DNA from: a virus
IMG/VR virus record: IMGVR_UViG_3300021591_000018
Coordinates: 1-64,000 of that record
Length of the DNA stretch: 64,000 bases
Direction: 5' to 3' (one strand)
Positions 1-64,000 of this stretch are shown one piece after another. A program made the position numbers and the translations under genes. A model generated the notes under the pieces. That model had not been told where the DNA came from. It did no database searches and was given only the letters and a program-made list of their open reading frames with translations. Numbering within the stretch: the stretch's first letter is position 1; the number at the start of each line of letters is the position of its first letter.

Positions 1-2
1 GT

Positions 3-326
3 ATAAAAGATGTATCTCGGTGGATTTCGAATCTCGGAAAGACGCTACGTGAGAGACTGTGCTTCACTCATGCTGCCGGGTACATTTCGGAATTTAATCG
101 CGAACTCTCACATGCAATCGAACTCTCCGATCGATTCCAACGTCAAGCACAATCACTTGGTGGTGCAGCTGTCGGTATTGCAGGTGGTGCGACTGTTGCG
201 ACTCAGCATGTGACAATCATCTCAAATGTACATATCGGTTCAGTTTCCTCGTCAGTTGACCTCGAGGACCTCGAGTCGACGATCAACCGTGCAATTGCAG
301 AAGCAGTTCGGAGGAGATTAGGATGA
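3..326 (+). CDS. C-terminal end of probable tail tape measure protein (5'-truncated by window)
   Basis: Not in ORF track. Frame 3 is open from the window start (IKDVSRWISNLG...GGAAVGIAGGATVATQHVTIISNVHIG...INRAIAEAVRRRLG*). Its stop overlaps the next ATG (ATGA at 323-326). Position and composition are typical of TMP C-termini. Confidence 0.5.
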   Translation: MKDVSRWISNLGKTLRERLCFTHAAGYISEFNRELSHAIELSDRFQRQAQSLGGAAVGIAGGATVATQHVTIISNVHIGSVSSSVDLEDLESTINRAIAEAVRRRLG

Positions 327-1156
327 CCGACTACTGGAGAATCGGAACAGTATACCTCCCACCTACATGTTGGCCACGGACTGTACGGTACCATATAGAA
401 AAGGACATTAAGGAGATTTCGACATATCTTTACCTTCCTCTCGCTTTGAGCCTTGGACCAATGATCCCACGTCTCGACTTGGAGGGTTTCTTCTGGGAGC
501 CAGGACTTAGCCAAGACGAGCTCGAAGAGAAGTACATCAAGCCGTTCATAAACATGGTCTGGTACGGTTCGACGACTAGACGGGTGCTTTTCGACGATAA
601 CGGTAGTGCTTTCTGGACAATGGTCGAGGGTTCGGGGTCAGACGATACCTCAACTTACGTCAGAGGACGCAAGAGCTTCAAGATCTCGGTCTCAAATGAG
701 TTCGTTCACCTCTACCATGACTGGGGCGAACCTCAGAACTTCCTCTATCAGGACTTTGTTTCACTCTGGTTCCGTGGTCGAGGCACGAACGACTACATTT
801 ACCTTTACTTCTGGAACGAGAACTACGATAGCCGAACGAACGGCTACTTTTTCCGATTCCGAGATACGAAGTCCAGTTGGCGACGAATCGTCATACCGAA
901 ACTTTGCTTCTCAAACAAGGGTTCACCAGAATGGAACAGCATCAAGTGTATCGAAATTCTGTCATCCGTGAAGCATACTGGTACGTTCCATCTTGATCGT
1001 CTTGCTCTCGGAATTGGTGCACATATCTGGTGTCCGTTCATGCGTTACGTCGGTATCTGGGTGCTTCAACAGTTCGAATACGAGGATTCCTATCGGTTCG
1101 GTAATCAGGCGTTCTATTACCGCATGACGTTCCTAAATCAGGACGACCATTACTGA
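323..1156 (+). CDS. Distal-tail-like protein with inserted carbohydrate-binding-module-like domain
   Basis: Follows the TMP. Central region (YHDWG...FVSLWFRG...WRRIVIPKLCFSNKGSPEWNSI...FHLDRL) is visibly homologous to the CBM-like domain of 2044-4293. Confidence 0.55.
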   Translation: MTDYWRIGTVYLPPTCWPRTVRYHIEKDIKEISTYLYLPLALSLGPMIPRLDLEGFFWEPGLSQDELEEKYIKPFINMVWYGSTTRRVLFDDNGSAFWTMVEGSGSDDTSTYVRGRKSFKISVSNEFVHLYHDWGEPQNFLYQDFVSLWFRGRGTNDYIYLYFWNENYDSRTNGYFFRFRDTKSSWRRIVIPKLCFSNKGSPEWNSIKCIEILSSVKHTGTFHLDRLALGIGAHIWCPFMRYVGIWVLQQFEYEDSYRFGNQAFYYRMTFLNQDDHY

Positions 1157-1276
1157 GGTGGACGACAGTGTACGGAGCTCGTACGACAGCCTACGACTTG
1201 TATATATATTCCATGAAGAGCTCCATAAGTTCCATAACTTTTGAATATAAGTTTGCCTTCTGTAAAGGTGAAGGTT

Positions 1277-2047
1277 ATGTTAGTTGTGAAAGCTCCTGAT
1301 CCAAGAGAGCAGTACAAGAAGACTCCAGCTAAGAGAAGAGTAAGAGAGACAATCGAGGTCGAAGAGATTGAACCCATAGGTATAGGAGATGGACGAGAGA
1401 GAGTCTTCTACCTTCCATCAGGGAAACCAATTCGGGTGTTTGTTAATGGACGAGAAGTCAAGGACGTTGAGATAAGTGAAGGAAAGTTGACCTTCAGAGA
1501 TCCTCCAAGAGGATCCATAGCGGTTCTGTTGAGACGAGAGAGAACTATCCTTCGGTGGATAAGGTACATAAGAAGTAAGGAGACAGAGGAGGGTATCGAA
1601 TCCACCATCATTCGATGGGGAGACTTCTTGGATGAACTCAAGAAGAAACTACGCTATCGACCACTGAGTGAATGCGTCCAATTAGCAGAGGAACTTATCG
1701 GTAAGAAGCTCTACGTCTTGACTAAGGAGAGAGTCATCTACCACATCAGGAGGACGCTCTTTGGAGAGACAATAGCTGCAAGTGGAGTCATGGACACTGT
1801 TGAGAGCCTGGAGGAGGACTTTATCAAACTAGGTCGATGGGGACTAGGATGCCCAAACAATTGTGGAAGATTCTGGTGGTTCGTTCCATACGGAGATGGA
1901 TGGAAGCCAGCTGATCCAGCAGCTTACCTCCCATACACTGATCCTGAGACAGGTGAAGTTCGGAACGGCTACCTCAACTGGCAGGACGATATGAGTTTTA
2001 CCTGTGATCGATGTGGAGCCAAGATCAAGCTCGAGGTGAGTGAGTGA
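1277..2047 (+). CDS. Hypothetical tail-region protein with GIGDG...VFVNG beta motif and C-terminal Cys pairs (Zn ribbon)
   Basis: ORF track 1241-2047; ATG at 1277 is preceded by GGTGAAGG. CPNNC...CDRC motifs. Confidence 0.5.
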   Translation: MLVVKAPDPREQYKKTPAKRRVRETIEVEEIEPIGIGDGRERVFYLPSGKPIRVFVNGREVKDVEISEGKLTFRDPPRGSIAVLLRRERTILRWIRYIRSKETEEGIESTIIRWGDFLDELKKKLRYRPLSECVQLAEELIGKKLYVLTKERVIYHIRRTLFGETIAASGVMDTVESLEEDFIKLGRWGLGCPNNCGRFWWFVPYGDGWKPADPAAYLPYTDPETGEVRNGYLNWQDDMSFTCDRCGAKIKLEVSE

Positions 2048-4293
2048 TGGCAACCGTTACTGCGTATCGGTTGAGGGAGCCCGTTACGAGACTTGTGATT
2101 AGGCCGAGTGGAAAGACAAGGCTATGCCTACCGGCGGACTATGCGAATAATAAACTCTTCAGATGGAACCAAGAAGTTACTGCTTCAGGTTGGAGTGTTC
2201 AGGGTAATCCTTACGCTGATTTCGTCAGATATGGCGTTGGATCAGTTATAATAAATTCCGGCTCTCAAGTGAAATTACATCGCGTTGGTTACACCGTTGT
2301 TTGGGACACCGTTTCTTGGAACGATCTTGTAGGTTTCTCAATCGACACGGTAAATCACATGTTTTCTATTCAATTTATACTCGACAACGATAAGGAGGAG
2401 ACTCTCGACTTCAGCAGCTATACGGAGGGAGCCGACGGGTCGCCGCTGATATACGACGATGATGAGAGTTTCTGGACAGCGATAGGAATAGGGTCGGGAA
2501 CTGTTCAAGTTCCGACACTTAGTGAAGAACTCACAGAAGTTAAAAAAGGAACTAGCTCACTTAAAGTAACTGTAAATACAACAGGAGGTAGTTATGCTGG
2601 CTGGGCTATTTATCATGACTATGCAACATCTCAAGATTGGAGCTCCTATGATTTTCTATGCCTCTATTGGTATGGAGCAAATTCAGGCACAACAATAAGA
2701 ATATATATTCCCGCACCCGATGGAGCAAATCAATTCTATTATGATCTTATCGATAATTGGACAGGGTGGAAGCGACTAGTTATTCCGCTTAGAGCTTTCT
2801 CCACTTATGGTTCTCCAAGCTGGAGTAATGTCACAGCGATAGATATAAGAAGCCAAGCTGACCCCGCCGATGCAACATACTATCTCGATCGCACGCTGGT
2901 CGATGTGGGGCAGTGGGCTGTTGTTGAGATATTCGTTCCAGATGTTTTGAAGAATGATTCATACGGTTTCTCTCTGTATAGCTGGAATGGATCAGAATAT
3001 GCGATCTTCTTGGCGTATAACCCCTATAACACTGACGACATCGGAACAACGGGCTGGCACAATCTCGTGTTCCTCGATGGAACTACTTCTTTAGATATTT
3101 ATCCAGGAGAAGGCTACATGATTCATGGACGAGGAGAAGTCGGTTCGAGAGGCGAAACAATCTCAGGAGTTCGAATGCAGAATGCAAGCTACAGCTCCTA
3201 CTACGGCTGTCGCCGCCGTCTCGGATTCGCTTTAAAATTACCACCCGACGACGGCCAAGACGCCAGCGACTATGGCATCTCACAGTGCAAGTTGAAATTG
3301 GAAGTCTATTACAGTGAAGACGAGAGTCGACGGATCGTCTATGACAGTAGCGGATACGGAAATAACGGTACTATCTACGGTGGCCCGACCTCTGTTGACG
3401 GTCGATTTGGACGTGCACTTTACTTCGATGGCGACGATTGGGTTGATGTTGCCCCAGGTAGTAACATACTGAACCTCCGAGAGAAAGTCACTGTATGCAC
3501 ATGGATAAAGATAAGCTCAACGCCGCCTGGCTATGTGTTCGCTTATGGCTCCGGCTTTTGGCCGCATCTTCAACTTGGCCTTGGGCTCAGTGGTTTGCAA
3601 AACTACACTGAGATCGAAACTGAAACCTCGTTTACGAATCTCTACGGTTCGACCGTTCCGCTGAATCAGTGGACATTCATAGCAGTGACGTATGATGCGT
3701 CCACAGGTGATTTGAAACTTTACAAGGATGGTCAATTTGATGCATCAACTACGCATAGCGGCAAGTTGTGGGAGGCGAATTCCTTCAAAGTTGGTAGTAA
3801 GTACGATGCCACCTTTAACTTCATAGGTTGTGTTGACGAAGTACGAGTCTACAATCGCGTCCTTAGTGAGAATGAGATCAGGCAACTATACGAGGGTGTT
3901 AACATCACCGACGGACTCGTCCTCCACCTGAAGCTAGACGAGGAAATCTACTACGGGTCCGCAACCTATGAATTCGAAGACAGCACTAACCAATACTATG
4001 GACTCCAGAACATTAATGAGCAGTGGCTTGCACTATTCAACCCTGATGACGATGAACTCGAGTTCTACTGCTTCGAGAAGCGTCCGACTTACATCTCCGT
4101 ACGAGCAGATGAGAACGAGATCATACGGGAAGTGATAGTTGACTTCCCGAAGCCTACCATCATCTACAAGGGCAAGGTTACAGGGGTTGACTTTAGCGAA
4201 GACAAAGACGGCAACGGTGTCCCAGACGTGTTCGAGACTTACTTCCCGTACCTCGAGGAGTTCGTCTCTGAGAAAGAGGTGACGGTTGCATGA
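2044..4293 (+). CDS. Virion/tail protein with CBM-like and LamG (concanavalin A-like) domains
   Basis: 749 aa. DSSGYGNNGTIYG...GRFGRALYFDGDD...WTFIAVTYD...LYKDG...FIGCVDEVRVYNRVLS is a recognisable LamG_3 pattern. Confidence 0.75.
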   Translation: MMATVTAYRLREPVTRLVIRPSGKTRLCLPADYANNKLFRWNQEVTASGWSVQGNPYADFVRYGVGSVIINSGSQVKLHRVGYTVVWDTVSWNDLVGFSIDTVNHMFSIQFILDNDKEETLDFSSYTEGADGSPLIYDDDESFWTAIGIGSGTVQVPTLSEELTEVKKGTSSLKVTVNTTGGSYAGWAIYHDYATSQDWSSYDFLCLYWYGANSGTTIRIYIPAPDGANQFYYDLIDNWTGWKRLVIPLRAFSTYGSPSWSNVTAIDIRSQADPADATYYLDRTLVDVGQWAVVEIFVPDVLKNDSYGFSLYSWNGSEYAIFLAYNPYNTDDIGTTGWHNLVFLDGTTSLDIYPGEGYMIHGRGEVGSRGETISGVRMQNASYSSYYGCRRRLGFALKLPPDDGQDASDYGISQCKLKLEVYYSEDESRRIVYDSSGYGNNGTIYGGPTSVDGRFGRALYFDGDDWVDVAPGSNILNLREKVTVCTWIKISSTPPGYVFAYGSGFWPHLQLGLGLSGLQNYTEIETETSFTNLYGSTVPLNQWTFIAVTYDASTGDLKLYKDGQFDASTTHSGKLWEANSFKVGSKYDATFNFIGCVDEVRVYNRVLSENEIRQLYEGVNITDGLVLHLKLDEEIYYGSATYEFEDSTNQYYGLQNINEQWLALFNPDDDELEFYCFEKRPTYISVRADENEIIREVIVDFPKPTIIYKGKVTGVDFSEDKDGNGVPDVFETYFPYLEEFVSEKEVTVA

Positions 4294-7200
4294 CGTGGGA
4301 GATCTACATCGACGGTGAGATCCATTCTGGTTCCATAGTGAAGATAGTCGAGGAGCTCAACAACCACTCAGAAGCGATCATTCGACTCCCACGGTCACCT
4401 GAGAACATTGAACTCGTCCAGAGCGACAGAGACGTAGACATCTACTTCGACGACAAGAAGATCCTCTCTGGTAAACTGATGGCTGCAAAGTTCAAGTATG
4501 ACTACATCGAATGTACGATCTATCCAGAGGCTGAGGACAAGCTTAAGAACAGCATCATAACGGGAACGTACGAAGACGCATCTCCAGAGACAGTCGCACA
4601 AGCGATATGTGATGCTGCAGGACTTACACTCGGATCCGCTCCTTCAACTCCAACTGTGAGTGTACGATTCGACCATGCTGTCTGTTGGGATGCTCTACGC
4701 CACCTCTGTGACGTCATCGATAAGGACTTCTGGTTCGACGGATCGACAGTCTACATAGGAGACAGAGGAACATCAGTCGGAGAAATCGTCCCACAAGGTC
4801 TTTCACGTCGAGCAGTCGATCGAAGTAAGGTTAAGAACAAGGTCATCATCCGAGGAGTGGACAAAGATGGCAATACAATCTACGGTGTAGCTCAGACAGG
4901 TGCTGGAGACAGAGTCATCGTCTTCACAGAGAAGAGAACTATGACTCAAGAAAACTTGAATCAGCTAGCACAGACGAAGCTCAAGGAACTGTCAAAGGAG
5001 GCAACTGGAGTAGCTTTCGATGTTTCACCTGATGTCGGAGTCAGTCTCAATGTCGGTGACACTGTCTACATCAACGCTGAAGAACTCAACCTCGTAGGCA
5101 ACTTCCGTATCTACCGGTTGACGAGAAAGGCAGAGAAGACCATCGTCGAAATTGACCGACCTGAACTTGTACTCGAATCCGTCTTCGAGGACATGCAGAG
5201 ACTCGAAGACCTTGGCATCTACCCGGTAAGTGCTGAGCAGCTTGACAATCCACCTGGACCACCTGCAGCACCAACTGGATTAACTGCTACACCACAGATC
5301 GGAGCCATTCTCCTTAAATGGAATGCTAACACCGAGGCTGACCTCGACCACTATGAAATCTATCGAGACACTTCAAGTCCTGCCTCTACTAAGATCGCTG
5401 AAGTCCACGCTACCTCATACCTTGATGAAGACGTCGAATACGGTGTGACGTACTACTACCGGATCAAGGCAGTCGACAGAGTTGGCAACAAGTCGGACTT
5501 CTCAGCTGAAGTCTCAGCGTCTCCACGTCAAGTCGAGACACCTGACCTTGAGGATCAATCAATTACAACAGATAAAATCGTCCCCGAAGCTGTTACAACC
5601 CCAATTCTTGCTCCCGACGCTGTAACAACCGAAAAGATCCAAGACCAGGCTGTCACTGAGCTTAAGCTTGCGGATCTGGCTGTTTCGACTCTGAAAATCC
5701 AAGACCTAGCTATAACCGAAACGAAAATTGCAGACGACTCGATCTCAACTCCCAAGCTTCAAGCAAATGCAGTGACTGCAGCAAAGATTGCTGCAGGAGC
5801 CGTTACTACTGAGAAACTCGATGCACACGCTGTTACTACGCGAAAACTCTACGTCTATCAGGTTCTCCTCGACAGTCCCGGATTTTCGGCTTCAGGTGGT
5901 GTACTCTCTTGGAATAGTTTTACACTTACCTATCAAGGCGTCGACTATGAGATCTCCTCTGGTAGCACTTCTGACATGTATATCTACTGGAAGGAAGGTG
6001 ATACATTCCTCTCAAGTAGCAATACGAAGCCAGATATCGCATCTGATCCATCCATCCATATGATTGCGGTATTCGACGCTTCAACCAACACTTTCTGGGA
6101 AGTTTGGAAGCCAACGGTAGTTCACGGCGGCATGATCATTACAGAGACAATTAGTACCGAGGAACTGGCTGCAGATGCAGTCACAACAGAGAAGATCCGC
6201 GCCGAAGCAGTCACAACAGCGAAACTGGCAGCTGGAGCCGTAACGTCTGAAAAAATTACTGCCGACTGGATCACAGGTAAGAAATTCCGCACAAGTGGAA
6301 GGGCGACCCCAGCAGCTGGAGTGGAATTTGATGACAACGGTATCCGAGGGTACGGAGATGCGACGACGAAGACATTCGAGATCGAGGCTGCAACTGGTGA
6401 CGTTAAAGTCTACGGTTCACAACACTTCATAGTGGCGGATGAGACTGGAACATCTATCGGTTACCTCGAGCATACAAGATACACGTTTGACTCGACTGAC
6501 TATGACACCGCGAGACTCGTAGCACCTTCACACTCTGCTGCAATTGAGGCATCAGGCTACTACTTACTACTACGACAAGATGGCAATTGGATTATAGGTG
6601 GTGACCCAACCATCCTTCCAGTAAGCGATCTACAAGTGAGGATCGGTGACAATTCGCATCGGCTGAAGGAGATTCATGTTGAAAGCCTTTACGCTGAGAA
6701 CCTCTCTGGGACGATCAATATCCTCAACTCCGATCTCGATGCTAACAGTCACAAGATCTACAACTTGAGTGGGTTAGAGCCAGATGGAACTGGGACACGA
6801 GACATCGGAACTTCTACTCTTCAATGGAAGGACGGTTACTTCGCTGGAACAGTCTACGGTGGATCAGGAGACTTTGGGAGTCTGTTGATTGGTGGGACTG
6901 AGGTGATTACAGGCTCGAGAGTTTTGCAGAATATCGCCTCGATTAACGTAAACCTACTTCCAAGTGATAACGATTTCTTCGATCTCGGCTCGGAGTCTTA
7001 CAAGTGGCACAGGCTGTTCCTTGGCTCTACAGATGTCGGCCTGAATGCGGGTGGAAGCATAGTGATCGGCGATGACACGAGCAATCTGAGGATAGATGAC
7101 AACGAAATACAACAATACGGGAATTCCCTTTATATTAATATCGATTCCCATGTAGACACGATTTTTGGATGTAACGTAAGACCTCATTCTGATAACGCCT

Positions 7201-9257
7201 ACGACCTCGGCTCCTCCTCATATCAGTGGCGTAACCTATACTTGGGCAATCAGCTAATCATAGGCGGAGATGTAGTCCTCTATCGTGGAGGAACCAATAT
7301 CCTTGAAACCGACGATCAGTTCCGGATCAGGTATGCTGGGTCTTGGGATCAACTAGTCTTCGATACGACCTCTGCAGACTCACGAATCGCAAAGGTTAAG
7401 GTAGGAAGTAGCAATAACTGGCTTTGGTTGGACGCCTACGCTGATACAGGCTACCTCGCAGTAGTCGGTTTCTTCCGCGGTGTTGTCGATGGTAAGCCAA
7501 GAATCCGATTCTTAAAGGGTGATGGTCAGCCCGATGGTGGAATTGAAGTTTTTCCACGGGAAGGCAAAATAGAGTTCGATGGTGACACTAATCTCTACCG
7601 CTCAGCCGCAGACGTGTTGAAGACGGATGACAACTTCGACTGTTTGGCCTTGAGGATAGGTGGAACCGAGGTCATAACTTCGGGGAGGGTGTTGCAGAAC
7701 ATAGCTTCCGTAGCTCAGAGTTTGCTTCCCGATACGGATAATACGAGGGATTTGGGGAGTTCGAGTTACAGGTGGAAGAGAGGATATTTTTATGAATACC
7801 TCTGGGTCTATGAGGTCCTCCGTCCTGGCATAGTGGAGAGGTTTGGTTCTTGGGGTAACGAACCAACGATACCAAGGCTCAACAACGTGTTGGCTCTAGC
7901 AGATCAAAGATTTACCGTAACGGTTTCTGCGACGCCAACTAGTGGAGGCGTCGCAAATATGTTCGACCACTCTTTCGAATCTAGCACTAGGTGGGATACC
8001 ACCGTAACATACCCCGTAACGATAGAAATCGACTTGGGGGGCACATACCACTATTTCACAGCTGTAGGTGTCTACTTCGTTTTCGGTCGATATCCGGGGT
8101 ATGTTAAGATAGAGATCTACAACACCAACACCTCGGCTTGGGAAACGTTAAAGGAGGTTTCTGGAAATACGAGTAGCCACGTCTACTGGGTCGGAGGCCA
8201 AAGCTATGTTGGGAAGATAAGGATAACACTAGACGAGCCAACAGCTAACCCCCATAACGAAATCGCGGTCGCACTTATTTACGCTGAGTCATCGGCTCTA
8301 ATGAAGGTAAAGGGTGGGGGTCATCCTCACTTTCCTGACCTTATGATAAACGGGTATGAAGTAATCACGAGCGGAAGGATTCTCCAGAATATCGCTTCAG
8401 TAGCACAAAGTTTGCTCCCGAATTCGGATAATGCCTATGATCTCGGCTCGTCGAGCTATAGGTGGAGAAATGTCTACCTCCGTAGCAGACTTTACATTTC
8501 TGGTACGGGAAACTTGGAGTGGTCTCTACATTCGAATGGAGAACACCTAGAAATCCGAGAGCCAGAAGACGGCGACAAAATCTGGTTTAAAATGGAGGAC
8601 GGAGTGGGAATACATCTGAACCCGGATGGGACTCAGGTTCTATCGATATTAACTGGTCAAATAACCCCGTATAAGAGCATAGTTCCGTCTTCCGATAATG
8701 CTTTAGACCTCGGCTCTTCAAGCTACAGGTGGCGCAACGGCTACTTCTCCGGTAACGTCAACCTCTCCGACACCTCACTCCTGAAGTTCGGAACGGATGT
8801 CAACCTTTACCGTGAGTCGGCTGATGTACTTAAGACGGAGGATAACTTCAACTGCCTCTCTCTTAGAATTCGTGGCACGGAGGTTATCAACCAAAACAGG
8901 CGACTTCGTAACATCGCATCTGTCGAAGGACCTTTGCTCCCAAGCTCGTCAGGCGCATATAACCTTGGTTCAAGCGTTTACAAGTGGGACGAGGTACACG
9001 CCAATGATGTTTATGGCACCGTCCGCTATGCCGATATGCACTTCCTGGACTTAAGATGTAAGCTATGTGGAAAGTCCTTTAAGGTGGGTGATCGACTTGA
9101 ACTCATCGTAACTGGCTTCGAGGAGGATCCAGTCACGGGAACCGAGATGCTTGCGGTTCCCGTTCACGTTGGATGTGCAGTTAAGAATAGTCTTTCCAAG
9201 AGAGTAAAGTCCTTCCTAGGGTGGTTGATATGCCGTATAGCTGGACGGAAGACATAA
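4290..9257 (+). CDS. Baseplate hub/central tail fibre protein: hub-like N-terminus, FN3 domain, trimeric fibre repeats, C-terminal Cys/His domain
   Basis: 1655 aa. FN3 (PAAPTGLTA...LKWNAN...YYYRIKAVDRVGNKS); AVTTEKI-type repeats; repeated DLGSSSYRW modules; C-terminal CKLC...HVGC. Confidence 0.8.
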   Translation: MTWEIYIDGEIHSGSIVKIVEELNNHSEAIIRLPRSPENIELVQSDRDVDIYFDDKKILSGKLMAAKFKYDYIECTIYPEAEDKLKNSIITGTYEDASPETVAQAICDAAGLTLGSAPSTPTVSVRFDHAVCWDALRHLCDVIDKDFWFDGSTVYIGDRGTSVGEIVPQGLSRRAVDRSKVKNKVIIRGVDKDGNTIYGVAQTGAGDRVIVFTEKRTMTQENLNQLAQTKLKELSKEATGVAFDVSPDVGVSLNVGDTVYINAEELNLVGNFRIYRLTRKAEKTIVEIDRPELVLESVFEDMQRLEDLGIYPVSAEQLDNPPGPPAAPTGLTATPQIGAILLKWNANTEADLDHYEIYRDTSSPASTKIAEVHATSYLDEDVEYGVTYYYRIKAVDRVGNKSDFSAEVSASPRQVETPDLEDQSITTDKIVPEAVTTPILAPDAVTTEKIQDQAVTELKLADLAVSTLKIQDLAITETKIADDSISTPKLQANAVTAAKIAAGAVTTEKLDAHAVTTRKLYVYQVLLDSPGFSASGGVLSWNSFTLTYQGVDYEISSGSTSDMYIYWKEGDTFLSSSNTKPDIASDPSIHMIAVFDASTNTFWEVWKPTVVHGGMIITETISTEELAADAVTTEKIRAEAVTTAKLAAGAVTSEKITADWITGKKFRTSGRATPAAGVEFDDNGIRGYGDATTKTFEIEAATGDVKVYGSQHFIVADETGTSIGYLEHTRYTFDSTDYDTARLVAPSHSAAIEASGYYLLLRQDGNWIIGGDPTILPVSDLQVRIGDNSHRLKEIHVESLYAENLSGTINILNSDLDANSHKIYNLSGLEPDGTGTRDIGTSTLQWKDGYFAGTVYGGSGDFGSLLIGGTEVITGSRVLQNIASINVNLLPSDNDFFDLGSESYKWHRLFLGSTDVGLNAGGSIVIGDDTSNLRIDDNEIQQYGNSLYINIDSHVDTIFGCNVRPHSDNAYDLGSSSYQWRNLYLGNQLIIGGDVVLYRGGTNILETDDQFRIRYAGSWDQLVFDTTSADSRIAKVKVGSSNNWLWLDAYADTGYLAVVGFFRGVVDGKPRIRFLKGDGQPDGGIEVFPREGKIEFDGDTNLYRSAADVLKTDDNFDCLALRIGGTEVITSGRVLQNIASVAQSLLPDTDNTRDLGSSSYRWKRGYFYEYLWVYEVLRPGIVERFGSWGNEPTIPRLNNVLALADQRFTVTVSATPTSGGVANMFDHSFESSTRWDTTVTYPVTIEIDLGGTYHYFTAVGVYFVFGRYPGYVKIEIYNTNTSAWETLKEVSGNTSSHVYWVGGQSYVGKIRITLDEPTANPHNEIAVALIYAESSALMKVKGGGHPHFPDLMINGYEVITSGRILQNIASVAQSLLPNSDNAYDLGSSSYRWRNVYLRSRLYISGTGNLEWSLHSNGEHLEIREPEDGDKIWFKMEDGVGIHLNPDGTQVLSILTGQITPYKSIVPSSDNALDLGSSSYRWRNGYFSGNVNLSDTSLLKFGTDVNLYRESADVLKTEDNFNCLSLRIRGTEVINQNRRLRNIASVEGPLLPSSSGAYNLGSSVYKWDEVHANDVYGTVRYADMHFLDLRCKLCGKSFKVGDRLELIVTGFEEDPVTGTEMLAVPVHVGCAVKNSLSKRVKSFLGWLICRIAGRKT
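5553..6260 (+). repeat. Decapeptide (A/S)(V/I)TxxK(I/L)xxx fibre repeats in two blocks
   Basis: SITTDKIVPE AVTTPILAPD AVTTEKIQDQ AVTELKLADL... and later AVTTEKIRAE AVTTAKLAAG AVTSEKI. Confidence 0.8.
6780..8990 (+). repeat. Repeated fibre modules (IGGTEVITSGRVLQNIAS / LLPxxDNxYDLGSSSYRW / NLYRxxADVLKTDDNF)
   Basis: About seven D(L/I)GSS-type...W copies and four EVI...(L/R)xNIAS copies are visible in the translation. Confidence 0.8.
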
Positions 9258-9904
9258 GTCCAGGTGCATCGATTGACGCTGCAGACATCAACGAGATGAA
9301 GCAGGCGTTAGACGATATCTACAGTGATCACTCACTTACGTACCCTGGATGCGCCTCGGGTGCCGGGTGGGTAGCCTTGCCTGTTAATCCGGGTGATCCG
9401 ATCAGTTCAACGCAGTTCTATGAACTCCGAGATCGTACCGACTACGCTTGGGAGGAAGTTTGCTGCACCGGCCACTGTGAGGTTGCGTTTTCACCCGAGG
9501 ATACTGCTGAATACACGATGGATGATCCCGGTTTCTACGTCACTGTAAACGACTCGCAAAATGCACTTGAGGACTCAGCTGCCCGCTCAGCAGAAGACTA
9601 CGGTGAACGCGTAAGTGAGGACGTTGGATATGATGTTTCGGTTGACTCCGGTGATGACAACGGAGCATACTCTGGTCATCGGTATAGCCAGAACATTGGT
9701 GCGGATTCAGGTGTCGATAACAATGACCATGGTACATATGACTCCAATGAGCATACTACCTTCAGGAGCACTTACCATGCTGATTACGATGTCGGAGAGA
9801 ATACAGGCTACCGTAGCACTGATCACGACTCAGTCAACTCACCTCACAACTCGAGCGTCTGTAGCTCCTACAAGGCGTATCACGACGTCCCGTTAGGTGT
9901 TTAG
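9230..9904 (+). CDS. Acidic tetrapeptide-repeat protein A (two leader-like motifs plus 36 four-residue units); candidate rSAM substrate
   Basis: ATG at 9230 gives MPYSWTEDISPGASIDAADINEM, matching the paralog start. Ungapped 4-aa register from CTGH to DVPL. Confidence 0.75.
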   Translation: MPYSWTEDISPGASIDAADINEMKQALDDIYSDHSLTYPGCASGAGWVALPVNPGDPISSTQFYELRDRTDYAWEEVCCTGHCEVAFSPEDTAEYTMDDPGFYVTVNDSQNALEDSAARSAEDYGERVSEDVGYDVSVDSGDDNGAYSGHRYSQNIGADSGVDNNDHGTYDSNEHTTFRSTYHADYDVGENTGYRSTDHDSVNSPHNSSVCSSYKAYHDVPLGV

Positions 9905-9905
9905 A

Positions 9906-10427
9906 ATGCCGCTTTCGTGGACACAGGACATCAGTTCCGGTGCATCTATTGACTCAGCTGACGTACAGGAAATCCGGGACAACATCGACGCTGTGATCGA
10001 CTGCAGTCCAGAGTGTAGTGCAGATTACATCTCAGTGGAGTCCGGATTCGATATTGGCGTCTACACTACCGAGGACTACAATGCATATACCACAGCATAC
10101 ACGAATGTAAAGTCCGGAGAGGACATCTCGGTGTTGACGGGATATGATGCCGATGTATATGTGGGCGAAAATACCTCCGAAGACAGTGGGAAAAACTCTT
10201 CAGTCGATACAGGTGACTTCGTGTCTGTTAAAACCAATTACGACTCCGGAGAAAATGTTGGTGATGATATCGGCTACGACTCCACCTACAAAGCGGGAGT
10301 GGACGGGGAGGATTACGGTGACTACAACTCATCCTACGATGGAGCCGTCGACTCCAGCGATTATGGGGATCACAACTCACCGTACAATATCACGGTCAAG
10401 TCTTCCCACAATTCAGGGGTGACATGA
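9906..10427 (+). CDS. Acidic tetrapeptide-repeat protein B (one leader-like motif plus 35 four-residue units); candidate rSAM substrate
   Basis: MPLSWTQDISSGASIDSADVQEIRDNID is paralogous to protein A. 4-aa register from CSPE to NSGV. Confidence 0.75.
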   Translation: MPLSWTQDISSGASIDSADVQEIRDNIDAVIDCSPECSADYISVESGFDIGVYTTEDYNAYTTAYTNVKSGEDISVLTGYDADVYVGENTSEDSGKNSSVDTGDFVSVKTNYDSGENVGDDIGYDSTYKAGVDGEDYGDYNSSYDGAVDSSDYGDHNSPYNITVKSSHNSGVT

Positions 10428-11701
10428 TGGAAGCGGCAGAGCTACTTACAACGGGCTGGTGTCCATTGAACTGTACGTATTGCTACATTCCGAAGAGCCG
10501 GATGATGATCCATCTTCACTCACGCATTCGAGGGTATCTTCAGTCCGGTGAATTCATCGAGGATCTTAAGCGTTTCTACGGTGGCAAGCTCCACTTCCTC
10601 GGGTTCTGGGGTACTGAGCCGCTCTTGACTCTCTCGGACATCAAGCCACATCTACCCGAGATAGTAGAGGCGTTTCCAAACCTCGAAGCAATCAGCTTCA
10701 GCACGTCGTTGCTGTACCGTCCACTGGAGATAGTCGACTTCGCTGCAGCTATGCCGAGGAAAATTCAGCTTCGAGTCCAGATAAGCGTTGACGGTCCAGC
10801 TTGGATTACAGACCGCAACCGACGTGTAGGAGCTGCTGAAGAGATTCCACGGAACTTCGAAACAGTATTGAGGGAACTCAATGCGACGTCGACGTGCCCA
10901 GTCGAGTTCCGGTGGAAGGTGACGCATTCGATCGAGAACATCCGAGGCTTCACGCCGGAAAGGGTGAGAGGGTTCATCGGTTACTTCAAAAGGCTAAACG
11001 CAACTTTCGACAGAGTTAACCGGAGACGAGATGTCACTCTGCGACGTGGGAGCTTCTGTCCAACCATAGTGGTTCCAGGGAAGTACACCGCAAATGATGG
11101 CAGGGCATTTGCCAGATATCTACGTCTCTTTCACGCTGAAAACTTCGACACTAGTTATACTTATCGACTCCGGAGGATCATAGACTTGTTTCCTGACATT
11201 GCGAAGACTCGGATGTTCACATGCAGTGGCGGCGACAGCAATGCCGGGGTCGGATTCGGGAAGTTGCACATCTGCCACAGAACGTTTTACTACGATTGCC
11301 CGGAGTACGTAGAGAGCATTGTGACTCAAGAGCGATACAAGAACTGGGATGTCAGTCACTTTGAGGAAGGAACTGTAGACTGGGTCGCAAGGTGGTTTAT
11401 CACTGATGATGTCCCTCGTTTCCGCTATGTTATGAGAGGTTACCACGACTTCTGGAGATTCAAGATCAGTTATACTGAGACTATGGTTCAGTTGCTTGCG
11501 AAAGTCGGCGAAGCGAATCCGAGGTATCTTTCTGACCCTGGATTTAGGCAACTCTTCGCCATCTTCGAAAACGTTGCGCTGAGTTGCCCGATGGAGAATC
11601 TTCTCAACACTGGGTCTATACACCTCCAGACTTTGAGCCTTATCCGCATGTTTGCGAATGGAGCTTTCGAGGAGTTGGTGGAGCGATGCAAGAGAAGATG
11701 A
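10424..11701 (+). CDS. Radical SAM enzyme 1 with reduced SPASM/Twitch-like C-terminus
   Basis: CPLNCTYC (CxxxCxxC), WGTEPLL, ISVDG, then TCSGG...ICHR and a distal CPMEN. Confidence 0.85.
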   Translation: MMEAAELLTTGWCPLNCTYCYIPKSRMMIHLHSRIRGYLQSGEFIEDLKRFYGGKLHFLGFWGTEPLLTLSDIKPHLPEIVEAFPNLEAISFSTSLLYRPLEIVDFAAAMPRKIQLRVQISVDGPAWITDRNRRVGAAEEIPRNFETVLRELNATSTCPVEFRWKVTHSIENIRGFTPERVRGFIGYFKRLNATFDRVNRRRDVTLRRGSFCPTIVVPGKYTANDGRAFARYLRLFHAENFDTSYTYRLRRIIDLFPDIAKTRMFTCSGGDSNAGVGFGKLHICHRTFYYDCPEYVESIVTQERYKNWDVSHFEEGTVDWVARWFITDDVPRFRYVMRGYHDFWRFKISYTETMVQLLAKVGEANPRYLSDPGFRQLFAIFENVALSCPMENLLNTGSIHLQTLSLIRMFANGAFEELVERCKRR

Positions 11702-12912
11702 TCGAGTACATCCTCGAGAGGACATTCTACAAGACCTGGAGAAACGGCGAAGGGTTATTCAGTAAGCTCGAGCTCTTCGTGAATCCGTATTGTAACCTCC
11801 GATGTAAGTACTGTTATCTGCAACGTTACAGTGAAGGGCTGTACCCACCAGAAGCGAGGAAACCACCGAGAGAGATACTGTCCAATGGACTGAGAGTCCT
11901 TCGATGGTTGAAAGCGAATGACTTCCGCCCTGAGATCGAGATTTTCAGTGGAGAGCCCTTGATTCAGCCAGCCTGCATCGAACTGATGGTTCGAGCTTCT
12001 GAAGTTGCGAAACAGGTAGTTGTGCCAACGAACTACACCTTCCTGCTCTCCGAGAGGCTTACGCGTTTGGTGGAGTCTACACTTCGCCCGAACATCGTGC
12101 TCTCCGCAAGCTTCGACGGTAAGTACTGCGAGCACGCAAGGCCATTCAAACACGGACCCGAACTCCGGGACGATGTCTACTACGACAAATGTTTCCAGTT
12201 CAACGCAAAACATCGCTTTGGTTTTCACCCGATGGTCGCTCCGCAGAACATCGAAAACTGGACTGAGAACTTCCTCTGGTTCCAGGAGAACTTTAAGAAA
12301 TTCGGAATCCCATGGACGAATTTGTACTTGCTCGAAGTCCGAAACCCTGAATGGACAAAGTCTCAGCTTCGCCACCTCGATGAGTTCCTCCGGTTTCTTG
12401 TACGTTGGAGTTGGAAGAAGTGTCAGTCCAGTAACAGGCTGTTCCGTGAGTTCCTTTTCAAAGGACGCGGCTTCAATATTCTCAGTAGTCCCTTCGTTAC
12501 CATTGGACGTGGGATTGGGTGCTCAATTCAATCCACGCTGACAATTCGCCTAGGTGATCTTGCAATAGTCCCATGTCATCGAACTGCATATAAGCCTTTC
12601 ATCCTTGGGTACTTCAGAGATGGGATCGAAATCACAAATCCGGAGCTCTTCGTCGCAGTGTACAGTTTCGATCGCAGATCGCTACCTTATTGCGAGCAAT
12701 GTGATATTCGTGAACTCTGTAGTGGAGGATGTCTAGGAGCACAGCTGGAAAGCCTCGGAGATATGTTCACTCCACATCCGAATGTCTGTTTACTTGAGCA
12801 TATCAAGATTAATGCAATTCTTTCAGAACTTAATGAGATAGGAGTTCTCTCGTACCTAACTAAGTTTATTCGAACCGAGAAGCAAAAAGCGATCGAGGGG
12901 TGGATAAAGTGA
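11686..12912 (+). CDS. Radical SAM/SPASM enzyme 2
   Basis: CNLRCKYC, FSGEP, ASFDG; full SPASM GCSI...PCHR...CEQCDIRELCSGGC...VC. Likely start is ATG 11686 (after GGTGGAG) or 11698 (ATGA overlap). Confidence 0.9.
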   Translation: MQEKMIEYILERTFYKTWRNGEGLFSKLELFVNPYCNLRCKYCYLQRYSEGLYPPEARKPPREILSNGLRVLRWLKANDFRPEIEIFSGEPLIQPACIELMVRASEVAKQVVVPTNYTFLLSERLTRLVESTLRPNIVLSASFDGKYCEHARPFKHGPELRDDVYYDKCFQFNAKHRFGFHPMVAPQNIENWTENFLWFQENFKKFGIPWTNLYLLEVRNPEWTKSQLRHLDEFLRFLVRWSWKKCQSSNRLFREFLFKGRGFNILSSPFVTIGRGIGCSIQSTLTIRLGDLAIVPCHRTAYKPFILGYFRDGIEITNPELFVAVYSFDRRSLPYCEQCDIRELCSGGCLGAQLESLGDMFTPHPNVCLLEHIKINAILSELNEIGVLSYLTKFIRTEKQKAIEGWIK

Positions 12913-13403
12913 GTTTTGAAGAGACGAAAGCAGTTCTCGAACGCGAACTTCGTTCTGAGCGATTGAAAGTCTATTTTGGCAAGAGAGTGCTGGACGACAT
13001 CCATCGACTTGTCTCTCTGATGCTGCGCGACGTTACAAACCTGATGGCTGACAAGCAGGTCTCAGTAGATGATAAAACGATCGAAGACCTTAACAGAGTT
13101 TTGGACGCGATGATCGACGTCGTTTCAATCATACCTCTGGATGAGAGGGTCACAGACTTTTGTCAGAATTTCGCTCGTCTAGCATATAACTGGAACCAAA
13201 ATCTACGACGAGATCGCTCAATCGAGAGAAAAACAAGGGTTCTCGATAGACTGCTACGTCAGCACTTGACGATCGTCGAAGCAACGAATGTCTTAAGGAG
13301 GCTTACTCGGCGGCTTGAGAGGTTCCTCGACTACTCTCCACCTGCCTTTCGTCTTGCACGACACTTTCTTGAGAGCGTCTTTGAAGAGCAGCAACCTCCC
13401 TGA
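12900..13403 (+). CDS. Alpha-helical hypothetical protein closing the rSAM operon
   Basis: 167 aa ORF overlapping the rSAM2 stop (GTGA at 12909-12912); last + strand gene before the convergent arm. Confidence 0.6.
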   Translation: MDKVSFEETKAVLERELRSERLKVYFGKRVLDDIHRLVSLMLRDVTNLMADKQVSVDDKTIEDLNRVLDAMIDVVSIIPLDERVTDFCQNFARLAYNWNQNLRRDRSIERKTRVLDRLLRQHLTIVEATNVLRRLTRRLERFLDYSPPAFRLARHFLESVFEEQQPP

Positions 13404-13509
13404 TCAATTCGTCTAGTGCCTCACCGACATCTACTGCCATCGCCATGAGCATCTGCCATCGACGCTGAAGTCGAGCTGCCTTCTGAATCAGACTCTGAAG
13501 CTCACTCAT
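13303..13509 (-). CDS. Small coiled-coil hypothetical protein
   Basis: ORF with upstream GGAGG; helical heptad-like sequence. Confidence 0.5.
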   Translation of the reverse strand: MSELQSLIQKAARLQRRWQMLMAMAVDVGEALDELIREVAALQRRSQESVVQDERQVESSRGTSQAAE

Positions 13510-13669
13510 TGCTCTTCCTCCTTAGAAGGTACCCTACAGCTGCTCCGAGAGAGAAATTTATCAAATTTGTATTCCTAGTGTAAAAAGCGTACGCTACACT
13601 TGCTAAGATAACGACAGCAGCAACGACATTCGCTATCGTTGTCTTCGAGATAAGTTCACGGAAGCTCAT
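13502..13669 (-). CDS. Small two-helix membrane protein (holin-like)
   Basis: Not in track. MSFRELISKTTIANVVAAVVILASVAYAFYTRNTNLINFSLGAAVGYLLRRKSNE* fills the gap with overlapping start/stop. Confidence 0.55.
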   Translation of the reverse strand: MSFRELISKTTIANVVAAVVILASVAYAFYTRNTNLINFSLGAAVGYLLRRKSNE

Positions 13670-13962
13670 GGTCTCACCTTCCGTTTGCGTAACAGTTCGT
13701 CGAGTGTCTTCAGCTTCTGCTTCCTAGCTTCACGCTCTTGTTTGCGTTGCTGATCGGCCGCTAGCAACTTTATTCTCTCCTTGACTCTTGCCTTCGCCCA
13801 ATCGTCAAATGTTCCGTCGTCCAGCATGGACCTGAGGTCGTCTTCTTTTACGCTGACAGCAAAGCCGTCCCGTCCACCTTTCTCTTCGAAGAGTAGTGTC
13901 ACAGTGCCCTCTCCGACTTCATGTATTCGAATCTTGTACTCGTAGTCGTTGAACTCACTCAT
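13666..13962 (-). CDS. Hypothetical protein
   Basis: 98 aa ORF coupled to its neighbours. Confidence 0.6.
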   Translation of the reverse strand: MSEFNDYEYKIRIHEVGEGTVTLLFEEKGGRDGFAVSVKEDDLRSMLDDGTFDDWAKARVKERIKLLAADQQRKQEREARKQKLKTLDELLRKRKVRP

Positions 13963-14488
13963 CTATTCTCACCTCCAACACCTCTAACCGAGAAGAAAGA
14001 AGGTCAGCAAAGTGGATGATAGCCGAGAGTAAGTCATTCGGATAGACGGATGACCTTGACCATCCTCCCATGTGACTTAAGATTGCTCGTGCAATGTAAG
14101 TTGGCAGAACGTAGCCGGTTTCCTCTTGGAACATCTGAAGTCCACTTACCTCGTGACTCGCCCAACGGAATGGGTTGTCCTCGAACTTACCGTCAACTTC
14201 GACGTAGTCCTGAAGTTTACCAACGTCATGGAGTAGAGCTGCCACAATGACGTTCTCCAAATCTATGTAACCTACGATATGTGCGATCTTGACTGCCAGT
14301 TCAACGACGTTCAACGTATGGTCAAGTAATCCTCCACGATAGTTACAGTGGTGATACAGACTCGCTGGATAGTTCTCGAATTCCCTACGATGTCGATCGA
14401 AGAACTTTTCTAGGGCTTCTCGGAGACGTCTGTTCCGTACCTTTTGAATCCATCGCCGCAACTCGTTCCAACGGTTCAACTGTCGCAC
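13955..14488 (-). CDS. HD-domain phosphohydrolase (YhaM-like HD)
   Basis: PASLYHH...GGLLDHTLNV...ALLHDVGK...SHMG...IIHFADLLSS. Confidence 0.85.
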   Translation of the reverse strand: MRQLNRWNELRRWIQKVRNRRLREALEKFFDRHRREFENYPASLYHHCNYRGGLLDHTLNVVELAVKIAHIVGYIDLENVIVAALLHDVGKLQDYVEVDGKFEDNPFRWASHEVSGLQMFQEETGYVLPTYIARAILSHMGGWSRSSVYPNDLLSAIIHFADLLSSRLEVLEVRIDE

Positions 14489-14778
14489 CCCTGTCGTACG
14501 TCTGTCGTACGATTGTCATATGATTTTCTTAAGATAATCTCCAAATGAGCACGTAATGTTCGAAAATCTGACAACGTAAGTAACACATATCCAACGTAAC
14601 AGATGATAAATCCATAGTAGCCATGATGAAGAAATGGAGTACCTAAAGTTCCACTCCAGATAGGACTACTGATGATACTGTGACTTGCAAGCTTCCATGC
14701 AAACTCGAAGTACTGCCAGAAAGCTGCCCAGAAACCAACGTTGAAGAGGACGTGCTTCCAGAGCCTCATAGTGATCAC
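14476..14778 (-). CDS. Membrane protein
   Basis: Two hydrophobic aromatic-rich segments; HHGYYG motif. Confidence 0.55.
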   Translation of the reverse strand: MITMRLWKHVLFNVGFWAAFWQYFEFAWKLASHSIISSPIWSGTLGTPFLHHGYYGFIICYVGYVLLTLSDFRTLRAHLEIILRKSYDNRTTDVRQGCDS

Positions 14779-15075
14779 TCACAGAACTGGACTGTACTTC
14801 TCGACTTTTGCCAAGTAGACCTTGTACTCTTCAGGTAACAACTTGACCAACTTGTTATAGTAGTCCTCTGCTTCCTCTCTACTTGTGAAGACTCTGAACC
14901 AGTTGATCGTCGAGACCTCGTCCTTGATCTCAACTGCCACGATCCAGAGTCCAGGTACATCAACGTTTATAGTTATCTCGTATGGTGCTGTCGCATCATT
15001 GTTCACGACGATGTCAGTGTCGACTGCTGTCGAGTCACTTTGCTTCAGGTACGGTATGTTAGCCAACTCTCTCAC
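14779..15075 (-). CDS. Hypothetical protein
   Basis: 98 aa ORF within the - strand gene run. Confidence 0.55.
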   Translation of the reverse strand: MRELANIPYLKQSDSTAVDTDIVVNNDATAPYEITINVDVPGLWIVAVEIKDEVSTINWFRVFTSREEAEDYYNKLVKLLPEEYKVYLAKVEKYSPVL

Positions 15076-15220
15076 CTCGCTTCCTTCGTATCAGCTCCTC
15101 GAGATCACGTCGACACTCGTTACAGCACTGTAGCAATAAACTAACAGCGAAATCGTTTGATACGTAGTCTCGCCATGACCAAATTACTCGTCCACAGATT
15201 GGGCAGACTCTCCACGGCAT
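15059..15220 (-). CDS. Small Zn-finger protein
   Basis: Not in track. MPWRVCPICGR...CCNECRRDLEELIRRKRGERVG* with GGAGGTGA SD. Confidence 0.55.
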   Translation of the reverse strand: MPWRVCPICGRVIWSWRDYVSNDFAVSLLLQCCNECRRDLEELIRRKRGERVG

Positions 15221-15274
15221 ACTTTCACCTCCCACCACTTCGGTTTCGCAACGAACAAGACGAACGACGGTCTC

Positions 15275-15931
15275 TCAACACATCGTAACATCAACAGATT
15301 CCCGATTTCTGTTACGACTTGAAACTTCCGATCGGGAAGGTCCCTTAGCTTTACAATAACTAATTTCGAGTTTGATCCATCCGATGTCCGTCTTGACGAG
15401 GAAGGCTGGCACTCCATCTTGAGCACGCTCAAGCATACGCTTTAATCGTTTACGACTAACTCTGAAGACTTTTGCTCCTTTAACATCGATGAAGAAACGT
15501 TGTCCGTCTTTTACTGCAACCAAATCGAACACATCAGACGGATTCGGTACAAGCGATACTTCAAACCCCAACCTGTGAAGAAATGCAAGTGCCTCAAGTT
15601 CGGTTTTCGTCCACGGTGTCTGTAGATTCCTCATATGCTTAAGTTTGTATCGACGTCTAAGAGAGGTAATCGACTCAACCGTAACACCGAAGAGATCCGC
15701 TATCTTTGCATAAGGGACACCATGTTTCATTAGGTGTTCAACTAGTTGAATCTCCGTCCTTGTCCATCGCTTACGGAACCGTATTCCGAGTGCACGGTAA
15801 TACTTTCGAACTGCAGACGGAGTGATTCTCAGTTCGTTTGCAATCTTACAGACGGTTGCACCTTCACGTAGACGTTGAACAACGTACTCAGCTCGTTTCC
15901 TACCGTACTCAGTCGTTGCTGTGATGGGCAA
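15275..15931 (-). CDS. Tandem HTH plus PD-(D/E)XK (Hjc-like) nuclease
   Basis: Two HTH repeats, then ELEALAFL...GFEV...FDLVAVKDG...FIDVKG. Confidence 0.7.
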   Translation of the reverse strand: MPITATTEYGRKRAEYVVQRLREGATVCKIANELRITPSAVRKYYRALGIRFRKRWTRTEIQLVEHLMKHGVPYAKIADLFGVTVESITSLRRRYKLKHMRNLQTPWTKTELEALAFLHRLGFEVSLVPNPSDVFDLVAVKDGQRFFIDVKGAKVFRVSRKRLKRMLERAQDGVPAFLVKTDIGWIKLEISYCKAKGPSRSEVSSRNRNRESVDVTMC

Positions 15932-15933
15932 AG

Positions 15934-16911
15934 CTAGTCCTCCGTTAGGACAACTACCTTACCTACACTTTCTATATTACTTGTCTTGCAGAAGATCGTG
16001 TGTGTTTCAGACCCAGCGAAGAGCAGTCCAAGGAAGATTGGCTTCGACGTGTCAGTAACAATCGCACTGCTGCTGTCACCTCCAGCTGAGAAGCCCCTCT
16101 TCTCGATAATAGCACAGTCCTCGAAGTGAACTACTCCTCGGCTGTATTGAATATCTCCAGACCACGTCGTCCCTATGACTGATCCTTCTCTCGTGTGGTT
16201 AGTAGTTCGTCCAAATTTTTGACAGACGTCCCCAATCATTGGGTCGCGCTTACCGTAAACCTTACCGATCTTATAGATTTCAGTCTTTACCTCAACGGTT
16301 GGCTGGATGATCGCTAAGTCGACTACGTTGTGTGGGTAACCAATCCACTCCCGAATCTTGTTCCTTAGACCGAAGAAGCTCCTGAATGGGCAGTTGTAGG
16401 CTCCGAAGTTGATCGGGACGTAACGCTTCAGATAGCCTATCGCATCACGAGGGTTCTTTCCTCCATCGTACGGGCTAGGTTGAAGGTACGGATCTCCTAT
16501 CTTCGCTTTGTTCTCCTGTGCTCCACAGTGGTTGTTGCAGAGGATCACGAGCCTCTCATCCTCCTTGTCGATTGCAAACCATCCAAGCGTACACGCAGTA
16601 CCCTTGTAGTGTATAGCTGAGATTCCAGCTACGACTGGTCTGACTCTGCTTCGCCATCCCTCGGCTTGAAAGGAAAGAGGTCGGATCGGGCCTGTCTCGA
16701 CGACGTCGACAGGAATTCCCTCGAACTCCTCTGGGATGAGGTCGCGTTTACTGAGTGCCTCGACTGGCTCCTTCTTCGTTACGTAGACTCTCAGGACCTG
16801 CTCCTTTGGGTAGTACTTACCTCCTCTCTTTCTTGGGACGAGGCTCTTTTCGATGCTGTGGACGTTTTTCTTCTTCCTTACACATTTCCACAGACGGTCG
16901 TACACGCTCAT
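15934..16911 (-). CDS. Trypsin-like (S1, Nal1-like) serine protease
   Basis: RVYVTKK N-domain; CTLG, LCNNHC (His), VDLA (Asp), KFGRTT, GGDSSS (Ser), LGLLFAGS. Confidence 0.8.
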   Translation of the reverse strand: MSVYDRLWKCVRKKKNVHSIEKSLVPRKRGGKYYPKEQVLRVYVTKKEPVEALSKRDLIPEEFEGIPVDVVETGPIRPLSFQAEGWRSRVRPVVAGISAIHYKGTACTLGWFAIDKEDERLVILCNNHCGAQENKAKIGDPYLQPSPYDGGKNPRDAIGYLKRYVPINFGAYNCPFRSFFGLRNKIREWIGYPHNVVDLAIIQPTVEVKTEIYKIGKVYGKRDPMIGDVCQKFGRTTNHTREGSVIGTTWSGDIQYSRGVVHFEDCAIIEKRGFSAGGDSSSAIVTDTSKPIFLGLLFAGSETHTIFCKTSNIESVGKVVVLTED

Positions 16912-17452
16912 CTCTCATCACTCCGAGTGCTTCAAGTAAACACTCATACCGGTTAATGCCCTTTCGAATGTACGACAATGCAAGTTCGTAGTCAGCTGGG
17001 AAGACAAGTGCGTCTGTCAACTTATTCAAAGCTGTATTGTAGAGATAGATCGCACAGTTCTCAACTTCGGCTAGATAGGCGTAGATCTGTGTCTGGATCG
17101 TTGCGTAGTCGATACAGTAAGTTCGTTCCTCCTCTGTACGGTACGTCTTGAGGTCACCAACAACGTCCTCCTTCAGTAAGTCAGGAATGCCGATGATCTT
17201 CCAGTTGTCAACTATCTTCGAAACCGACACACGATTCGTAAAACCGAGTTCCTCGTGGATACGCTTTCCAAGTCCTGATCCACGCATCTGACGTGGGAAC
17301 AGCACCTTGAGCGGGTCAAGTAACAGCACGACGATTTTCGTTACGCCAAGTGTACCTTTAATCGAGGTACTCCGTTGGATCGATGACTCCAGCTTCTCGG
17401 AAGGCTCGTTTCCGTTCTCGACATGAACTACAGACACCACAGTGCTTCTCAC
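16817..17452 (-). CDS. PD-(D/E)XK nuclease (Cas4/RecB-like, lacking Fe-S cysteines); start uncertain
   Basis: GKRIHEE...GIPD...GDLKT...QTQIYAYL. Confidence 0.7.
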   Translation of the reverse strand: MRSTVVSVVHVENGNEPSEKLESSIQRSTSIKGTLGVTKIVVLLLDPLKVLFPRQMRGSGLGKRIHEELGFTNRVSVSKIVDNWKIIGIPDLLKEDVVGDLKTYRTEEERTYCIDYATIQTQIYAYLAEVENCAIYLYNTALNKLTDALVFPADYELALSYIRKGINRYECLLEALGVMRDERVRPSVEMCKEEEKRPQHRKEPRPKKERR

Positions 17453-18041
17453 CTCCTTTGTAACAGCTCCATGTCAACTCGTATGGGACATCTAAATATG
17501 CACCTAGTCGCACAATGTCAGACTTGTACTTCGAGACGAATGGTACCAATACCTTGAAGTCCGGATCGTCGAGTGCCAACTTTAACGTCTGTTCTAATGC
17601 GTTTACGAATTCTGCACGACAGTCAGGATAAACGCCTCTGTCGCTGTAGTGTGCAGCATACGCTACTGCTTTGGCACCAATCGACTGTGCGATACCAGCA
17701 GCGATCGATAGTAAGATCATGTTGCGATTCGGTACGACTGTCACTGCCAACGTATCGTAGTGCTCAGCAGTCTCAGGAACTTCAGGTACGTTGATACTCG
17801 GTGTTGTTAGTGCAGAACGCAACCACTTTCCAAGCTCAGGTAACTCAACGTACAGCCAGTCGACACCTAACGAATGTGCGATCTTCCTTGCTGCATGAAC
17901 TTCCTTACTGTGTCTCTGGCCGTAGTTGATGGTCAGTGCGGTTACGTCGAAGTCCAATTCCTTCTTGAGGTAGTATAGCAACGTGCTGCTGTCAATCCCG
18001 CCAGACAGCAGCGAAATGACTTTCAACTTATTCGCCTCCAT
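17358..18041 (-). CDS. queC: 7-cyano-7-deazaguanine synthase
   Basis: LLSGGIDS, YGQRH, VPNRN, YPDCR, TWSCY...CGVCSSCRER. Start moved to MEANK. Confidence 0.95.
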   Translation of the reverse strand: MEANKLKVISLLSGGIDSSTLLYYLKKELDFDVTALTINYGQRHSKEVHAARKIAHSLGVDWLYVELPELGKWLRSALTTPSINVPEVPETAEHYDTLAVTVVPNRNMILLSIAAGIAQSIGAKAVAYAAHYSDRGVYPDCRAEFVNALEQTLKLALDDPDFKVLVPFVSKYKSDIVRLGAYLDVPYELTWSCYKGGEKHCGVCSSCRERKRAFREAGVIDPTEYLD

Positions 18042-18612
18042 AGTGCTTCTTCCGTAAGTTGAAGAACTCCTCACGTGCAGCTGGATTCCAGAGGAACACA
18101 CCCCGACAAGCTGAACAAACGTACGGTCTTGGTTGGAAGCCTTCGACCATCTTGCAGGTGTGGACTGCTGACGAGACGACTATCACACCGTACGGCTTTG
18201 CGGCTTCCCAGAGTTCATCTGCAATCTGTGCAGTCATTCGCTCCTGTATCTGGAAGCGTAGTGCGTACTTCTCGACCAGTTGGTCGAGCTTCGACAAACC
18301 GACGACTCTCTCCTTTGGTATGTAGCCGATGTCAACGGTACCGTAGAAAGGCATGAAGTGATGTTCGCACAACGTTGTAAATGGGATCCCAAATTCAGCT
18401 ACAAGGTCAGCCTTACCCTCGTATTGTCTCCAGAGTTTCACCTCACGATTGTAGCCCTCCGTGAAACGCAGCCACGTTGTCGCAATTCGTATCGGTGTTC
18501 TACGTAAGTCCTCAGACTCTGGATCCAGTCCTAGTATCTCGATTATCTCCTTGATGTGTTCTGCGATCTTCTTGGCTCTCTCATCCTCTTCATACGGTTC
18601 CAACAGACTCAT
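18028..18612 (-). CDS. folE: GTP cyclohydrolase I
   Basis: TPIR, LCEHHFMPFYG, GLSKL, QERMTAQIA, HTC. Confidence 0.95.
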   Translation of the reverse strand: MSLLEPYEEDERAKKIAEHIKEIIEILGLDPESEDLRRTPIRIATTWLRFTEGYNREVKLWRQYEGKADLVAEFGIPFTTLCEHHFMPFYGTVDIGYIPKERVVGLSKLDQLVEKYALRFQIQERMTAQIADELWEAAKPYGVIVVSSAVHTCKMVEGFQPRPYVCSACRGVFLWNPAAREEFFNLRKKHYGGE

Positions 18613-19301
18613 TTTCCAGGTTCACCTCCCCAGATTAGATAGTGCAATTGAGGCAATATTCGCACATCATACTCAGGAAGATAGGAAGTTGACCATTCGA
18701 ACAACTTCTCGAGGAACTTCATATAGCCGAATTCTGAGGCAGTCTTCGATTCAGGTTGTAATACAACCGTTACAGCACTTTCAAGTTCATATAGGATGTC
18801 TCTAACTTCCCAAAGATCTGCTGGACGAGTTATGACGAACTTCAAGTAGGACTCATTTCCATAGAGTTCAGATTGCTCAACAATATAGTTCAATACGTCC
18901 ATCTTAACTGCATCGGGAATGCCTGAGTTTTTGAGTTTTGGCGACACACTCCAAACGTCAACCACCTCTAACAACCCATCGGATGGCTTAATCGTACCAT
19001 TCGTCTCTACCATCAATGGAAAGAAGTCTGTCTTGTTTAGGAACTCTGTGAGTTCCTCGTGATCCTGGAGGAGTGGTTCACCTCCAGTCAGAACGAGTGC
19101 ATCCTCCTCGAGCCCTTGTACTGATACCACCCGGTAAAGTTTATCGACCGTGATGTCATGTCCTCCAGCCCATGCGTACTTCGAGTCGCACCACTTACAG
19201 CGCAAATTACATCCAGCAAACCGTACGAAGACTGACGGTTTGCCAATGTACAAGCCCTCGCCCTGGATGCTACGGAAGATCTCAACTACCTTCAAAGCCA
19301 T
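18609..19301 (-). CDS. queE: 7-carboxy-7-deazaguanine synthase (radical SAM)
   Basis: EIFRSIQGEG...FVRFAGCNLRCKWCDS, TGGEPLLQ, ETNGT, SPKL, PQLH. Confidence 0.95.
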   Translation of the reverse strand: MALKVVEIFRSIQGEGLYIGKPSVFVRFAGCNLRCKWCDSKYAWAGGHDITVDKLYRVVSVQGLEEDALVLTGGEPLLQDHEELTEFLNKTDFFPLMVETNGTIKPSDGLLEVVDVWSVSPKLKNSGIPDAVKMDVLNYIVEQSELYGNESYLKFVITRPADLWEVRDILYELESAVTVVLQPESKTASEFGYMKFLEKLFEWSTSYLPEYDVRILPQLHYLIWGGEPGK

Positions 19302-19720
19302 CGCACAGTCACCCCTTGAGTTGGACCTTCTGATATCGAGATCGCGGACACGACTTCATATCCAACTGCTCCATCGATTGCAAGTTTGATCTCCTGTGCA
19401 AGCCCCTCGACGGTTGTGTAACGGACCGGTTTGAGATTGTCGACAAGCGGTTTCGCTTGCGTACGACTTTCATATATTAATCTCTGAAAGAGCTCCATAT
19501 AGTCTTCAGGTATCAGTAACTTATGATCGAAGTTCTCCTTTATTGCTTTCTTCACGATTCCAAAGTCAACTGACATACCGATTTCGTCCAACCTATCGAC
19601 AACCAACTCAACAGTAACGAAGTACGTATGTCCATGTATACCTCCACATTTCGGATGCCCTGGAATAAAGTGAGCTGCTTCGAATGTCGTCTCAACAGTC
19701 AATCTCATACGAGGTTCCAT
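19292..19720 (-). CDS. queD: 6-carboxy-tetrahydropterin synthase
   Basis: FEAAH...KCGGIHGHTY, DFG, FDH, TVEGLA. Confidence 0.92.
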   Translation of the reverse strand: MEPRMRLTVETTFEAAHFIPGHPKCGGIHGHTYFVTVELVVDRLDEIGMSVDFGIVKKAIKENFDHKLLIPEDYMELFQRLIYESRTQAKPLVDNLKPVRYTTVEGLAQEIKLAIDGAVGYEVVSAISISEGPTQGVTVRWL

Positions 19721-20046
19721 TCCTCAACTACCTCTCGGAAGATCTTACTCAACACCCACTGTTGTAATCCTTTCTTTCGACACAGTACCAGTAAGTTTTT
19801 GTCACCTAACGTATGTAGCTGTATCCTCAATGGCTGTACACCTCGATTCGTAAGTTCACTCATGATAAACGGATTTATTGGTAACCCAAGTCGATCGAGA
19901 GCAATACAATACCGTAGGACTTCAATCGTCCGTTTCTTCAAATGACGAAAGCCCTTCTTTCGTAATGCAAGGAATAGAAGCTGAGGATCAATTCGCTCAG
20001 CTAAGTCACGCACCATTTGAAGTACTTCCTCGACGTTCATACTCAT
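19705..20046 (-). CDS. Winged-helix DNA-binding protein
   Basis: Basic helical protein with a LHTLGDKNLL wing-like end; coupled to the helicase gene. Confidence 0.5.
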   Translation of the reverse strand: MSMNVEEVLQMVRDLAERIDPQLLFLALRKKGFRHLKKRTIEVLRYCIALDRLGLPINPFIMSELTNRGVQPLRIQLHTLGDKNLLVLCRKKGLQQWVLSKIFREVVEEWNLV

Positions 20047-21184
20047 GCTTCACACTCTCCAGGACAGTTGGATGAAGTTTTACAGTTGCACCATCGGTAT
20101 GGATGAGATGTAACCGATGCATATCGTAGATTAGTTGAGTGGCCTGATCCCAATCCATTCCGAAAAGCAATAACCTCTCCTTAAGTTCGACAACACTCAT
20201 TGGTCCATCTACTAGTAGTGCGATTACCTCAGCAAACTCAGCACCTCTACGGATCTGACGTCTGAAATTGTATCCGTCAATAACCAATCGTTCGGATTCC
20301 TTATCGAGGGTAATCTTCAACGTCTTTCCAACTCGACCTTTCATTACGGTGTAGCCGATCAACAATCGCTCGAATAACGGCTCCTCGTAGTGCACCATAC
20401 CGAGATCGTCAAACAACCTGAAGACAACCTCATCGAATGTAATATCGTCAATCTGTTCGAGTTTCTGTATGAGTTGACGTACACCACGACGTATGCGATC
20501 CGTACGAATTGGATTGTATCGTTTACCTTTAGCTTTGCGTCTTGCTATCTTTAATCTCTGAAAGTCCTTCATTGTCGGTATGAATTGTAGGAAGAAGAAT
20601 CGTCGACCTAAACCAGATGTTAAGTCGTATCGTGCTGGCTGAACTCCAGTCTGCAATGTGACATTCGTTTGGTATTTCAACTCACCAGCCGCAAGTCGCT
20701 TATAGCAGTAACCAGAATCTAAAGCACCAAGCAAGGCAACATCGAGTGTCCTTGCGTACTGTTGTTTCATGATCTCCGTCAAACCAGAAAACTCCTCGAT
20801 TCCAAGAATAGCTTTACTGTAGATAAGTGCCGCTCCAGGGACTGTAATCGGTTCATGATCAACAAATCTTACAGTTCCAACGAACCCAGCTTCGGTTAAC
20901 GTCCCCTCGAACCCGATGTCAATACCGCTATTGTAGAAGATTGCCTGTTCTCCTCTGAGAAATTGCTCAAGCCAGTAAGTCTTTGAGAACCCAGGCGGTG
21001 CAACCATGAGCAAGTGAATCCGTGTGTCCACGACTCTTCCAGCCTCCACGTAGACGTATCGGCGTTTGTTCATCAGGTTAAAGATGTGTGCACCAGCAGA
21101 ACAGATGTAAAATGGTGCGAAATCTCGAACATACGCACAACCGCGAGCCTCCAGTTCCTGGATGATCAACTCGTAGAGGTCCAA
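20006..21184 (-). CDS. MCM-like AAA+ ATPase (putative replicative helicase)
   Basis: IHLLMVAPPGFSKT (Walker A), TEAGFVG, GIEEFS (Walker B), GLGRRF (Arg finger), C-terminal wHTH. Confidence 0.7.
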   Translation of the reverse strand: MDLYELIIQELEARGCAYVRDFAPFYICSAGAHIFNLMNKRRYVYVEAGRVVDTRIHLLMVAPPGFSKTYWLEQFLRGEQAIFYNSGIDIGFEGTLTEAGFVGTVRFVDHEPITVPGAALIYSKAILGIEEFSGLTEIMKQQYARTLDVALLGALDSGYCYKRLAAGELKYQTNVTLQTGVQPARYDLTSGLGRRFFFLQFIPTMKDFQRLKIARRKAKGKRYNPIRTDRIRRGVRQLIQKLEQIDDITFDEVVFRLFDDLGMVHYEEPLFERLLIGYTVMKGRVGKTLKITLDKESERLVIDGYNFRRQIRRGAEFAEVIALLVDGPMSVVELKERLLLFGMDWDQATQLIYDMHRLHLIHTDGATVKLHPTVLESVKHEYERRGSTSNGA

Positions 21185-21205
21185 GCTGCTTCCGACTCCA
21201 CTGAC

Positions 21206-21880
21206 TCATTGATCCTTACCTAGTAACATCTTTATTCGTGCAAGCGTGATCGGTCCAATTCCATCGACTGACAACAATTCACGATCGTTTGCCGTAAGAA
21301 TGTTGTACAGACCACCAAACTTCTCGAATAGTCGTTCAGCAACCTTCGGACTGACCCTCAAGACATTTGCAATATGTGCAATTCGACGATCCTTATGGAC
21401 ACGTCTAAACGACGGACGGTGAGGGACACCCAACTTTCCCTCGGAGATTTTCTCTTCAATTTTGGTTATTGACCGTAACATCAAGACATTCGATTCAAAC
21501 TGAAGGACGGTTACACCGTATCGTACGACTGATGATGCAATTGCACCACAGATTGCATTGAGATTCACCTCAAATCCGTACGACTCGACTTGACGGATAA
21601 GGTTTGAAAACAACCCAACAATACAGAGGAATGGAATCTTGTCGACTGTTTCAGCATAGTCTGAAAGCTCTCTCAACTGGTCAAATAGACGTCCTCCGAG
21701 ACGGACTGAATCACCACGGATTGACTGAAGAAAATCGTTAACGGTCTTCCTTTCAAAGATGCAGTGATCAGTTTCATAATCCCCAACATCAAGCTTACGG
21801 ACAACGTAATCAATCTTAAGAGTACGTAAAAGTTGTCTTATCTCTCGGGGTTCTCTACTGTCAACAATTAAGGTCATCAT
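21206..21880 (-). CDS. ERCC4/XPF-family endonuclease with HhH domains
   Basis: IVDSRE, LDVGDY, FERKT, GRLFDQ, SVDGIGP; short crenarchaeal-type XPF architecture. Confidence 0.9.
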   Translation of the reverse strand: MMTLIVDSREPREIRQLLRTLKIDYVVRKLDVGDYETDHCIFERKTVNDFLQSIRGDSVRLGGRLFDQLRELSDYAETVDKIPFLCIVGLFSNLIRQVESYGFEVNLNAICGAIASSVVRYGVTVLQFESNVLMLRSITKIEEKISEGKLGVPHRPSFRRVHKDRRIAHIANVLRVSPKVAERLFEKFGGLYNILTANDRELLSVDGIGPITLARIKMLLGKDQ

Positions 21881-22601
21881 TTTTAAGACACCTGTTAGCA
21901 ATATTTAAAGTTTTCGTACAATATGACTTTACAGGACAATAGAAACATTGCAGTGACTCCCTTGGCTCAAACTTCCCTTCCCGTATACCGTTCTGGACTT
22001 TCTCAATTAGCCTACGTGTATGGTTGACCGATCGTTCGTTAATCGGTTCGATATAGTACTCGCCAGTTTGTGGGTTGATACAGCCTATCTGTTTAATGTT
22101 GAATCGACTATTGACCACTAGCACATAGAAGTTAAGTTCACGACGAAGACGAACACGATTAAGACTCCCTTGTGAAACTTTATACTCGATCAGGACGTTA
22201 CCGTCAACTCCTCTGTCAATCCTATCAATGATTCCACAAATACCAAGCTCAGGATTCTCCAAACGGATCTCAGTTGCCACTGGATAGTAGTAGTACCATG
22301 GATACTGTAGGTTGTCACGGCACTTGAGGTAACGTTTTCTCTCCAGATGGAGGAAGTTGTAGACAGCTTTCCTCACAAGCTTCGGTTGCTTCAACGCAAC
22401 TTCTCTTGCCCAGTCGTCGAAGTCTTCCCTTTCGAAGAGACTCGGTCGTACATTTTCGAAGAAACGCTGTGCAAATTTGTGAAAGAGTCCACCAACTCTC
22501 ATTCGAACTGAGACCTCCCACTCAATACAGTCGATAAACATGAGTTTGTAACGGTAAGGACACTGTAAGTATGTCATAAATCCAGTCTTCGAGATCAACA
22601 T
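21861..22601 (-). CDS. Cas4/RecB-like PD-(D/E)XK exonuclease with Fe-S cysteines
   Basis: YLQCP, GIIDRID, IEYK, CFYCPVKSYC. Confidence 0.85.
   Translation of the reverse strand: MLISKTGFMTYLQCPYRYKLMFIDCIEWEVSVRMRVGGLFHKFAQRFFENVRPSLFEREDFDDWAREVALKQPKLVRKAVYNFLHLERKRYLKCRDNLQYPWYYYYPVATEIRLENPELGICGIIDRIDRGVDGNVLIEYKVSQGSLNRVRLRRELNFYVLVVNSRFNIKQIGCINPQTGEYYIEPINERSVNHTRRLIEKVQNGIREGKFEPRESLQCFYCPVKSYCTKTLNIANRCLKNDDLNC
21899..21909 (-). promoter_or_regulatory. TATA element TTTAAATATTG (copy 1)
   Basis: Identical 11-mer at four sites; about 20 nt upstream of the XPF ATG. Confidence 0.6.
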
Positions 22602-22683
22602 AACACAGCCCCTACAACCGCGATAGCGTAAAGTATCGACAATGCTAGAAACACCAGGAATTTCCGAAGTTCATCACTCAACC

Positions 22684-25029
22684 TCAAGTTAGCCACCGAT
22701 CCATCGATGACTGTCGCATTCCCTTCGTTACAACCGACCAGTCCAACCCAATGGCAGCGAGAATTCCAGTAAATGGCTTCTTAAGTACTACCTCTCTCAT
22801 CCGGTTCCAGTCGACGATAACCTCAGGAGGTAACTCCTCAACATCTTCCGTTATACAGATGGCATGTGTCGGTGGCTTTCCACGTACGCCTCTAACGTAG
22901 ACTAGACGTGGCTTTTTGTCTTCTCGAAATGTTATCCCAAGGTACTTCGTTGAGTACTCGACTCCCGTGACCCATGGATTCTTGACTTTATATTCAACTT
23001 GACGGATTCCACGTGGTATTGCAACTGACTGAATTGGCAGTTCCGGTAGTCGTTTCCATGTCTCTTGCAGTAGACGAATCGCTCCGTTTACATCGTCGTC
23101 GACAAGGACCTTCTTAAAGAACTCCTTCATGACAGTGCGTGTGACCTCAGCAGTCGAACTTCGTCTTGGTTCGAAACCCATGATGTAGAGGTCGCCCTCC
23201 GTTGTGACTCCTGCGTAACGTTTCTTAACCGAACCCTTCTCACTCGCCTTGAAGAGAATACGTCTGAAGAGACGCTCGAACTTGATCTCAGGTGGGTAAC
23301 GTCCACCAATACGTTCAGTGAATCGCTTTAGTACGTCATTGAGATATGACTCAATCCTTTCGACTTCACTAATCGATGTCGAACGTAGCTTGACAAATAG
23401 TGAGTCAGTATCACAATAGAGTGCCTTGTAACCAATCGCTTGTAGTGCGCGTTCACATTCTCGAATACATGACCGACCAAGGAACGTGATCGCATTCGCG
23501 ACATCTGGATCGAAGAGTCTAAATCGTCGGTACCCACAGACACCGTACATTGATGCTGCAAGGAACTTGTAGAGAACTTCACGTTGACGTATACGTTTCT
23601 TCTCTTCCTCGTCCTCAACTTGACGTCGCAATTGTCGTAGACGTTCACGCTCTTCAACGAACTTACGAGTTACCTTCGGAAGCAGTCCTTCAGGTTCACG
23701 TCTGAATCGCCACTGACCGACGACGATCTCACCATTCGGATCCTTAGTCTCGGGTGAGAGGTTAAATCCGATGATAGTTTTCGGGTAGATGGATTTTAGA
23801 TCAAAACATGCTACGTTCTCGAAAACACCAGGTGGAGGTGAGAAAACTAACGCACCCTTCACCTCCGCATCTTCGGGTGCTGGTTCAGTTGTTGGTAGCG
23901 GTCGATCTGTCTCACGTAACAACTCCGTGTCGATGAGCTTCTTATGTGAGAGTGCCCAACTTAACGGTACACCTATTAGTCGTCGAAGTCGATCGAAGTG
24001 TGCTATGATGTCTGCTTTCTGATCGAGTAACTTCAATGCATATGCGTCGTTGTAACAGTAGTCAAGGAACGTTTCCGGTTCGTTATGACGGATTTCGATG
24101 ATTCGATCACCGTAGTCTTCGTAAGTGAAGCTTGTTTCACGAGCTACGACTCTTTTGAAGTCAAACGTGACCCCGAATGGTTGATCAGATTGTACTCCTT
24201 GACGTCCAGTGCTCCACTTCTGATAAGCACGGAACATATCGAGGAACTCACGACCTTTAATCATGACTTCAGTTTTCGCTTGGAACTTCTGAACCGTTAC
24301 AAGTCGGAATGGTGACATCATTTCGATAGTTGATTTGAGATACCGTGCACGTCTCAACAAATACGGCACATCGAAGAGTTCACCATTGTAAGCAGTCAGG
24401 ACATCTGGGTCAACTCCCCGGACCCAGTTAGCAAACGAGAGTAACATCTTACGCTCATCGTTAAAGATGTGAAATCTGACAGCTGGACGGTACATCTGTT
24501 TAAGTTGCCGTTCAAGTGACGAACCTGATTCGACTAACAGAAAGATATCAATCCAATCGTCGTAGTTGTTTGCACATTGTATCGAGACAATCGGATAGAT
24601 TGGATTCGATGGACGTGGAAGGATCCCAATCGGTGATTCAACCTCAATGTCGAAGTAGAGGATTTTCGGTGGAACTTCAGGATCAATGGACGGAACTACT
24701 TTCCCGTCCTCAATCGTAAAGCCACATCGAATATTTGCATCAATTAAGTATCGTAATACGAATGGGATATCTGCCTCATCAGTCCAAGGATAAAATTCAC
24801 GTTCCGTTCGGACATCTGTCGGCTTTCTTGTGTAGACCTTCCTTACTCTCCGTCCGAAGATATCGACGATAGGTCCGTTCTCGTCTGGTACGTAGAAGTA
24901 CGGTCGGAATGTCGTTATTCGAAAGACCTGACGTTTACGATTCTCGTCTCTGGCAAAGAGATAAATCACTGGCCGCCCTTGTTCGACCTGATACGTTGCG
25001 TTCATTAATGAATACCGCAACCTACTCAC
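22684..25029 (-). CDS. polB: Family B DNA polymerase
   Basis: Exo FDIE, YNGELFD, YCYND; pol DLKSIYP, KFLAASMYG, YCDTDS, KKRY. Confidence 0.97.
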   Translation of the reverse strand: MSRLRYSLMNATYQVEQGRPVIYLFARDENRKRQVFRITTFRPYFYVPDENGPIVDIFGRRVRKVYTRKPTDVRTEREFYPWTDEADIPFVLRYLIDANIRCGFTIEDGKVVPSIDPEVPPKILYFDIEVESPIGILPRPSNPIYPIVSIQCANNYDDWIDIFLLVESGSSLERQLKQMYRPAVRFHIFNDERKMLLSFANWVRGVDPDVLTAYNGELFDVPYLLRRARYLKSTIEMMSPFRLVTVQKFQAKTEVMIKGREFLDMFRAYQKWSTGRQGVQSDQPFGVTFDFKRVVARETSFTYEDYGDRIIEIRHNEPETFLDYCYNDAYALKLLDQKADIIAHFDRLRRLIGVPLSWALSHKKLIDTELLRETDRPLPTTEPAPEDAEVKGALVFSPPPGVFENVACFDLKSIYPKTIIGFNLSPETKDPNGEIVVGQWRFRREPEGLLPKVTRKFVEERERLRQLRRQVEDEEEKKRIRQREVLYKFLAASMYGVCGYRRFRLFDPDVANAITFLGRSCIRECERALQAIGYKALYCDTDSLFVKLRSTSISEVERIESYLNDVLKRFTERIGGRYPPEIKFERLFRRILFKASEKGSVKKRYAGVTTEGDLYIMGFEPRRSSTAEVTRTVMKEFFKKVLVDDDVNGAIRLLQETWKRLPELPIQSVAIPRGIRQVEYKVKNPWVTGVEYSTKYLGITFREDKKPRLVYVRGVRGKPPTHAICITEDVEELPPEVIVDWNRMREVVLKKPFTGILAAIGLDWSVVTKGMRQSSMDRWLT

Positions 25030-25738
25030 CGTGACATAGTGAAACTAAACTCTCTATAAGTCTCCTTGCAAGATGGTACTGTAGTGGTGTCAGCTCCTCT
25101 TCGAATCGTATTCTGCTCAACCTCAGTACGTTATAGTCCATCGGATAGAGCTCTTGGTGGAGATTCTTCGCCAACGTTAGGGGTAGTGACGAGTCAACCG
25201 ACGTTACTTTCTCGTACAGTACAACCTCGTACGGATTGTCAAGTCCCAGTAGGTGGAGTTTCTTGTCACTTAAGTCGAAGTGCTTCAGACAGTACTTCAC
25301 GACTTCTGGACGACAATGGAACCGTTTGTTCAACCAGATCGGAAAGCCGATGTAGCTGTAGCCTTCAAGTGGGAGCAACTGTCTTAGACAGAGTATGAAC
25401 TCAGCAGGATTCGCACCTTGTGGTACTACCATTATTTCTGCTGGCACATCGTAGTCAAGGAACTCCGTTATGCGTTTGATGGTTTCCGTTCGTCTGTTCA
25501 GTACATCTGGTGCTATCACGACATCGACACCTATCTTCGACGTCAGTTCGATGAGCTCTTCGTTACTGATAGTTTTCGACTCGTACGCTCCGTTGTCGAG
25601 CATCTTGAAGACGTTGAGTGCCGAGATGAACTCGACAGTACGTTCGTCTTTCAGTTGCTCTGGAACGAGGAAGAGTCCATCGACCAACTCCAAGAAGTAT
25701 GGTAACGAGCTAGTAGGTGCTATCAGCAAGTACTTCAC
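25022..25738 (-). CDS. TGT-fold protein, putative deazaguanine-DNA transglycosylase (DpdA-like)
   Basis: MLDNGAYE, APDV, VPQG, LHLLG, SVDSS motifs; genome also carries the preQ0 pathway. Confidence 0.65.
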   Translation of the reverse strand: MKYLLIAPTSSLPYFLELVDGLFLVPEQLKDERTVEFISALNVFKMLDNGAYESKTISNEELIELTSKIGVDVVIAPDVLNRRTETIKRITEFLDYDVPAEIMVVPQGANPAEFILCLRQLLPLEGYSYIGFPIWLNKRFHCRPEVVKYCLKHFDLSDKKLHLLGLDNPYEVVLYEKVTSVDSSLPLTLAKNLHQELYPMDYNVLRLSRIRFEEELTPLQYHLARRLIESLVSLCHGE

Positions 25739-25982
25739 AACCGTTCACCTCCTTCCACTTGAGGTAGAGTGTTGCACAATACCCAACTATGTCGGCAAGC
25801 TCATCGAGGAATTTGCGGCTTTCAATATCGATGTAGCGTAGTCGTATGGCTTTCATCTCAAGGACTCGTTGAAGAGTTTCGACCTCCAGATGTCGCCATA
25901 GGTCACCGTACTGTCGTTCCTTGACGTTTCCAACTTCGAACTCACAAAGGTCTCGAATTGCGTCTATGACTTCTTGTACCAT
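25710..25982 (-). CDS. MazG-like / nucleotide-modification-associated alpha-helical protein
   Basis: KERQYGDLW...K..RL...DELADIVGY pattern. Confidence 0.6.
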   Translation of the reverse strand: MVQEVIDAIRDLCEFEVGNVKERQYGDLWRHLEVETLQRVLEMKAIRLRYIDIESRKFLDELADIVGYCATLYLKWKEVNGCEVLADSTY

Positions 25983-26638
25983 GGCATAATCACCCCAAGG
26001 TCAGTCTGCAAGACTTCGACTAACTTATCGAATGTAAGATCTTCGATCTGTTTGTTGTAACCTCTCTGGAATCGACACTTCGTTATTGTTGCGAAGTACT
26101 TCGTCTCATGAGGTAGGATTTGCTTCTGTAAGTGGAGGACGACATCTACCATGTGCTCAGTTTGACGCTGAACTCTCGGTTCATCCATTGGGAGTCGTCT
26201 ACCTTGTTCGTCGTAAAGTGGTCTCGGTTGGCCTGTCAAAATTACGTGGACGTTTGGCTTTGCCATCAACCGGAGAATTAGTCGTCGGTATCGTAGATTT
26301 GCCTTACCCCATTCGAACTGGTAAGGTCGCCCCGATTGTGTTCGGGCTGTTGCAACTCCCTCAAGCCATGCACCAATCCACTGCCAGATATCGGTTACGC
26401 TATCGATGACTATCGTTCCTTCATTGATTTCCTTTAGAAGTCCGACAGCCTCTTCGACTGCCTCGAGTGACTTCACTGGATCAACTTCAGCTGTATTCAA
26501 GTCAAGCTGTGCTGCTTCGAATACCCGTATGTCCTTACTCTTGAACGGCTCCTTCAGCAACAATGGCGCCACTCCAAACTCCGTATCTATGACATGGATC
26601 GGTTCCGGGGCCGTAAGTGCGAAATGTGTCTTGCCCAC
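25964..26638 (-). CDS. Exon 2 of P-loop ATPase (AAA_24/Sak4-like recombinase)
   Basis: Begins mid-Walker A (VGKT); VIDTE and IVIDS Walker B; adjacent to the SSB gene. Confidence 0.85.
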   Translation of the reverse strand: MGKTHFALTAPEPIHVIDTEFGVAPLLLKEPFKSKDIRVFEAAQLDLNTAEVDPVKSLEAVEEAVGLLKEINEGTIVIDSVTDIWQWIGAWLEGVATARTQSGRPYQFEWGKANLRYRRLILRLMAKPNVHVILTGQPRPLYDEQGRRLPMDEPRVQRQTEHMVDVVLHLQKQILPHETKYFATITKCRFQRGYNKQIEDLTFDKLVEVLQTDLGVIMPWYKKS

Positions 26639-26907
26639 ATCCGGGGTGATGAGGATACGCCGGGGTGGCAGAGAGGACCTGGGCCGGTCGAAAGAAAACC
26701 GTCCTCATCACCTTAACGTGACGGTGAGGATGCCCGGGTCGCATAGCGAGGTCAGTCCTCGGTTGGGAAGTGGTTTTCCCACCTCACCGTCTTTCCGTGG
26801 TGGTCCGACCACGTGGGTTCTTGGTCCTGAGTTACCCCGTGGCGCAATGGATCCGCCCTGTCCCACTCAGGACCACCCACCCGGGCGTCCACTATTCCTC
26901 ACCACCA
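26639..26907 (-). ncRNA. 269-nt bulge-helix-bulge (BHB) intron in a protein-coding gene
   Basis: GCCCA/UGGGC exon stem, CCGG/CCGG 4-bp helix, AAU and AUG 3-nt bulges, 11-bp intron stem. Excision restores GPPE-VGKT in frame. About 62% GC by hand count. Confidence 0.9.
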
Positions 26908-27024
26908 TTCCGGTGGGCCCCAGACGAGCACTTTCAGCCCCGTTTTCTTTACGATCTTGTCAGGGGTCTTCCAGACGTCGTCGTATGACTTCTCTTCCTC
27001 CGCACCCATCAAATTCCACGACAT
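26908..27024 (-). CDS. Exon 1 of P-loop ATPase (39 codons)
   Basis: MSWNLMGAEEEKSYDDVWKTPDKIVKKTGLKVLVWGPPE with GAGGTG SD. Unspliced, it reads into WW-stop. Confidence 0.85.
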
Positions 27025-27101
27025 ACGAACACCTCTCGAGGATCACCTCGATATATGGTCGAGGAAGAAATCAGGGTAATCGGACAAACTGAGTGGTCGC
27101 A

Positions 27102-28166
27102 TTACTGAACTTCAACTGAGAGGATGGTCTCTTCTTCTGGGGGAACTCTGAACTCAGGCTCTGCATACACACCGAAGACGTTGATGCCAATTCTCTGCTT
27201 CGTCGTATCGACGGTCCTGTTGACGGGATCCCATCCAGGCATCGAAACGGTCCGACCGAGGACGAAGATGTGGCTTCCTGCACCGAAGTTAATGAGGCTG
27301 AAGATCTCAGGGTGAACCCAGCACATGATGCCCTCAGCAGTCAAGTCCATTAGTGTTTCGTCCTCTAGTACGAAGAAGGCATTGCCGGTTCTTGTTGGCT
27401 CACGTCTGATGAAGACGACGTCACCCTCGACGATGACAATTCGATAGTTGTCCTGTGCGTGCTGCTGATGCCACTGTGGTAGAGTTGAGCAAGTTGCTTT
27501 GAGTGAGTCTGGAGCCTTCCTTAGTATATCACAGATCGTCTCATCAGTGACATCTGGGAACTCAGACAGTTCGATCGGAGTGAACTTCGTCGCTGACGTC
27601 ATACTGCAGACGTATTTGTCCGGGAACTCGGATGTCTTTCTGGCTGCAAATCTAACAGGCGTCGTAAGTGGCGGTAGTGTGTCTGCAAGGTCGCCTCTGT
27701 GGACCATTATGCCAAGCTTCCAGTCACCACCAGAAGCTGGGCGGAACAGTCCGACAGACTGACGTAGGTAGACTGGCTGTGAGATATCGATAGTCTGTCC
27801 AGATGGCATCCTGAAGATCGGCTTCCCTGTTGCATCGACAAGTCCCTGCTGGATAGCCAACGTCGGGTTGACTTTGAAGAGCTCCAGTGCTTGCTGTCTC
27901 CTCCTTGCGAATACATCCATCTTTGCATTGTACCCAAGGAAGATGCCGTCCCACTGAACCATCCCTGGGAATCTCAACATCGTCTTCAGTTCACGGTACA
28001 GCATGAATCTGGCACGTCTCTCAACCTGGTCGGGATCCAACTTCGGATGTACCTGTGCAATCTCCTGGTAGTACTGCTGTAGTTTCTGCTGGAGCTCCGT
28101 CACCGGTATCTGCAGTTTCTGCGACCACTCAGCAATCAGTCTATTCGTCTTCTCCCTTTCACTCAT
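27102..28166 (-). CDS. Putative ssDNA-binding (RPA/OB-fold) protein
   Basis: Helical N-terminus, OB-like C-terminal strands (VIVEGDV...FFVLED...IFVLGRT...INVFGV), acidic tail; next to the recombinase-like ATPase. Confidence 0.55.
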   Translation of the reverse strand: MSEREKTNRLIAEWSQKLQIPVTELQQKLQQYYQEIAQVHPKLDPDQVERRARFMLYRELKTMLRFPGMVQWDGIFLGYNAKMDVFARRRQQALELFKVNPTLAIQQGLVDATGKPIFRMPSGQTIDISQPVYLRQSVGLFRPASGGDWKLGIMVHRGDLADTLPPLTTPVRFAARKTSEFPDKYVCSMTSATKFTPIELSEFPDVTDETICDILRKAPDSLKATCSTLPQWHQQHAQDNYRIVIVEGDVVFIRREPTRTGNAFFVLEDETLMDLTAEGIMCWVHPEIFSLINFGAGSHIFVLGRTVSMPGWDPVNRTVDTTKQRIGINVFGVYAEPEFRVPPEEETILSVEVQ

Positions 28167-28360
28167 GTTCTCTCACCTTCAGGAATTGCGTAATATTTTA
28201 CCTTGCCTCGTTTACGGACTTCTAGGTGCCCGTAAACTTCAGCAAGGCGTAAATATCGACGTAACGTAGGGAGCTTGATGTTAAGTTTCTCTGCAAGCTC
28301 CTTTGCTGTCCAAGCTTGATTTCCCAAAATAGCTTTCCAGTCAAAGTCTGTGTACTTCAT
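28163..28360 (-). CDS. Small wHTH protein
   Basis: MKYTDF...WTAKELAEKLNIKLPTLRRYLRLA...VRKRGKVKYY. Confidence 0.7.
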   Translation of the reverse strand: MKYTDFDWKAILGNQAWTAKELAEKLNIKLPTLRRYLRLAEVYGHLEVRKRGKVKYYAIPEGERT

Positions 28361-28422
28361 GACGGATCGGAAACATATGACAAGGAAAACAAACGGGGAG
28401 CTGGTGGAAGGTGCTAACCGGC

Positions 28423-28662
28423 TTACTGAATCGCCATCCAGTAAGCCTTGTTGCCCTTCCACCTCACCTCAACGAGGCCCTTCTCAGCGAGCCTCTTGAG
28501 CCTGCCGTAAGCGGTGCCTTGCTTAACACCGAGGAAGGCGGCAACCTCAGCAGTCGTCCTCGCCTCCTCGCTGAGGAACTGCAGGAGTTCCTCGTTACCG
28601 ACACCAGCTCCGGCAGGCTTCTCCTTTGGGAGCTGTAGAAACTCCTCCCGAGGGATTGGCAT
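28423..28662 (-). CDS. Small wHTH protein
   Basis: TTAEVAAFLGVKQGTAYGRLKRLAEKGLV; lies directly downstream of a TATA element. Confidence 0.8.
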   Translation of the reverse strand: MPIPREEFLQLPKEKPAGAGVGNEELLQFLSEEARTTAEVAAFLGVKQGTAYGRLKRLAEKGLVEVRWKGNKAYWMAIQ

Positions 28663-28708
28663 CGTTGCATCACCTATTCGCGTTGTTCAAGGATAAAACG
28701 TTGGTTAC

Positions 28709-28719
28709 CAATATTTAAA
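28709..28719 (-). promoter_or_regulatory. TATA element TTTAAATATTG (copy 2)
   Basis: Intergenic, upstream of the wHTH-wHTH-SSB-ATPase-DpdA-PolB run. Confidence 0.7.
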
Positions 28720-28724
28720 GTTTG

Positions 28725-28976
28725 TCAGGCATAGATTCCCGATGGTGCCTCAGACTCGTCGTAGCCATAGCCTTGTTGTGTTAGTCGCTTGGCGATCTCG
28801 AGACATCCAATCCGTGATGGCAGACTGAGTGTCTCGAGGAGATTTAGGATTGCAGTTAGTACGGCTACAGAGCGATTCTCCTCTCGCTCAATAGGCCGTA
28901 TGAGTTTGACGAGCTGTTCGACTTGCCTGTTGATGACCTCGGCTATCTGTTCTCCATTAAGTTCTTCTCGATCCAA
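28725..28976 (-). CDS. Hypothetical protein
   Basis: 83 aa ORF with GGAGG SD. Confidence 0.55.
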   Translation of the reverse strand: MDREELNGEQIAEVINRQVEQLVKLIRPIEREENRSVAVLTAILNLLETLSLPSRIGCLEIAKRLTQQGYGYDESEAPSGIYA

Positions 28977-29464
28977 CGTCCGACCTCCTCAAGTTGCTCG
29001 AGGCTTTTTGCACGATAGCAACATATCTTACCGGTGCTGAAAATGTTCAATGTCACACCGAGCTCTGGCAAACGCAAAGTTGCAGCTGGAAACGTCTCCG
29101 GTTCGTAGACGACGTTGTCGAATTTCTGCCAGAGGTCCTCGAGAATGACTGTTCGGTGAAGGTCGAAGTAAGCTACGACTTGAGCGATACGCACGTCGAC
29201 AACCTCAACGTTGTTGTAATATCTTTTAATGAGCTCCATAAGTTCATCGACGTATTTTTGATAGTTTGCAGACTTAATTCCGTTAAGTGTCACTTTTCCT
29301 GACTCTGCTAAGATAGCACGTACACCTGATGGTAACTTGAAGAAGACAGCAGTGAATCTCCACGGATCATACTTTGCCTTCGGTATGACTTGTGCAACTT
29401 CGTCGAGGTCGAATCTCCTGTTCAACTGCACTACGACTACACAGTTCTTGATGGTGTAGTCCAT
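28943..29464 (-). CDS. tbp: TATA-binding protein homolog
   Basis: Two TBP repeats: NCVV...YDPWRFTAV...SGKVTLNG and QVVA...YEPETFPAA...IFSTGKI. Confidence 0.9.
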   Translation of the reverse strand: MDYTIKNCVVVVQLNRRFDLDEVAQVIPKAKYDPWRFTAVFFKLPSGVRAILAESGKVTLNGIKSANYQKYVDELMELIKRYYNNVEVVDVRIAQVVAYFDLHRTVILEDLWQKFDNVVYEPETFPAATLRLPELGVTLNIFSTGKICCYRAKSLEQLEEVGRWIEKNLMENR

Positions 29465-30021
29465 CAGACATCACCAGCTATGAGTGCTTTGAACTCACGC
29501 TTCATCAACTCACGTAACGGTGGTGAAGGATGTGTGTCTGTTGGAACATAGTACTCGCGTACAACGTAAATCACCCAGAGATTAAGGTTGTCGATGCTAG
29601 CTTCGTCAGGAAAGTTCGACTCAAGCACTTTGACGAGCTTTATTGCCTGACATCGCTTCAGCCCAATCCGTAGTGTGAAGTAACCATTTCTTGCAGAGAG
29701 CAACAGAAAGTCAGGGTCGACTCTTGGTGTCCTTGCTACGATCGTGAATACTGTTCGGAAGTCTCGTTTCGTCAAGCTCAATGCTGTTAAGTGGACAGAA
29801 CCTTCAGTTTCTGACGACTTAAAGACGTAGATCGTCGGTAGTCCGTACTCTACTTGTATCTCCTGTAGCTTATTGAGGACGAACTGTACCTCGTCTTTCG
29901 GTATAGCGTCGAAGTCCCAGATTGTTACGTGTTTGTTTCCTTCGACTACGCTGCACACACCGTATGTGATCTCCATACGTTCACCTCTGCTGATTATTCG
30001 GATATGAAATCTCGATTCCAA
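29464..30021 (-). CDS. Possible minimal archaeo-eukaryotic primase-like protein
   Basis: hhhDFD, S...H, VD..F, TLR arrangement resembles AEP motifs I-III. Confidence 0.45.
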   Translation of the reverse strand: MESRFHIRIISRGERMEITYGVCSVVEGNKHVTIWDFDAIPKDEVQFVLNKLQEIQVEYGLPTIYVFKSSETEGSVHLTALSLTKRDFRTVFTIVARTPRVDPDFLLLSARNGYFTLRIGLKRCQAIKLVKVLESNFPDEASIDNLNLWVIYVVREYYVPTDTHPSPPLRELMKREFKALIAGDV

Positions 30022-32734
30022 ATATCGGGCTACTCGTTCTTGACTTTTCGACGTACCTTAGTGCAATTTCGCCAAGAAACTTGGTACACGCTGAGATTAT
30101 TCGAGCGTTGAGCATCTTACGTAACTGTTCCTCGGTTAACCCAACTTTACGTGCTTGTTCGACGACTGTGTCTGGGAGTATAACTTTAATATTGATCTCC
30201 ATTGCGGACCCTCAGCAATCGTTATACATGTAACGATAATATGCATGCATACATAGTAAGAAACCAATAACCAGCTGAAGTAACACAAGTAGCACCACGA
30301 TGGTTGTGTTGCGAAAAAGCGGATTGCTTAAGACTATGAGTAACGTCACAAGAGTGCCTGGAATTATCGTCACTACACCGATGAAAGTCTCAAATTCTGG
30401 ATTGTGTAGCAACTTCAAGAGTTTCTGTGGAAGCATCGTCACGAATTCAAGGATCGTCGACAGCAACCACTTCCAGAAACCCATCACCTCACCTCCAGGT
30501 ATGATCGCCTAACTCCATCCGACTCAACATACGATGGATACGGTACCCATACTCGCTTGCACTTGTAGCATCGAATCGGTCTCCTCATGTCTGTGACATT
30601 TCGAGCTCCACAGATACACTGGAATACACCAAGACGGACTTGTGTCGCTCGAACTGCTCGTTTACCTGTCACCGGTAATGCTCCGCATATGTTGACCCAT
30701 TCGGGGTGGTTAGTTAAACAAAACTCGTATCTCTTACAAGTTCCATCTTTACGCTTCATCCAGTTGGGAAGGAAGGGACACCGGTAACTTGATGCCATGC
30801 TCTCTCACACATCCTTCGGATTTCTGATTCAGGGAGGAAATAACCTCGTCTCTCAGCTTCACGCATTGCTAATTGGACCATCTCCTCAAAGTTGGTTATG
30901 GATCGTGCTAACTCAACGAGGTAGTCTTCGAATGGAAGCTCCTCTTCGACTGTCTCTGGTTTTGTAACTGACTCACCGGATATCTTTCTCTCGATCATCT
31001 GTATTAGGTGCTCACGACACAAATTATGACCAAACATATGAACGATAGCACGGTTGTTGCAGAAGTCACACTCGAGGTACGATGTAGTCGGTAGGACTTT
31101 CATTTCTTCTTCACGTATCTTTGGAACGGTTAGTCGTTGTGATTCGACGTCAGCATCAACCCTCTCTGGCGGTTTGTAGAAGTATCGTTTACATCTCGGA
31201 CAACTTCTCGGATTTGCTACTCGTGGTTTCCAAACGAACCCACAGTATGGACACTTTAGTGGCATGTGGAATCCCTCGTAACCTTGACGACTTTCCATTC
31301 GTTGGACGATTTGATATAGTTACATTCGACATAGATCACGGGACAGTTTGGATTCGAACAGTGAAACTTAGTCGAGTGTGATCCTCTCGCTTTCTTTAAT
31401 GGACGGTTACAGTCAGGGCAACGTATGATGCCATACGGGAACTTCATGTCTAGTCCCGTGTAAGATATTTGAACTTCTCGACTGTCTCAGGATCAACAAT
31501 CCCGATCTTTTCACTCGTTGGACGTTTACGGTAGAGCATCCGACGTCCTTGCTTCATGATCTGTACGTAACCAATATCCATCAGATACGTAAGTGCGGAA
31601 TATGCGGTTCTCGTTGATATGCCTGCTTCCTTTGCAATTTCCTCGACTGACTGGAACTGTGTTTCTGTAAGTGCTGACTTCACTTTCTGTATGCTTTTAT
31701 TGCTTACACGTAGGGTACCTTTCTGAAAGCCTCTCCGAGTCTCGATCCAGAGCGACTGTCTATGGCTAACGGTTCCGAAGATTTCGCTCAGTTGACGGTA
31801 GAGTTCCTTCGCTTCTTCCATAGAAAGTACGAGTTCAGTCTCACCTACACAAAGTCGTATACACCTCGTGATCTCGATATTCATCCTATCACCTCAGTGC
31901 ACACTTCACACAGAGCACTTCTCCGGTTCTGAGATCAACAGCTTTCGGTTCCCATTTACCGATTTCTCTTCCACACTTAGAACAGTATGGTGGTTTCGTC
32001 ACGAACTTGACGCCTTCCTCGATGAGCTTCTCATGTATCTGTCTCGCTAAGTCGCTGTTCTTGTATTGGAAAGCACAATAGTACGTTCCATAATCACCTT
32101 CACCGACAGCCTCGGCTATGAGTCCACCCCAAAACCTCCAAGTCGCTCTGTAAGGCTTGTCAAGTCCAGGAAATAGGATTTCCTCACCGGCTACGACAGT
32201 CCAGAGAGCTTTCCCAACCTCTTTAGTCCGTTCGAAGTGCTTATCGAGGAAAGAACGGAGGAAGTCAATTACATATCGACTTGGTTCACTCATTTCTCCT
32301 CGCCCTCTCAAACAACGCAGCGATGAACGCCTCCGTCGGTCTGTAAAATTGCTTTCTGATCATCTGTCTCGCCTTCTCTAAGTCGCCTTCTAAGATTTCA
32401 TCCAGGATATCAACAAGTCGTCGCTCTTCGAGTGAGATCATGCCATAAGGCCTATAAGGCCAATCGCGAGTAATGGCGTCTCTCAGTTCGCGAACTACTT
32501 CAAGCCGTGCCTTATGATTCGACACTCCGATCACCTACGAGGATCTCTTTTAGAGTTTGAATCGTCTCCTCTAACCGTCTTTCTAGCGATTGAAAATACT
32601 CGAGTTCTCGTTCGGCTTCTTCTCGCTTGGACCGTAGAAACTCCAAGAGGTCGTAGAGCACATCCAACATCTAGCTCACCTTTGAAGTTCTCACGTTCTA
32701 ACTTGGTAATGCTTCGACTATCGATAACTTCCAA
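29981..32734 (-). other. Run of small hypothetical ORFs (29981-30202, 30212-30487 membrane, 30484-30798, 30756-31298, 31256-31447, 31450-31884 wHTH, 31889-32311, 32286-32534), several with CxxC Zn ribbons
   Basis: Tightly abutting - strand ORFs with GGTGA/GAGG SD motifs. Confidence 0.6.
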
Positions 32735-32737
32735 CTT

Positions 32738-33142
32738 CTAGATATGACAGTCGACGATTACGACTAGTGCATCGGGATTTACATCCTTAATTACTTCGTG
32801 GAAGTCGAAGCTCTTCGTACCTTCGATTGACTCCCACCATCGTCCGTACCAAACTCCATTCTTAAGTACACAGGGTGGTTCGTCCATAGCGTCCCAGTTA
32901 ACGTACTTCGCATAAGTTGCATTACACCGTGGTTCATAGGCCGGTACATCAAGTTCTCTCAGTGGAATCCAGCCTGAATACCGACCTCCTATCACGTACC
33001 AGTCCCAGTGCCCTTGTGGGTTGTGAGGATAACTATCCACAACTTCAAGCTCTTCCCAGAACGGCATCATGGCTTCGTGTACGTCCTCAACAAGTGACTC
33101 AAGTTTACCGTGATCTATGATAACGAGTAACGGGTAATGCAT
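32738..33142 (-). CDS. Conserved viral hypothetical protein
   Basis: NPQGHWDWYVIGGRYSG...VIVDCH motif, familiar from phage proteins. Confidence 0.65.
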   Translation of the reverse strand: MHYPLLVIIDHGKLESLVEDVHEAMMPFWEELEVVDSYPHNPQGHWDWYVIGGRYSGWIPLRELDVPAYEPRCNATYAKYVNWDAMDEPPCVLKNGVWYGRWWESIEGTKSFDFHEVIKDVNPDALVVIVDCHI

Positions 33143-33146
33143 GACC

Positions 33147-33329
33147 TCACCTCCTCAACAACCTACGTAAGTCGAGTTTAGTCTCCTCCTCTCCATGCAA
33201 GATTCTCCGTATGTAGTTCCTACGATTACGTTTCCTCGGGAAGGGACTCTTGCTAAGATTAGTCTTAGGAATCTTTGGTGTTTCCCGTCTTACCTTACCT
33301 GCTTTAGTTAAGCTTCCATGAGTTGGCAT
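33147..33329 (-). CDS. rps30e: Ribosomal protein eS30
   Basis: MPTHGSLTKAGKVRRETPKIP...PRKRNRRNY matches the archaeal S30e N-terminal signature. Confidence 0.9.
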   Translation of the reverse strand: MPTHGSLTKAGKVRRETPKIPKTNLSKSPFPRKRNRRNYIRRILHGEEETKLDLRRLLRR

Positions 33330-33676
33330 CTATTCACCTTCTTTGAGTTTCTTTGTGAGCCACTCAAGGAATTCAAAGAATCCAACTCCAATTAGTACAC
33401 CGAACATCATAACTAACGGAAATGCTAGTAAGAAGAGATTTCCTAACTTACTCATCTGTCACCCTCCTCGGACAAATCCTCGACAGAAAATACGGGCACT
33501 TAGGAGGACACTCACGCCAGTCCGTCGAGATGTATTTCTCTAGGACTGGGCAGTAGACCGTTCGCATTGACGTGTGGTCTTTCATACACGTGATTTCCAA
33601 CGTTTCTCACCTCTTAGGATGTGTTCGAGGATATTCTTGACATACCATTTCCAAGCTTCGTTTGTAAACGTCACAC

Positions 33677-33967
33677 CTACACCTCCAAAGTGTAAGATCG
33701 CGGATCACCTGCCTTACAGAGAGCACCGATCCAGATTAATCCAAGAGTTCCGCGCATATCAGGATTGTAATATTGAGGTTCATCATAATCCGAATAGAAC
33801 TTATACCACTCACGGAGATAACGAAGTTCTGAGAGAAAGATTAGAGTTGCTTTGACGTAAACCTTTAACATTTCCAAGGCTCGTTTTACGAAGGGTTGAC
33901 TCAAGAACCTACGATATCGTTCAGTAGGAACAAAGACAAGTCTCTCAGTCATGTCTGAAGAGCTCAT
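33677..33967 (-). CDS. Hypothetical protein
   Basis: 96 aa ORF within the gene run. Confidence 0.5.
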   Translation of the reverse strand: MSSSDMTERLVFVPTERYRRFLSQPFVKRALEMLKVYVKATLIFLSELRYLREWYKFYSDYDEPQYYNPDMRGTLGLIWIGALCKAGDPRSYTLEV

Positions 33968-34544
33968 TTCGATACCTCAAGATTACTCTGGACAGCAAAT
34001 ACTCGGCAATTACACGGAACGCACACTTTCCAATTGCTGGTACGTATAGTCCACACCGTTCGTTACATGGTTCTAAGGTTTCAGTAGCGGCAGATAGGAA
34101 CGGACAGATCATCTCGACTTCCTCTGTCTTCTCTTCTTTCCCGTACTCTCTGTAGCCAGGTGGTACCTTTCCATCTAGGATGAGTCCAGCGACATTCTGC
34201 TCTCTCGGAACCCACTGGAAGCTTGCCATCTGTACCGACTTCAGAAGTTCTTTAGCTACATCATGGTAAAGGTAAAGTGGAGCCTTATGTACACTGTAAT
34301 GTCCAGTCATCTGTTCGATAACGAGCTGTGAGTCCCCGACGAATTCAACATTCCTTTGTTTGTTACGGAAGATTGCGTAGATGAGTGCCAAGTACTCTGC
34401 TTGGTTGTGAGTCCTCGGTATCGGTAGCCCTAGCATATCTGAAACTTCTCTGAAGGACTTTATGATGTATTGCTTTGTTGTCTCATTGGCTATACAAATC
34501 TGTTCGGTCTTCATGCTCGCATCGAAGTAGACCCTTTGCATCAC
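33945..34544 (-). CDS. rnhA: RNase HI-family protein with C-terminal Cys-rich domain
   Basis: YFDAS, THNQAEYLAL, GDSQLVIEQM, WVPREQN. Confidence 0.85.
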   Translation of the reverse strand: MMQRVYFDASMKTEQICIANETTKQYIIKSFREVSDMLGLPIPRTHNQAEYLALIYAIFRNKQRNVEFVGDSQLVIEQMTGHYSVHKAPLYLYHDVAKELLKSVQMASFQWVPREQNVAGLILDGKVPPGYREYGKEEKTEEVEMICPFLSAATETLEPCNERCGLYVPAIGKCAFRVIAEYLLSRVILRYRNELFRHD

Positions 34545-34845
34545 ACCACCACCCTACAACCAACCCATCCTCTACGTCGACACATGTAATTGCAAATTTC
34601 GGAAGATAGTCGACATCTGGTGGAATTAACTCGAGTCGAATATGGAGGAGTTCTTTCAAGTTGAACATTCTCGGTAACTGGAAGACAGCCGGTTCTTCTA
34701 CTGTAAAACTGAATGTAAACGGTTGATCACCAATCCACAATCGCATACCGAGAGGTCGTTCGACGTGTCTACGAAACAACTTCTTAAGTCGGACTTTCCA
34801 GTTTCGTGGTGTGAAGCCATCTAACAGTACGAACACTTGGTACAT
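34483..34845 (-). CDS. Hypothetical protein
   Basis: 120 aa ORF. Confidence 0.5.
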   Translation of the reverse strand: MYQVFVLLDGFTPRNWKVRLKKLFRRHVERPLGMRLWIGDQPFTFSFTVEEPAVFQLPRMFNLKELLHIRLELIPPDVDYLPKFAITCVDVEDGLVVGWWCDAKGLLRCEHEDRTDLYSQ

Positions 34846-35205
34846 TTAACTCACGACATCCTTATCGATGTAGAGTTCGAAACTCGTTATGTGGTCACTA
34901 ATCTCCTCTTCGACTCCTATCACGCTATCAAGGACACGTCGTACGATTAGATGTACCTTATAGAACGGAATCTTCACGTCGTTCTGTAGAAGTTCAGTCA
35001 TAATTTTATCGTTTATGTAGAGGTAGTCTCGCGATTTACACCTCATCAGTAAGATTGAGTTCTGCTTTACCGACGGACGAATTTCTGCAAGTGGATAGCC
35101 ACACATGGAACAAACGACGATCTTCCGGTCTTTGAAGTTACCAGGCTCGTACTTAACATCGACGAACTGGTAACACTTCGGACACCAGAACTGAACCTCC
35201 TCCAT
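34846..35205 (-). CDS. Zn-ribbon hypothetical protein
   Basis: Start moved to MEEVQFWCPKC (GGTGA SD) to avoid overlap with nrdD. Confidence 0.55.
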   Translation of the reverse strand: MEEVQFWCPKCYQFVDVKYEPGNFKDRKIVVCSMCGYPLAEIRPSVKQNSILLMRCKSRDYLYINDKIMTELLQNDVKIPFYKVHLIVRRVLDSVIGVEEEISDHITSFELYIDKDVVS

Positions 35206-35215
35206 CAACTTCACC

Positions 35216-35230
35216 TTTAAATTTCTCTCA
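35216..35230 (-). promoter_or_regulatory. TGAGAGAAATTTAAA BRE/TATA-like motif (copy 1 of 4)
   Basis: Near-identical motif at 43526-43542, 52546-52561 and 53781-53800, always at gene boundaries. Confidence 0.5.
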
Positions 35231-37306
35231 ATTAAATTTTGAGACGGTTCCATCAAACAGATGGCGTTGACGATATTCCTCCTGTTTGCCTTGATTCCAG
35301 TTCTGTACAGGACGGTAGTATCCCGTGATTCGACTGTAAACCTCACAAGTGCTCTTACATGACGGACAGACGTCATGATGTCCTGGCCAATATCCACAGT
35401 TCGGACAGATACTGAACGTAGGTGTGATGGTTACGTACGGTAGACGGAAACTGTAGAAGATTCGTCGTATGAGCTTGCTACATCCTTCCCAGGATGGCAA
35501 AGCTTCTCCTAGCCAGGTGTGGAAGACAGTCCCTCCAGTGTAAAGCTCCTGTAGAAGTTCCTGATGTTCGAGTGCCTCAGCAAGGCTGAACTCTACCCAC
35601 ACCGGCAGTTGTGTTGAGTTCGTATAGTATGGCGTCTCCTTACCTGACGTGTAGATATCATCGAACATCTGTCGATCAATCAACGCCAATCTATAACTGC
35701 AACTCTCAGCAGGAGTTGCCTCCAGATTGTAGAGGTGACCAGTCTCTTCCTGGAAGTCAACTAAACGTTCACGCATGAACATGAGGACGTCAATCATGAA
35801 CTCACGTCCCTCGTCAGTCTCAATTCCCTTACCGAGGTAGTTCATACAGCACTCATGCCCACCAACGATTCCAATCGTTGAGAAGTGATTTGTCCAGTAG
35901 CTACCTGTTGCATCTTTAATCGGTTGAAGGTACTTTTGTGAGTATGGATAGAGTCCAACTTCAGTTAACTTCTCGACTGTTTTACGTTTCAACTCAAGGC
36001 TTTCCTTTGCAAGTTGCATCAATTCGTCCAACATCTCGAAGAATTCATCATCGTCGTTTGCTATGTAACCAATTCGTGGGAGGTTAATCGTCACGACTCC
36101 AATTGAGCCTGTCATTGGGTTTGCTCCGAAATACCCTCCACCTTTCCTGTAGAGTTGACGTGTGTCCAGACGGAGACGACAACACATACTACGCACTTGG
36201 TCTGGACTCATGTCGCTGTTGATAAAGTTCGCAAAGTAAGGCGATCCATACTTCGCAACCAACTTCCAGAGGGACTCGTCGTCCCAAGTGAAGTCAGGTG
36301 TCACGTTATACGTTACTATCGGAAATGTAAAGATCCGTCCATTTGCGTCTCCCTCGTACATGGCTTCACAATAGACTTCGTTGAACAAGTCGACCTCGTC
36401 CTGAAAGTCACCGTAGACGTCGCCTTTCAACTCACCTCCACAGATTACGGCTTCATTCTCCATAAACTTCGGAACGATTCGGTCGAACGTCACATTGGTG
36501 AATGGCGTTTGGAACCCGACTCTCGTCGGAACGTTCATGTTGAAGAGGAACTCCTGTAGCTCTTGTTTCACTTCATCTCGAGTAAGTCCATCGTATCGTA
36601 TGAATGGTGCGAGATACGTATCGACGTTGCTGAATGCTTGTGCACCAGCAGCCTCTCCTTGTAACGTATAGAGGAAGTTCCAAATCTGTCCAAGTGCACT
36701 ACTGAAGTGCTTAGGTGGTTTACTCTTGATCTTTCCGAAGACACCACCAAAACCTTCGATTAACAGTTGTCGTAAGTCCCATCCGACACAGTACGGACCA
36801 AGTACACCAAGGTCATGTATGTGGAAGTCACCGTCCTGGTGAGCTTTACGAATCCCAGGTGGATAAACTCTCATCAACCAATACTCTGAGATGCTACGCT
36901 GTACGAGGTAGCAATTCAAACCTTGCATCGAGTAACCGATGTTCGCATTCTCCCGAACCATCCAGCTGCTACGATTGAGATACTCGTCAATAACGTCACC
37001 TGACTCGATGAGATGTGCCAATCTCCGCATTGTCATACGTTGTTCTCTGTAAAGTATGTATGCTCTTGCAACCTCATAGTATCCATGCTTCATGAGGACT
37101 TTCTCTACGATGTCCTGAATCTCCTCGACAGTCGGGACTCCATCGTCTCCAAATCGTCGTCCTATGTACCAGAGAACAGAGTTGACGAGTTTTTCGACGT
37201 CTCCTCTCGTACCTACTGCTCGGAAAGCTTTCTCTATAGCTGTCCTGATCCTCTCACGGTCAAACTCAACAAGACGACCGTTTCTCTTTCGAACGTACTT
37301 TACCAT
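35228..37306 (-). CDS. nrdD: Class III (anaerobic) ribonucleotide reductase with ATP cone
   Basis: VRKRNG ATP cone, HIHDL, YCVGW, SMCCRL, EATPAES, CPNC..CPSC, YSRITGYY glycyl-radical loop. Confidence 0.95.
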   Translation of the reverse strand: MVKYVRKRNGRLVEFDRERIRTAIEKAFRAVGTRGDVEKLVNSVLWYIGRRFGDDGVPTVEEIQDIVEKVLMKHGYYEVARAYILYREQRMTMRRLAHLIESGDVIDEYLNRSSWMVRENANIGYSMQGLNCYLVQRSISEYWLMRVYPPGIRKAHQDGDFHIHDLGVLGPYCVGWDLRQLLIEGFGGVFGKIKSKPPKHFSSALGQIWNFLYTLQGEAAGAQAFSNVDTYLAPFIRYDGLTRDEVKQELQEFLFNMNVPTRVGFQTPFTNVTFDRIVPKFMENEAVICGGELKGDVYGDFQDEVDLFNEVYCEAMYEGDANGRIFTFPIVTYNVTPDFTWDDESLWKLVAKYGSPYFANFINSDMSPDQVRSMCCRLRLDTRQLYRKGGGYFGANPMTGSIGVVTINLPRIGYIANDDDEFFEMLDELMQLAKESLELKRKTVEKLTEVGLYPYSQKYLQPIKDATGSYWTNHFSTIGIVGGHECCMNYLGKGIETDEGREFMIDVLMFMRERLVDFQEETGHLYNLEATPAESCSYRLALIDRQMFDDIYTSGKETPYYTNSTQLPVWVEFSLAEALEHQELLQELYTGGTVFHTWLGEALPSWEGCSKLIRRIFYSFRLPYVTITPTFSICPNCGYWPGHHDVCPSCKSTCEVYSRITGYYRPVQNWNQGKQEEYRQRHLFDGTVSKFN

Positions 37307-37310
37307 CTGA

Positions 37311-37715
37311 TCACCTCGTGAAGGGGATCTCCTTACCAAAGGGAGTATTCTTTACCTCTGGTAAGTTGGTAACATAGGCAACTAATTCAAAACTACAGTT
37401 GAACTTAAGAAGGATTTCTCTTAAGTCTTCGATAATATCAGTTGGTAATTCAACTTTGAAGGTGACGTTCTCTAAGCTGTAAGTGTAATCTTCACCTGTT
37501 GAGGGCAACTTTTCAAGTTCTTCGAGCAAGATGCCGTTGAATGGCCCATATGTGTAGTTGTAATAGCTAAGTGATGTTAGTCTTCGACCAGTCTTCTGAT
37601 AGTAGATTCTCTCGAGAAGATATGCTGTTTTGAGAAAGGTCATGACATCTACAGTTGAGTAACCTAGATTCTTAAGGATCTGACACACTGTTAACGCGTA
37701 CTCATCTGGATTCAT
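37311..37715 (-). CDS. Panacea (DUF4065/SocA-like) antitoxin domain protein
   Basis: KTAYLLE...TGRRLT...YNYTYGPF. Confidence 0.7.
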   Translation of the reverse strand: MNPDEYALTVCQILKNLGYSTVDVMTFLKTAYLLERIYYQKTGRRLTSLSYYNYTYGPFNGILLEELEKLPSTGEDYTYSLENVTFKVELPTDIIEDLREILLKFNCSFELVAYVTNLPEVKNTPFGKEIPFTR

Positions 37716-39018
37716 AGACGTTACCTCACGTGACAGGAGCTGTAAATACGCGTGGTACGTAAACCACTTCTCCAGTCGTCGTATAGTAGTACTTCACATC
37801 GTACTTCTCATCGCACTCACGACAGAGGTATATCGTTGTCTCACCGATTACAGCTGCATGTGTTACTGCACACGCCTTGACTGGCACTCGACGTATGACT
37901 GGATCAGAAGTCTCGGTTCCACAAATTGCGCACCGCATCAACACCACCTACTTCCGTCCTCAGGAACGAGTCGAAGAGGCTTCTCGTAAAGTGGTCCAGC
38001 GTATACGTCAACATGTGTGCATGGATACGAAGCTAACCGTAAAGTTGCACGTGTCTTACCATAGATGATGCCCTCATTGGGAACCTTTAGAATGATTGAT
38101 GAGAAGTCGTTGTGATCGTGGTCTGGTCGACTCACAAGGAGATCGACTCGGACGAGGTTCTCAGAGATAACAACAATAAAGTTCTTCGTTATGATGGCGA
38201 GGTGTGAACCGTTGTCTCTAATCGTACACCAAGGGGTCTCAGCATTAAAGATTTCAACCTCGCGTTCAACTTTACCTCTCATTTCGACCACAACCCTCAG
38301 GACAAACTTTACATCGACGATCACAAGTCAGAAACCACAAGAAGTTCGACAACCAAAAGGCACATAGGAAGAAAAGGAGGTACTCAATCACTTCTCCACC
38401 ACCGTCTTGAACCAGTGGTTGTAATAGTCAGGTTCGAGTTCAATCTCTACGATGACTTTGTCGTCCTCAGCATACACCGTGACATCAATACCACGTTCTC
38501 GCATATCATAGAACATCGATACTATCCTTTCTGGATCTACTGGGTCACGGAACCGTACGTAGTATTCGTAAGCAACGACTTGGTTTATTTTACTAGGATG
38601 ATAGATTGGCAGTTTCTCGATCTCTATATCGTCAGTACCACAGATATGCTCTAACAGACGTCGTAGTACTCTCACCTCTTCATCTTGAGTTAGTCCTACC
38701 ATTCGTCTTCCTCCTCGTCGTCTTCTAATTCGAAAATCCAGACTGGTTGTCGTCTTCTCCACTCTTGAAGTAGATCATCAGGTGATTCCTCGTCAATAAG
38801 GTCACCGTAGTCCCAAGCGATAATGTCAATGTCTGTCTCACCAACCACGTCTCTCGATGGTATTTCGACGAACTCATTGTATTGTTTATCTTTCACTACG
38901 ACTTTATTGTCTTTTTGCTCTACGATGTAACCGTAACTTAGTCGTCCATCAGAACGGTAGAACTCAACGAGTGTACCGACTGAGTACATTTGATATGCAC
39001 TTAAATTGTTTGTTGAAA

Positions 39019-39029
39019 CAATATTTAAA
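39019..39029 (-). promoter_or_regulatory. TATA element TTTAAATATTG (copy 3)
   Basis: Intergenic, about 30 nt upstream of ATG 38989. Confidence 0.65.
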
Positions 39030-42000
39030 TGTTGTTACACAACTGTTAACTTTCTTGTCGGATGTTAGATAACAACTGTATAATCAACAGTAAACCTCTT
39101 GCAATTACTGCATGCTGGAAGTGACCAGAATCAGCGACCTTATTCAGTACCTTTAGGATACCGTTCGGATCGTCACGTTGGTAGATCTCTTCTGGCTCCA
39201 TTAATATGCAGTTCTTCTTGGCTGCAACAACAGTACCGAAAACGATATCACCAGGTTCAATCTGGTCGTGCCATCTTGTAAAGAGAATGTATCGTCCATC
39301 GGAGAACTTGCCGACAATGGTGTCATCCTTACCCCGTCGTGCAATTGTTGCATATTTCTCGCCGACTGTAATTGGAAGTTGAATTCGATCGAGCTCAGAC
39401 ATGACTCTCACCTCGAGACGTCAAAGAATAGTCGCAGGCTATCGACGAGCTCAACGAAGGATTTGTAGACGTAGGTGTGTTTGATTGGCAGCACTTTTTC
39501 CTCTTCTACTGTCACAATAAATCCGTTATCGACTGACTCAATCGTAACCTTTACGCCCTTCCTCATATACCTCACCTCAATCCAGTAGTTCGAGTAATAA
39601 AGTTACCTTACGTGTAATAAACTCTCCATTCCGTAGCTTATTGACAATTTCCTCATGATGGTTAATTGCCTCTTCCCATGTCTTGTAACGCCAGACTTGC
39701 TCGAATCGTAGTTCGAAATTTGGGTACGGATCTGCGAAAATCATTGTCTCGTAGAGCATGCCATTTATTGGTGATTCGAGGTAGATCGTCGAAACACACA
39801 CTGTCGTCTTGAACGGTCCAATCTCAACTATAACCTCGGTTTGTTTCCGTCGTGCATCTTTCAGGAACACGTATCCACAGACTTTACAGACTGCGAATGT
39901 GCCCTCCTCTGGACGTTTTGGATTGACTGGTATCGAGGGTAATTGTATGAACTCGTCGAAGGTGTATTTACGTCCACATCTTTCACAAATCCACACGGAC
40001 ATAATGGTCACCTTACCGGTCTTACCTCCCGTGCAAACATATCTTCGATCCCTTCATAGGGCACTCCCTTCCCGTCGTCGGGTCTATAGCCTTCGGACAG
40101 ACGAACTTTCCGTTCTCGTCTATCTCGAAGACTATCACCTCATCCAAGAACGGGCAACGGAAATAAGCCCATCTCCATCTCCGGCCTAAGTTCTCGTCCA
40201 GGGTCTCTACGTCTTTATTCCTCGGCACAAGACTCATCCTATCGCCTCATTTCTCTATTCGTAGAGAAAAGAATCGAGGTGTCATCCAGAATTTACGGTA
40301 CTTACCTTGATTAGTAATTCGATGGCATACCAGGACGATGTCAGGTTTGAAGACGATGAAGCCCTCCCTCCAGTGAGTCTTGTGCCCACGTTTGCTACTC
40401 CAGATGCGTTTCAACCAACCCCGATTGATAGCTTCTTCGAGATCGACCTCCTCGTCGGCTCCTGGATATTCCTTAACCGTCCACCAAGTTCGTGCTCGTG
40501 TCTTTTGTGCTTCATGGAACCATAGCGAAATACTAATCCCGGATTTCATCTTCTCTCACCAGCGATTCAGAAAGTTTCTTTACAATGAAATCACACCGTT
40601 CGTCAACCCAGACATCGGCCTTCTCCGTGTAGATAACTGCTACTAGACGATTTGCACAGTAAATCCGAATTTCAGTCGGGCTTTCGATAACATGCACACT
40701 CTCTCTCATACGATCACCTTTGAACACGAGCTTCAAGGAAAATCGGTAAGGAGAGTAACCCAAAGCAGATGAGTTGTATGTACCAAGCTCCACGAAAGAT
40801 CACGAGTGTTGAGCCAGTTACAACACCAACACTAAGTGCATATTTTGTTACCAGTCGCTTACAGCCCATAATAGTCTCAACACATGCAACGAGAAGCAGG
40901 AAGACAGCGAGACCTAACTGGTTGAATTCAAGTGTCACTGTAACTACAATTCCTGTTAGGACTCCAAATAGCTCGGCGAGTATGACTTCAGCATAGTTAG
41001 GCATTACAGCCAGCTCCTTCGAGTTTCTTCTCAACATATTCACGTATCAGTTCCCGGACTTCAATGACAACGTCGTCAAGATTGACTCCATGAAGGGCGA
41101 CTTCCTCAAGGTATTTCCTTGCGAAGTAAATCTTCCATCGACGACTGACTGAAATTGCCATCGTGACGAACATCCCACCGATAGCAAATCCGCCAAGGAA
41201 GTATACGACTTTCCACATGTTTACTCACCTCTCTCGATGATGAGTTCGCCGAACTGATTGTACCGGAAGATCCATGTACAGTCACAGTCGTCGCAGTAAT
41301 AGATGTCAGTATTTTCGTCGACGTTTGCAACGTGGTCAAGTTCCGTCCTACAGATTGGGCAGTACATCACCACTCCACCTCGATCGTCTCTTCTCTCACT
41401 TCAATGGGGCATGAATCCAACTGCTCGTCGATGATTGAGTCGAGGTAGTCCCCCTCTAAGCAACTGTAGATATGAAGGAATTTCTGTCGTCGGAACTCCT
41501 CGTCTTCCTTGAGACGACTTATGAACTCATCGAACTCATGTGGATCAAAGTCGTCCTCGTAGTATCCAACCTCGATCTTGACGTTTGCTATGAGCTTAAC
41601 AGCTCTTGTCGTACGCATCCGTCTCACCGTGGATCGGTAATCAAGTGCCAAAGATAGTAGAAGGCAACACTATCGATCTTGAAAGTCTCACCGACTTCCT
41701 CTGCGTTGAACTCAAAGTCTACTGGAACTCTCGAAGCAACCGTAGCAGCACCAATGGCCTCGATGAACGTGTTGATGATGTCACAGACAAAGTCTTCGAA
41801 GATCTCCTCTATAGCCTCCTTGTCACGACACTTCAGTATCTCCTCAACATACGTATCGTAAAGGGACTGCTTCTCTTCAGACATTCAACACCACCTTCCT
41901 AAGTTGTGCAAGGATGAAATCCTTCAGGTCCTCACGACGGAGCTGCTCGAGGTTTAAGTCGCAGACTGGAACGAATTCACCGATTCGCTTAACGAGGCAG

Positions 42001-42353
42001 ACCCTCGCAACCTTATCGGTATACCAGTAGTGTACGAGAGTCCGTCCGGTCTCCTCGTCGATCTTGCTGAGGGCTGCAGCTAGACGCCGACCTAGCTTCA
42101 CCTTCTCAGATATTGGAACTTTCACACCGTATCTCTTCAGGAACTTCTGTGCGATCTCGACGTTCTCATGCATCCAACGGCACATGAGTGCTGAGAAACC
42201 AGTACGTACGTAAGGCATGTTGTGTTTCTCGAGAGTCTCCTGTACAAGATCAGCTAATCGATCAGATCCTGTATAGACAGCTCTCGGTATTCCATCTTCG
42301 TTATAGAGGAATACCCAAACCCATCTAAACACACTCTCACCTCCTACAAGTTG

Positions 42354-42430
42354 GCACTTTGACGCCGAGAGCGTTGGGCTCGGCCAGGCGTGCTACAAGC
42401 CTCCAGAGGGCCCATCGTTCCCTCTGGCTT
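42354..42430. ncRNA. GC-rich intergenic two-hairpin element
   Basis: GCCGAG/CTCGGC and CCAGAGGG/CCCTCTGG stems with complementary 9-nt loops. Confidence 0.4.
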
Positions 42431-44158
42431 CAGAAAGACAGGGGACTTAGGAACTCTCTTCGTTGTCTTCGTCGTCTTTGTCGGAGCCTACCGAGATACT
42501 TACAATGTCCCGAGAGCCCTCTTCAGATGGGAATGCAACGAAGATCATTAAAGCTAGAGGCCAAAGGCTTCGAGTAGTGTAGACAGCGAAGGCAACTAGA
42601 GCCATAAGGCATATATCATAGATTAGACAGAAGGTTTCGCGATCCATGCCTCATTCCTCCACAATTTCGTAGATGCCAACGAAGTCGCTTATGCCTTCTT
42701 GGCAGCCAGGGAAGGGAATGATGACCACCTTTCCCTTCGCCTTTATCCTGCCATTCACTCTGTGGATGTCAGCAGGACCGTAGTAGACACATCGAATCGT
42801 CTTAGTCGTCGTTCCGAGCAGTCTCCTCAGAAGAGTTAGAAGACTTACCACTCACCTCACCCCTAAGTATAAACTCCGGGAAGTTGATCTCGCTAATCTC
42901 CTTTTCAATTTTCTCGAATGCAAACGTGAACTGGTTTGCATACTCTGCAAGATCCGTGTACCAAGACTGTGGATAGCCATGAGGCGTTAACATAAACTTC
43001 AGGATACGTTTCAGTCCCCTTGCATTTAGTGGATGACTGAACCACCCGCAGTTCGTACAGACGTCAATATCGAAGTAGATCTTGTCATTACCGAGTGGGT
43101 AGAACTCCGGGACCGCAACGAAGGCCTTCTTGAAGGTTTCACATCCACATTGCGGGCACTTCAACCGTGCTATCACGTGTACAACCATGCTCAGTCACCT
43201 TTCTTCGACGATTCTCATCACTTCACTCTGGATATGGAAAGCTTCCTCAGTGCCAATGTAGTCTGCTAGTGCGTTGATATATGCCCAGTAGAGTGGACAA
43301 AGATCGGTTCGTGAGACGTCCTCGATGACTTGCATCTCTCGAATCGTCTCGTAGAAACGTTTGCAGACTTCCTCTAACGGACACCGACTACAGATCGGTT
43401 CGAGTGGATCTATAACTTTACCTCCCTTACGCCCCATCCTTATTCCCGAGTCTTCCTCATCACGGTCGTTCGGAGGCCTACGTTCAGTCATCTGAGGCAT
43501 TCGTAATCTCATATGCATCATCTCTTTTAAATTTCTCTCTCATTTTAATTTAGGACGTTTCCATCGTGGAGTAGACGGAGTGCCTCAACAGCTGAATAGA
43601 CTTTACGATTACCAACATGATAGACCGACACGTACTGGTTGTTATACAAGCCAACCCTAACTTCGATTCCCCCATAGCTGAGACCTCGTATTTCTGCCTC
43701 TTGTCTGAGTGAGTAACATGCGATTTTGTAGATTGCCTTGATATCACTGAGGACGTCATGTGTAAGCACTAGACTGATCCGGCGTTCGATTCGTTTCAGA
43801 GACTGTCTGTACGACGATGGAGTCAACGTTACTTTCTTTAAGTCTATGAAATGGTAATCGTTCACTACTGGTACACTGATACTGATCATCCAAGTACCAG
43901 GACTAGTTACCTTCGTACTTAGGAAGTAAATCTCATCGTAGTGAAATCGACTTCGAAATTCTTGTGTCAACGCCTTCCGTATGACATAGTGATGAGCACC
44001 TTCCAACACCCGTGGCTCCTGTTTGAAGTATTCGAAAGCCGTAAGTAACGGCGTTCCAGGTTGGTCAACAACTCCCTTCGATCGTGGATGGTGCTTAAGT
44101 ATGATCTCTTCAAATTTCAGTTCTGGTTTGACATAGTAAACTGTCGGATAGGAGGTCA

Positions 44159-45649
44159 TCATGATGTACATTTCGACCCTCCGAAGAGCTTTACACCTTT
44201 GCATTCGGCTGTAAAGACCAATTCTCGTAACGCTTTAAGGACATCACGATAGCCAAACGATACGGCTACTGCACCGACGACAGGCACTTTCTCCTCACTA
44301 CCAAGCACGGGTACATCGAATCTGTAGACGTGAGTCACCTCGTAGACTCCGTTTTCCTCCCGAATTGTGTAGGCATTCTTCTTATCGACGACAACCGGTA
44401 AGTCAAACCCTAAAGTCCGTGCGACTTCACGTGCCTTCTTTGAGGTAGCCTTCAGCGCGACTTGGTAGACTTCGGTTTCGCCTAGCTCCTCAAATTTCAG
44501 TCGCTTCCACGTTGTCATTCAAATCACCGACATGAACCATCCAGTTACCTTAATGTTGAGTTCGTCAGCATCCTCATCGAATAGTACACGTAATGCACCC
44601 TCAGGTTCCGAATAGATGTCAACATTATGGAACCAGAGGTGATACTCAACAATCAAACCGTCGAGGTCATCGTATGCAAGGATCTCGTAGTGGACCTTAT
44701 CCTCTATCCGAACCTCTCTGACTGTCGTCCAGCCGTAGCGGGTGAAGATCGGAAGTTTAAGTCCTCTCAGTTTAGCTTCTCTTTTTGCTACTGGACTTGT
44801 ATTCTCAACTGCAAGGTCATAGGCTGTCTTCATCAACACTCACCTTAACAAGTTCCTCGAGAATCTCTGAATGACCTAAAGTTAGTGACTCAATCTTACG
44901 TAAAGCTTCATTGACTGTTATGTTAGCAACCGAACCTTCAACCCAGAGGAGCTGACGATAGATTTTGTTCTCGATTGTGTAGTACCTCGTTATTACGTAC
45001 ACTTTAGTTCCATCTAGATCAACCTCTTCAACTGTAAGTATACCTAACCATGAGTCAACTGGTAACTCTAACTTTAGTAATTTCGCAAGGTTAAGTGCCT
45101 CCTTTGAGGTGTGTTTCAGAGCCAATTCCTTAAGAACAGCCATTTTCCTTCGCATTAAACCTTTAACTTCTTTCGAATCCATGCCAGAAACCTCCTCAGT
45201 CGACTCTTCTTAGGTACGTGTCCTATTGAATCAATCTCAATGTAACCGTATGTTTGCGGTCGATGGTATCGTGCATCGACAATAGCACGTAACGCATCTC
45301 TAGCTGAACTAAAGCTCATTGAAGTCCACGTCGAGTTGTAAGCAAACTCAAGTACTGCACGTACAACTCGACCGTTGAACTCACTGTAATGAACAACGAA
45401 GTAACGCTTCCCATGTGGGGTTATTGTAGATTCGACTGTCAGCAATCCGAGCTTCGTATACATCGGTAACTCGTAGCCTAGAACCTTTGCAAGTTCAAGT
45501 GCTTCCTTATCTGTTCCACGTCGAGCTGCTTCCCAGACTTTCTTCGGGAGTAACTTCATCTTGAGGCGATATGGGCGTCCGTAATCATCACTCAACGGCG
45601 AACACCCCAAGTTCGTCGAGTTTACGGAGAAGCTCCTCGGGAGTTGCAA
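44159..45649 (-). repeat. Four tandem paralogous genes (44159-44518, 44519-44839, 44817-45182, 45155-45649)
   Basis: Shared A..xTSxxA...A+xLGxxLP...G..TV motif. Confidence 0.7.
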
Positions 45650-46579
45650 AGTGGCGACTGCTGCCGTCGACTACGATTCGATACGCTGCAATGATTCGAT
45701 TGGTTTCATGCAGGACCCAAGTTTGAAAGGTAATGGCGTTCAACTTTATGAGTGCCTTAACAATCTGGTGTAAACCACGAAGTAACGAACATCTAATAAG
45801 CTCCTGCTTCATGGCAACTCTTATGACAGCAGCTACTAAGTCATCTGATGTCGATGGATAAACACGGTACGTACTACTTGCAAACTCTGCTAATTCGTAT
45901 TCGTCTAAATTCAAGTCAATCACCAAACACTCCTAAGTCGTCAAGCTTACGTAACAATTCTTGAGGCCCTGCAAACATAAGTTTCTCTTCATCAACCATG
46001 ATGCTATACCATGCCGCAGTGGAAACTCCGTAGTTGTTGACTATGAATGTGATTGCACCGAGACGTACAAGTGCCTCGACGACCTTTTCGACCCCGATAA
46101 TCTTTGCCATTCGCATAAGGTCGTTGACGAGTGAGTTGTGTACTGCCTGTTCTTCGTTTCCATCCAACGATCTCCAGTAAACTCGCATAGAGCCTGACTT
46201 AGTCTTTACATATTTATAGTTCTTCGACATAGCGTCGTCTTCACCCTCCTACGTCAAAGAGACCGAGTTCATCAAGTTTACGGAGCAACTCCTTCGGACT
46301 TGCGAAGTAAAGTTGATCGTTGTCAACGATGATCCGGTACGCTGCGATGACAACTTTGGTCTGTTCTAAAACCCATGTCTGGAAGCAGATTACCTTCATC
46401 CTTATGAGTACGTTGATGACGTTATGTAATCCTCGTAACCTCGCATAGCGTTCCAGTTCAAGCTTCAGTGCAATCTTTATGGACTCGATGTCAAGTGTTT
46501 TCGACATCTCGTACACTCGGAATGTACCTCGGTCAGATTCCGAAACTCTGTAACCAGTATACGGATCGAAGACTATCAA
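45588..46579 (-). repeat. Three tandem paralogous genes (45588-45926, 45916-46230, 46241-46579)
   Basis: Shared RVY...LI+L.AI.F...AAY.I.VD...FA.P.ELLRKLD(D/E)LG.F. Confidence 0.85.
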
Positions 46580-46591
46580 CTGCTACCACCA

Positions 46592-47656
46592 CTATCTCAG
46601 TCGCACGACCTCACCCCATGGTGGTTCTTGATCAACTGTTGCCCAGACAACGGGATACGAAGGTGGCTCGTTTGGATATACACCATTACCATCAGTGAGG
46701 TAGACGAGGAGCTTACAATCAGGCTTGTTCTCCTCGATCCACTTGAAGACTGGACGGAAGTCAGTTCCGCCTCTGTTGAAGACGATACTTTCGAGGTCGA
46801 ATGCCGAGTCAACTTCGTAGACAGAGTGTACTCTTGTATCACAGCACAGTAACGTTATATGTAAGCTTGGGAACTGATGGTAGAGGTTGCGTAACACACC
46901 GAGGAATTCACGACCTTCATCGTCGGTTATACTCCCAGAAGTATCAACAGCTGCAACGATTTCGACATGCTTTCGCTCAACGTCAGGTAGGTAGACAGAA
47001 GTGAATCGTCGATCTCTACACAGCCACGTGTAGTCGACGATGTACCTCTGAGCTATGACATTGAACAGGAGTTCGAAAGGTAGATATTTGTCTGTTAGTG
47101 CTGCATCTAACAGTTGACCGAACTCTCCGGGTTCTGATCCAATCATACGTTTGTGGATTTCGATGGCCTCACGTATGACTCGTGCTAACTTACGTTTGAA
47201 CTCCTTCGGTACGTCACCGTATCGATGTGCGTCAAGAACGTGTACATACTTGACTTTAACTTTCTCGTAAATCTCCTCTGCAGTCATGTCCTGACACTGT
47301 GGATCGATGAGTAATGGTATTGATGGCTCTGGTACGTGCATCTTATAGACCAGTTGTGAGTTGATCGCAAGGTCACATGCAATATTCCAACGCTTCATTT
47401 CACGGTCTCCTTTACGACCGAAGTGATCAAGGATGATATGACCGAGCTCATGTAGATAGACGAAGATGATGTCGTTGACACTATGCTGTGTGACTAACTT
47501 CTCGGTTAAGTGAACTTCTGTTGGTGTTGCCTCACCGTACTCCGAGCCATCGATCTCATCAAGCACCTTGACAGGAATGTGCATCATTATGTAACCGAAG
47601 AACGGATAGTCCGAGAGAATTCGAGTCCTCGCTAACTTAAGCTTCTCGTACTCCAT
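46592..47656 (-). CDS. Metallopeptidase-like (HExxH) plus VWA domain protein (DUF2201-type)
   Basis: YPFFG, HELGH, WNIACDLAIN, VDTSGS, RGGTDF, YLTDG. Confidence 0.85.
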   Translation of the reverse strand: MEYEKLKLARTRILSDYPFFGYIMMHIPVKVLDEIDGSEYGEATPTEVHLTEKLVTQHSVNDIIFVYLHELGHIILDHFGRKGDREMKRWNIACDLAINSQLVYKMHVPEPSIPLLIDPQCQDMTAEEIYEKVKVKYVHVLDAHRYGDVPKEFKRKLARVIREAIEIHKRMIGSEPGEFGQLLDAALTDKYLPFELLFNVIAQRYIVDYTWLCRDRRFTSVYLPDVERKHVEIVAAVDTSGSITDDEGREFLGVLRNLYHQFPSLHITLLCCDTRVHSVYEVDSAFDLESIVFNRGGTDFRPVFKWIEENKPDCKLLVYLTDGNGVYPNEPPSYPVVWATVDQEPPWGEVVRLR

Positions 47657-48751
47657 AGACTACCACCTTATAGTGCTCTTCGAATCGCCTTCCGCATCTT
47701 GGGCAGAAGTTGTTGTCGGTGTCTTTAAATGCCCCCTCCTTACCACAAAAGGCGCATCTTGAAAAGCGATATCGTACAACACATCGAACATAATCCTCAA
47801 GGTTGTTGTGAAGTCCATGTAGAGCCTTCTTTAAGTCGAGTTCCTTGAAGATGTGTAACTCGTTACGTACCAAGACGATCAAACGATACTCGACGGTCTT
47901 CGTCGGTACAACAATACATGCAAAACAGTAATCTGAGAGTCGACGATAGGGAGTGAGACCTTTCAATTTGCACTCCTTTATCAACTCATCGTACCTTCGT
48001 TTCGCACCATCCGTCTTGATGAGCTCACTAATGTCTTTATAGACTGTTGAAAACCTCGGTAAGAATCTTGTATCGATGAATTCTGGATTTCGTTCCAATT
48101 GTAAAATCGAATCAACGGTTTGGAAGACGTATTGGAAGATACCATGGAGTTCCTCATCAGTTTCGACACGGTAACCGTAGAAGATGATCATACCTTCTCA
48201 CCGTAAACAATTGCTTTAAAATGCTCCTTGAACGTCAAACCACAACGGTAGCAATACTTCGCATCGTTCTTTCTGAATGCATCAGTTGCGTTACATCGAG
48301 CACAGTCTGGAAATGCATACCGAACAAATCGCATGAGAAACGACGAAAGTTCATGATGGAGTGCTTTGACGCCGTCATCAGCTCTTGCAAAGAAGCGTGT
48401 GTCGTACGTATCCCTTAGCAAGATGACAAGTAGGAATCCAGCATTTAATGTGGTGACTAACGCTGCGAAACAGTGAGGTGAGACTCGTCGATACGGTTCT
48501 AATCCAGTAACGTCCAGTAGCCTCTGTAACTCTTCGTATGCCCGTTTTTGCGGTTCCGCTAACTGATCTGGAAAGTCCCTGATTGATGGTATCGACCCAA
48601 CTTCAATAACAGCTGGATTCTCAGGTGGCTCGTTTTCATCAGTAAGAAGTAACTGTAGAGCCTGGTATAGTTCCTCGTCGGTTTCTGCTTTGTAACCACC
48701 GATTATGTAGATCATAGTAGGAACCGTCCCCACTTTTGGATAGGTTTCCAC
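47637..48751 (-). repeat. Two tandem paralogous genes with C-terminal Zn ribbon (47637-48191, 48188-48751)
   Basis: Shared GY..ETDEEL, GL.PYRR.S..CFA, KALH, CA.C...C.RCG..F.EH.K..VYG. Confidence 0.85.
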
Positions 48752-49806
48752 TCTGGGTGGTCAAGCAGTTTCATACCGTACTGATTGATGAGGAACTTAC
48801 CGACTAAAGCTGAGAACTCTGGCATGATGTTGAAGAGTCGCTTCAGAACGATGAGGACAGCTCGTAGATTCTTCTCGTTCCGTGCTTTCTCCATGAGTGC
48901 ACCTGATAATGCGTAGATCTGGTCGACTTGCTTCGGTAACGGTGTTGTTTCAGGATTCTTGAGTATCTCATCGATGTCAAATGACAGCATCAAGTCGATG
49001 AATGCCATGAATTCGACTGCAGCACCTACTCCAACTGCTGAGCTAACAAGCAACTGGAGTCGTTCCTTCTCTTCAGTTGGAACGTCTCGGATGAGTTTAC
49101 TTGCAAACTCCCATGTCCTCGGCAACGGGAAGGTGTCCTGCTTCGATTTCGGGTCGAACTTGCAGAGCATGTCAGGACGTTTCGCTATGAATGCGATAAT
49201 TCGACCGTCAATGTCGTGCTGTGTCGCCCAGTTGAGCCAGTCGTCACTATCAGTAATCAATTCGACGTTAATCCATCGTGTACGAAGAGGTGTTAGCACC
49301 ATGAATGCACCGGCGCCATGTTCCATTCGATTACCAGCAGCTGCAACCCAGTAGCCATCAGGAAGGATGTAGTTGTCGAGTGACCTCTGTAAGAACAGTC
49401 GGAATGCAGCTTTCTGGCACGCTGGCTCTGCAGTTGGCATGTCATCGAAGAAGATGATACCGTAACCGCAACGTGGAAGCTCCTCAGTGGGCAACCATCG
49501 GGTTGTGTTATTCGCATAGTCAGGCCATGGTGTACCTCTGATGTCAACTGGGTTACGCAAAGTCATCCGAATATCATGTACAATAAAATAGTCGTCCGAT
49601 GGTTGAGTCCATGGGTAGATACCGAACTTCTTACCTAACTCGTTGGCAATCTGTTCTCCTGCAGTATAGAAGCAAGCACTCTTACCTATTCCTGGAATGC
49701 CCCAGACCATTAGTGGAATACGTCGACGATAGCAGTGAATGATTAGGTCGATTAGCTCACTTGGTGTTACAACTGGCGACCCGTGTGACTGAATTCGTTC
49801 ACTCAT
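48712..49806 (-). CDS. MoxR-like AAA+ ATPase (partner of the VWA protein)
   Basis: WGIPGIGKS, DIRGTP, IFFDD, AAGNR, LRTRW, PRTWE. Confidence 0.85.
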   Translation of the reverse strand: MSERIQSHGSPVVTPSELIDLIIHCYRRRIPLMVWGIPGIGKSACFYTAGEQIANELGKKFGIYPWTQPSDDYFIVHDIRMTLRNPVDIRGTPWPDYANNTTRWLPTEELPRCGYGIIFFDDMPTAEPACQKAAFRLFLQRSLDNYILPDGYWVAAAGNRMEHGAGAFMVLTPLRTRWINVELITDSDDWLNWATQHDIDGRIIAFIAKRPDMLCKFDPKSKQDTFPLPRTWEFASKLIRDVPTEEKERLQLLVSSAVGVGAAVEFMAFIDLMLSFDIDEILKNPETTPLPKQVDQIYALSGALMEKARNEKNLRAVLIVLKRLFNIMPEFSALVGKFLINQYGMKLLDHPEWKPIQKWGRFLL

Positions 49807-52800
49807 GGAGCTTCACCCGAAAATCGCTTCCACATACGGATTTCCTCTCGGGTGAAGTTAATCTCGTCCCGTAATCCTCCACAAGGGTGATTCTTGTACA
49901 TCTCGAGGAGCTTCTGGTAGTAGTCCCAGATCTGCTTACGAATCTCGTCGTACATCTTCATCACCTTGTGAAGCAAGAAGTGCTAGTAAAAGCGATATGT
50001 ATCTCGCAACCTCGAGCCATCCTTCCTTCCGAATGGTGTCAGCTATTATCGAAGTTAAGGTCTTCACCATCCCATCGATATTCTTCTCCTGTCGGAATGT
50101 TATGATTAGTAGATAGCCAAGTATACGTCGACGACTTTCGAAGTCGAAGTCCCGAAGCTTTTTGTAGATTTCCTTCGCCGCCTCGAATTCCTTCTGTATG
50201 GTTTCATCCAACTTCCCTCACCTCCTGGAGAATCCTTCCAACTAAAGTATCGACAACTCTCTTGGTTGCTTGATCGACTTTCTCGAATGTTGCCTCATCA
50301 ACTCCTAGGATACGCATGGTGAATTCCTTCTCTGTGTTACGGAACCCACCAGCTAATTCAAAGAAGAGGCAGATGCGTACAAGTCGCTCCATCTTACCTC
50401 ACCTCATAGAATCGGATTGCGATGTCGATCAGCGTGTCCAGTACACTGTCAACGATCTTCGTCAAATCCTCGGCGATCTCAACTGCCAGGTCAAACTCCT
50501 CATCATCTGCGTTAAACTCTTCCTTCAAATCGTTCTCTAGGTCGTACGGGTCAAGTCCCATAAGCTGAAGGACGACGCACTTCTTTATCAAATCGCTCAT
50601 CATCTAACTTTCACCTCCTAACAGTTCTAGGGGTGACGCCTTTACGACGCCACCCTGTCTAGACCACGGAGGCTAATTCCAAAAATAACTCACGGAGGTT
50701 TACTTCCTGAGCAACCTTATCTAAATTTAATGCACAGTACGGACAGTAACGGTAGTCTTCGAGAAGTATCTTGTTACACGACGGACAGTAACACATTAAT
50801 GAACGGACGAGACGGGTTCGGAATTCCTTAGCTTCAGAAGCTAAACGAAGGATAGATTCGTTAGTTGGACGCAATCCGAGTCTCGATAGCTTAATGACAT
50901 ACGATAGCAATAGCTCAGTTAGCGTCTTTGGTTTGTCCAAAATAAGGAAGACTTTTTCACTTGTTACGATACACCGTACATCGTCGAAAACTGGTTCGAG
51001 GTTGACACCAATAATTCGTGCTCGTTTAATTAGCGTCTCAGTGTCCTTAAGTTTGTCAACGGCTGTGATATTTAGTCGTTTTAGTTCACGTTCACCAACG
51101 AAGCACCGTGCATTGAAAACCCGTGGAGTTGCTTGAATTCCACGTTTCTCGAGCTCTCCTTGTATGTACCATTCGAGCTGCTTATCCGTCATGTAGTTTT
51201 CACGCATCCAGAGGTAACCCTGTACTGTTAGGTGGATCTCGTTCTGTTGTCGTATTGCGAAACCTCTGTCGATGAGTTTCTGAACGATCCGGTCAACATC
51301 GTATCGGTACGGTTTGATTTTGGCACGAAGGTGCTCGTAGAGAAACCGTAAACAGGTATACGTTTGCTGCGGAGGTCGTATGTAGTGATATTTTGTACTC
51401 CGTCCTTCTGGGAGGGAACGAAGCTTATTCACATCCAACACTCTGTCTCACCATCTTAAGATGATCGGTAAACGACAACCCACAGAATTCACAGTAGTTA
51501 CCGATGATGTAAGATTGATTACAGTTCCTACACTTCTGGCGACGTGAATAGTAGTAGATAATGCGATCGTCATCCATGTAAACTCGCAAGACTTCATCAA
51601 GGTTTGAGCTATTGTAGATCCAACAGTCCTCAGATTTGATGACGTACGATGAGCCTTCGACAACTAACTTCACCTTCAGTCGACCAAGTTGTTTCTCCTT
51701 CGGAATGCCGAGTAGACGTGACTTCTTGTTAAGGTAGTCGACTTTGTACTGCACAGTTGGGAAGACACCTGATAGAAGTTTGAAGTAGTTTAAGGCTATT
51801 TCTTTCTCGTTCATGTCGACGTAGTACTTCTTCGTCTTTCGATAGATACGGTACTTACCGGTTGGTAGACGTTCGATTTCCCATGGCCACTTTTCGAGAA
51901 ACTGTTTGACCCGACGTTTGATGATGCAGTCTTCCTGTGACTTCACTCGCTCGTATTCACGTACACCATCTGGAAGAATCCGTAGCTCCTTCTTTATGAT
52001 AGGATAATGATATCCACGTACAGACTTGATGTAAACCTGTTGATAGCGTGAGGTTATGAGCCCACCTTTCTCAAGTTGAATTATCTGGAGGTTGTGATTA
52101 CCCCAAGGATCACCTCTACCCTGATTCTTCAACCACTCGAGAACTTCCTTCATTGGAACCCATCGATAGGCATTTTCGTATAGATACTCGAGGACGAGGT
52201 AAGGCATTGAACCATAACGGACCGACTTCTGACAACGGAGCTTACCAGGCTGATTGTAGAAGCGACCTTTTGGAAGTTTTGCTAACTCCTCCATCAGTTG
52301 CTTGTTTTCGCTAAGCATAGACTTTCACCTGAACGACTCTCAAACCCTTGAGTATCTGAGGGATGATAATTTCCTGGTTGTTCTCAATGAGCTCTATGAC
52401 TCTCTTACGGCAGAACTCCTGGTCAGTTAGCATCTTTCGCTTGAATTCCTCCCAGTTCTCGGTATCACTCTCAGTCCAATGAACGTAGAGGTTTACATTT
52501 ACCTTCGCTTCGAGTACTTCCTCAGGCATACGATAACACCTCAAATTTAATTTCTCTCTCATTTTATTTTGAGACAGCTCCTACGAGTCGCTTGCGGTTG
52601 TATTCGATCATCTCCTGAAGCGTATGATGGCAGTTCGCACACCGAATCTCACCCCAATCGAAGTACTTACGAGTACCACAGAATGGACACCCTGTTATGA
52701 AGGTGTAGAACCGTAAGATGGACTCATCGTCTAAGAAGTCGCGGATTACTTCCTTTGCTGTAGCATCTGGAAGGTAGATGACGGGTTCGAGTGGAGACTC

Positions 52801-53288
52801 TCTAGTCTTGTCATCGTCATCAAGTACGATCCAACAGTTGTTGTCGCTGGCTTCTAGTCGAATCTTTAGCTTTCCAATTTGCCGTTCGGGTTTGATGTTT
52901 AGGGTTTCGAGTAACATCCTCAATCGATTCAAGTCGGTCATATTCCTAACCTCCTCTTCCACTCCTCGACCATCTCTTGGAGTGTATGACCACAAACTCG
53001 ACAACGTTTAGTGTTCCAATCGTAACTCCATTCACAGAATGGACAGCCTTTCTTATAGGCATAGAACCTGAGAATGAAATCATCGTCGAGAAAGACACGG
53101 AGAATCTCCTCAGGATCCGTACGATAAGAGAACGTCAGAATGAAGGTTTGATCTCCATCACATACTGTTAAATATACGAAGATGTCTTTAGGTTGCCACT
53201 CCAGTTTAACTGTTAGCTTACCGAGTCGACGTGTTGGGCTGACGTTTAAGATGTTCGTTAAATGGATGAGCTTCTGAATGTCCGTCAC
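49803..53288 (-). other. Run of hypothetical ORFs (49936-50211, 50204-50392, 50394-50603, 50659-51441, 51425-52318, 52311-52562, 52564-53004, 52938-53288)
   Basis: The last two and the C-terminus of 51425-52318 share L.I.P.+.LG+L...L...DD..I..FY...C..C. Confidence 0.65.
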
Positions 53289-53734
53289 TCGTTTACCTCC
53301 TTTATCTTCCTAACCTGCGACTTATGCATCTTTACGGGTAGTAGGGATTTAGCCTCATCGAACTGGACGATGATGTTGTTTCCTTCAACAGCAATTACTG
53401 TGCCTCTCATACCTCGCATAAGTCCTGTGACGACCTCCACTCTGTCGTTGACGTTGTAAGTCACTTCAGGTGGTCTTACGAGTCGTTCAACTTCTTCGAC
53501 TGTGACCATTCCTGGGAGAATCCCTCGAATCCATCGACACCCATCCTTGTATGTTTCGGAGACTAACTGTCGAACGTACTCGTAGTACTGTGTCTCGATG
53601 TAAATGTAACCAGGCGTTCTGTCAGAGAATATCATCGAGGTTATTGGGATGTTTGTCCGTTCAGCTACATCTGCTAACCAGTGTGCTGTTGCCTCTTCCT
53701 GATCCCTTAACACACGGATTACGAAGAAAGGCAA
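53285..53734 (-). CDS. spt5: Transcription elongation factor Spt5/NusG homolog
   Basis: NGN domain (V+V..DQE...PGYIYIE...GILPG.V..EEV) plus KOW (DRVEVVTGLMRGMRGTV). Confidence 0.85.
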   Translation of the reverse strand: MPFFVIRVLRDQEEATAHWLADVAERTNIPITSMIFSDRTPGYIYIETQYYEYVRQLVSETYKDGCRWIRGILPGMVTVEEVERLVRPPEVTYNVNDRVEVVTGLMRGMRGTVIAVEGNNIIVQFDEAKSLLPVKMHKSQVRKIKEVNE

Positions 53735-54196
53735 TCTAACACCTCCAATTGTGAGTTATACATCTTAGTGTCACCTCATATTTAAATTTTTTCTCTCTCA
53801 AAAAATTTTTTGTGACGGTTCCAGGTTTTCGTTAACTGTTAGACCTGTGACTCATTTAACGGTAGACTAATGGATTGATAGACTGAAAGTTTGATGACTG
53901 AAGTTCTGACAAAATGATTAACTTACACTGTGGGTCGCTCGGCGACTGTCGGACGGTTTGCGTTGACTGTGCCTTCAAGCTTCACTGACAGCTGTTGATG
54001 AAGATGATCATCATCGTGAGGGCAGTAAGTGTGAAGGGTGGGCTCCAGTTTCAGCATTTCACTCAACTTTAGTCGTCCAGTCGAGCAGTTTGCTGAGTTG
54101 ACAGTTGAAATTTCATCGGGTTGTTGATTTAACTGTTACTGACGGTTGTTGATGATGATGATGAAGAATATGACAGGATTTTAGTCCACAATTGTT

Positions 54197-54229
54197 CGAC
54201 GATTAATCGTCGCAAAATTTTAAATATTG
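54197..54229 (+). promoter_or_regulatory. 16-bp perfect palindrome CGACGATTAATCGTCG followed by TATA TTTAAATATTG (copy 4)
   Basis: Direct reading; upstream of the lone + strand ORF 54304-54600. Confidence 0.6.
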
Positions 54230-54303
54230 GTTCACCGATATACTCCTTGGATGACGTTTGAACGGCTGTTAACTGTGCGTCTTGCATCTGGGAGGTCGAT
54301 GAC

Positions 54304-54600
54304 TTGGCGAGAGGCCGACCTGGTGCCCCGTTGAGACGAGCAAGGGTGGGGCGCATCTACCGAGTCGTACTGCGTCTTCCAGGACTGGAGGTTGTGCTGC
54401 GAGCCGCCCTCTGCCTCCACTGCAACCAGGTGACTGTGCCTCGCACCACTGTGCCTCGTTGTTGCCCGATCTGTAAGACATGGTGGGATACAGTTGACGA
54501 AGAGACCATTGTACTTGAGAAAGACGTTGCAACTGACAGATGGCATCTCGTCGAGTCAGACCTCAAGGCTGTTCGCGTTTACACCGGACTGCCGTTCTAG
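54304..54600 (+). CDS. Zn-finger protein, oppositely oriented
   Basis: GGAGG SD before TTG; CLHC...CPICKT.W. Confidence 0.6.
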   Translation: MARGRPGAPLRRARVGRIYRVVLRLPGLEVVLRAALCLHCNQVTVPRTTVPRCCPICKTWWDTVDEETIVLEKDVATDRWHLVESDLKAVRVYTGLPF

Positions 54601-54828
54601 CCACCTCGAGGACGCCCTAACACATACAGTGACTGCTGCCGGAGGCGACTCGCACTAACTTACACGATGACGTATGAGTGGCCGGGTGGCGGCTCACTAC
54701 ATCCAATCGATGACTGACAGGTGCCGGGTGGTGGGCTCGTTCTCACGTTTACGGTTTACGTTTCGTTCGTTTCGACAACAGAGCGTGCGTTAAGTCACCT
54801 TGATCGAAAAAAGGGGGAAGTAAGTCGC

Positions 54829-55185
54829 TCACTCGGTGTTTGCTGGTCTGAAGACGTAGATGCGAGGTCCGAGTCCCTCGATTATGCCAACCTGGACGTC
54901 GGGATCCTTGTCTAGCCGCTCGATTAAGGCGTAGACCTGGGGGTTGTGGATAACGCCTTGCTTCGCGTCGTATTGTGACATGACCTGCTTGATCTGCCGG
55001 AATGTCAGTCCTATGTTTCTCTTGCCAGCCTCGACGAGGGCCTTCTTGATACCCTCGTAGTCAAACCTCCGTCGGGTCAGTCGACTGCGCTCCTTTAGTG
55101 ACTTTAGGGATGTCGGGTCAATCTTCACGCCCAGCTTGCTTAGGTCGATCTTTGCGTCCTTGTGTTCACTCATTATTCTCACCAT
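54829..55185 (-). CDS. Basic wHTH-like protein
   Basis: LTFRQIKQVM...NPQVYALIERL. Confidence 0.6.
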   Translation of the reverse strand: MVRIMSEHKDAKIDLSKLGVKIDPTSLKSLKERSRLTRRRFDYEGIKKALVEAGKRNIGLTFRQIKQVMSQYDAKQGVIHNPQVYALIERLDKDPDVQVGIIEGLGPRIYVFRPANTE

Positions 55186-55825
55186 TTTCCTCTCTTACTA
55201 AAACTTCTTTAATCGACTTTATGTGTCCCTCGTAGTAGAGTTTCTTCAGTAGCTTGACAGTTCCGTACGTTGTCAGTACTGTCGTTCCATCTTCGAGGTA
55301 CAGTCGTACTCTATACTTGATGTTTGGCCAGTTCCACCACTCTCCCTCGATGATCGGTTCGATGGCAGTCACTCCGAGTGATCTGAGTATCATTGCGTTG
55401 ATCGGCAATCCTGTCTTCGTTCTGTACCGTATCCAATGTGTGACCTTCTGCTTGAATCGTCTGACGTCCTTTCTGTAGCCTTCTTTGAGTTTCCGTTCCC
55501 TCCATCGTCTGAAGACGCTGTCCTGGTACTCACCCCATCGTTCACGTAGAATCTTACGTCGTTCCTCTGCCTTTCGTAGTGCTTCCTTGTGTCGTTCGAT
55601 ACGTCGCTTCATGATCTCCTCGACAGTCAATAATTCGAGTTTCTGTGCCTCTCTGTAGCTTGTCAGTACATAGCCTTTGATGTTGATTCCCTCGATTGTA
55701 TGACTTAGTGGCTTTGCCTGTTGGATGTCGTGTCCTGTCAACTGTATGCCGAATGTCGAGTGCTGGATACGTCGATAGCGTTTCTCTGTCTTTGGTTCTT
55801 CGAAGTCTATCTCTTCACTCATCAC
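55166..55825 (-). CDS. Basic hypothetical protein
   Basis: 219 aa ORF. Confidence 0.65.
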   Translation of the reverse strand: MMSEEIDFEEPKTEKRYRRIQHSTFGIQLTGHDIQQAKPLSHTIEGINIKGYVLTSYREAQKLELLTVEEIMKRRIERHKEALRKAEERRKILRERWGEYQDSVFRRWRERKLKEGYRKDVRRFKQKVTHWIRYRTKTGLPINAMILRSLGVTAIEPIIEGEWWNWPNIKYRVRLYLEDGTTVLTTYGTVKLLKKLYYEGHIKSIKEVLVREENGENNE

Positions 55826-55977
55826 TTTCCACCCTTCTTTAACTCTTTGACGATCTTCTCACAGACAGTACGTGCACATCGAATGTCCTCAGCTACCTGT
55901 TGTGCATAGTTCGTAAGAAACGCTAGTAAGAACTCCGTCTCCTCAGACGTTAACTTGATGGTAATTTCATCTTTCAT
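55822..55977 (-). CDS. Small hypothetical protein (51 aa)
   Basis: Not in track. MKDEITIKLTSEETEFLLAFL...KELKKGGK*. Confidence 0.55.
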   Translation of the reverse strand: MKDEITIKLTSEETEFLLAFLTNYAQQVAEDIRCARTVCEKIVKELKKGGK

Positions 55978-56003
55978 CTCACTATCCACCCTTAACTAAA
56001 AAT

Positions 56004-56282
56004 TTAAGGTGAGTTTGGCTGTGGTATTGGTCTCAGTCTACCGTTCATCAACGCATACGCGTACCTCGTTATGACTTTGATTCCAGTGACAGGGCACTCC
56101 ATGTACCAGATGTCGACGCCATCCTTCGTCTCAACTTTGACCTTCCATGCTAGATCGTTTGGTTGACATTTCCGACATCGCAGACATCGTATCCTCATGG
56201 CTGCCATGGTCCTATTCGTTACGACTGTCTGATTATTCGGACTTAAGTCGTTCCAATTCATCTTAATCACCATCATCTTCAC
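56004..56282 (-). CDS. Small Cys-rich early protein (normal-composition paralog)
   Basis: CLRCRKC...WKVKVE..DGVDIWYMEC. Confidence 0.7.
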   Translation of the reverse strand: MKMMVIKMNWNDLSPNNQTVVTNRTMAAMRIRCLRCRKCQPNDLAWKVKVETKDGVDIWYMECPVTGIKVITRYAYALMNGRLRPIPQPNSP

Positions 56283-56290
56283 TTAAAAAT

Positions 56291-56698
56291 TTAGGAGGTA
56301 ACGTATCCAAACTGTTCCACTGAGTTACTGTAAACAACGTATACATTAACCCATGTTAGCTTGTGATAATCGAATGCATCTGCAACCTTCTTTACTGCAT
56401 ATATTTCAGCTCTACTCTCTACAGCCATCTTTCGGCAATAGCCTGGTAGGTCGTCAACGCACTCGGTTTCAATTCTTTGAAAGGTAGCTACCGCAAATCC
56501 TGCGTCTTCAAGCACCTTTCGTTGAGCTTCGAAACACTGATAATGTCTGTCGAGCTCTTTTACTCTCGCTTCAAGGTCTTTCTTCGTTATTACAACTCTC
56601 AGATAGTGCGGGTTGATGCATCTCCAGATTAAGGACTTAATTTTGTCCAAAGCACGAATTAGTTCGTAATTGATTTCAAACTTCATCTTAATCACCAT
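56291..56698 (-). CDS. Hypothetical early protein
   Basis: 135 aa ORF following a cassette repeat. Confidence 0.65.
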   Translation of the reverse strand: MVIKMKFEINYELIRALDKIKSLIWRCINPHYLRVVITKKDLEARVKELDRHYQCFEAQRKVLEDAGFAVATFQRIETECVDDLPGYCRKMAVESRAEIYAVKKVADAFDYHKLTWVNVYVVYSNSVEQFGYVTS

Positions 56699-56728
56699 TA
56701 TCCACCCTTACTCAAAATAAAAAACAAA

Positions 56729-56998
56729 TCAAATCCAACCTCTTCCTCTATTCCTCATCAAACCTCTCAATCTTCCACTAATCAAATTATACACTCTCAC
56801 CTTCCTATCTTCACACTCCATACACCACACATCCACTCCTTCTACCACCTCTACTTTCATTCTCCATTTCAACACATTACTTCCCTTACATCTCCCACAA
56901 CTCAAACATATCCCTCTACATACTCTCAAAACATCTCTTCCTACAACTAAATCAAACCCATCCTCACTCTTCCTAACCTCATTACCAAACCAACTCAT
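56729..56998 (-). CDS. C-free early gene, Cys-rich paralog of 56004-56282
   Basis: CLSCGRC...WRMKVEVVEGVDVWCMEC; no A/P/T/Q/H residues. Confidence 0.75.
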   Translation of the reverse strand: MSWFGNEVRKSEDGFDLVVGRDVLRVCRGICLSCGRCKGSNVLKWRMKVEVVEGVDVWCMECEDRKVRVYNLISGRLRGLMRNRGRGWI

Positions 56999-57035
56999 AT
57001 AATCACCATTATCCTCCCTTCACTAAAAAATTTTT

Positions 57036-57311
57036 TCAAAACATACCTAACTCACACATTCTATAAAACCACTCCCAACTCCTAAACCAACTCCAACACC
57101 CATTTCTCAACCTTACTTTCAAAATCCTACCACTATACAAATCTACAATAACCTTCTCACAATATCCTTTCCAACCTACCACTCTTAATCCATCACATAC
57201 CTTCTTCCCAAACCTATTAAACTCACACTTCCTACAAATCTCCTCTAATCTCTCCAAACCTAATCTACTTTCAACCCTAACCTTCATCATCCAACTCTCC
57301 ATCTTTAACAC
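57036..57311 (-). CDS. C-free early gene
   Basis: 91 aa, CRKC...C...C; no A/P/T/Q/H. Confidence 0.65.
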   Translation of the reverse strand: MLKMESWMMKVRVESRLGLERLEEICRKCEFNRFGKKVCDGLRVVGWKGYCEKVIVDLYSGRILKVRLRNGCWSWFRSWEWFYRMCELGMF

Positions 57312-57535
57312 CTCACTCTTAACCCTTTAACCCAATTTATCAACTCACCTACCTCCTCACTATTCAAACCTTCAATCTCAACCATATTTCTACTCCAATC
57401 ATAACTAAACCCACACCTATACTTCCTCTCACCTTCCTCTACCCACAAACCAACCTCCTCTAACATTTCCCTCCTCAAATCCCAAATTCTCACAATATAC
57501 AATCCATTCAACCTCATAACATTAACAACTACCAC
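57305..57535 (-). CDS. C-free early gene
   Basis: 76 aa with GGTGAT SD; no A/P/T/Q/H. Confidence 0.65.
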   Translation of the reverse strand: MVVVNVMRLNGLYIVRIWDLRREMLEEVGLWVEEGERKYRCGFSYDWSRNMVEIEGLNSEEVGELINWVKGLRVRC

Positions 57536-57579
57536 CTTTAATCACCACTATTCACCCTTTCTTAAAAAAACAAACAAAC

Positions 57580-57771
57580 CTAAATAACCCTTACACCCCT
57601 ATACTCACACTCAATACCCCACAACTCACCACCTTTCTTACCTTTCCTAACCACCACCTTCCACATCCCACCTTTACAATCTTCATACCTACTACAATTC
57701 TTACAAATACCCCTTAAACAACCCAAAAAATTCTTTTCAACTCTTATAACCTTAACAAACCTATCATACAT
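57580..57771 (-). CDS. C-free early gene, Cys-rich paralog
   Basis: RGICKNC...C...WKVVV...LWGIEC...VRV. Confidence 0.7.
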   Translation of the reverse strand: MYDRFVKVIRVEKNFLGCLRGICKNCSRYEDCKGGMWKVVVRKGKKGGELWGIECEYRGVRVI

Positions 57772-57985
57772 CTATATCACCATTCTCTTCCCTTTACAAA
57801 AATCACCTTTACAATATCTATCAATTCTTTCTTTCGGTCTCTTCCCCACGTGTCCCCGTGAAATTGGTTAGACGAACTGAAAACGGAAACTCAAACCGCA
57901 CGTACGACCTAAGAACCCGACAGTTAGCGGACATTGACAGTCGGTCAACACACATAAATATCAGTAAACAGTCAATATCTACAGC

Positions 57986-58447
57986 TTGGACTGTAAAGTC
58001 TGTCAGTTGCCGGATGCCCCGGAGATCGTAAGACGTATCAAAGCCAACGAAATCTCAATAGCCGAAGGAGCGAAGCTACTCGGTGTTAGTTACCGAGAAC
58101 TCTGGTTGCACCTTAAGAATTGTGTGGTCGACAAGCCACGCGAAACTTCAGTTGATACACTCCAACTACTCGAGGAATTGCTGCGCATCCTACGACAGAA
58201 GCTGCTTGAGCTCGACAGAATGGAAGTCTCAACAGCCAACATTTCCGCTCTTGCTAAAGTCGCCGACAGTCTACGGAAGACTTGCATGGACATCGAGCGT
58301 CTAACAGGTAAATTAAGAGCGGCACCGCTTATACAGCTGCAGAAGATCACCATCCACTACGAGAACCTTCTACAGATCATCTCAACGGAACTTTGTCCTG
58401 AATGTCGGCGTAAAGTCCTGAAGAAGCTCGAGGCGATGACAGTATGA
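57986..58447 (+). CDS. Putative terminase small subunit
   Basis: CKVC...HTH...HLKNC and coiled coil; ATGA-coupled to TerL. Confidence 0.65.
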   Translation: MDCKVCQLPDAPEIVRRIKANEISIAEGAKLLGVSYRELWLHLKNCVVDKPRETSVDTLQLLEELLRILRQKLLELDRMEVSTANISALAKVADSLRKTCMDIERLTGKLRAAPLIQLQKITIHYENLLQIISTELCPECRRKVLKKLEAMTV

Positions 58448-60984
58448 TCGATCCGAGAGAGAAAACCATCAAGATACTAAAAGCATTAGAAGACCCTGTC
58501 TACTTCTGTGAAGACGAGTACTTTCTCGGTGCGAAGCTCTACCCGAAGCAAGCTGAGGTGCTACGGAAGTTCTATAACGGTGGATACAATGAACTTGTAC
58601 TCATCGCCGGGATGAGATGTCTTTCACCAGAAACCATCATCTACACAAACCCGTATCCAAAGCCGCTGAAGGAGTTGAACGAGGACGACCTTGTTCTTAC
58701 GTTCCGTAACGGTAAATTCGAGTGGTGCAGATGCCAACTCATACGTCAACGCGCACGTATGGTCTACCGTCTTGTAACGTACTCAGGACGTGAAATCTAC
58801 GCAACTGAGAATCACCCGATTCTAACGTCGAGAGGCTGGATGACGGTTTCATCAATGCTCGAATCGACCTCGTTACCTTACGTTGCAATGTGCCACAAAG
58901 TTCCTCCACCACTTCACCCAATACACGATCCAGATTATGCGACTGCTGTTGCCCTATTCCTCTCAGAGGGTTGCTGGATAACTTCGACTCCACTCTTCTC
59001 GAATCGTGACCCTGAGCTGATCGACACTTTGCGAACTGTACTAAAACGTCGATTTAATGGAGAGTTACGTGGAGGACCGAAGGACTTTCGCATCATAAGT
59101 AAACAATTCCGTGAGGAGCTACATGAACTAAAAGGCAAGAAGTCCGCTGAGAAGTTCATCCCAAAGAGAGTCTTCGAACTTGACGATGAAAGTCTTAAGA
59201 AATTCATCTACTACTTCTGGAGAGGTGACGGTGGAATCGAAGGTGGTAAAGTTCACTTCTACAGCACAAGCAAGCGCTTACTGCAACAGCTACAATTTCT
59301 CCTCCTCCGATTCGGGATACGTAGCTACTTACGTAGACGTCCACAGTACAAATACTACAAACGTGCGCACCCAGAAATGAAGAGTACGAATGAGAGTTAC
59401 GATCTCGTCGTACATGACGACATTTCAACGATCATTCCTGAGGCACCAAGGTGTCAACATAATGGCACATCACCAATGGATAAAATCGGACTCAAGTTAA
59501 GAGACCTTCGAGAAATTTGTGAAACCTCACTCTGGAAGCTACGTCAGCTTATGTGTACGAACACAAAGAACACCATAAGCTTAAAGAATGCACGTAAGAT
59601 TGCTCATCTCATACCAATGTTCGGATGGGAAGACGTTTACTTCGAACCAATCGTTAGGATCGAGCCTATCGGAGTTCGTGAGACGTACGACTTATCTGTA
59701 CCTCATGAAGGTCATGCATTCGTCGCGAATGGTATCATCGTTCATAACAGTGGCAAGACATTTCTCGCTTCTTGTTTCGCAGCTTACGAGGCGTTCAAGC
59801 TCTTGATTAAGCCTGACCCAGCTGCCTACTACAACCTGGCTCCAGGTAGTCCGATCTTCATTGTCGTAGTTGCGACTTCTGAGAAGCAGGCTTACGATAC
59901 GATATTCAACGAAATTAAACAAAAGTTAATGAGAAGTCCGTTCTTCCGTGAGTATCATCCACGATTCCTCATGAACGAAATCATCTTCCAGTCAAAGAAT
60001 GTACGCATACTCTGTGGTACGTCTTCATCTGCCTCATTAGTAGGTCGAAACGTTAAGTTAGCGATTTTTGACGAGCTGGCTCGATTCGAAGAGTCAACCA
60101 GTAAGAGAGGAGCTTGGGAAGTTTACACGTCATTGAAACGTTCAACTGCAACCTTTGGAAAGGAGGGCTACTGCATTTCGATTTCCTCGATCCGTCATCC
60201 AAATGACATTATGATGACTCTCTATCGTCAAGCTCAGACTAACCCAAGGATGTTCGCACTTAAGTTTGCCACGTGGGAGTTCAACCCAAACTTCAAACTC
60301 GAGGACTTTAAGTTCGAACTTCAACGAGACCCACTTGCATTCTGGAGAGACTTCGGTTCGAAGCCGTTTGCTGGTCAAGCACCCTTCTTCGCTAACATTG
60401 ACGTCGTACCCTTCGATAGCAGTATACCAAACAACCTTGAGCTGCTCGCACGTGGAGAGAAGACCTACTTCAATGAGGAGGCAACCTATGTCTTGGCTGG
60501 TGACCCTGCTATTCGCCATGATGCATTCGGACTCGCTATCGTCCATGAAGTTGAACCTGGTCAGTACGTTTGCGACGGACTTTACCGTTTCAAACCAATG
60601 GGGACCGACCTTTCTCCAGTCGAGATAAAGAACTTCATCCTTCGCGTACTTGACCACTGTAACGTCATAACTGCAGTTTTCGACACCTGGAACTTCCCAG
60701 AACTACAGGAGGAAATTCGCTCACATGGTGTCGAAGTGCTCAACCACATCGTCCGTAAGGAAGATTACGATCGCTTCAAAGAATTCTGTTTCAAACGGTG
60801 CATCCGAATATGTGACTATCCAATTCTTCGTCAGGAACTCGAACAACTTCAAATTGTCAATGTCAAGAGGGTTGATCACCCACCTGGTGGAAGCAAAGAC
60901 GTTGCCGATGCATTAGTCAATGCTCTATGGGCGATTTCCGAATTTCAACCTGAGCTACCGTTGAACGTGGCGGTGATCGTATGA
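58444..60984 (+). CDS. Terminase large subunit containing an intein
   Basis: LYPKQ; AGMR|SGKT Walker A split by the intein; IFDELA Walker B; GDPA...D; DHPPGGSKDVADA nuclease end. Confidence 0.92.
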   Translation: MIDPREKTIKILKALEDPVYFCEDEYFLGAKLYPKQAEVLRKFYNGGYNELVLIAGMRCLSPETIIYTNPYPKPLKELNEDDLVLTFRNGKFEWCRCQLIRQRARMVYRLVTYSGREIYATENHPILTSRGWMTVSSMLESTSLPYVAMCHKVPPPLHPIHDPDYATAVALFLSEGCWITSTPLFSNRDPELIDTLRTVLKRRFNGELRGGPKDFRIISKQFREELHELKGKKSAEKFIPKRVFELDDESLKKFIYYFWRGDGGIEGGKVHFYSTSKRLLQQLQFLLLRFGIRSYLRRRPQYKYYKRAHPEMKSTNESYDLVVHDDISTIIPEAPRCQHNGTSPMDKIGLKLRDLREICETSLWKLRQLMCTNTKNTISLKNARKIAHLIPMFGWEDVYFEPIVRIEPIGVRETYDLSVPHEGHAFVANGIIVHNSGKTFLASCFAAYEAFKLLIKPDPAAYYNLAPGSPIFIVVVATSEKQAYDTIFNEIKQKLMRSPFFREYHPRFLMNEIIFQSKNVRILCGTSSSASLVGRNVKLAIFDELARFEESTSKRGAWEVYTSLKRSTATFGKEGYCISISSIRHPNDIMMTLYRQAQTNPRMFALKFATWEFNPNFKLEDFKFELQRDPLAFWRDFGSKPFAGQAPFFANIDVVPFDSSIPNNLELLARGEKTYFNEEATYVLAGDPAIRHDAFGLAIVHEVEPGQYVCDGLYRFKPMGTDLSPVEIKNFILRVLDHCNVITAVFDTWNFPELQEEIRSHGVEVLNHIVRKEDYDRFKEFCFKRCIRICDYPILRQELEQLQIVNVKRVDHPPGGSKDVADALVNALWAISEFQPELPLNVAVIV
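58618..59748 (+). mobile_element. Intein with LAGLIDADG homing endonuclease (377 aa)
   Basis: Starts CLSPET; block B ATENHPIL; LFLSEG and FWRGDGG; TYDLSV; ends IIVHN followed by S. Confidence 0.95.
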
Positions 60985-62447
60985 GTGCGATAAGACGTTT
61001 CCTGGCCCGTTTGACTGGTTCTAGTTCCAGTATGCCTGTTATAACTCAGTCGATGATACGGTTTCCATCCTTAAGACCGCTAAAGGAGATTCTTGACAAA
61101 CTCAATCGGATCTCAAACAAGTTCGAACTGTACCGGACTCTAAAGGAACTGGACCCTGAGCTTTACGGTGCTATCGACCGAATTGCAAAGATGGTTCGCT
61201 ACTCCTATCAGGGAGTCTTCGTACACGTTGGACGTGAACTCAGCGAGACTGAACAGGAGCTTCAGCGAATTGCTCGTGAGTTTGCTGAGGAGCACGACCT
61301 TAAGTCAAAATTCTACACAGTTGCCGACTACCTCTTAACCTACGGGAACTACGTAGCGGTAACTAAGTTCCAGAAAGGTGCTGGTCTGGTCGCCTATCAG
61401 ACGCTACCGATCGAACATCTTACAATTGTTGAGAAGAAGGAGCAAATCGGTGATCCAACTGCACAAGTATTCGAATCGAACATCTACGTTCTCAATGAGA
61501 CGTCGATGGACAAACAGAAGACATGGCCAGCTGACCAGATTCTCCACATCGCTTTGAATCGAGAAGGTTCCGTATTCCACGACATAACTGGCCGTTACAC
61601 CTTCGGTGTGTGGGGCACCAGTCCAATCGAGCCACTGAAAGTCAAACTCCTCTGGAAGCTCTCTACCATCTACAACGACATACTGATACGTCAGCGACTT
61701 ATCCCACGTGAACACCACAAACTTGACCTACGTGCATTTGACCCACGGTACTTCCCAGGTACAACCATGCAGGAGAAGTACAACAATGCACGAAAAGCAG
61801 CCCTTGACTTCATTAACGAGTACAAGACTAACATCGCGAAGATAACCGAACCTGACAGAAGCTACATCACCTCGAAGGACGTCGAAATCGAATTCGTCGA
61901 GCCGAAGAAAGTCACGTACGTTTCACCGAACGAACTCATCGAGCAGATCGACCTGTCTATCTTCTCAGTCATTGGTCCAGTCGAAACCGCGGTCACTGGA
62001 CGCAGTCGACGGACGTATGCAACAGAACTGATCGTTGCCTCGTATGCAGTGTTAGTTGCCGAAACTCTCGCTGACATTATCAAGGCCGAGTTCTTGAAGC
62101 TTATCAAACGTCACATACGACTCAAGTACGGCTCACGATTCAGTGAGGAAGATTTAAACAAGATCGACATTAAGGTGCGACTGACATTGGACGTACTACG
62201 TGGTGAAATTATCCGTCAGGTAGCCGTGCTAGCACAACTCGGTCTCTGTACGACTGACGAACTACGTGCCATGATTGGTCTCGAGCCACTTACCGAGGAT
62301 CAGATCCCACATGTCGTTACGAAGACTGGTCGTGCTGGACAGTACGTTCAGACACCTGCCGACGTCACGAGAGATGTAACAAAGCGAGTCAAACCGATTC
62401 CTCAGCCTTTAACACCTGAAAGTCGACGTGAGCGACAGGTGACGTAA
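60981..62447 (+). CDS. Portal protein
   Basis: 488 aa directly after TerL; LLTYGN, ILHI, WGTSPIEPL, TDELRAMIGLEP. Confidence 0.8.
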   Translation: MSAIRRFLARLTGSSSSMPVITQSMIRFPSLRPLKEILDKLNRISNKFELYRTLKELDPELYGAIDRIAKMVRYSYQGVFVHVGRELSETEQELQRIAREFAEEHDLKSKFYTVADYLLTYGNYVAVTKFQKGAGLVAYQTLPIEHLTIVEKKEQIGDPTAQVFESNIYVLNETSMDKQKTWPADQILHIALNREGSVFHDITGRYTFGVWGTSPIEPLKVKLLWKLSTIYNDILIRQRLIPREHHKLDLRAFDPRYFPGTTMQEKYNNARKAALDFINEYKTNIAKITEPDRSYITSKDVEIEFVEPKKVTYVSPNELIEQIDLSIFSVIGPVETAVTGRSRRTYATELIVASYAVLVAETLADIIKAEFLKLIKRHIRLKYGSRFSEEDLNKIDIKVRLTLDVLRGEIIRQVAVLAQLGLCTTDELRAMIGLEPLTEDQIPHVVTKTGRAGQYVQTPADVTRDVTKRVKPIPQPLTPESRRERQVT

Positions 62448-62448
62448 G

Positions 62449-64000
62449 ATGAAAATCACCTTCCTTGGTACGAAGGGCTTCATCGAGGAAAGTAGTTCAG
62501 ACCATAAGTATCACTCGTCTATTCTGATTGAGCGTGGCAACACACGTCTGCTCATCGACTACGGTCGACTTCACCCGAAGTCACTTGACGAGATTAAGCC
62601 GACACATATCCTTTTGACTCACGGTCATCCTGACCATTGCTTCGGTTTCCGTGACGAGACAGAAGATGGCATTGATGTCTATATGCTTGACCGTGTCTGG
62701 AATAGTTTACCGGAGAAAGTCCGTGAGAAGCTCGACCACAAGCCCTTCCATATGCACCACTGGGAGAAGATCGGTGACCTCGAAGTCTACGCATTTCCTG
62801 TCAGTCACTCGATCGACTTTCCGACAAACGGGTTCCTCATTCGTAACGACAAGACTGTTTGTTACTGCCCGGACGTTTTGTCGATAACTAATCGAAAGTT
62901 AATTCTCAGGAATGCCGACATTTACATTGGTGACGGCTCTTACATCACTGATAAGCCTGGTCGTGTACGCTACCATAAGGAAACTGGACGACCATACGGT
63001 CATGCACTCATACGTGATCAGGTCAAGTGGTGTGCTCAATCCGACGTACCGATAGTCATCTTTACTCATTTTGGAAAAGAGGCAGTTGAACATCCCGATA
63101 AGCTTAAGGAACATCTCAAAAACCTCTCGAAGGAGTTTGATGTTAAGGTTATGGAGGCGAAAGATGGTATGACAATCGATACGACTAAGCTCGGACAGCC
63201 CGGAATCTACCTCGTCCCACCTCATGCAAGACTTATCACTGAGGGAAAGAAGACAGCCATTGTGAGTACACGTCCATGCCCAAAGCAGTACCTCGACGTT
63301 CCGATACATTTGATCGAGGACAAGAAATCCTACGGGTTGATCCGAATAACAGAATGCCACGGTCCACTTGACGCAGAGTTTGTACGGACACAACTTCGTC
63401 ACCGACACCAAATCACGGATCGTGAATGGAGAGACTGGTGGCCTGATGCTAAGCAAGTCTACGTTTACGACTTCAAAATCGATAGGCTCTGGGACGAGCC
63501 AGTTCCAGTTGAGGTACCGCAAGGTATTCAAAAGTGGATACGCGACGTCAGGGTCAACCTTGCTGAACTTACAGCATACGCACTTGACGAGGAGGGCAAC
63601 CTGACAAAGTTCGGTCAGGCGAAACAGTACAGAGTAAACGGTAAGACTATCGAAATCATAGGTTCAGGAGTCGAACGTGCGAAGAAGCTTGTCGAGATGG
63701 GTGTTAAGAAGGTCATCTGTGCAGCTATTGGTGAGGCCTCACGGACCGTTCTCGAACAGAACGGAGTTAAGGTTGAGGTTCGTGCCTCGCTTATCAAACC
63801 TGAACGTGTGAAGGAAGTTCTGAAGCATCCTGAACTACTCAAGGAGTGGACCGATGAACAACTATTGGACGACCACCGTATCTGCCATCTATGGGCAGGA
63901 AAGAACTGGAAGACGTTGCCTCACGACTTGACCAAAGAAGAGGTCAAACGCTTCCACGATCTGTTAGTCGAGGAAATGAACCGTCGCGGTATGGAGCATA
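62449..64000 (+). CDS. Multidomain protein (3'-truncated): metallo-beta-lactamase fold, ASCH-like, NifX/MTH1175-like and further domains
   Basis: Not in track. Frame is open to the window end: MKITFLGT...LIDYG...THGHPDH...VSHS...IFTHFG; GIYLVPPHARLITEGKKTAIV; GVKKVICAAIGEASRTVLEQNGV; LLDDHRICH...HDLLVEEMNRRG. Confidence 0.8.
   Translation, partial: MKITFLGTKGFIEESSSDHKYHSSILIERGNTRLLIDYGRLHPKSLDEIKPTHILLTHGHPDHCFGFRDETEDGIDVYMLDRVWNSLPEKVREKLDHKPFHMHHWEKIGDLEVYAFPVSHSIDFPTNGFLIRNDKTVCYCPDVLSITNRKLILRNADIYIGDGSYITDKPGRVRYHKETGRPYGHALIRDQVKWCAQSDVPIVIFTHFGKEAVEHPDKLKEHLKNLSKEFDVKVMEAKDGMTIDTTKLGQPGIYLVPPHARLITEGKKTAIVSTRPCPKQYLDVPIHLIEDKKSYGLIRITECHGPLDAEFVRTQLRHRHQITDREWRDWWPDAKQVYVYDFKIDRLWDEPVPVEVPQGIQKWIRDVRVNLAELTAYALDEEGNLTKFGQAKQYRVNGKTIEIIGSGVERAKKLVEMGVKKVICAAIGEASRTVLEQNGVKVEVRASLIKPERVKEVLKHPELLKEWTDEQLLDDHRICHLWAGKNWKTLPHDLTKEEVKRFHDLLVEEMNRRGMEH

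Follow-up and report, generated by a model that had tools for sequence, protein, structure and literature searches.

A conserved cassette of repeat proteins and radical SAM enzymes behind the tail-fibre gene of an uncultivated archaeal tailed virus

Gene content of the cassette

The window analysed here, 64,000 nucleotides of IMG/VR record IMGVR_UViG_3300021591_000018, comes from an uncultivated archaeal tailed virus. It carries, 3' of a gene for a 1655-aa tail fibre, a cassette of five genes on the same strand, and all five ORFs are present and overlap or abut.

4290..9257, + strand: tail fibre, 1655 aa; matches PHROG tail-fibre families (phrog_892, 3.3e-26, and about 20 others), with weak Pfam fn3 and End_tail_spike matches
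9230..9904, + strand: repeat protein A, 224 aa from ATG; two N-motif copies, a Cys-containing linker and a tetrad-repeat core
9906..10427, + strand: repeat protein B, 173 aa; one N-motif, two Cys and about 34 tetrads
10424..11701, + strand: rSAM1, 425 aa; Pfam PF04055, CxxxCxxC at 10460-10483, reduced auxiliary-cluster region
11686..12912, + strand: rSAM2, 408 aa from ATG 11686; PF04055 and TIGR04085, CxxxCxxC at 11791-11814, SPASM domain at 12520-12789
12900..13403, + strand: helical helper, 167 aa; bundle of six helices, with two motifs, a conserved NWN and PPAF-x-LS at the C-terminus

The last 28 nt of the fibre gene overlap the start of A, 2 nt lie between the stop of A and the start of B, B and rSAM1 are joined through an ATGA overlap, and the helper overlaps rSAM2 by 13 nt. 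For rSAM2, alignment with homologues makes the ATG at 11686 a likelier start than the TTG at 11584.

Both enzymes score above the cut-off of the Pfam Radical_SAM model PF04055 (rSAM1 31.3 and rSAM2 34.4 bits, cut-off 29.5), and their CxxxCxxC cysteines are invariant in 27 homologues of rSAM1 and 25 of rSAM2. The SPASM model TIGR04085 recognizes rSAM2 (30.2 bits, cut-off 27), seven SPASM cysteines of which (C279, C297, C336, C339, C345, C349 and C368) are invariant in 25 sequences; with this full domain the enzyme probably carries two auxiliary Fe-S clusters. rSAM1, a distant paralogue (hhalign probability 97.4%, E 1.6e-11), keeps C-x16-CHR (C267, C284-H285) and C388 but has no CxxCx5Cx3C and therefore fails the seven-cysteine SPASM feature. 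Because about 30 residues precede the cluster motif of rSAM2, there is no room for the usual N-terminal RRE, and recognition must differ. The same viral genome encodes an anaerobic NrdD, which fits the presence of oxygen-sensitive enzymes.

Below threshold, rSAM2 matches the PapB, QhpD, SCIFF and nif11-type families (among the best 25 of 40 NCBIfam matches), and rSAM1 matches PapB together with the cyclophane formers AmcB, GrrM, YhhB and XyeB. Among the matches listed, the best named ones for both enzymes are all peptide or protein maturases, with scores so far below the cut-offs that their chemistry is not transferable. AF2 models the helper as an all-helical protein of six helices (pLDDT 94.5); it has no Pfam, NCBIfam or PHROG family and no specific match to any solved fold. 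An earlier reading of the window from sequence alone had described five ORFs behind the tail fibre, including one full and one reduced SPASM enzyme and a helical partner, and the coordinates, cysteine patterns and model agree with it.

Two repeat proteins in a four-residue register

A and B are paralogues (BLASTP E = 1e-15, 32% identity), both acidic, with no signal peptide and no peptidoglycan-binding domain. The N-motif of A occurs as copy 1 at 9230-9337 and copy 2 at 9362-9448 (residues 45-73), the latter scoring 32.6 bits against an HMM made solely from second copies of other loci; that of B lies at 9906-10010, and B has two cysteines, at residues 33 and 37. A profile of 40 copies retrieved 958 protein clusters among 1.84 billion representatives. 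The motif is also found within larger proteins and, in one related locus (L035), flanks a globular lectin-like insert. In the AF2 model of B, residues 1-33 are confident, with a helix at 17-33, and the core falls below a pLDDT of 50; the N-motif is predicted to be folded and the core disordered, a monomer prediction that is compatible with folding as a trimer.

The tetrad-repeat core spans about 9488-9901 in A and about 10017-10424 in B, where about 34 tetrads follow a single unbroken register. The order is strict: a bulky residue, then Asp, Asn or Tyr, then two small residues. When identity is scored at lags 4-16, z is 8.4 for A and 8.8 for B, and none of 5000 shuffles attains the score observed. 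The repetition, with periods of 4, 8 and 16, is at the protein level, and TRF finds no tandem repeat in the DNA. The paralogy, the conserved N-terminal motif doubled in A and the long repeat core that the sequence-only reading had proposed are thus all borne out, the last as a repeat of residues.

Across the family, the shortest cores have about 50 residues and the longest over 300; the period-8 and period-16 signals exceed that of period 4 in some members. The register is unshifted over up to 79 tetrads, and exclusions across 1491 tetrads are position-specific. Aromatic Tyr, His or Phe opens about 36% of tetrads (position 1), and about half have no aromatic there. The composition at positions 2-4 is partly circular, because the phase was picked by those same residue classes: position 2 is Asp, Asn or Tyr, always with an unbranched beta-carbon and never Gly, Ala, Ser, Thr, Val, Ile or Pro; Gly makes up 12% of position 3; and Cys is rare, making up 3% of position 2 and <0.5% elsewhere in the tetrad, with none in the window's own repeats. 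At no position do all tetrads share one residue type, and a single uniform cross-link is therefore hard to specify. The cores also diverge much faster than the enzymes and N-motifs between close viruses: in one close pair, rSAM2 is 87% identical and the first 40 residues of A are 90% identical, with core identities of 47% and 21%.

Related loci and a proposed function

With rSAM2 alone as query, we retrieved 58 related loci (30-48% identity), located on about 50 IMG/VR viral contigs and on a few others that had been binned with MAGs of CPR, DPANN, Thermoplasmata and Peptococcaceae. rSAM1 and rSAM2 are neighbours in 56 of the 58; helper homologues lie 3' of one or both rSAM genes in 45 (with one copy per rSAM in 4), and N-motif proteins occur in 38, as a pair in 33. 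This co-occurrence, which the sequence-only reading had anticipated, supports the five genes as one conserved functional unit, and the cassette is best read as a conserved late-operon unit of uncultivated tailed viruses. We found no published paper and no cultured phage with the cassette; it occurs only in viruses that are uncultivated and in ultra-small prokaryotes, and hence is unstudied. Upstream genes in five loci (L009, L023, L035, L052 and L061) match tail-fibre, spike or baseplate PHROGs, and the upstream fibre genes vary widely between loci. Some family members have extra domains, lectin-like in L035 and Gly-rich and fibre-like in L150.

Loci that lack N-motif matches are informative. 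Three of them (L017, L033 and L063) keep four-periodic proteins rich in Asp, Ser, Tyr and His beside the enzymes, and L059 has a His-rich HxS-type protein in that place; in L059 and L063 these proteins begin with a different, signal-like N-terminus. Because the N-domain swaps while the repeat stays beside the enzymes, the enzymes track the repeat rather than the N-domain. Evidence on the other side comes from a few rSAM-pair loci (L041, L047 and L083), where the part that was surveyed holds no evident repeat protein. A substrate-anchored DNA pattern search yielded eight true hits and no counter-example among them: six have the known rSAM pair, another is directly preceded, where its contig starts, by the C-terminal fragment of a SPASM protein, and the last lies at a contig end. 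Judged from gene neighbourhood, an enzyme–substrate link from rSAM1 and rSAM2 to A and B is well supported.

We regard it as on balance probable that the rSAM pair and helper modify A and B and that the modified proteins act with the tail fibre as host-interaction appendages. The two enzymes would act on A and B after translation, each probably assisted by the six-helix partner. The N-motif, about 35 residues forming an extended stretch and then a helix, would be a retained recognition or docking module, and the otherwise disordered tetrad-repeat core would be the substrate. The most likely chemistry would be repeated hydrogen abstraction at the second tetrad residue, resulting in cross-links or another backbone or side-chain change that would rigidify the chain, and modified A and B would join the tail fibre. 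We infer what the helper does, where and how the proteins would be modified, and their association with the virion; a place for A and B in the virion is doubtful as yet, with gene position and the relatives with lectin-like or Gly-rich fibre-type domains speaking for it. The epimerisation, crosslinking or beta-carbon chemistry and the heat and protease resistance that were proposed from the sequence alone are purely speculative. A more specific version, which we put forward only tentatively, is that a large set of tailed viruses of archaea and CPR/DPANN-type hosts, as yet uncultivated, employs a dedicated rSAM pair to place a new kind of periodic beta-carbon modification, at every fourth residue, on hypervariable proteins associated with the fibre, and so staples a disordered acidic chain into a rigid appendage for host recognition during virion assembly.

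Matured A and B might instead act in the envelope of the infected cell rather than in the virion, for superinfection exclusion or surface remodelling, as a viral counterpart of the bacterial HXS system (HxsD-HxsB-HxsC-HxsA, NCBIfam TIGR03976-03979; Li et al., Nat Commun 2026, PMC13128918). HXS is the sole characterised system in which two rSAMs and a small partner mature a repeat protein, HxsA, and it is antiphage and blocks DNA entry (PMC13128918). CPR-binned versions of the substrate have signal-like N-termini and match the NCBIfam models HxsA3 and HxsA4, with scores on two contigs just below the cut-offs (55.6 bits vs 65 and 51.1 vs 55). However, viral A and B have neither export signal nor peptidoglycan-binding domain; they are acidic, not basic, so that the DNA-binding model cannot be transferred to them; their genes belong to the tail module and overlap the fibre gene; and neither the enzymes nor the helper of the window pass the HxsB, HxsC and HxsD models. 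We judge an envelope role improbable.

It also seems unlikely that the rSAMs target the tail fibre, a glycan or a small molecule, with A and B as unmodified fibre accessories that fold by themselves, perhaps into a rod that binds metal or a trimeric beta-helix. In phage tail proteins, T4 gp5 among them, triple beta-helices are said to be built from repeats of short period, and such folding would be compatible with both the disorder of the AF2 monomer and the members whose period-8 and period-16 signals prevail; glycosyltransferase-like genes lie 3' of the cassette in two loci (L017 and L045). Against this, the fibre genes change from locus to locus whereas four-periodic proteins stay beside the enzymes despite the change of N-domain, and the nearest enzyme relatives, among the matches listed, are all peptide or protein maturases.

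A true RiPP pathway, in which a host protease cuts off the N-part of A and B to set free small modified peptides that serve as toxins or signals, is less probable still. A conserved N-part, a hypervariable core and rSAM/SPASM enzymes do make up the classic RiPP layout, and the sequence-only reading had called the N-motif a leader. That label is doubtful, because no protease gene belongs to the cassette and the motif, which A-type proteins have twice, also flanks the lectin-like insert of L035 and occurs inside larger proteins; a docking or recognition module that stays on the protein is the better description. The absence of a transporter gene from the cassette, the length of the cores, the globular domains in L035 and L150 and the tail-module location likewise argue against released peptides. 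Chance neighbourhood or a low-complexity artefact is scarcely credible: low-complexity acidic proteins are common and ORF calling is mechanical, but the arrangement is conserved across about 50 divergent loci, no shuffle matched the repeat and the N-motif clusters are numerous.

The known substrates of radical SAM/SPASM maturases are small peptide natural products and, since lately, a few cellular proteins (CrpA and HxsA); no virus is known to use such enzymes on its own structural proteins. If viruses do apply this chemistry to tail-associated proteins of their own, virion assembly would gain a step of covalent radical chemistry, the strict and fast-evolving four-residue repeat would be explained, and the enzyme pair would probably prove to have an unknown chemistry. 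The cassette is widespread, with 863 rSAM2 relatives scored in the search in addition to the 958 N-motif clusters.

Comparison with known maturation systems

Of the HXS, CXXX-repeat, PapB and triceptide family cut-offs tested, the window reaches none. The CXXX-repeat rSAM target systems (TIGR04115/04117/04119 and PF27846, tSAM_targ_Cxxx_rpt), defined in silico only, have a four-residue periodic target beside radical SAM maturases, and the sequence-only reading was apt in comparing them; here, however, the periodic position is Asp, Asn or Tyr, not Cys. No (Cxxx)n ORF of at least 4 units was found in the related loci, save one antisense artefact, and TIGR04115 (cut-off 350) is absent among the listed matches of the window's enzymes (best 25 of 40 for rSAM2) and gives 16.5 bits with the rSAM1 of L059. 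In the ESM Atlas, B lies near a viral cluster with PF27846 in 53% of its members (score 0.82, a lead only).

PapB, of the freyrasin-type ranthipeptides, is the best-scoring named family for rSAM2, aligned over the full length at 67.3 bits, with QhpD at 44.7, but the cut-offs are 340 (PapB, NF047865) and 453 (QhpD). PapB and QhpD act on the beta or gamma carbon of Asp or Glu to form a thioether, and PapB substrates repeat a CX3D unit, whereas the viral repeats offer no Cys donor. The triceptide maturases XyeB, GrrM/OscB, YhhB and AmcB are among the top matches of rSAM1, and the aromatic residues at position 1 recall their substrates, but the scores are 17-25 bits against cut-offs of 310-450 and about half of the tetrads have no such aromatic. 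In the archaeon Methanococcus voltae, the rSAM/SPASM enzyme CrpC places thioether cross-links on CrpA (PMC13692751); there too the substrate is a whole protein, not a short peptide, but a single enzyme with an RRE acts on a Cys-rich substrate that is cellular, not viral.

HXS is the closest characterised analogue, and its description in 2026 makes the earlier statement that no characterised example was known outdated, although HXS is bacterial and defensive. Both systems have two adjacent rSAMs, a small partner and a short-period repeat protein as substrate, so that a set of this kind maturing a repeat protein has a precedent. HXS is 99.7% Pseudomonadota and periplasmic, HxsC binds HxsD, and HxsA combines a signal peptide and a peptidoglycan-binding domain with a repeat of five basic HxS triplets (PMC13128918). 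Its repeats are rich in His and Ser, whereas the viral repeat has a period of 4 rather than 3, is acidic, runs to about 30 or more units without an export signal and is encoded among tail-module genes; the viral helper has 167 residues against the 90 positions of the HxsD model. HxsB (TIGR03978, cut-off 370 bits) is not reached by rSAM2 (26.8) or rSAM1 (15.1). HxsC (TIGR03977, cut-off 267.9) matches nothing in the cassette and, in the whole record, only an rSAM ORF at 18609-19301 (18.5 bits). HxsD (TIGR03976, cut-off 50 bits) has no match in the viral record at E <= 10, the helper has no NCBIfam hit above noise, and A and B have no NCBIfam hit. A single +8 Da modification was mapped in HxsA (PMC13128918), and one modification per repeat should thus not be assumed for A and B; the tens of modifications in each that the sequence-only reading proposed are doubtful. 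The kinship in layout between a viral tail cassette and an antiphage defence raises the question of which side of the virus–host conflict invented it.

The gene block behind the tail fibre

Positions 4290-13403 hold, on the plus strand, a single tightly packed gene block that bears out the five-gene tail-locus set proposed by the sequence-only reading: the fibre gene, two repeat proteins (A and B), two radical SAM (rSAM) enzymes and a 167-aa ORF, here called the helper, overlap or abut one another. The mechanical ORF for rSAM2 begins at TTG 11584, and homologue alignment favours ATG 11686.

Genes of the block, in window coordinates
4290-9257, plus: tail fibre, 1655 aa, matching PHROG tail-fibre families (best 3e-26)
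9230-9904, plus: protein A, 224 aa, its ATG 28 nt inside the fibre gene
9906-10427, plus: protein B, 173 aa, starting 2 nt past the A stop
10424-11701, plus: rSAM1, in ATGA overlap with B
11686-12912, plus: rSAM2, from an ATG set by homologue alignment
12900-13403, plus: helper, 167-aa ORF

Antisense ORFs on the minus strand inside the two enzyme genes, at 11120-11725 and 11755-12375, were taken as spurious, and the coding strand switches past 13403, beyond the helper. Close by on the other strand lies an HD-type metal-dependent phosphohydrolase (13955-14488, minus strand; phrog_5889, 1.8e-22), and outside the cassette an extra radical SAM ORF (18609-19301, minus strand) weakly matches the HxsC model (18.5 bits).

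The virus record (76.8 kb in IMG/VR, completeness estimate 69%) is that of a tailed virus with an anaerobic archaeon as its host, an assignment that rests on a family B DNA polymerase gene, an intein and the following genes.

Genes bearing on the host, in window coordinates
35228-37339, minus: anaerobic ribonucleotide reductase NrdD with ATP-cone (639 bits)
28943-29464, minus: TBP, two repeats (93 bits)
53285-53734, minus: Spt5, with NGN and KOW domains

By its TBP and Spt5 the record is recognisable as an archaeal virus that brings transcription factors of its own, and NrdD suggests that the host is anaerobic, in keeping with the oxygen sensitivity of rSAM enzymes. An 846-aa ORF (58444-60984, plus strand) combines an intein splicing domain with a LAGLIDADG homing-endonuclease domain. 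At 62449-63999 (plus strand, continuing past the window edge) stands a protein of the metallo-beta-lactamase fold whose C-terminal match, of the dinitrogenase FeMo-cofactor-binding-like type, is weak and under the cut-off, a pairing that is unusual for a virus.

Repeat proteins A and B

A and B are paralogous (E = 1e-15) and, as the sequence-only reading had claimed, share a conserved N-terminal motif, duplicated in A, ahead of a long repeat core. The motif spans about 35 residues and opens both proteins: Met, a small residue, Phe/Tyr, any residue and Trp are followed by Gly, Ile and Glu-Ile-Arg/Lys-x-Asn-x-Asp. Its second copy occupies residues 45-73 of A (32.6 bits with an HMM built from second copies in other loci). 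A profile of 40 motif copies retrieved 958 clusters among 1.84 billion representatives, mostly proteins of 60-250 aa with the motif from residue 1. The motif is usually followed by a Cys; the adjoining fibre proteins lack the motif. In the AlphaFold2 model of B, residues 1-33 are confidently placed as an extended stretch followed by a helix (17-33).

Some family members are more elaborate. At the related locus L035 (5944-7149, plus strand), a 401-aa member carries a globular lectin-like domain, LamG-type by eye, between its two motif copies and before the tetrad tail, so the motif is able to flank folded domains. Another, of 469 aa (L150, 1449-2855, plus strand), joins the motif to a His/Asn/Asp repeat of 16-residue period and a long Gly-rich C-terminal domain of fibre type.

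The cores of A and B repeat with period 4 and harmonics of 8 and 16. A shuffle test on identity at lags 4-16 yields z = 8.4 (A) and 8.8 (B), and none of 5000 shuffles matched either this or the power that small residues show at period 4. The repetition lies at the protein level, TRF having found no DNA tandem repeat in the window. About 34 tetrads follow one another in unbroken register in B, and 79 do so in one relative. Composition was computed over 1491 tetrads from 63 proteins; the phase was picked from residue classes at positions 2 to 4, which leaves the position-1 rule as the only fully independent one.

Residues by tetrad position (excluded, below 0.5%)
Position 1: Tyr 22%, Val 18%, Asp 15%, His 12%; excluded residues include Gly, Ser, Thr and Pro
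Position 2: Asp 34%, Asn 24%, Tyr 16%; excluded, Ala, Gly, Ser, Thr, Val, Ile, Pro and Met
Position 3: Ser, Ala, Thr, Gly
Position 4: Thr, Ser, Gly

The pattern at position 2 calls for an unbranched beta-carbon bearing a further substituent. The core of B falls below pLDDT 50 in the AlphaFold2 model. In a comparison of two close viruses, identity is 87% for rSAM2, 79% for rSAM1 and 90% for the first 40 residues of A, and 47% and 21% for the cores. Of the locus proteins, 33% have a His/Tyr-Asn-Ser-Gly-like motif within their final 24 residues, versus 11% of internal windows, an enrichment too weak to single out a site.

Enzymes, helper and conservation of the gene set

Both enzymes score above the Pfam Radical_SAM cut-off, and the expected contrast between a full and a reduced SPASM domain (the C-terminal seven-Cys auxiliary-cluster domain) holds. 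rSAM2 passes the SPASM model cut-off and its seven SPASM Cys are invariant across 25 homologues, whereas rSAM1 retains C-x16-CHR and one later Cys and lacks CxxCx5Cx3C. Profile comparison (probability 97.4%, E = 1.6e-11, 16% identity) identifies the two as distant paralogues. Their named NCBIfam matches are all peptide or protein maturases far under cut-off: for rSAM2, among the best 25 of 40 listed, PapB (67 bits, cut-off 340), QhpD, nif11-type, SCIFF and HxsB (27 bits, cut-off 370); for rSAM1, PapB and cyclophane formers. By sequence search of the PDB, rSAM2 distantly matches CteB (5wgg, E = 3e-6) and rSAM1 has no match.

The helper is helical as anticipated, with a confident six-helix AlphaFold2 model (pLDDT 94.5). 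It belongs to no Pfam, NCBIfam or PHROG family, and Foldseek against PDB and BFVD returned nothing at E <= 0.001; the best VIA-wide Z of 9.6 fell on generic helical repeats, so that no fold family is assignable. A search for helper-enzyme fusions among longer proteins found none, which is weak evidence, and a complex prediction of rSAM2, helper and B residues 1-80 scored 0.00, with no bearing either way.

We gathered related loci with rSAM2 alone as query, carrying out the neighbourhood check that the sequence-only reading had proposed. None of its 863 scored relatives is named more precisely than 'radical SAM / SPASM'. The loci, 30-48% identical, comprise 50 from IMG/VR and 7 on short contigs from CPR, DPANN, Thermoplasmata and Peptococcaceae MAG bins; homologues also occur on long cellular-looking contigs of up to 539 kb. 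rSAM1 adjoins rSAM2 in 56 of 58 loci, the other two being broken by contig ends. The helper is found in 45 of the 58 (in four, with a copy after each enzyme) and N-motif proteins in 38, paired in 33. Gene order differs among loci, which argues that selection acts on the gene set, and against a single arrangement passed on by descent. Upstream genes match tail fibre, spike or baseplate PHROGs in 5 of 10 sampled loci.

Where N-motif matches are missing, other repeat proteins can take the place beside the enzymes: four-periodic Asp/Ser/Tyr/His-rich proteins in L017, L033 and L063, and a His-rich protein with HxS-type repeats in L059. Those of L059 and L063, both Saccharibacteria MAG contigs, have a signal-like N-terminus and fall just below the NCBIfam HxsA3/HxsA4 cut-off. 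A substrate-anchored DNA pattern search yielded eight true matches, six on contigs already known for the rSAM pair; one of the remaining two lies at a contig end, and the other (L150) has directly upstream, at the contig start, the C-terminal SPASM piece of a divergent enzyme.

More radical SAM genes surround the pair in L047 (5424-7488 and 10910-12181), with no obvious tetrad protein; this locus may represent an enlarged version of the cassette or another variant. Elsewhere the rSAM2 homologue is broken 4-6 times by a single stop type, TAG in L038 (9001-10281), L044, L055 and L056, and TGA in L050 (9001-10302) and L043. These six contigs are AT-rich and viral, which suggests stop-codon-recoded viruses holding the same cassette.

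Proposed working and relation to known systems

The best reading of the gene neighbourhood is an enzyme-substrate relation, in which the rSAM enzymes would act on the tetrad-repeat proteins A and B. That part of the sequence-only interpretation is supported; its RiPP-style leader is more doubtful. Because the cassette contains no protease gene and the N-motif is duplicated, flanks globular domains and occurs inside larger proteins, the motif is more likely to stay on the protein and serve for recognition or docking than to be a cleavable leader. PapB and QhpD take hydrogen from an Asp/Glu side-chain carbon. Both are among the nearest enzyme relatives, and with the position-2 rule they point to hydrogen abstraction at tetrad position 2, which would yield a cross-link, an epimer or another product. 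Going by gene context, A and B may be incorporated into the virion.

The closest characterised system is HXS, a bacterial antiphage system in which HxsB and HxsC, with HxsD, mature HxsA into a periplasmic effector; HxsA has five HxS repeats, and a single modification of +8 Da was mapped on it (Li et al. 2026, PMC13128918). HxsD binds HxsC (PMC13128918), and by analogy the helper is likely to bind one of the rSAM enzymes. The two systems are laid out alike, but the cassette proteins fail the HxsB, HxsC and HxsD models, the repeat is acidic with period 4 and the genes lie in a viral tail module. Systems of the CXXX-repeat type, described in silico, share the period of the A/B core but repeat a Cys, a residue that the A/B repeats lack; PF27846 (Pfam 38.1, viral Cxxx-repeat targets) appeared as an Atlas neighbour at 0.82, a neighbour score only. 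CrpC/CrpA is another protein-level rSAM modification, in archaea (PMC13692751). Full-text searches on phage and viral rSAM, SPASM and RiPP systems turned up no account of the cassette, and a DNA search of cultured phages gave no near or distant match. The sole protein matches among those phages, Campylobacter phage rSAMs (24% identity, different context), do not belong to the same cassette; none of the cultured phages searched carries it. The cassette is of a known kind, that of rSAM-matured repeat proteins, and is new in its viral setting, its repeat type and its enzyme subfamilies.

Follow-up and report, generated by a model that had tools for sequence, protein, structure and literature searches.

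Triceptides are three-residue cyclophanes, and their enzymes (XyeB/GrrM/AmcB type) modify a repeated short motif at the beta-carbon of its third residue. For the cross-linking of a small protein that has no hydrophobic core, QhpD provides a precedent. The CXXX-repeat target and its maturase (TIGR04114/TIGR04115; PF27846) are, to our knowledge, themselves uncharacterized. The repeat protein HxsA of the HXS antiphage system is matured jointly by the radical-SAM enzymes HxsB and HxsC and a small protein, HxsD, which binds HxsC (PMC13128918; Nat Commun 2026). Radical-SAM genes of viruses have been discussed as auxiliary metabolic genes, in the context of haem and chlorophyll synthesis (PMC13452462).

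Here, we describe a viral locus in which two adjacent repeat proteins, A and B, are followed by two radical-SAM genes and the gene for a small helical partner. The window that we analyzed is a stretch of 64,000 nucleotides (positions 1 to 64,000 of IMG/VR record IMGVR_UViG_3300021591_000018) from a virus that is apparently archaeal.

RESULTS

A and B keep a strict four-residue register

All genes of the locus are on the + strand. A tail-fibre gene (positions 4290 to 9257; 1655 amino acids) was recognized by PHROG tail-fibre families (phrog_892, E = 3e-26, and others) and by Pfam fn3 and End_tail_spike fragments. It lies directly upstream of the gene encoding A (9230 to 9904; 224 amino acids), and its end overlaps the A start. 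A programmed frameshift joining the fibre gene to A was considered and rejected: the A frame opens just 9 nucleotides 5' of its ATG, after a TAG, and a slippery site was not seen. A is an ORF with homologues P0002 and P0003 and has a long leader ("a" type). This leader, a putative docking domain (residues 1 to 78; 9230 to 9463), is a predicted helical hairpin with the motifs MxFxW, NExKTNxD, and ELRxAxDYA, and the core that follows it starts at a boundary Cys (9464 to 9901). B (9906 to 10427; 173 amino acids) is an ORF that matches family profile A3 and has a short leader ("b" type). The B leader (residues 1 to 32; 9906 to 10001) is a single helix with the same motif as the A leader (MxLSW...EIRDNID), and its core spans 10002 to 10424.

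A reading of this locus made from its sequence alone (the sequence-only reading) had proposed that the cores parse without indels into 36 and 35 tetrapeptides, each array opening with CxxxC. Translation confirmed both points. From its boundary Cys, A consists of 36 tetrads plus GV, and B consists of 35 tetrads plus T; A has one additional Cys just before the opening motif (CCTGHC). Tetrads that start with Cys are confined to the first two units of each protein and one late unit of A. The first position was also said to exclude G, A, S, T, V, I, and P, which agrees with our counts. Position 1 is occupied by 13 D, 6 N, 5 R, 4 H, 3 C, 3 Y, 1 F, and 1 K in A and by 12 D, 7 Y, 7 N, 4 K, 2 C, 1 E, 1 L, and 1 F in B. 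None of the seven excluded residues begins a complete tetrad of either protein, and small residues occur in this slot only where the trailing, incomplete tetrads begin. The exclusion was not reached in any of 200,000 shuffles, even when the best of the four registers was taken, and its hypergeometric P is 7e-12 for A and 5e-14 for B.

The comparison with shuffled sequences that the sequence-only reading had suggested gave a significant period of 4: the mutual information between residue and position modulo 4 had z = 13.5 for A and z = 17.2 for B (2000 shuffles). Periods of 3, 5, 7, 9, and 11 gave no signal in the A and B cores by the same measure. Small residues had been described as dominating positions 2 to 4. 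This is right for positions 2 and 3 but not for position 4, which has its own rule (Y/V/H/D/N/E/A/Q and almost never G/S/T/P). Tandem Repeats Finder found no DNA repeat between positions 9200 and 10450. Therefore, the A and B register is hidden at the DNA level, as had been claimed.

The register is shared by a large, unnamed family of tailed-virus proteins

A family profile search recovered 1163 relatives (cluster representatives at 50% identity). Neither A nor B matched anything in Pfam, NCBIfam, or PHROG, and none of 149 family representatives matched any NCBIfam or Pfam family consistently. Thus, a family of more than 1000 clusters at 50% identity is without a model in the libraries scanned. 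A and B are long- and short-leader paralogues of this tailed-virus protein family, whose members combine a folded, helical, putative docking domain at the N terminus with a nearly invariant Cys and a hypervariable core. A DNA-motif scan of 185,579 prokaryote genomes returned 27 chance matches and no family member. Cores range from 13 to about 80 tetrads, up to 330 amino acids, and the family tetrad can be written [D/N/Y/C/H/K/L..]-[S/T/G/A]-[T/G/S/A]-[Y/V/H/D/N/E..].

In 14 proteins of related loci (511 tetrads), position 1 held no G, A, or P and only four S/T/V/I, one of them Ser. We extended the analysis to 144 family proteins, with the register set by the boundary Cys alone and indels disallowed. 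The position-1 rule was perfect to the C terminus in 88 of the 144, and small residues accounted for 6.8% of position 1, 76% of position 2, and 80% of position 3. Cys had been proposed to be interchangeable with the other position-1 residues, and its distribution supports this, with 281 at position 1 versus 17, 17, and 23 at positions 2 to 4. Family-wide, about 8% of units have Cys at position 1, and the other units, about 92%, have D/N/Y/H/K or another residue there. The boundary Cys at the leader/core junction is conserved in 146 of 147 family sequences, and N/Y/D is found four residues after it; two b-type cores, L001b and L006b, start without Cys. At the position 1 that follows a Cys, N/Q are enriched and D/E are depleted. 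Aromatic residues hardly ever occur at position 3, which lies two residues ahead of the next position 1. No position is hydrophobic throughout, and the tetrad contains no constant residue that could serve as a cross-link partner. The high diversity within a fixed register that had been noted in A and B holds for the family as well: cores are hypervariable, and orthologues differ by whole tetrads.

The A leader was predicted by AlphaFold2 at a pLDDT of 91 to 98 from a 149-sequence alignment, with helices at residues 17 to 33 and 60 to 82, and M1, W5, E22, W47, and D71 are nearly invariant leader residues. Comparison of its predicted fold with the whole PDB by VIA-align gave only generic helical matches (Z ≤ 5.6). 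Foldseek found nothing in the PDB at E ≤ 0.001, and its only BFVD matches, all at E > 0.1, were to functionally uncharacterized proteins of rudiviruses. The core was predicted with low confidence and formed no solenoid even with 149 sequences. Poor confidence is what the sequence-only reading had expected of a chain in need of modification, and the model would be equally poor for an obligate oligomer. Profile searching done exhaustively found longer leader-bearing proteins (P0075, P0118, and P0148); a word-based search for longer proteins with the leader found none. In P0075, the "leader" is internal and follows four lectin-like domains, as part of a fusion with a lectin-like fibre protein. 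This fusion, the location of A and B behind the tail-fibre gene, and the C-terminal S74 chaperone or Hint-like modules of some relatives all speak for a fibre context.

Two radical-SAM genes and a helical partner accompany the repeat proteins

The start of the gene for rSAM1 (10424 to 11701) overlaps the B stop. rSAM1 has the motif CPLNCTYC and three more conserved Cys, scores 31.3 bits with Pfam Radical_SAM, and belongs to a virus-typical family. Its N terminus weakly matched NCBIfam models of the maturases PapB, AmcB, and GrrM, and also YhhB and XyeB. It had no match among PDB sequences, and the ESM Atlas clusters closest to it (score, 0.98) are for the most part radical-SAM clusters from viruses. 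rSAM2 (11686 to 12912) has the motif CNLRCKYC and a full C-terminal SPASM Cys set, in which the Cys are invariant in comparison with L001; its SPASM domain scored 30.2 bits with TIGR04085 (cut-off, 27). The NCBIfam matches of rSAM2 include PapB (67.3 bits; cut-off, 340), the SCIFF maturase (39.6 bits; cut-off, 425), and QhpD. Among PDB sequences, CteB is the closest (5wgg; E = 2e-6), in an alignment that begins only at CteB residue 99. Therefore, rSAM2, the start codon of which was checked, has no RRE of its own. Judged by sequence, rSAM2 is a full SPASM enzyme nearest to CteB, PapB, and QhpD, which are thioether-forming maturases of peptides and proteins. The helical partner (12900 to 13403; 167 amino acids) has the motifs YNWNxN and PPAF and matched nothing in the family libraries. 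Every related locus has one or two copies of the partner gene, directly 3' of a radical-SAM gene.

Five related loci were collected with rSAM2 as the seed (L001, L002, L004, L006, and L007), and in each of them the helical partner accompanies repeat proteins of both the a and the b type. rSAM1 is present in L001, L002, L004, and L006; the L007 contig begins at rSAM2. A DNA-motif scan that started from the repeat protein instead found 10 true family loci. Radical-SAM genes were present in all eight that could be evaluated, the other two being at contig ends. A b-type paralogue was found in every related locus, and each evaluable locus has two radical-SAM genes and the small helical partner in a tail-fibre module. 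No protease or exporter was seen in the loci examined. Because A and B are constantly paired with two radical-SAM genes, they are probably enzymatically matured fibre-tip proteins.

The core lengths of a and b proteins match within a locus (r = 0.985; permutation, 1 in 100,000), although the cores are only about 20% identical. This suggests that a and b pair in register. We found no residue-class complementarity between them at positions 1 and 4 with offsets of -3 to +3, in a set of only five pairs.

DISCUSSION

We estimate a probability of roughly 50% that A and B are radical-SAM-matured, length-matched fibre-tip proteins. The partner and the enzymes would dock on the leader, with rSAM2 lacking its own RRE. 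The enzymes would then proceed along the core, and the unbranched beta-methylene of each position 1 might be presented to the 5'-deoxyadenosyl radical. rSAM2 would join a Cys at position 1, and chiefly the one at the boundary, to the residue at position 1 of the following tetrad. The geometry of this putative link would be C-x3-N/D, comparable to the C-x3-D of PapB. rSAM1 would perform a second reaction of unspecified kind. Matured a and b chains could pair in register to give the virion a beta-type fibre tip, thin and of low hydrophobicity, with variable side chains at positions 4, 1, and 2 as its binding surface.

Position 1 may be a radical target, a structural ladder, or both. The obligatory linkage to two radical-SAM enzymes argues for a target, as does the set of position-1 residues (an unbranched beta-CH2 with a gamma substituent), which fits C-beta radical chemistry. 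Most tetrads have no Cys, so thioether chemistry cannot account for the whole ladder. Processing of every tetrad, with both enzymes modifying or cross-linking the position-1 beta-carbon in each of 35 to 80 units, is a tentative and rather doubtful extension of the maturation model. The tetrad code predicts either modification at every fourth residue or Cys-anchored sites only. A cyclophane as the general chemistry was rejected because the L006a and L006b repeats lack aromatics and still retain both enzymes. An epimerase reading is weakened because Val, Ile, and Thr are among the substrates of known radical-SAM epimerases. A positive-phi (alpha-L) site would be rich in Gly and tolerant of Ala and Ser. 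There are no Gly, no Ala, and one Ser at position 1 in the 511 tetrads of the related loci, and so this reading was rejected.

The alternative that survives best is that the period is purely structural, a possibility to which we give some weight. The tetrad, or an octad of two tetrads, would be the repeat of a fibrous beta-fold, for example a triple-stranded beta-helix like that of gp5/VgrG or a solenoid that is very narrow. Packing or ion binding would constrain position 1, and the enzymes would touch only the region of the boundary Cys or another substrate altogether. The gp5/VgrG helix, which also belongs to a fibrous viral context, has an 8-residue unit with small residues and Val that some of these cores may share. 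L006a scored above the Pfam cut-offs for DUF2345 (52.8 bits; cut-off, 30.7) and Gp5_trimer_C (41.2 bits; cut-off, 30.9) and aligned to the spike beta-helix of 9gtr (E = 3.6e-4). A period of 8 beyond the period of 4 is strong in L006a (z = 27) and L006b, and weak in B (z = 3.0), L002b, and L007a. Super-periods of 12, 16, and 20 gave no signal, except 16 as a multiple of 8. Position 4 shows a weak 8-residue alternation of hydrophobic and polar residues across the family. Together with the L006a matches, this points to a fold-based origin of the period. The matched a and b core lengths, and the S74 chaperone or Hint-like modules that some relatives carry C-terminal to the core, are also consistent with a ladder. 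However, A itself has no period of 8 beyond 4 (z = 0.5), and the basic period here is 4. A and B had no match to Gp5_trimer_C or DUF2345 at E ≤ 5, and these models weakly matched 2 of the 149 representatives. The position-1 rule is broken in the spike helix that aligned to L006a, and the near-absence of Gly, Ala, and Ser at position 1 in the related loci is unlike a positive-phi or turn position. There is no consistently hydrophobic inward position, and AlphaFold produced no solenoid. Finally, a ladder leaves the constant linkage of two radical-SAM enzymes and their partner unexplained.

We consider it unlikely that A and B are precursors from which the leader is cleaved off, so that the modified cores act as free RiPP natural products (toxins or signals) and do not become part of the virion. 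A leader-core layout beside RiPP-type maturases would be expected of such products, and some members are short (the cores of L004a and L004b are about 50 amino acids). However, the loci examined lack a visible protease or exporter, and their place in tail-fibre modules is constant. Cores as long as 330 amino acids and matched in length between a and b do not fit a released product. Nor does a leader that is predicted with confidence to be a folded 80-amino-acid domain and that in P0075 lies behind four lectin-like domains.

It is very unlikely that A and B truly belong to the CXXX-repeat target/maturase system and have exchanged its Cys for other residues. Confinement of Cys to position 1 and the CxxxC openings recall that system, and ESM Atlas has a viral cluster with PF27846 at a score of 0.82, below the 0.9 reliability mark. 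However, membership in the CXXX type, which the sequence-only reading had favored, did not hold up. TIGR04114 had no match in the genome at E ≤ 10 and matched none of the 149 representatives. TIGR04115 (cut-off, 350 bits) had no match in the genome and is absent among the NCBIfam matches listed for rSAM1 and rSAM2. The best maturase model for rSAM2 is PapB.

Least credible is that the cores are unmodified, disordered acidic tails that bind metals or glycans next to unrelated auxiliary metabolic radical-SAM genes: their D/N/S/T/G/Y-rich composition, the weak EF-hand and lanmodulin matches of L006a, and the low core pLDDT would fit, but a disordered chain would not keep its register free of indels for 35 to 80 units or show two exclusions tied to particular positions, and the radical-SAM linkage held in 8 of 8 loci.

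If the cores are matured by both radical-SAM enzymes, tailed viruses would apply RiPP-type radical chemistry to fibre-tip proteins of their own; a literature search found no paper on such maturation. The tetrad code also provides a compact, length-tunable scaffold with a hypervariable surface. If every tetrad were processed, the result would be an a/b fibre tip of protein size that is modified at regular intervals. It would then be the first virion protein, structural or receptor-binding, to be matured by radical chemistry, and proteins of this kind would be common among tailed viruses, with this apparently archaeal virus and TGA-recoded viruses among them. Some viral radical-SAM genes that have been read as auxiliary metabolic genes could instead encode fibre-maturation enzymes.

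The resemblance of this locus to the CXXX-repeat, HXS, and ranthipeptide families is one of architecture. Like A and B, the CXXX-repeat system has a four-residue register with Cys first and an adjoining radical-SAM/SPASM gene. However, tandem C-x-x-x units do not run through the cores here, most units having another residue in place of Cys, and the viral cassette adds a second radical-SAM enzyme and a helical partner. By sequence, rSAM2 with its full SPASM domain is nearest to PapB (C-x3-D), SCIFF/CteB, and QhpD. It is nevertheless far below the cut-offs of the ranthipeptide maturase families and, in contrast to them, has no RRE of its own. The cores also differ from ranthipeptides in having one to few Cys per 100 to 300 amino acids. 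The likeness to triceptide systems consists of the weak N-terminal matches of rSAM1, and here there is no aromatic residue at a fixed offset from position 1. HXS, a precedent for maturation of this kind, shares the combination of two radical-SAM enzymes, a small partner, and a protein-sized substrate with short tandem motifs. The HxsB model (TIGR03978) gave 26.8 and 15.1 bits (cut-off, 370); the HxsC model TIGR03977 matched the QueE region only, and the HxsD model TIGR03976 had no match. HXS is bacterial and defensive, and its substrate has five H-x-S units and a peptidoglycan-binding domain, whereas the viral cassette lies in a tail module and has 13 to 80 tetrads behind a different leader.

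A strict four-residue register in proteins A and B

Proteins A (224 aa; 9230-9904, + strand) and B (173 aa; 9906-10427, +) each have an N-terminal helical leader followed by a repetitive core. Counted from the Cys where leader and core meet (the boundary Cys), the core of A reads as 36 four-residue units (tetrads) plus GV and that of B as 35 tetrads plus T, both with zero indels, which confirms the parse proposed by the sequence-only reading. The periodicity that it described is significant: mutual information between residue and position modulo 4 gave z scores of 13.5 (A) and 17.2 (B) against shuffles, and odd periods gave no signal in either protein in the same test. The exclusion at position 1 also stood. 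G, A, S, T, V, I, and P are absent there in all complete tetrads of both proteins, a pattern matched by 0 of 200,000 shuffles (hypergeometric P = 7e-12 for A and 5e-14 for B). Small residues had been said to dominate positions 2 to 4; this held for positions 2 and 3 but not for position 4, which follows a second exclusion rule (Y, V, H, D, N, E, A, Q, or K, with G/S/T/P at just 5.8%). No DNA-level tandem repeat underlies the cores, and the register is therefore invisible to repeat finders.

Many tetrads in the window (9464-10424) and throughout the family combine N at position 1 with S/T at position 3, forming an N-x-S/T glycosylation sequon. Glycosyltransferases are present in some related loci, and the cores might be glycosylated as an additional layer.

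The tetrad rule is a family property

A word-based search found two relatives. Searching 1.84 billion representatives with a profile returned 1163 at E<=1e-3 (295 at E<=1e-10), nearly all of them 105-465 aa long and with residue 1 as the start of the domain. These repeat proteins fall in no Pfam, NCBIfam, or PHROG family. The leader has the consensus motifs MxFxW, NExKTNxD, W..PV, and ELRxAxDYADDxNxC; M1, W5, E22, W47, D71, and the boundary Cys (146/147) are near-invariant.

The tetrad rule is a property of this family, not a peculiarity of the window's virus. For an unbiased test, we anchored the register solely on the boundary Cys and read to the C terminus with indels disallowed. Position 1 was wholly free of small residues in 88 of 144 proteins, and the share of small residues was 6.8% at position 1, 76% at position 2, and 80% at position 3. 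Exceptions concentrate towards the C termini. Cys keeps to position 1 (281 occurrences, versus 17, 17, and 23 at positions 2, 3, and 4). Among 14 proteins from related loci (511 tetrads), position 1 never held G, A, or P and held S/T/V/I in only four. The register is unchanged along each core, and orthologues differ in length by whole tetrads: A has 36 and its homologue P0002 has 33, with conserved ends.

A and B are encoded with two radical-SAM enzymes

The window comes from an apparently archaeal tailed virus (full record, 76.7 kb), in which A and B are the sole members of their family. Tightly overlapping + strand genes form one row: a baseplate-like gene (2044-4293), a 1655-aa tail-fibre gene matching PHROG tail-fibre families (4290-9257), A, B, two radical-SAM genes, rSAM1 (10424-11701) and rSAM2 (11686-12912), and a 167-aa helical protein (12900-13403). 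The C terminus of the fibre protein (9060-9257), just 5' of A, has a CxxC ... HxGC motif (LRCKLCGKSF ... VHVGC) resembling a small zinc-binding knuckle. Far downstream, positions 56001-58000 of the window deviate sharply in composition, with GC 0.397 and GC skew -0.61 as against about 0.46 and -0.1 elsewhere; TRF found no tandem repeat there.

rSAM2 contains a full SPASM domain, whose model scored above cut-off. Its best family models, PapB, QhpD, and the SCIFF maturase, were all far below theirs; PapB is a ranthipeptide maturase that forms C-x3-D thioethers. Among solved structures, CteB is the closest in sequence. The alignment begins only at CteB residue 99, so rSAM2 lacks the N-terminal segment of CteB, which is the peptide-recognition (RRE) domain of that enzyme. 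rSAM1 has a CxxxCxxC motif and three further conserved Cys, without a sequence relative in the PDB; its nearest ESM Atlas clusters are mainly viral radical-SAM clusters. The helical partner carries YNWNxN and PPAF motifs and had no match in family searches.

All close relatives sampled through rSAM2 lie in the same cassette: a long-leader (a) and a short-leader (b) repeat protein, rSAM1, rSAM2, and one or two helical partners, each directly after a radical-SAM gene. The cassette usually adjoins fibre genes. To avoid circularity, we also sampled from the repeat-protein side with a back-translated leader motif. Ten of 15 matches were true family loci; radical-SAM genes were present in all eight that could be evaluated, and the remaining two sit at the ends of contigs. 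Applied to 185,579 prokaryote genomes, the motif yielded no member of the family. Therefore, within the limited sensitivity of a motif search, the family seems restricted to viral and metagenomic DNA.

Some related loci had further features. In L088, L092, L093, and L103 (IMG/VR contigs 3300035537_000062, 3300036941_000100, and 3300035053_000090), the cassette is in a phage that reads TGA as Trp; TGA encodes the leader's invariant W5 and W47 and occurs six times in frame in the rSAM2 homologue. By eye, L004 (2-4011 and 7789-14222) encodes adjacent fibre proteins with long G-x-x collagen-like SGYSG repeats, and after its cassette come glycosyltransferase-like genes and another ORF, which resembles a B12-binding radical-SAM enzyme. 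L104 has a glycosyltransferase-like ORF between its radical-SAM genes, also by eye.

Interpretation of position 1

We favor A and B being radical-SAM-matured, length-matched fibre-tip proteins (probability about 0.7). Across 11 locus pairs with cores of 53-330 aa, a and b core lengths agree closely (r = 0.985; Spearman, 0.97; median difference, 4 aa; permutation test, 1 in 100,000). Compared without gaps, the two cores of a pair mostly share about 20% identity (0.19-0.30 for five pairs and 0.39 for the L006 pair, which is highly repetitive), no more than cores from different loci do, so gene conversion does not explain the match. The two chains probably pair in register; no a-b complementarity was found. 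Autoprocessing modules of a type common in fibres are found at the C terminus of several relatives. At L001 (5070-5903), a Peptidase_S74 intramolecular-chaperone domain is split: the a protein ends with its first ~12 residues (SDIRLKKDIVYI), profile positions 15-56 are in an 85-aa ORF downstream, and the whole b gene lies between. In P0118 and P0148, the core precedes a Hint/Vint-like autoprocessing domain (SCFTG / NCFSG; Pfam matches weak, below cut-off). P0075 (960 aa) has a leader and short core C-terminal to four DUF5000 / F5_F8-type-C lectin-like domains, a natural fusion to what is probably a receptor-binding protein.

The narrower proposal, in which most units have position 1 as their radical target, rates somewhat below even odds. 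Its allowed residues (D, N, Y, C, H, L, K, Q, R, E, F, and W) are those with an unbranched beta-methylene bearing a gamma substituent, and C-beta radical chemistry could account for each exclusion. Gly has no beta-carbon, Ala would yield a primary radical, Ser would oxidise, Thr, Val, and Ile are branched, and Pro is cyclic. No constant partner residue was found within the tetrad.

Position 1 as a purely structural ladder seems less likely. The a/b length match counts for it, as do the fibre-type C-terminal modules, the family-wide alternation of hydrophobic residues at position 4 between successive tetrads, and a very strong 8-residue super-period in L006a and L006b (z = 27 and 18). L006a also exceeds the Pfam thresholds for Gp5_trimer_C and DUF2345 and aligns with a gp5/VgrG spike helix. 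Two further observations count for the chemical rule: Gly is absent from position 1, although it would abound at a turn or positive-phi position, and linkage to two radical-SAM genes is complete in all evaluable loci. AlphaFold predicted the leader confidently (pLDDT 91-98) and the core poorly (about 50, even with 149 sequences). Low core confidence would fit a need for modification, as the sequence-only reading had proposed, but an obligate oligomer or disorder would suit it too. Taken as a composite, the best explanation stands at about even odds.

Comparison with known systems

The system could not be placed in any of the CXXX-repeat, ranthipeptide, HXS, triceptide, or gp5 families. In the published HXS defence system, a small protein binds one of two radical-SAM enzymes, and together these three proteins bring about the maturation of a repeat protein (PMC13128918). 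No HXS model fits the window's cassette genes, and the likeness is therefore architectural only. As such, HXS is a precedent for the viral cassette of two radical-SAM enzymes, a small partner, and a repeat protein.

Follow-up and report, generated by a model that had tools for sequence, protein, structure and literature searches.

Bulge-helix-bulge (BHB) introns are textbook elements of archaeal tRNA and rRNA genes, and in mRNA they pass for a curiosity, confined essentially to cbf5. In each bulge, the archaeal tRNA-splicing endonuclease EndA cleaves between the second and third nucleotides, and excised archaeal rRNA and tRNA introns are known as circular RNA. For archaeal EndA the determinant is the motif itself, in which two 3-nt bulges flank a helix of 4 bp (PMC4090602). 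According to a 2021 review, introns of this kind lie primarily in rRNA and tRNA genes (PMC8598171). The pre-mRNA of cbf5 carries a BHB intron in Desulfurococcales and Sulfolobales (Watanabe 2002; Yokobori 2009, PMC2738675). For the rudivirus SIRV1, putative 12-bp 'introns' have been proposed, with splicing unproven as the work is cited there (Peng et al. 2004, as cited in PMC2738675). Splicing is not treated in the text of a survey of archaeal virus genomes from 2026 (PMC13465236), which has the word 'intron' only in one entry of its reference list, and our full-text literature searches returned no description of a BHB intron in a viral protein-coding gene.

Here we analyse a 269-nt insert that we regard, with good confidence, as an archaeal protein-spliced BHB intron in the pre-mRNA of a viral AAA_24/Sak4-like ATPase of replication or recombination. 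On sequence grounds, introns of a familiar type thus extend to a setting that is new for them, a viral protein-coding gene. The window, the whole stretch of DNA analysed, comprises 64,000 nucleotides (64 kb) of the IMG/VR virus record IMGVR_UViG_3300021591_000018, a linear sequence of 76,753 bp with a GC content of about 46% and a CheckV completeness estimate of 69%. Its source is an archaeal tailed virus of about 77 kb. The interrupted ATPase gene lies on the minus strand in the replication module and adjoins a family-B DNA polymerase (PolB); the nearest named relatives of both proteins are found in tailed haloarchaeal viruses, at 24-26% identity. The window further encodes an anaerobic ribonucleotide reductase, radical-SAM enzymes and an intein-bearing ORF. 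The parts of the gene are as follows.

27041-27049, minus strand: second purine-rich element GAGGTGATC, further upstream of the exon-1 ATG
27030..27037, minus strand: Shine-Dalgarno-like element GAGAGGTG, 5 nt upstream of the exon-1 ATG by direct reading
26908..27024, minus strand: exon 1, 39 codons (MSWNL...GLKVLVWGPPE), with the ATG at 27024 and the final GAA ending at 26908
26639..26907, minus strand: predicted intron, 269 nt, 62% GC, highly structured
25964..26638, minus strand: exon 2, 224 codons plus stop (VGKTHFAL...PWYKKS)

Exon 1 contributes strand beta-1 and, with GPPE, the N-terminal half of the Walker A motif GPPEVGKT. Exon 2 opens with GTG GGC AAG ACA at 26638 (VGKTHFALTAPEPIHVIDTEFG...), has a stop codon ending at 25964 and encodes the rest of the AAA_24/RecA-like ATPase core. 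On direct reading, neither a Shine-Dalgarno sequence nor a comparable purine-rich element precedes the exon-2 GTG. Profile searches used the two exons separately, and the joined protein was handled in local scripts only. The ORF covering exon 1 (26899..27024, 41 aa) had no Pfam match of its own. Exon 2 alone matched AAA_24 (PF13479), a family that we take to be tied to Sak4, a Sak4-like RecA-core ATPase, with an E value of 4.2e-13 and 50 bits (cut-off 27 bits). Since this match begins at profile position 13, exon 2 is without the initial strand and the N-terminal half of the P-loop. Read past exon 1 without splicing, the sequence continues GAA TGG TGG TGA (E-W-W-stop), which places a stop two codons into the insert; the insert length leaves a remainder of 2 when divided by 3 (269 mod 3 = 2). 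No polypeptide would have a complete Walker A without splicing, and the motif GxxxxGK[ST] is complete only in the spliced reading. Joined by the BHB rule, the exons give 792 nt encoding 263 aa and containing ...VLVWGPPEVGKTHFAL... (VLVWGPPE-VGKTHFAL). The protein collection searched with exon 2 lists products of 202 aa and 41 aa, not one 263-aa protein, and held no spliced-form protein at about 100% identity.

The two junctions pair with each other across the insert. The strands concerned, together with a related repeat inside the insert, are located as follows.

26896..26918, minus strand: 5' half of the BHB, with the outer strand GCCCA at 26918-26914, the central strand CCGG at 26913-26910, the bulge at 26909-26907 and the inner strand at 26906-26896
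26633..26655, minus strand: 3' half of the BHB, with the inner strand UCCUCAUCACC at 26655-26645, the central strand CCGG at 26644-26641, the bulge at 26640-26638 and the outer strand UGGGC at 26637-26633
26702..26712, minus strand: internal repeat GGUGAUGAGGA, fully complementary over its 11 nt to the 3' inner strand and nearly identical in sequence to the 5' inner strand

The junctions form a strict hBHBh' motif (3-4-3), with a 4-bp helix, 3-nt bulges on opposite strands and both flanking helices. The outer helix GCCCA/UGGGC has 5 bp, the central helix CCGG/CCGG has 4 Watson-Crick bp, and the inner helix GGUGGUGAGGA/UCCUCAUCACC has 11 bp including one G-U. The layout matches that of the canonical pre-tRNA motif, the 5' central strand being exonic and the 3' central strand intronic. 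The same geometry was obtained in the unconstrained minimum-free-energy fold of 26930-26620 on the minus strand (z = -3.55 for this 311-nt stretch). In a 561-nt context, the three helices showed pair probabilities of about 0.89-0.98 between 37 and 70 C, falling to 0.75-0.85 at 85 C; the bulge nucleotides were unpaired in the computed ensemble. The 5' bulge reads AA^U, with a predicted cut at 26908/26907, and the 3' bulge AU^G, with a predicted cut at 26639/26638. Applied to these bulges, the cut rule excises 26907..26639 and joins ...CCA CCG GAA to GTG GGC AAG..., yielding GPPEVGKT; the restored frame checks the symmetric spacing of the two cuts only, not the exact position within the bulge, and it is the residues at the E-V junction that favour the canonical cut. 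An earlier note on this DNA had proposed these exon and insert boundaries, the length of 269 nt and the immediate stop, and the sequence agrees with it base for base. The perfect 3-4-3 motif that it described is confirmed by the sequence and the unconstrained fold, and its GPPE-VGKT product, in frame and 263 aa long, was reproduced, with a P-loop identical to that of the closest intron-less relatives.

The position of the break was set independently by homology. A search with exon 2 retrieved 40 relatives, most of them about 260 aa long and extending about 40 aa further at the N-terminus. Exon 1 aligns to the N-termini of these homologs of about 260 aa and stops one residue before their GKT, and the spliced 263-aa protein is colinear with them. 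When 41 loci were compared by tblastn, about 33 were uninterrupted at the E-V site, as were proteins P0003-P0020. The GPPEVGKT of the spliced product is identical in P0016, L001, L016, L012 and L020, and the P-loop of P0018 reads GPPETGKT. Compared with L001 and L016, both intron-less at the E-V site, exon 1 gave a pN of 0.18-0.19 and a pS of 0.77-0.81 (saturated). With pN far below pS, purifying selection has maintained exon 1 as coding sequence. The codons at the junction differ as well: the window has GGC CCA CCG GAA-GTG GGC, whereas intron-less relatives have GGG CCT CCT GAA-GTT GGG or similar. The synonymous choices CCA, GTG and GGC in the exons of the window build the outer helix, and the codons of the relatives cannot pair in this way.

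The intron was found in one DNA sequence only, that of the window. Protein P0002, which is 80% identical and starts at VGKS, probably implies a second carrier of an intron at the E-V site. No such carrier was recovered by searching viral contigs with P0002 or by a DNA pattern of the inner-helix strands, and the protein search with exon 1 returned only the self-match. Within its own virus record the intron is single-copy, the only match being to itself, and blastn detected no similarity between it and either the inserts of relatives or all the loci compared.

Related viral contigs carry inserts at six other sites in the same ATPase gene, which makes seven sites in all. One of these contigs, the 76.9-kb source of L001, shares the gene order of the window for the upstream genes, the ATPase and PolB (57-79% amino-acid identity). 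The six sites and their inserts are listed here by the residues at which they lie.

P-loop Lys codon: L017, 71 nt; L006, 81 nt (the latter in frame)
Between DTE and FG: L001 and the identical L021, 482 nt, with a LAGLIDADG-like ORF; the insert lies at L001 3531-4012
Between EAA and ILD: L006 and L023, 75 nt, perfect BHB with helices of 11 + 6 bp
Between DPE and TAE: L023, 541 nt, with a LAGLIDADG-like ORF; the insert lies at L023 194-734
Between QFE and WG: L016, 67 nt
Between WG and KAN: L001, 68 nt

At all six, the same cut rule restores the frame and the conserved residues. Outer helices are weak or missing in several of the relatives' inserts, which are thus relaxed BHBs. In the inserts at the Lys codon, the inner helices differ by two compensatory double changes and two one-sided changes, with no disruption. 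The 541-nt insert of L023 is absent from the L006 allele at exactly the point between CCGGAA and ACCG, and the surroundings are 93-95% identical. The ORFs of the 482-nt and 541-nt inserts are homologs of one another (34% identity, E 3e-19), and one of the long-insert ORFs gave a borderline match to Pfam LAGLIDADG_3 (E 2.7e-4, 21.6 bits; cut-off 22.5 bits). The window intron interrupts the ATPase gene at a new site, two codons before the Lys-codon site, and is unusually long, GC-rich and ORF-less; tblastn found neither a homing endonuclease ORF nor a LAGLIDADG remnant in it. A 198-nt extra segment in L040 was also considered as an intron and was rejected, being an in-frame, stop-free protein insertion.

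The earlier note had named a lack of homologs similar to exon 1 as a result that would speak against an intron, and homologs do match exon 1. Its reading of the insert as an archaeal tRNA-type intron is supported by the homology, the Shine-Dalgarno-like element, the selection on exon 1 and the six BHB-mended sites, all of them observations on sequence, and its remark that no viral case had been described agrees with the literature searches.

Among described systems, cbf5 resembles the viral gene in that a protein-coding gene contains a BHB intron whose removal restores a catalytic motif, that the intron is present or absent among relatives, and that EndA and a ligase are presumed to act. However, cbf5 belongs to cells, and its single short intron occupies one site and lacks an endonuclease ORF, whereas the ATPase gene is viral, its putative intron is 269 nt long, and its family has seven insert sites, two of them with LAGLIDADG ORFs. 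The BHB introns of archaeal rRNA and tRNA genes (PMC8598171, PMC4090602) share the BHB junctions, the optional occurrence, the coexistence of long LAGLIDADG forms with short ORF-less ones and the GC-rich stable structure. They reside in cellular genes for stable RNAs, in contrast to the viral mRNA considered here, where an insert affects the reading frame and translation. Phage group I introns with homing endonucleases, found in genes of replication and nucleotide metabolism (for example T4 td, nrdB and nrdD; PMC3984707), likewise are selfish elements in conserved catalytic motifs of viral DNA-metabolism genes, occur with and without endonuclease ORFs and are polymorphic between related viruses. 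Those are self-splicing ribozymes, whereas the viral BHB intron has no ribozyme signature and, judged from its sequence, would depend on host proteins. The SIRV1 elements are similar as far as they are short inserts proposed as introns in protein-coding genes of an archaeal virus; as cited, they measure 12 bp and are in frame, in contrast to the full canonical BHB and obligatory frame repair at the present locus.

How readily such a motif arises by chance bears directly on whether the gene is alive. We scanned both strands of the 64-kb window blindly for strict BHBs with spacings up to 1.2 kb. The real BHB scored 16 bp in its inner and outer helices together, and the top hits in 25 dinucleotide shuffles of the window ranged from 13 to 19 bp. 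With a loose threshold, 111 BHBs were counted in the real window versus about 85 in the shuffles, which is near background. The BHB motif alone is thus within what chance yields when 64 kb are scanned blindly. A blind scan of the window for other ORFs mended by a BHB was uninformative, most of its 1856 candidates being noise. The significance of the motif is positional, since the cut sites are set independently by the homology break against intron-less proteins; at one fixed pair of positions, the probability of a BHB is about 5e-10.

These numbers weigh on the possibility that the ATPase gene is dead, the insert being a gene-breaking, decayed mobile element or MITE-like DNA whose ends are complementary by chance, and that no functional ATPase is made. 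Such a reading draws on the occurrence of the insert in one sequence only and on the shuffles, in which chance alone produces BHB-like geometries with helices about as long somewhere in 64 kb. A chance BHB exactly at the homology break, however, would have the probability of about 5e-10 given above. Both exons are intact and free of further lesions, and exon 1 keeps its Shine-Dalgarno-like element and ATG along with a pN far below pS. The synonymous sites of the exons fit the outer helix, and the inserts at the six further sites in relatives follow the same rule, unlike random gene-breaking insertions. We therefore consider a dead gene distinctly unlikely.

A second possibility accepts a true BHB intron and adds a function to it: splicing could be conditional, the intron acting as a switch in which GGUGAUGAGGA (26712-26702) captures the 3' inner strand during transcription, or the released RNA could itself be functional. 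The repeat, with its 11 nt of perfect complementarity, is 46 nt upstream of the 3' strand, and the intron is long, highly structured and 62% GC, with no ORF to account for its size. In the equilibrium ensemble, which does not describe kinetics, the alternative helix formed through GGUGAUGAGGA nevertheless had a probability of only 0.00-0.03, versus 0.75-0.98 for the BHB helices, both at 37-85 C, and no homologs of the intron were found in which conservation could be followed. A switch or a functional RNA is accordingly rated very unlikely. As a separate matter, a C/D-box RNA within the intron was considered and rejected: the GUGAUGA and CUGA motifs are separated by about 110 nt even in a circular form of the RNA, and Rfam returned nothing.

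It is highly implausible that the insert is a self-splicing group I or group II ribozyme intron or an intein. Inteins do occur in other genes of this virus and of a relative, and group I introns are frequent in phage replication genes. The insert, however, gave no Rfam match at the gathering score or at E <= 10. Group I introns have a terminal G and follow an upstream exon U that forms the P1 wobble pair, whereas this one ends ...CCGGAU without a terminal G, and its upstream exon ends in A. Group II introns are far larger than 269 nt, and the early stop, two codons in, together with 269 mod 3 = 2, excludes an intein. The chance is practically negligible that ribosomes hop from the CCG at 26913-26911 to the CCG at 26644-26642, or that the two ORFs are translated separately and then assembled: CCGGA is repeated directly at both junctions, so that take-off and landing at Pro codons would also be in frame, but 269 nt compares with about 50 nt for known translational bypasses, the non-repeated central helices of other inserts in the family (GGGG/CCCC in L001) mean that a hop cannot explain the family, the exon-2 GTG has no Shine-Dalgarno sequence, and we know of no precedent for a P-loop split between two polypeptides.

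If the insert is a BHB intron, expression of the ATPase would proceed as follows. One RNA would be transcribed from upstream of the exon-1 ATG, and its exon-intron junctions would pair into the strict hBHBh' motif. Host EndA would cut after the second nucleotide of each 3-nt bulge, and host RtcB would join the exons (...CCACCGGAA to GUGGGCAAG...), producing GPPEVGKT and the 263-aa protein. The predicted exon-exon junction is CCACCGGAA followed by GTGGGCAAG, and the spliced RNA would carry CCACCGGAAGTGGGCAAG. The same ligase would probably circularise the excised intron, with a predicted circle junction of ...CACCCCGGAT followed by TGGTGGTGAGG. The sequences themselves show the anatomy, the restored frame, homology on both sides of the junction and the recurrence of such inserts across the family; splicing in vivo, the action of EndA and RtcB, and the release of a circular intron we infer. 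No EndA is encoded in the 76,753 bp of the virus record, and the virus very probably needs the tRNA-splicing machinery of its host to make the ATPase.

The LAGLIDADG ORFs in some of the relatives' BHB inserts suggest that the BHB inserts of the ATPase gene are most likely mobile selfish elements. By the same sequence evidence, they are most likely the archaeal-virus counterpart of phage group I introns. A broader proposal, to which we give about an even chance, is that essential replication genes of tailed archaeal viruses harbour a whole population of BHB introns that are mobile and spliced by proteins. Some of these would be spread by the LAGLIDADG endonucleases that they encode, and others, including the 269-nt copy, would move in trans; replication would depend on host EndA and RtcB, and each infection would release stable, possibly functional circular RNAs. 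If true, expression of a core viral replication gene would hang on the tRNA-splicing enzymes of the host, which would be a new host dependency and a possible point of control or defence. BHB introns would then circulate as mobile elements in viral gene pools, filling the archaeal niche of phage group I introns and inteins, and would offer a route for intron movement between cells. Gene callers would systematically mis-annotate BHB-split genes as fragments, and metagenomic viral and archaeal proteomes would be under-read.

The viral anaerobic ribonucleotide reductase NrdD is closest to homologs from Bathyarchaeia, with 56-67% identity, which weakly points to this lineage as the host. A search of 401 Bathyarchaeia genomes with the ATPase gave 2 weak partial matches and no proviral link to a host, and the first scan of genome contigs with the ATPase gave no relative. 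Two-subunit EndA arrangements are reported to accept relaxed BHBs (Randau 2005; Yoshinari 2009, both listed among the references of PMC4090602). Two EndA paralogs (about 190 aa) and one RtcB were present in each of the four Bathyarchaeia genomes checked, which corresponds to such a two-subunit arrangement; a pair of paralogs in this lineage would fit the relaxed motifs in the relatives' inserts, which is only a hint.

Some relatives of the window virus carry paired inserts of the bulge-helix-bulge (BHB) type. In the loci L023, L006 and L001, which come from related viral contigs and hold the same ATPase gene, each single gene is interrupted twice:

L023, 105-179 and 194-734: BHB-type inserts in the ATPase gene
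L006, 1100-1180 and 1297-1371: BHB-type inserts in the ATPase gene
L001, 3531-4012 and 4287-4354: BHB-type inserts in the ATPase gene

The two inserts of L023 are separated by only 14 nt, and a LAGLIDADG ORF lies within the second. The window's own 269-nt intron contains a short internal repeat:

26702-26712, - strand: GGUGAUGAGGA

This repeat is perfectly complementary to the 3' inner strand of the BHB and nearly identical to the 5' one; a past duplication of the intron's ends within the intron may have left it behind. An alternative helix using the repeat was not populated in the computed fold ensemble.

Inteins were found in both the window and L001:

58444-60984, + strand: intein-bearing ORF of 846 aa (Pfam Intein_splicing, E 7.7e-11; LAGLIDADG_3, E 1.1e-13)
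L001, 7302-8240: in-frame intein in family-B DNA polymerase (junctions ...IY/EDSV... and ...VLHN/TDSLFV...)

Judged by its position, the 846-aa ORF is probably the large terminase. The Pfam matches place a LAGLIDADG endonuclease domain inside its intein, and the window virus thus has a protein-level selfish element beside the RNA-level one. No similarity was detected between this intein endonuclease and the intron endonucleases of the relatives. The L001 intein, from a related virus of 76.9 kb, is inserted at the DTD motif of the polymerase and has no counterpart in the window's PolB.

Gene callers split the window's ATPase gene (25964-27024), and in the protein collection two products replace the single 263-aa protein. 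These two products, and an ORF that overlaps the gene, are as follows:

P0001: 202-aa product of the ATPase gene, starting at an internal GTG
P0041: 41-aa exon-1 ORF of the ATPase gene
26406-27092, strand opposite to the ATPase gene: spurious 228-aa ORF spanning the GC-rich intron

Several other features were recognized in the window:

35228-37339, - strand: complete anaerobic ribonucleotide reductase NrdD with ATP-cone (Pfam E 1e-191)
2044-4293: 749-aa ORF with Laminin_G_3/CBM, upstream of the radical-SAM pair
10424-12912, + strand: two neighbouring ORFs of the radical-SAM type (E 3e-7 and 3e-8 in Pfam)

The nearest cellular homologs of NrdD are almost all from Bathyarchaeia (56-67% identity), a sequence likeness that could possibly signal the host or a gene donor. 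The composition of 56001-58000 is strongly skewed, with a GC skew of -0.61 and a GC content of 0.40.

Follow-up and report, generated by a model that had tools for sequence, protein, structure and literature searches.

Synthetic G-less and C-less cassettes serve in in vitro transcription, including that by archaeal RNA polymerase (e.g. PMC4495717), and literature searches for natural cytosine-free or guanine-free tracts returned only such constructs. With the viral tract analysed here, C-less cassettes share an RNA that lacks one nucleotide, could be made without the corresponding NTP and would halt the polymerase at the first occurrence of that nucleotide. The viral tract, in contrast, is natural, extends over 1.2 kb, encodes four proteins and is maintained by selection in many viruses; the polymerase is predicted to halt 14 nt into its gene 5.

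A second group for comparison comprises the 7-deazaguanine viruses (phage 9g, CAjan, HVTV-1, CP220 and immuto_2-6A; PMC6884629, PMC10516641), which, like the virus studied here, carry FolE, QueD, QueE and QueC. In the tract of the present virus, one strand holds no modifiable base. The virus differs from the others in that no DpdA of a described subfamily was detected. No published link between modification and base composition was found, and most QueC viruses are tract-less.

The PeSL (promoter-early stem-loop) cassettes of T4-type phages, reportedly described by Arbiol et al. in 2010, resemble the locus in their arrays of tiny early ORFs, conserved regulatory junctions and shuffling between related genomes. 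The signals in the tract are, however, archaeal (a T-run or TATA-like element with GGTGAT), a stem-loop is impossible in C-free RNA, and the description of PeSL contains no compositional rule. Restriction-site avoidance is known from leading regions such as the first-step-transfer DNA of T5 and the early region of T7 with gene 0.3. The tract likewise holds putative early genes near a probable packaging end and can contain no G/C palindrome, but in it a base is excluded rather than sites, the exclusion is specific to strand and gene, and in a relative it switches strand with gene direction. Finally, loading of the sense strand with purines, or with G over C, and Rho-avoiding composition are known in bacteria; to our knowledge, archaea lack Rho. 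An excess of G over C on the sense strand is shared, extending across the genome in several relatives, whereas the exclusion in the tract is absolute, local and sharply bounded.

Extent and authenticity of the tract

The window, i.e. the whole 64,000-nt stretch of DNA that was analysed, derives from a hydrothermal-vent habitat and belongs to an archaeal head-tailed virus, whose leftward block carries the replication and early genes. A preliminary description, made from the letters alone, had noted 1163 nt of + strand without G, beginning abruptly about 150 nt from the small terminase subunit gene (TerS). Both observations were borne out. The tract (C 429, A 389, T 345) has one edge 150 nt before the TerS start and the other 14 nt inside gene 5 (Table 1). 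Elsewhere in the window, G-free runs reach at most 50 nt, and stretches that lack A, C or T are never longer than 33 nt. Given the G content of the window (21.9%), the chance probability of such a tract is approximately 1e-124; it is the only one in the whole 76,753-nt record. For the leftward genes, the sense strand lacks C throughout, i.e. in the leader, the spacers and the four ORFs, the untranslated portions amounting to 175 nt. The boundaries are sharp, the flanking genes having 20% C. On the sense strand, G has for the most part taken the place of C (sense G 37–42%), and T has not. No Rfam families were found within 55000–58600.

The tract is real and is not an assembly artefact. It is covered by assembled Logan contigs from three other hydrothermal-vent runs: a contig from run X2 spans 939 nt with 4 differences, contigs from X3 span 333 and 779 nt and are identical, and one from X5 spans 649 nt with 9 differences, no change to G being among those listed. 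Variant contigs that branch off within the tract run on into different G-free sequence. These separate contigs, together with an 84% identical homologue of one tract protein that keeps the 15-letter alphabet, exclude the artefact that the preliminary description had named as a possible refutation. A bisulfite-type artefact was also ruled out, since C makes up 37% of the + strand, unlike the pattern of G-to-A conversion.

Genes, leader and spacers

Table 1. Features of the tract and its genome (window coordinates)
Feature	Position	Strand	Basis or remarks
preQ0 synthesis cluster QueC, FolE, QueE, QueD	17358–19720	−	
Viral TATA-binding protein (TBP)	28943–29464	−	
RNase H-like gene	33945–34544		
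Viral Spt5 homologue (NGN + KOW)	53285–53734	−	About 3 kb downstream, same leftward block
Ordinary-composition paralogue of genes 1 and 4, 85 aa from ATG 56261	56004–56261	−	P0002; same junction motif
Gene 5, 131 aa	56291–56686	−	Only first 14 nt in tract; remainder of ordinary C content
G-free tract (C-free sense strand for leftward genes)	56673–57835	.	Zero G in 1163 nt
C-free spacer ahead of gene 5	56687–56728	−	Sequence; T-run and junction motif
Gene 4, 89 aa, CxxCxxC...C family	56729–56998	−	ORF; homologue P0001; model pLDDT 83
C-free spacer	56999–57035	−	Sequence; AAAAAATTTTTT and junction motif
Gene 3, 88 aa from ATG 57302, divergent CxxC family member	57036–57302	−	ORF; SD GAGGTG
Gene 2, 76 aa	57305–57535	−	ORF; relatives searched, none found
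C-free spacer	57536–57579	−	Sequence; T-run, then AAGGGTGAATAGTGGTGAT junction motif
Gene 1, 63 aa, small CxxCxxC...C family member	57580–57771	−	ORF and family profile
C-free leader and putative promoter region, first cassette	57772–57835	−	Purine-rich, TATA-like, two GGTGAT motifs
Small terminase subunit (TerS)	57986–58447	+	Divergent from tract; synteny with TerL; homologues adjoin tract in relatives
Large terminase subunit (TerL) with LAGLIDADG intein	58444–60984	+	

Four − strand ORFs occupy 82% of the tract, each preceded by a GGTGAT-type Shine-Dalgarno sequence, and their proteins use 15 amino acids, A, P, T, Q and H all being absent, in agreement with the preliminary description. With only A, G and T available, stops make up 10.3% of codons, and the probability of 316 open codons is approximately 1e-15. 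All four are real genes. Gene 3 starts 3 nt past the gene 2 stop; the ORF list has it as 91 aa from a GTG. Searches of Pfam and PHROGs gave no matches for the four proteins.

Each cassette combines a T-run and a conserved junction motif with a GGTGAT ribosome-binding site and one or two ORFs. The junction reads T-run, AAGGG.G.ATA.TGGTGAT, 4–5 nt and start codon, and is present in five copies in the window (o63, o76, o89, o131 and o92), which thus holds small ORFs with conserved regulatory junctions in the manner of PeSL. The arrangement AAAAAATTTTTT..GGTGA..ATG was found again in a relative (G051). Upstream of ...GAAAGAAAGAATTGATAGATATTG in the leader, C returns abruptly. The C-free zone appears to extend upstream of every plausible transcription start, into promoter DNA, and promoters here retain G on the non-template strand. 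As a whole, the tract is an array of small, swappable cassettes at the promoter-proximal start of a 44-kb leftward block, 'immediate-early' by position.

Genes 1, 3 and 4 belong to a family with the conserved core R..C..C..C ... W ... W..EC ... RV. In its alignment C34 and C62 are invariant, and C31, C37, R28, W45 and W58 occur in at least 90% of sequences. An hmmsearch recovered 17 clusters (E 1e-33 to 8e-4); taking one representative per 50%-identity cluster, 11 of the 17 lack A, P, T, Q and H. The gene 4 homologue P0001, from another assembly, is 84% identical, and none of its approximately 13 substitutions is to one of those five residues. An AlphaFold model of the 89-aa protein (pLDDT 83) had no PDB match at E<=0.001. 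It is apparent that a related protein is encoded twice, C-free inside the tract and by a paralogue of ordinary composition just outside it.

Tracts in related viruses

G-free tracts of 0.9 to more than 1.9 kb, or else G-free patches, occur in no fewer than seven related virus lineages and in the same place, where the leftward early block begins at its promoter-proximal end beside the TerS gene. On the TerL strand, they lie upstream of TerS in every case. The tracts measure at least 1900 nt in L008, 1778 nt with one G in G051, 1004 nt in L020, 915 nt with two G in L029, at least 907 nt in L111, 885 nt in G058, and 859, 257 and 155 nt in L113; G052 and G054 have patches. Gene content at this position is unrelated from lineage to lineage, and the terminases of tract-bearing viruses are just 35–45% identical, approximately. 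The C-free tract is a lineage trait. Exchange of cassettes between close relatives is seen in L020 and L029, which are 95% identical in TerS/TerL and yet have a stretch of about 300 nt swapped for unrelated sequence, and in the contigs that branch inside the tract. Among the proteins that relatives encode with the same reduced alphabet are a GNAT acetyltransferase (Pfam E 1.8e-12) and one with a probable SLOG domain, the latter under the Pfam cut-off.

In G052 the TerS sense strand, which is the opposite DNA strand, is C-poor too (8%), so that depletion moves to the other strand when gene direction does. In L113, a gene that contains C lies between C-free ones, and the two kinds alternate in both L113 and G052. 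C-poor relatives show a graded depletion (7–15% C) spanning several kb, and no dinucleotide-context rule was found for the C that remains in them. Records L017–L020 and L029 are probably from non-vent samples, as judged from record names and a GC content of 41%, L020 and L029 forming a digester lineage, and the same rule probably holds there. Purifying selection clears every C from the sense strand, which is to say every G from the transcribed strand, and does so gene by gene, within and between ORFs, in many of these viruses. Because the depletion follows the sense strand, includes spacers and is context-free, selection acts on individual cytosines of the transcript or on individual guanines of its template. 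Causes at the level of translation or tRNA were rejected, since C is likewise absent from the 175 nt that are not translated.

7-Deazaguanine genes and their distribution

The preliminary description had proposed that the genome encodes a modification of G, and this was upheld in part. The genes for preQ0 synthesis, FolE, QueE, QueD and QueC, are all present and adjacent (PF01227, 7.9e-50; PF01242, 1.9e-20; radical SAM, 4e-9; PF06508, 9.6e-65). DpdA is the signature protein of 7-deazaguanine DNA modification (PMC10516641); searches for this transglycosylase (PF01702, PF20314) gave no match at E<=1 in the record, which is 69% complete, nor in any of five relatives, among them a genome of 95% completeness. 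Candidates for DpdA were considered and rejected: a 325-aa neighbour of the que genes is a trypsin-like protease, another neighbour, conserved and 392 aa long, is an MCM-like AAA+ ATPase, and a conserved ORF of 256–288 aa in G052, G053 and G055 is FolE2. A third ORF neighbouring the cluster (211 aa) has no assignment.

Viral Spt5 and TBP, both invoked beforehand, are indeed encoded, as is a family-B polymerase (PolB). The genes for PolB, the MCM-like helicase, TBP and Spt5 have ordinary template G. No RNA polymerase of viral origin is apparent, and a TerL search of genome contigs for the host gave a single distant bacterial match.

A test for co-occurrence of tracts with que genes had also been suggested. 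Within the clade the two co-occur, in few and phylogenetically linked genomes: the que genes are found in the genome of the window, G051, G052, G053, G055, G056, G058 and G061, and all four tract-bearing genomes with long contigs (that of the window, G051, G052 and G058) are among them, whereas none of the three complete que-negative relatives (G057, G059, G060) has a tract or strong depletion. G053 and G055 have que genes with early regions that are merely C-poor, not C-free. A search that included a positive control covered 50 further viral records with QueC, of which 19 are at least 90% complete, and found no G- or C-free run of 100 nt in any of them; six cultured QueC-positive phages and haloviruses have no tract either. 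Flavobacterium phage immuto_2-6A, in which all G is replaced (PMC10516641), has just a single small gene that nearly lacks C on the sense strand, and the neighbours of that gene have 8–33% C. No coding tract was found in Campylobacter phage CP220, in which all G is replaced.

Possible explanations for the absence of C

The explanation that we prefer, tentatively and at less than even confidence, ties the C-free rule to 7-deazaguanine chemistry, the naive host polymerase reading a G-free template for the first genes. The viruses are predicted to make preQ0 or CDG and probably to place either in their DNA instead of G. Unprepared host RNA polymerase, TBP and TFB could then transcribe the very first genes of virion DNA fast, ahead of viral TBP and Spt5 and of fresh DNA copies; G-containing genes further along would come after them, at a slower pace or from copies already replicated. 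In a variant, the modification would be merely permissive: 7-deaza-G cannot form Hoogsteen pairs and would stop the G-rich non-template strand from forming G-quadruplexes or R-loops. C-free genes existing for some other reason would in that way be tolerable.

The nearly C-free gene of immuto_2-6A, the sole fully G-replaced cultured phage examined in detail, is consistent with this explanation, as is the inhibition of bacterial RNA polymerases on 7-deazaguanine, which was strongest with mid-sized 7-substituents (PMC4838386), and the proposal of a template freed of modifiable G, as first put forward, is partly supported by the que genes. Several results count against it. With no DpdA-type transglycosylase in the genome or five relatives, DNA modification is predicted only, and the 50 other QueC viruses and six cultured ones lack tracts. 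In bacterial RNA polymerases, 7-substituted 7-deazaguanine inhibits initiation and leaves elongation unaffected (PMC4838386); the promoters here keep G on the non-template strand. Replication genes with template G must, moreover, be expressed from incoming DNA before copies exist. The fully G-replaced phages immuto_2-6A and CP220 transcribe G-containing genes, so that modified template G is readable, at least in bacteria. It is possible, but doubtful, that C-free immediate-early genes are a general viral strategy in both domains, coupled to 7-deazaguanine genomes with either a bare template or a permissive modification.

A second explanation, also possible though we would not expect it to prove correct, is immunity at the level of RNA, the earliest messages being safe from factors that are directed at C or need CTP. 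That C-free mRNA requires no CTP, escapes such factors and cannot form G-C structure is true as a matter of logic, as had been pointed out. Candidates would be a C-dependent endoribonuclease or mRNA interferase (C occurs in many cleavage motifs), aCPSF1/FttA, chain terminators of the ddhCTP type, or low CTP in starved hosts. The depletion tracks the sense strand in both directions, gene by gene, in untranslated parts and regardless of context, so that every C counts; the same protein is coded C-free inside the tract and ordinarily just outside; and the graded depletion in relatives fits a cost per C. The RNA of the tract has essentially no structure (MFE −0.07 versus −0.27 kcal/mol per nt). 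As for aCPSF1/FttA, cuts preferring CA could lead to decay or to premature termination before viral Spt5 is present: the Pyrococcus abyssi enzyme cleaves single-stranded RNA preferentially at CA (PMC3553952), and Spt5, whose viral homologue is encoded about 3 kb downstream, bridges FttA termination (PMC11616081). In the termination complex, however, FttA binds and cuts U-rich RNA (PMC11616081), and the tract RNA is 33% U; the idea that it evades FttA is thereby weakened. The analysis identified neither a C-specific nuclease nor a viperin or an enzyme that depletes CTP, and with no viral RNA polymerase shown, we infer that ddhCTP would strike the host equally. Immunity of the RNA also leaves the que genes of all tract-bearing genomes unexplained, and the C-free zone appears to reach promoter DNA upstream of any plausible transcription start.

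Avoidance of defence at the level of DNA seems improbable. On this reading the tract would lead the viral DNA into the cell, the premise being that DNA packaged last, next to the packaging site, enters first, and it would be restriction-proof while its anti-defence genes are expressed. The earlier statement that no G/C-containing palindromic site can occur is correct as logic, and the same applies to mixed G+C sites. The position adjoining TerS is kept in all lineages with genes read away from the junction, the small, fast-evolving, cassette-like ORFs resemble anti-defence loci, and the 95% complete assembly of G055 breaks exactly at this junction. Five assemblies, on the other hand, continue through it, and that of G058 is circularly closed, the tract lying in its interior. 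AT-only palindromes are present in the tract (TTAA 11 times, TATA 9 times). Every G is excluded whatever its neighbours, with no motif rule in C-poor relatives, whereas avoidance of sites needs less; what is excluded is the base itself. The alternation of C-free and C-containing genes (L113, G052) leaves no continuous protected segment, and in G052 the depletion swaps strand with gene direction.

Protection of the non-template strand is very improbable. Very heavy early transcription would keep that strand single-stranded for much of the time and expose its C to deamination to uracil, which is rapid at the temperatures of vents, or to single-stranded DNA deaminases, until C is purged; archaeal family-B polymerases stall at template uracil. 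It is indeed C that the non-template strand lacks, the virus comes from a hydrothermal habitat and has a family-B polymerase, and promoter-proximal DNA seems C-free as well. Against this, C has given way mostly to G and not to T, the sharp boundaries follow genes, and the same rule probably holds in non-vent samples.

A replication origin, at which G-rich, C-free RNA hybrids would prime replication and be processed by the viral RNase H-like protein, is highly unlikely: sense G of 37%, the RNase H-like gene and the location at the strand-switch point are in keeping with it, but the tract has no G-quadruplex motif (G3+ x4 type), is filled by real ORFs with ribosome-binding sites and is gene-wise and patchy in relatives, and total absence of C would be unnecessary. 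Absence of function, be it an extreme neutral transcription-linked skew (purine loading), for which the genome-wide G>C skew of relatives speaks, or an assembly or chemical artefact, is scarcely credible in view of the edges against 20% C flanks, the replacement of C by G rather than T, the maintenance of ORFs, the 15-letter alphabet of homologues and the agreement of several separate runs and studies.

Implications

No published account of natural C-free early viral genes was found in literature searches. Working proteins are encoded here with three nucleotides and 15 amino acids, and the maintenance of this by selection implies a strong factor, of which no description in print was found, that penalizes each C in early viral message or each G in the template. 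Its identification would bring to light either an effect of viral DNA hypermodification on transcription that is new or a new activity of host or virus directed at C in RNA. If the preferred explanation is true, DNA modification shapes the genetic text to a 15-amino-acid proteome for a whole gene class. The paralogue pairs, C-free inside the tract and ordinary outside, constitute a ready natural experiment, and the tracts are natural C-less cassettes usable in archaeal transcription assays. The G-free strand is nearly free of stop codons, TAA being the sole kind, and gene callers will therefore report long false antisense ORFs on it, such as the 342-aa frame in L020.

Composition and setting of the tract

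The + strand of the window contains no G between positions 56673 and 57835 (1163 nt; C 429, A 389, T 345), and the leftward genes located there (genes 1–4) are without C on the sense strand. Given 21.9% G in the window, the probability of such a tract by chance is approximately 1e–124. The second-longest G-free run on the + strand is 50 nt, no run lacking A, C or T exceeds 33 nt in the window, and no second tract exists in the whole 76,753-nt record (IMG/VR; linear, estimated to be 69% complete). In an A/G/T alphabet stops represent 10.3% of codons, and the probability of 316 open codons is approximately 1e–15. The proteins use 15 amino acids. The leader and three spacers (175 nt in total) likewise have no C in the sense strand; because these untranslated sequences obey the rule too, it operates on nucleic acid and not on translation. 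The preliminary description, of a complex tract with four – strand ORFs devoid of Ala, Pro, Thr, Gln and His, beginning abruptly about 150 nt from TerS, was accurate: the sequence is non-repetitive, and 150 nt separate it from the TerS start.

The genes of the window show it to belong to a head-tailed archaeal virus. Structural and packaging genes, among them TerS, TerL and portal, run rightward. The leftward block (44 kb), of which the tract is the opening 1.2 kb, encodes a family-B polymerase, an MCM-like AAA+ protein, NrdD, TBP, an RNase H-like protein, an Spt5 homologue and the FolE-QueE-QueD-QueC cluster. The upstream tract edge is sharp and falls at a TATA-like, purine-rich stretch 64 nt ahead of the first start codon; downstream, the tract ends 14 nt inside gene 5. 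Beyond this end, sense-strand C is 12% and 17% in successive 500-nt bins, the first of which still overlaps part of the tract, and approximately 20% within about 2 kb.

Tract genes share a junction composed of a T-run (often AAAAAATTTTTT), AAGGG.G.ATA.TGGTGAT, 4–5 nt and the start codon. The complement of GGTGAT occurs at the 3′ end of archaeal 16S rRNA. The same junction is found upstream of gene 5 (start 56686) and of the gene after it (start 56261), both of ordinary composition. Gene 3 is coupled to gene 2, its ATG lying 3 nt after the gene 2 stop. Predicted folding at 37 °C was –0.07 kcal/mol per nt for tract RNA, as against –0.27 for control genes, and no structure was predicted at 70 °C; on these models the tract RNA would be nearly structure-free. 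An Rfam search over 55000–58600 gave no family match.

Features of the window, and G-free tracts of related viral genomes (G) and of related loci on other contigs (L)
Feature	Position or length	Strand	Remarks
Protease, trypsin-like serine, 325 aa	15934–16911	–	near que cluster
FolE-QueE-QueD-QueC	17358–19720	–	entire preQ0 pathway
MCM-like AAA+, 392 aa	20006–21184	–	PPGxSKT Walker A, Walker B, arginine-finger-like motifs
TBP	28943–29464	–	viral
Spt5, 149 aa	53285–53734	–	viral homologue; NGN + KOW
Ordinary-composition paralogue	56004–56261	–	just outside tract
Genes 1–4 (63, 76, 88, 89 aa)	within 56673–57835	–	occupy 82% of tract
TerS	57986–58447	+	divergent from tract
TerL with LAGLIDADG intein	58444–60984	+	Intein_splicing, LAGLIDADG_3
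L008	at least 1900 nt	TerL strand	G-free; ORFs 108, 122, 50, 266 aa
G051	1778 nt	TerL strand	one G; TerL 72% identical to window's
L020	1004 nt	TerL strand	G-free
L017/L018/L029	915 nt	TerL strand	two G; single virus
L111	at least 907 nt	TerL strand	G-free
G058	885 nt	TerL strand	G-free; complete genome
L113	859 + 257 + 155 nt	TerL strand	G-free
G052, G054	patches, 85–355 nt		G-free; several kb with C-poor sense strand (about 4–15% C)

Authenticity and conservation of the tract

The tract stretch was present in contigs from hydrothermal-vent metagenomes of nine studies. Contigs of three sequencing runs apart from the probable source were compared with it: 939 nt with 4 differences (X2), 333 and 779 nt with none (X3), and 649 nt with 9, no listed change being to G (X5). 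Contigs that diverge within the tract (loose ends at 56691, 56804, 57026 and 57775) run on into different G-free sequence. Another assembly yielded P0001, a protein with 84% identity to the 89-aa ORF; none of its approximately 13 substitutions is to Ala, Pro, Thr, Gln or His. A bisulfite-like artefact is ruled out, because G on the + strand was lost mainly to C (37% C) and not to A. The tract is genuine, under strong selection, and conserved throughout the lineage.

Relatives were obtained by a TerL-alignment search of metagenome and IMG/VR contigs. Many carry a G-free tract on the TerL strand immediately upstream of TerS, and others have 5–16% C at that location; the tract is a lineage trait at a fixed position. 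Tract genes of separate lineages are not related to one another. Between the window and G051, TerS, TerL and portal align at 66–69% and the tracts are unalignable; between L020 and L029, 95% identical in TerS/TerL, approximately 300 nt are swapped for unrelated sequence, both versions G-free.

Genes 1, 4 and, divergently, 3 form one small-protein family (core R..C..C..C ... W ... W..EC ... RV), of which 17 clusters were found when 1.8 billion representatives were searched with a profile. All five amino acids are absent from 11 of these, one has a single Thr, and five are ordinary, including the paralogue at 56004–56261. G051 has the same layout, with a C-free copy within its tract and an ordinary one right past it. 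The AlphaFold model of the 89-aa protein was confident (pLDDT 83), and a PDB search with it gave no match. Two C-free – strand genes elsewhere encode a GNAT acetyltransferase in the 15-letter alphabet (L119:7936–8220, 94 aa, Pfam E 1.8e–12) and a 177-aa protein that is probably SLOG/YspA-like (L112:8594–9127; E 1.3e–5, below the Pfam cut-off).

Since TAA is the only stop codon on a G-free strand, long false antisense ORFs occur there, for example 342 aa in L020:1–1029 (+) and others on the L019 and L013 + strands. Gene callers will mis-annotate such tracts. Full-text literature searches turned up just the G-less/C-less cassettes of the laboratory, from which this natural tract differs, and no natural coding tract free of cytosine or guanine; no published description of the present tract was found.

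Nature of the constraint

The constraint tracks the sense strand: the rightward TerS gene of G052 is C-poor as well (8% C, 42% G). It acts gene by gene, as one C-containing gene is flanked by C-free ones in L113, and C-free and C-poor genes are intermixed in G052. No dinucleotide was missing from the leftover C of C-poor relatives. Depletion is nearly step-like in the window and G051, and graded in some genomes with a peak near the junction (G052, sense C from approximately 19% to 7%). Taken together, these results indicate a cost per C in the transcript or per G in the template, and speak against both site avoidance and a feature of one uninterrupted piece of DNA.

The template-strand possibility was favoured in the preliminary description, in which viral DNA is G-modified and a G-free template can be read by naive host RNAP before viral Spt5 and TBP exist. 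The genome does encode the full preQ0 pathway, which is also complete in G051, G052, G053 and G061; in G055, G056 and G058, QueD and QueE at least are present. (G055 also has FolE2; its lack of QueC points to CDG, not preQ0, as the product.) Among tract-bearing genomes, the four with long contigs all carry que genes, and three complete que-negative relatives found via the MCM-like protein (G057, G059, G060) have neither tract nor strong depletion. The cultured Flavobacterium phage immuto_2-6A has all of its G replaced (PMC10516641), and its gene 128 (MW353175.1 68330–68686; L205:1831–2187) has 5 C in 357 nt of sense strand.

Against a simple causal reading, no DpdA of any described subfamily (TGT, DUF6610) was found in this genome (69% complete) or five relatives, so that, for this whole clade of archaeal tailed viruses with 7-deazaguanine synthesis genes, either an undescribed transglycosylase or a different use of the product must be envisaged. 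A 100-nt run was present in none of 50 other QueC-carrying IMG/VR records (a positive control was run), HVTV-1, HCTV-1, phi3ST:2, JenK1, KVP40 and MS1 had none either, and the sole run in CP220 was AT-rich, non-coding and 111 nt long. The small genes adjoining gene 128 of immuto_2-6A have 8–33% C. With bacterial polymerases, 7-substituted 7-deazaguanine inhibited initiation and not elongation (PMC4838386). Template G is at ordinary levels in the replication and transcription genes of the virus itself. From this evidence both ways, the que genes therefore look necessary but not sufficient, and the link remains suggestive. The G-free-template mechanism is, tentatively, the best single candidate, although less likely than not.

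A cause in the RNA, such as a C-dependent nuclease, decay or termination, or CTP shortage, is possible but doubtful. It would account for the anatomy equally well, and gains slightly from the viral Spt5 and from the CA preference of Pyrococcus abyssi aCPSF1 (PMC3553952), but FttA selects U-rich RNA (PMC11616081) and the que genes are left without explanation. Restriction-proof leading DNA (improbable), shielding of an exposed non-template strand (likewise improbable), an R-loop origin (very improbable) and neutral skew (the least credible) each failed at least one test.

Other features of the genomes

The TerL intein is inserted immediately upstream of the ...SGKT Walker A motif; TerL of L002 and L008 is without one. 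G051 also has Spt5 and TBP, 34% and 36% identical to those of the window. The 392-aa MCM-like protein was present in 11 of 11 related genomes (30–70% identity) and is a good marker of the viral clade. Just one ORF, a 211-aa unknown, separates the protease from QueC, and this neighbourhood is kept in G051 (61% identity). PolB of G051 (about 29609–32962, –) matches in two pieces approximately 940 nt apart, a possible intein or insert, and QueC of G053 (10393–10986, –) matches PF06508 in two pieces within a single open frame, a possible insertion.
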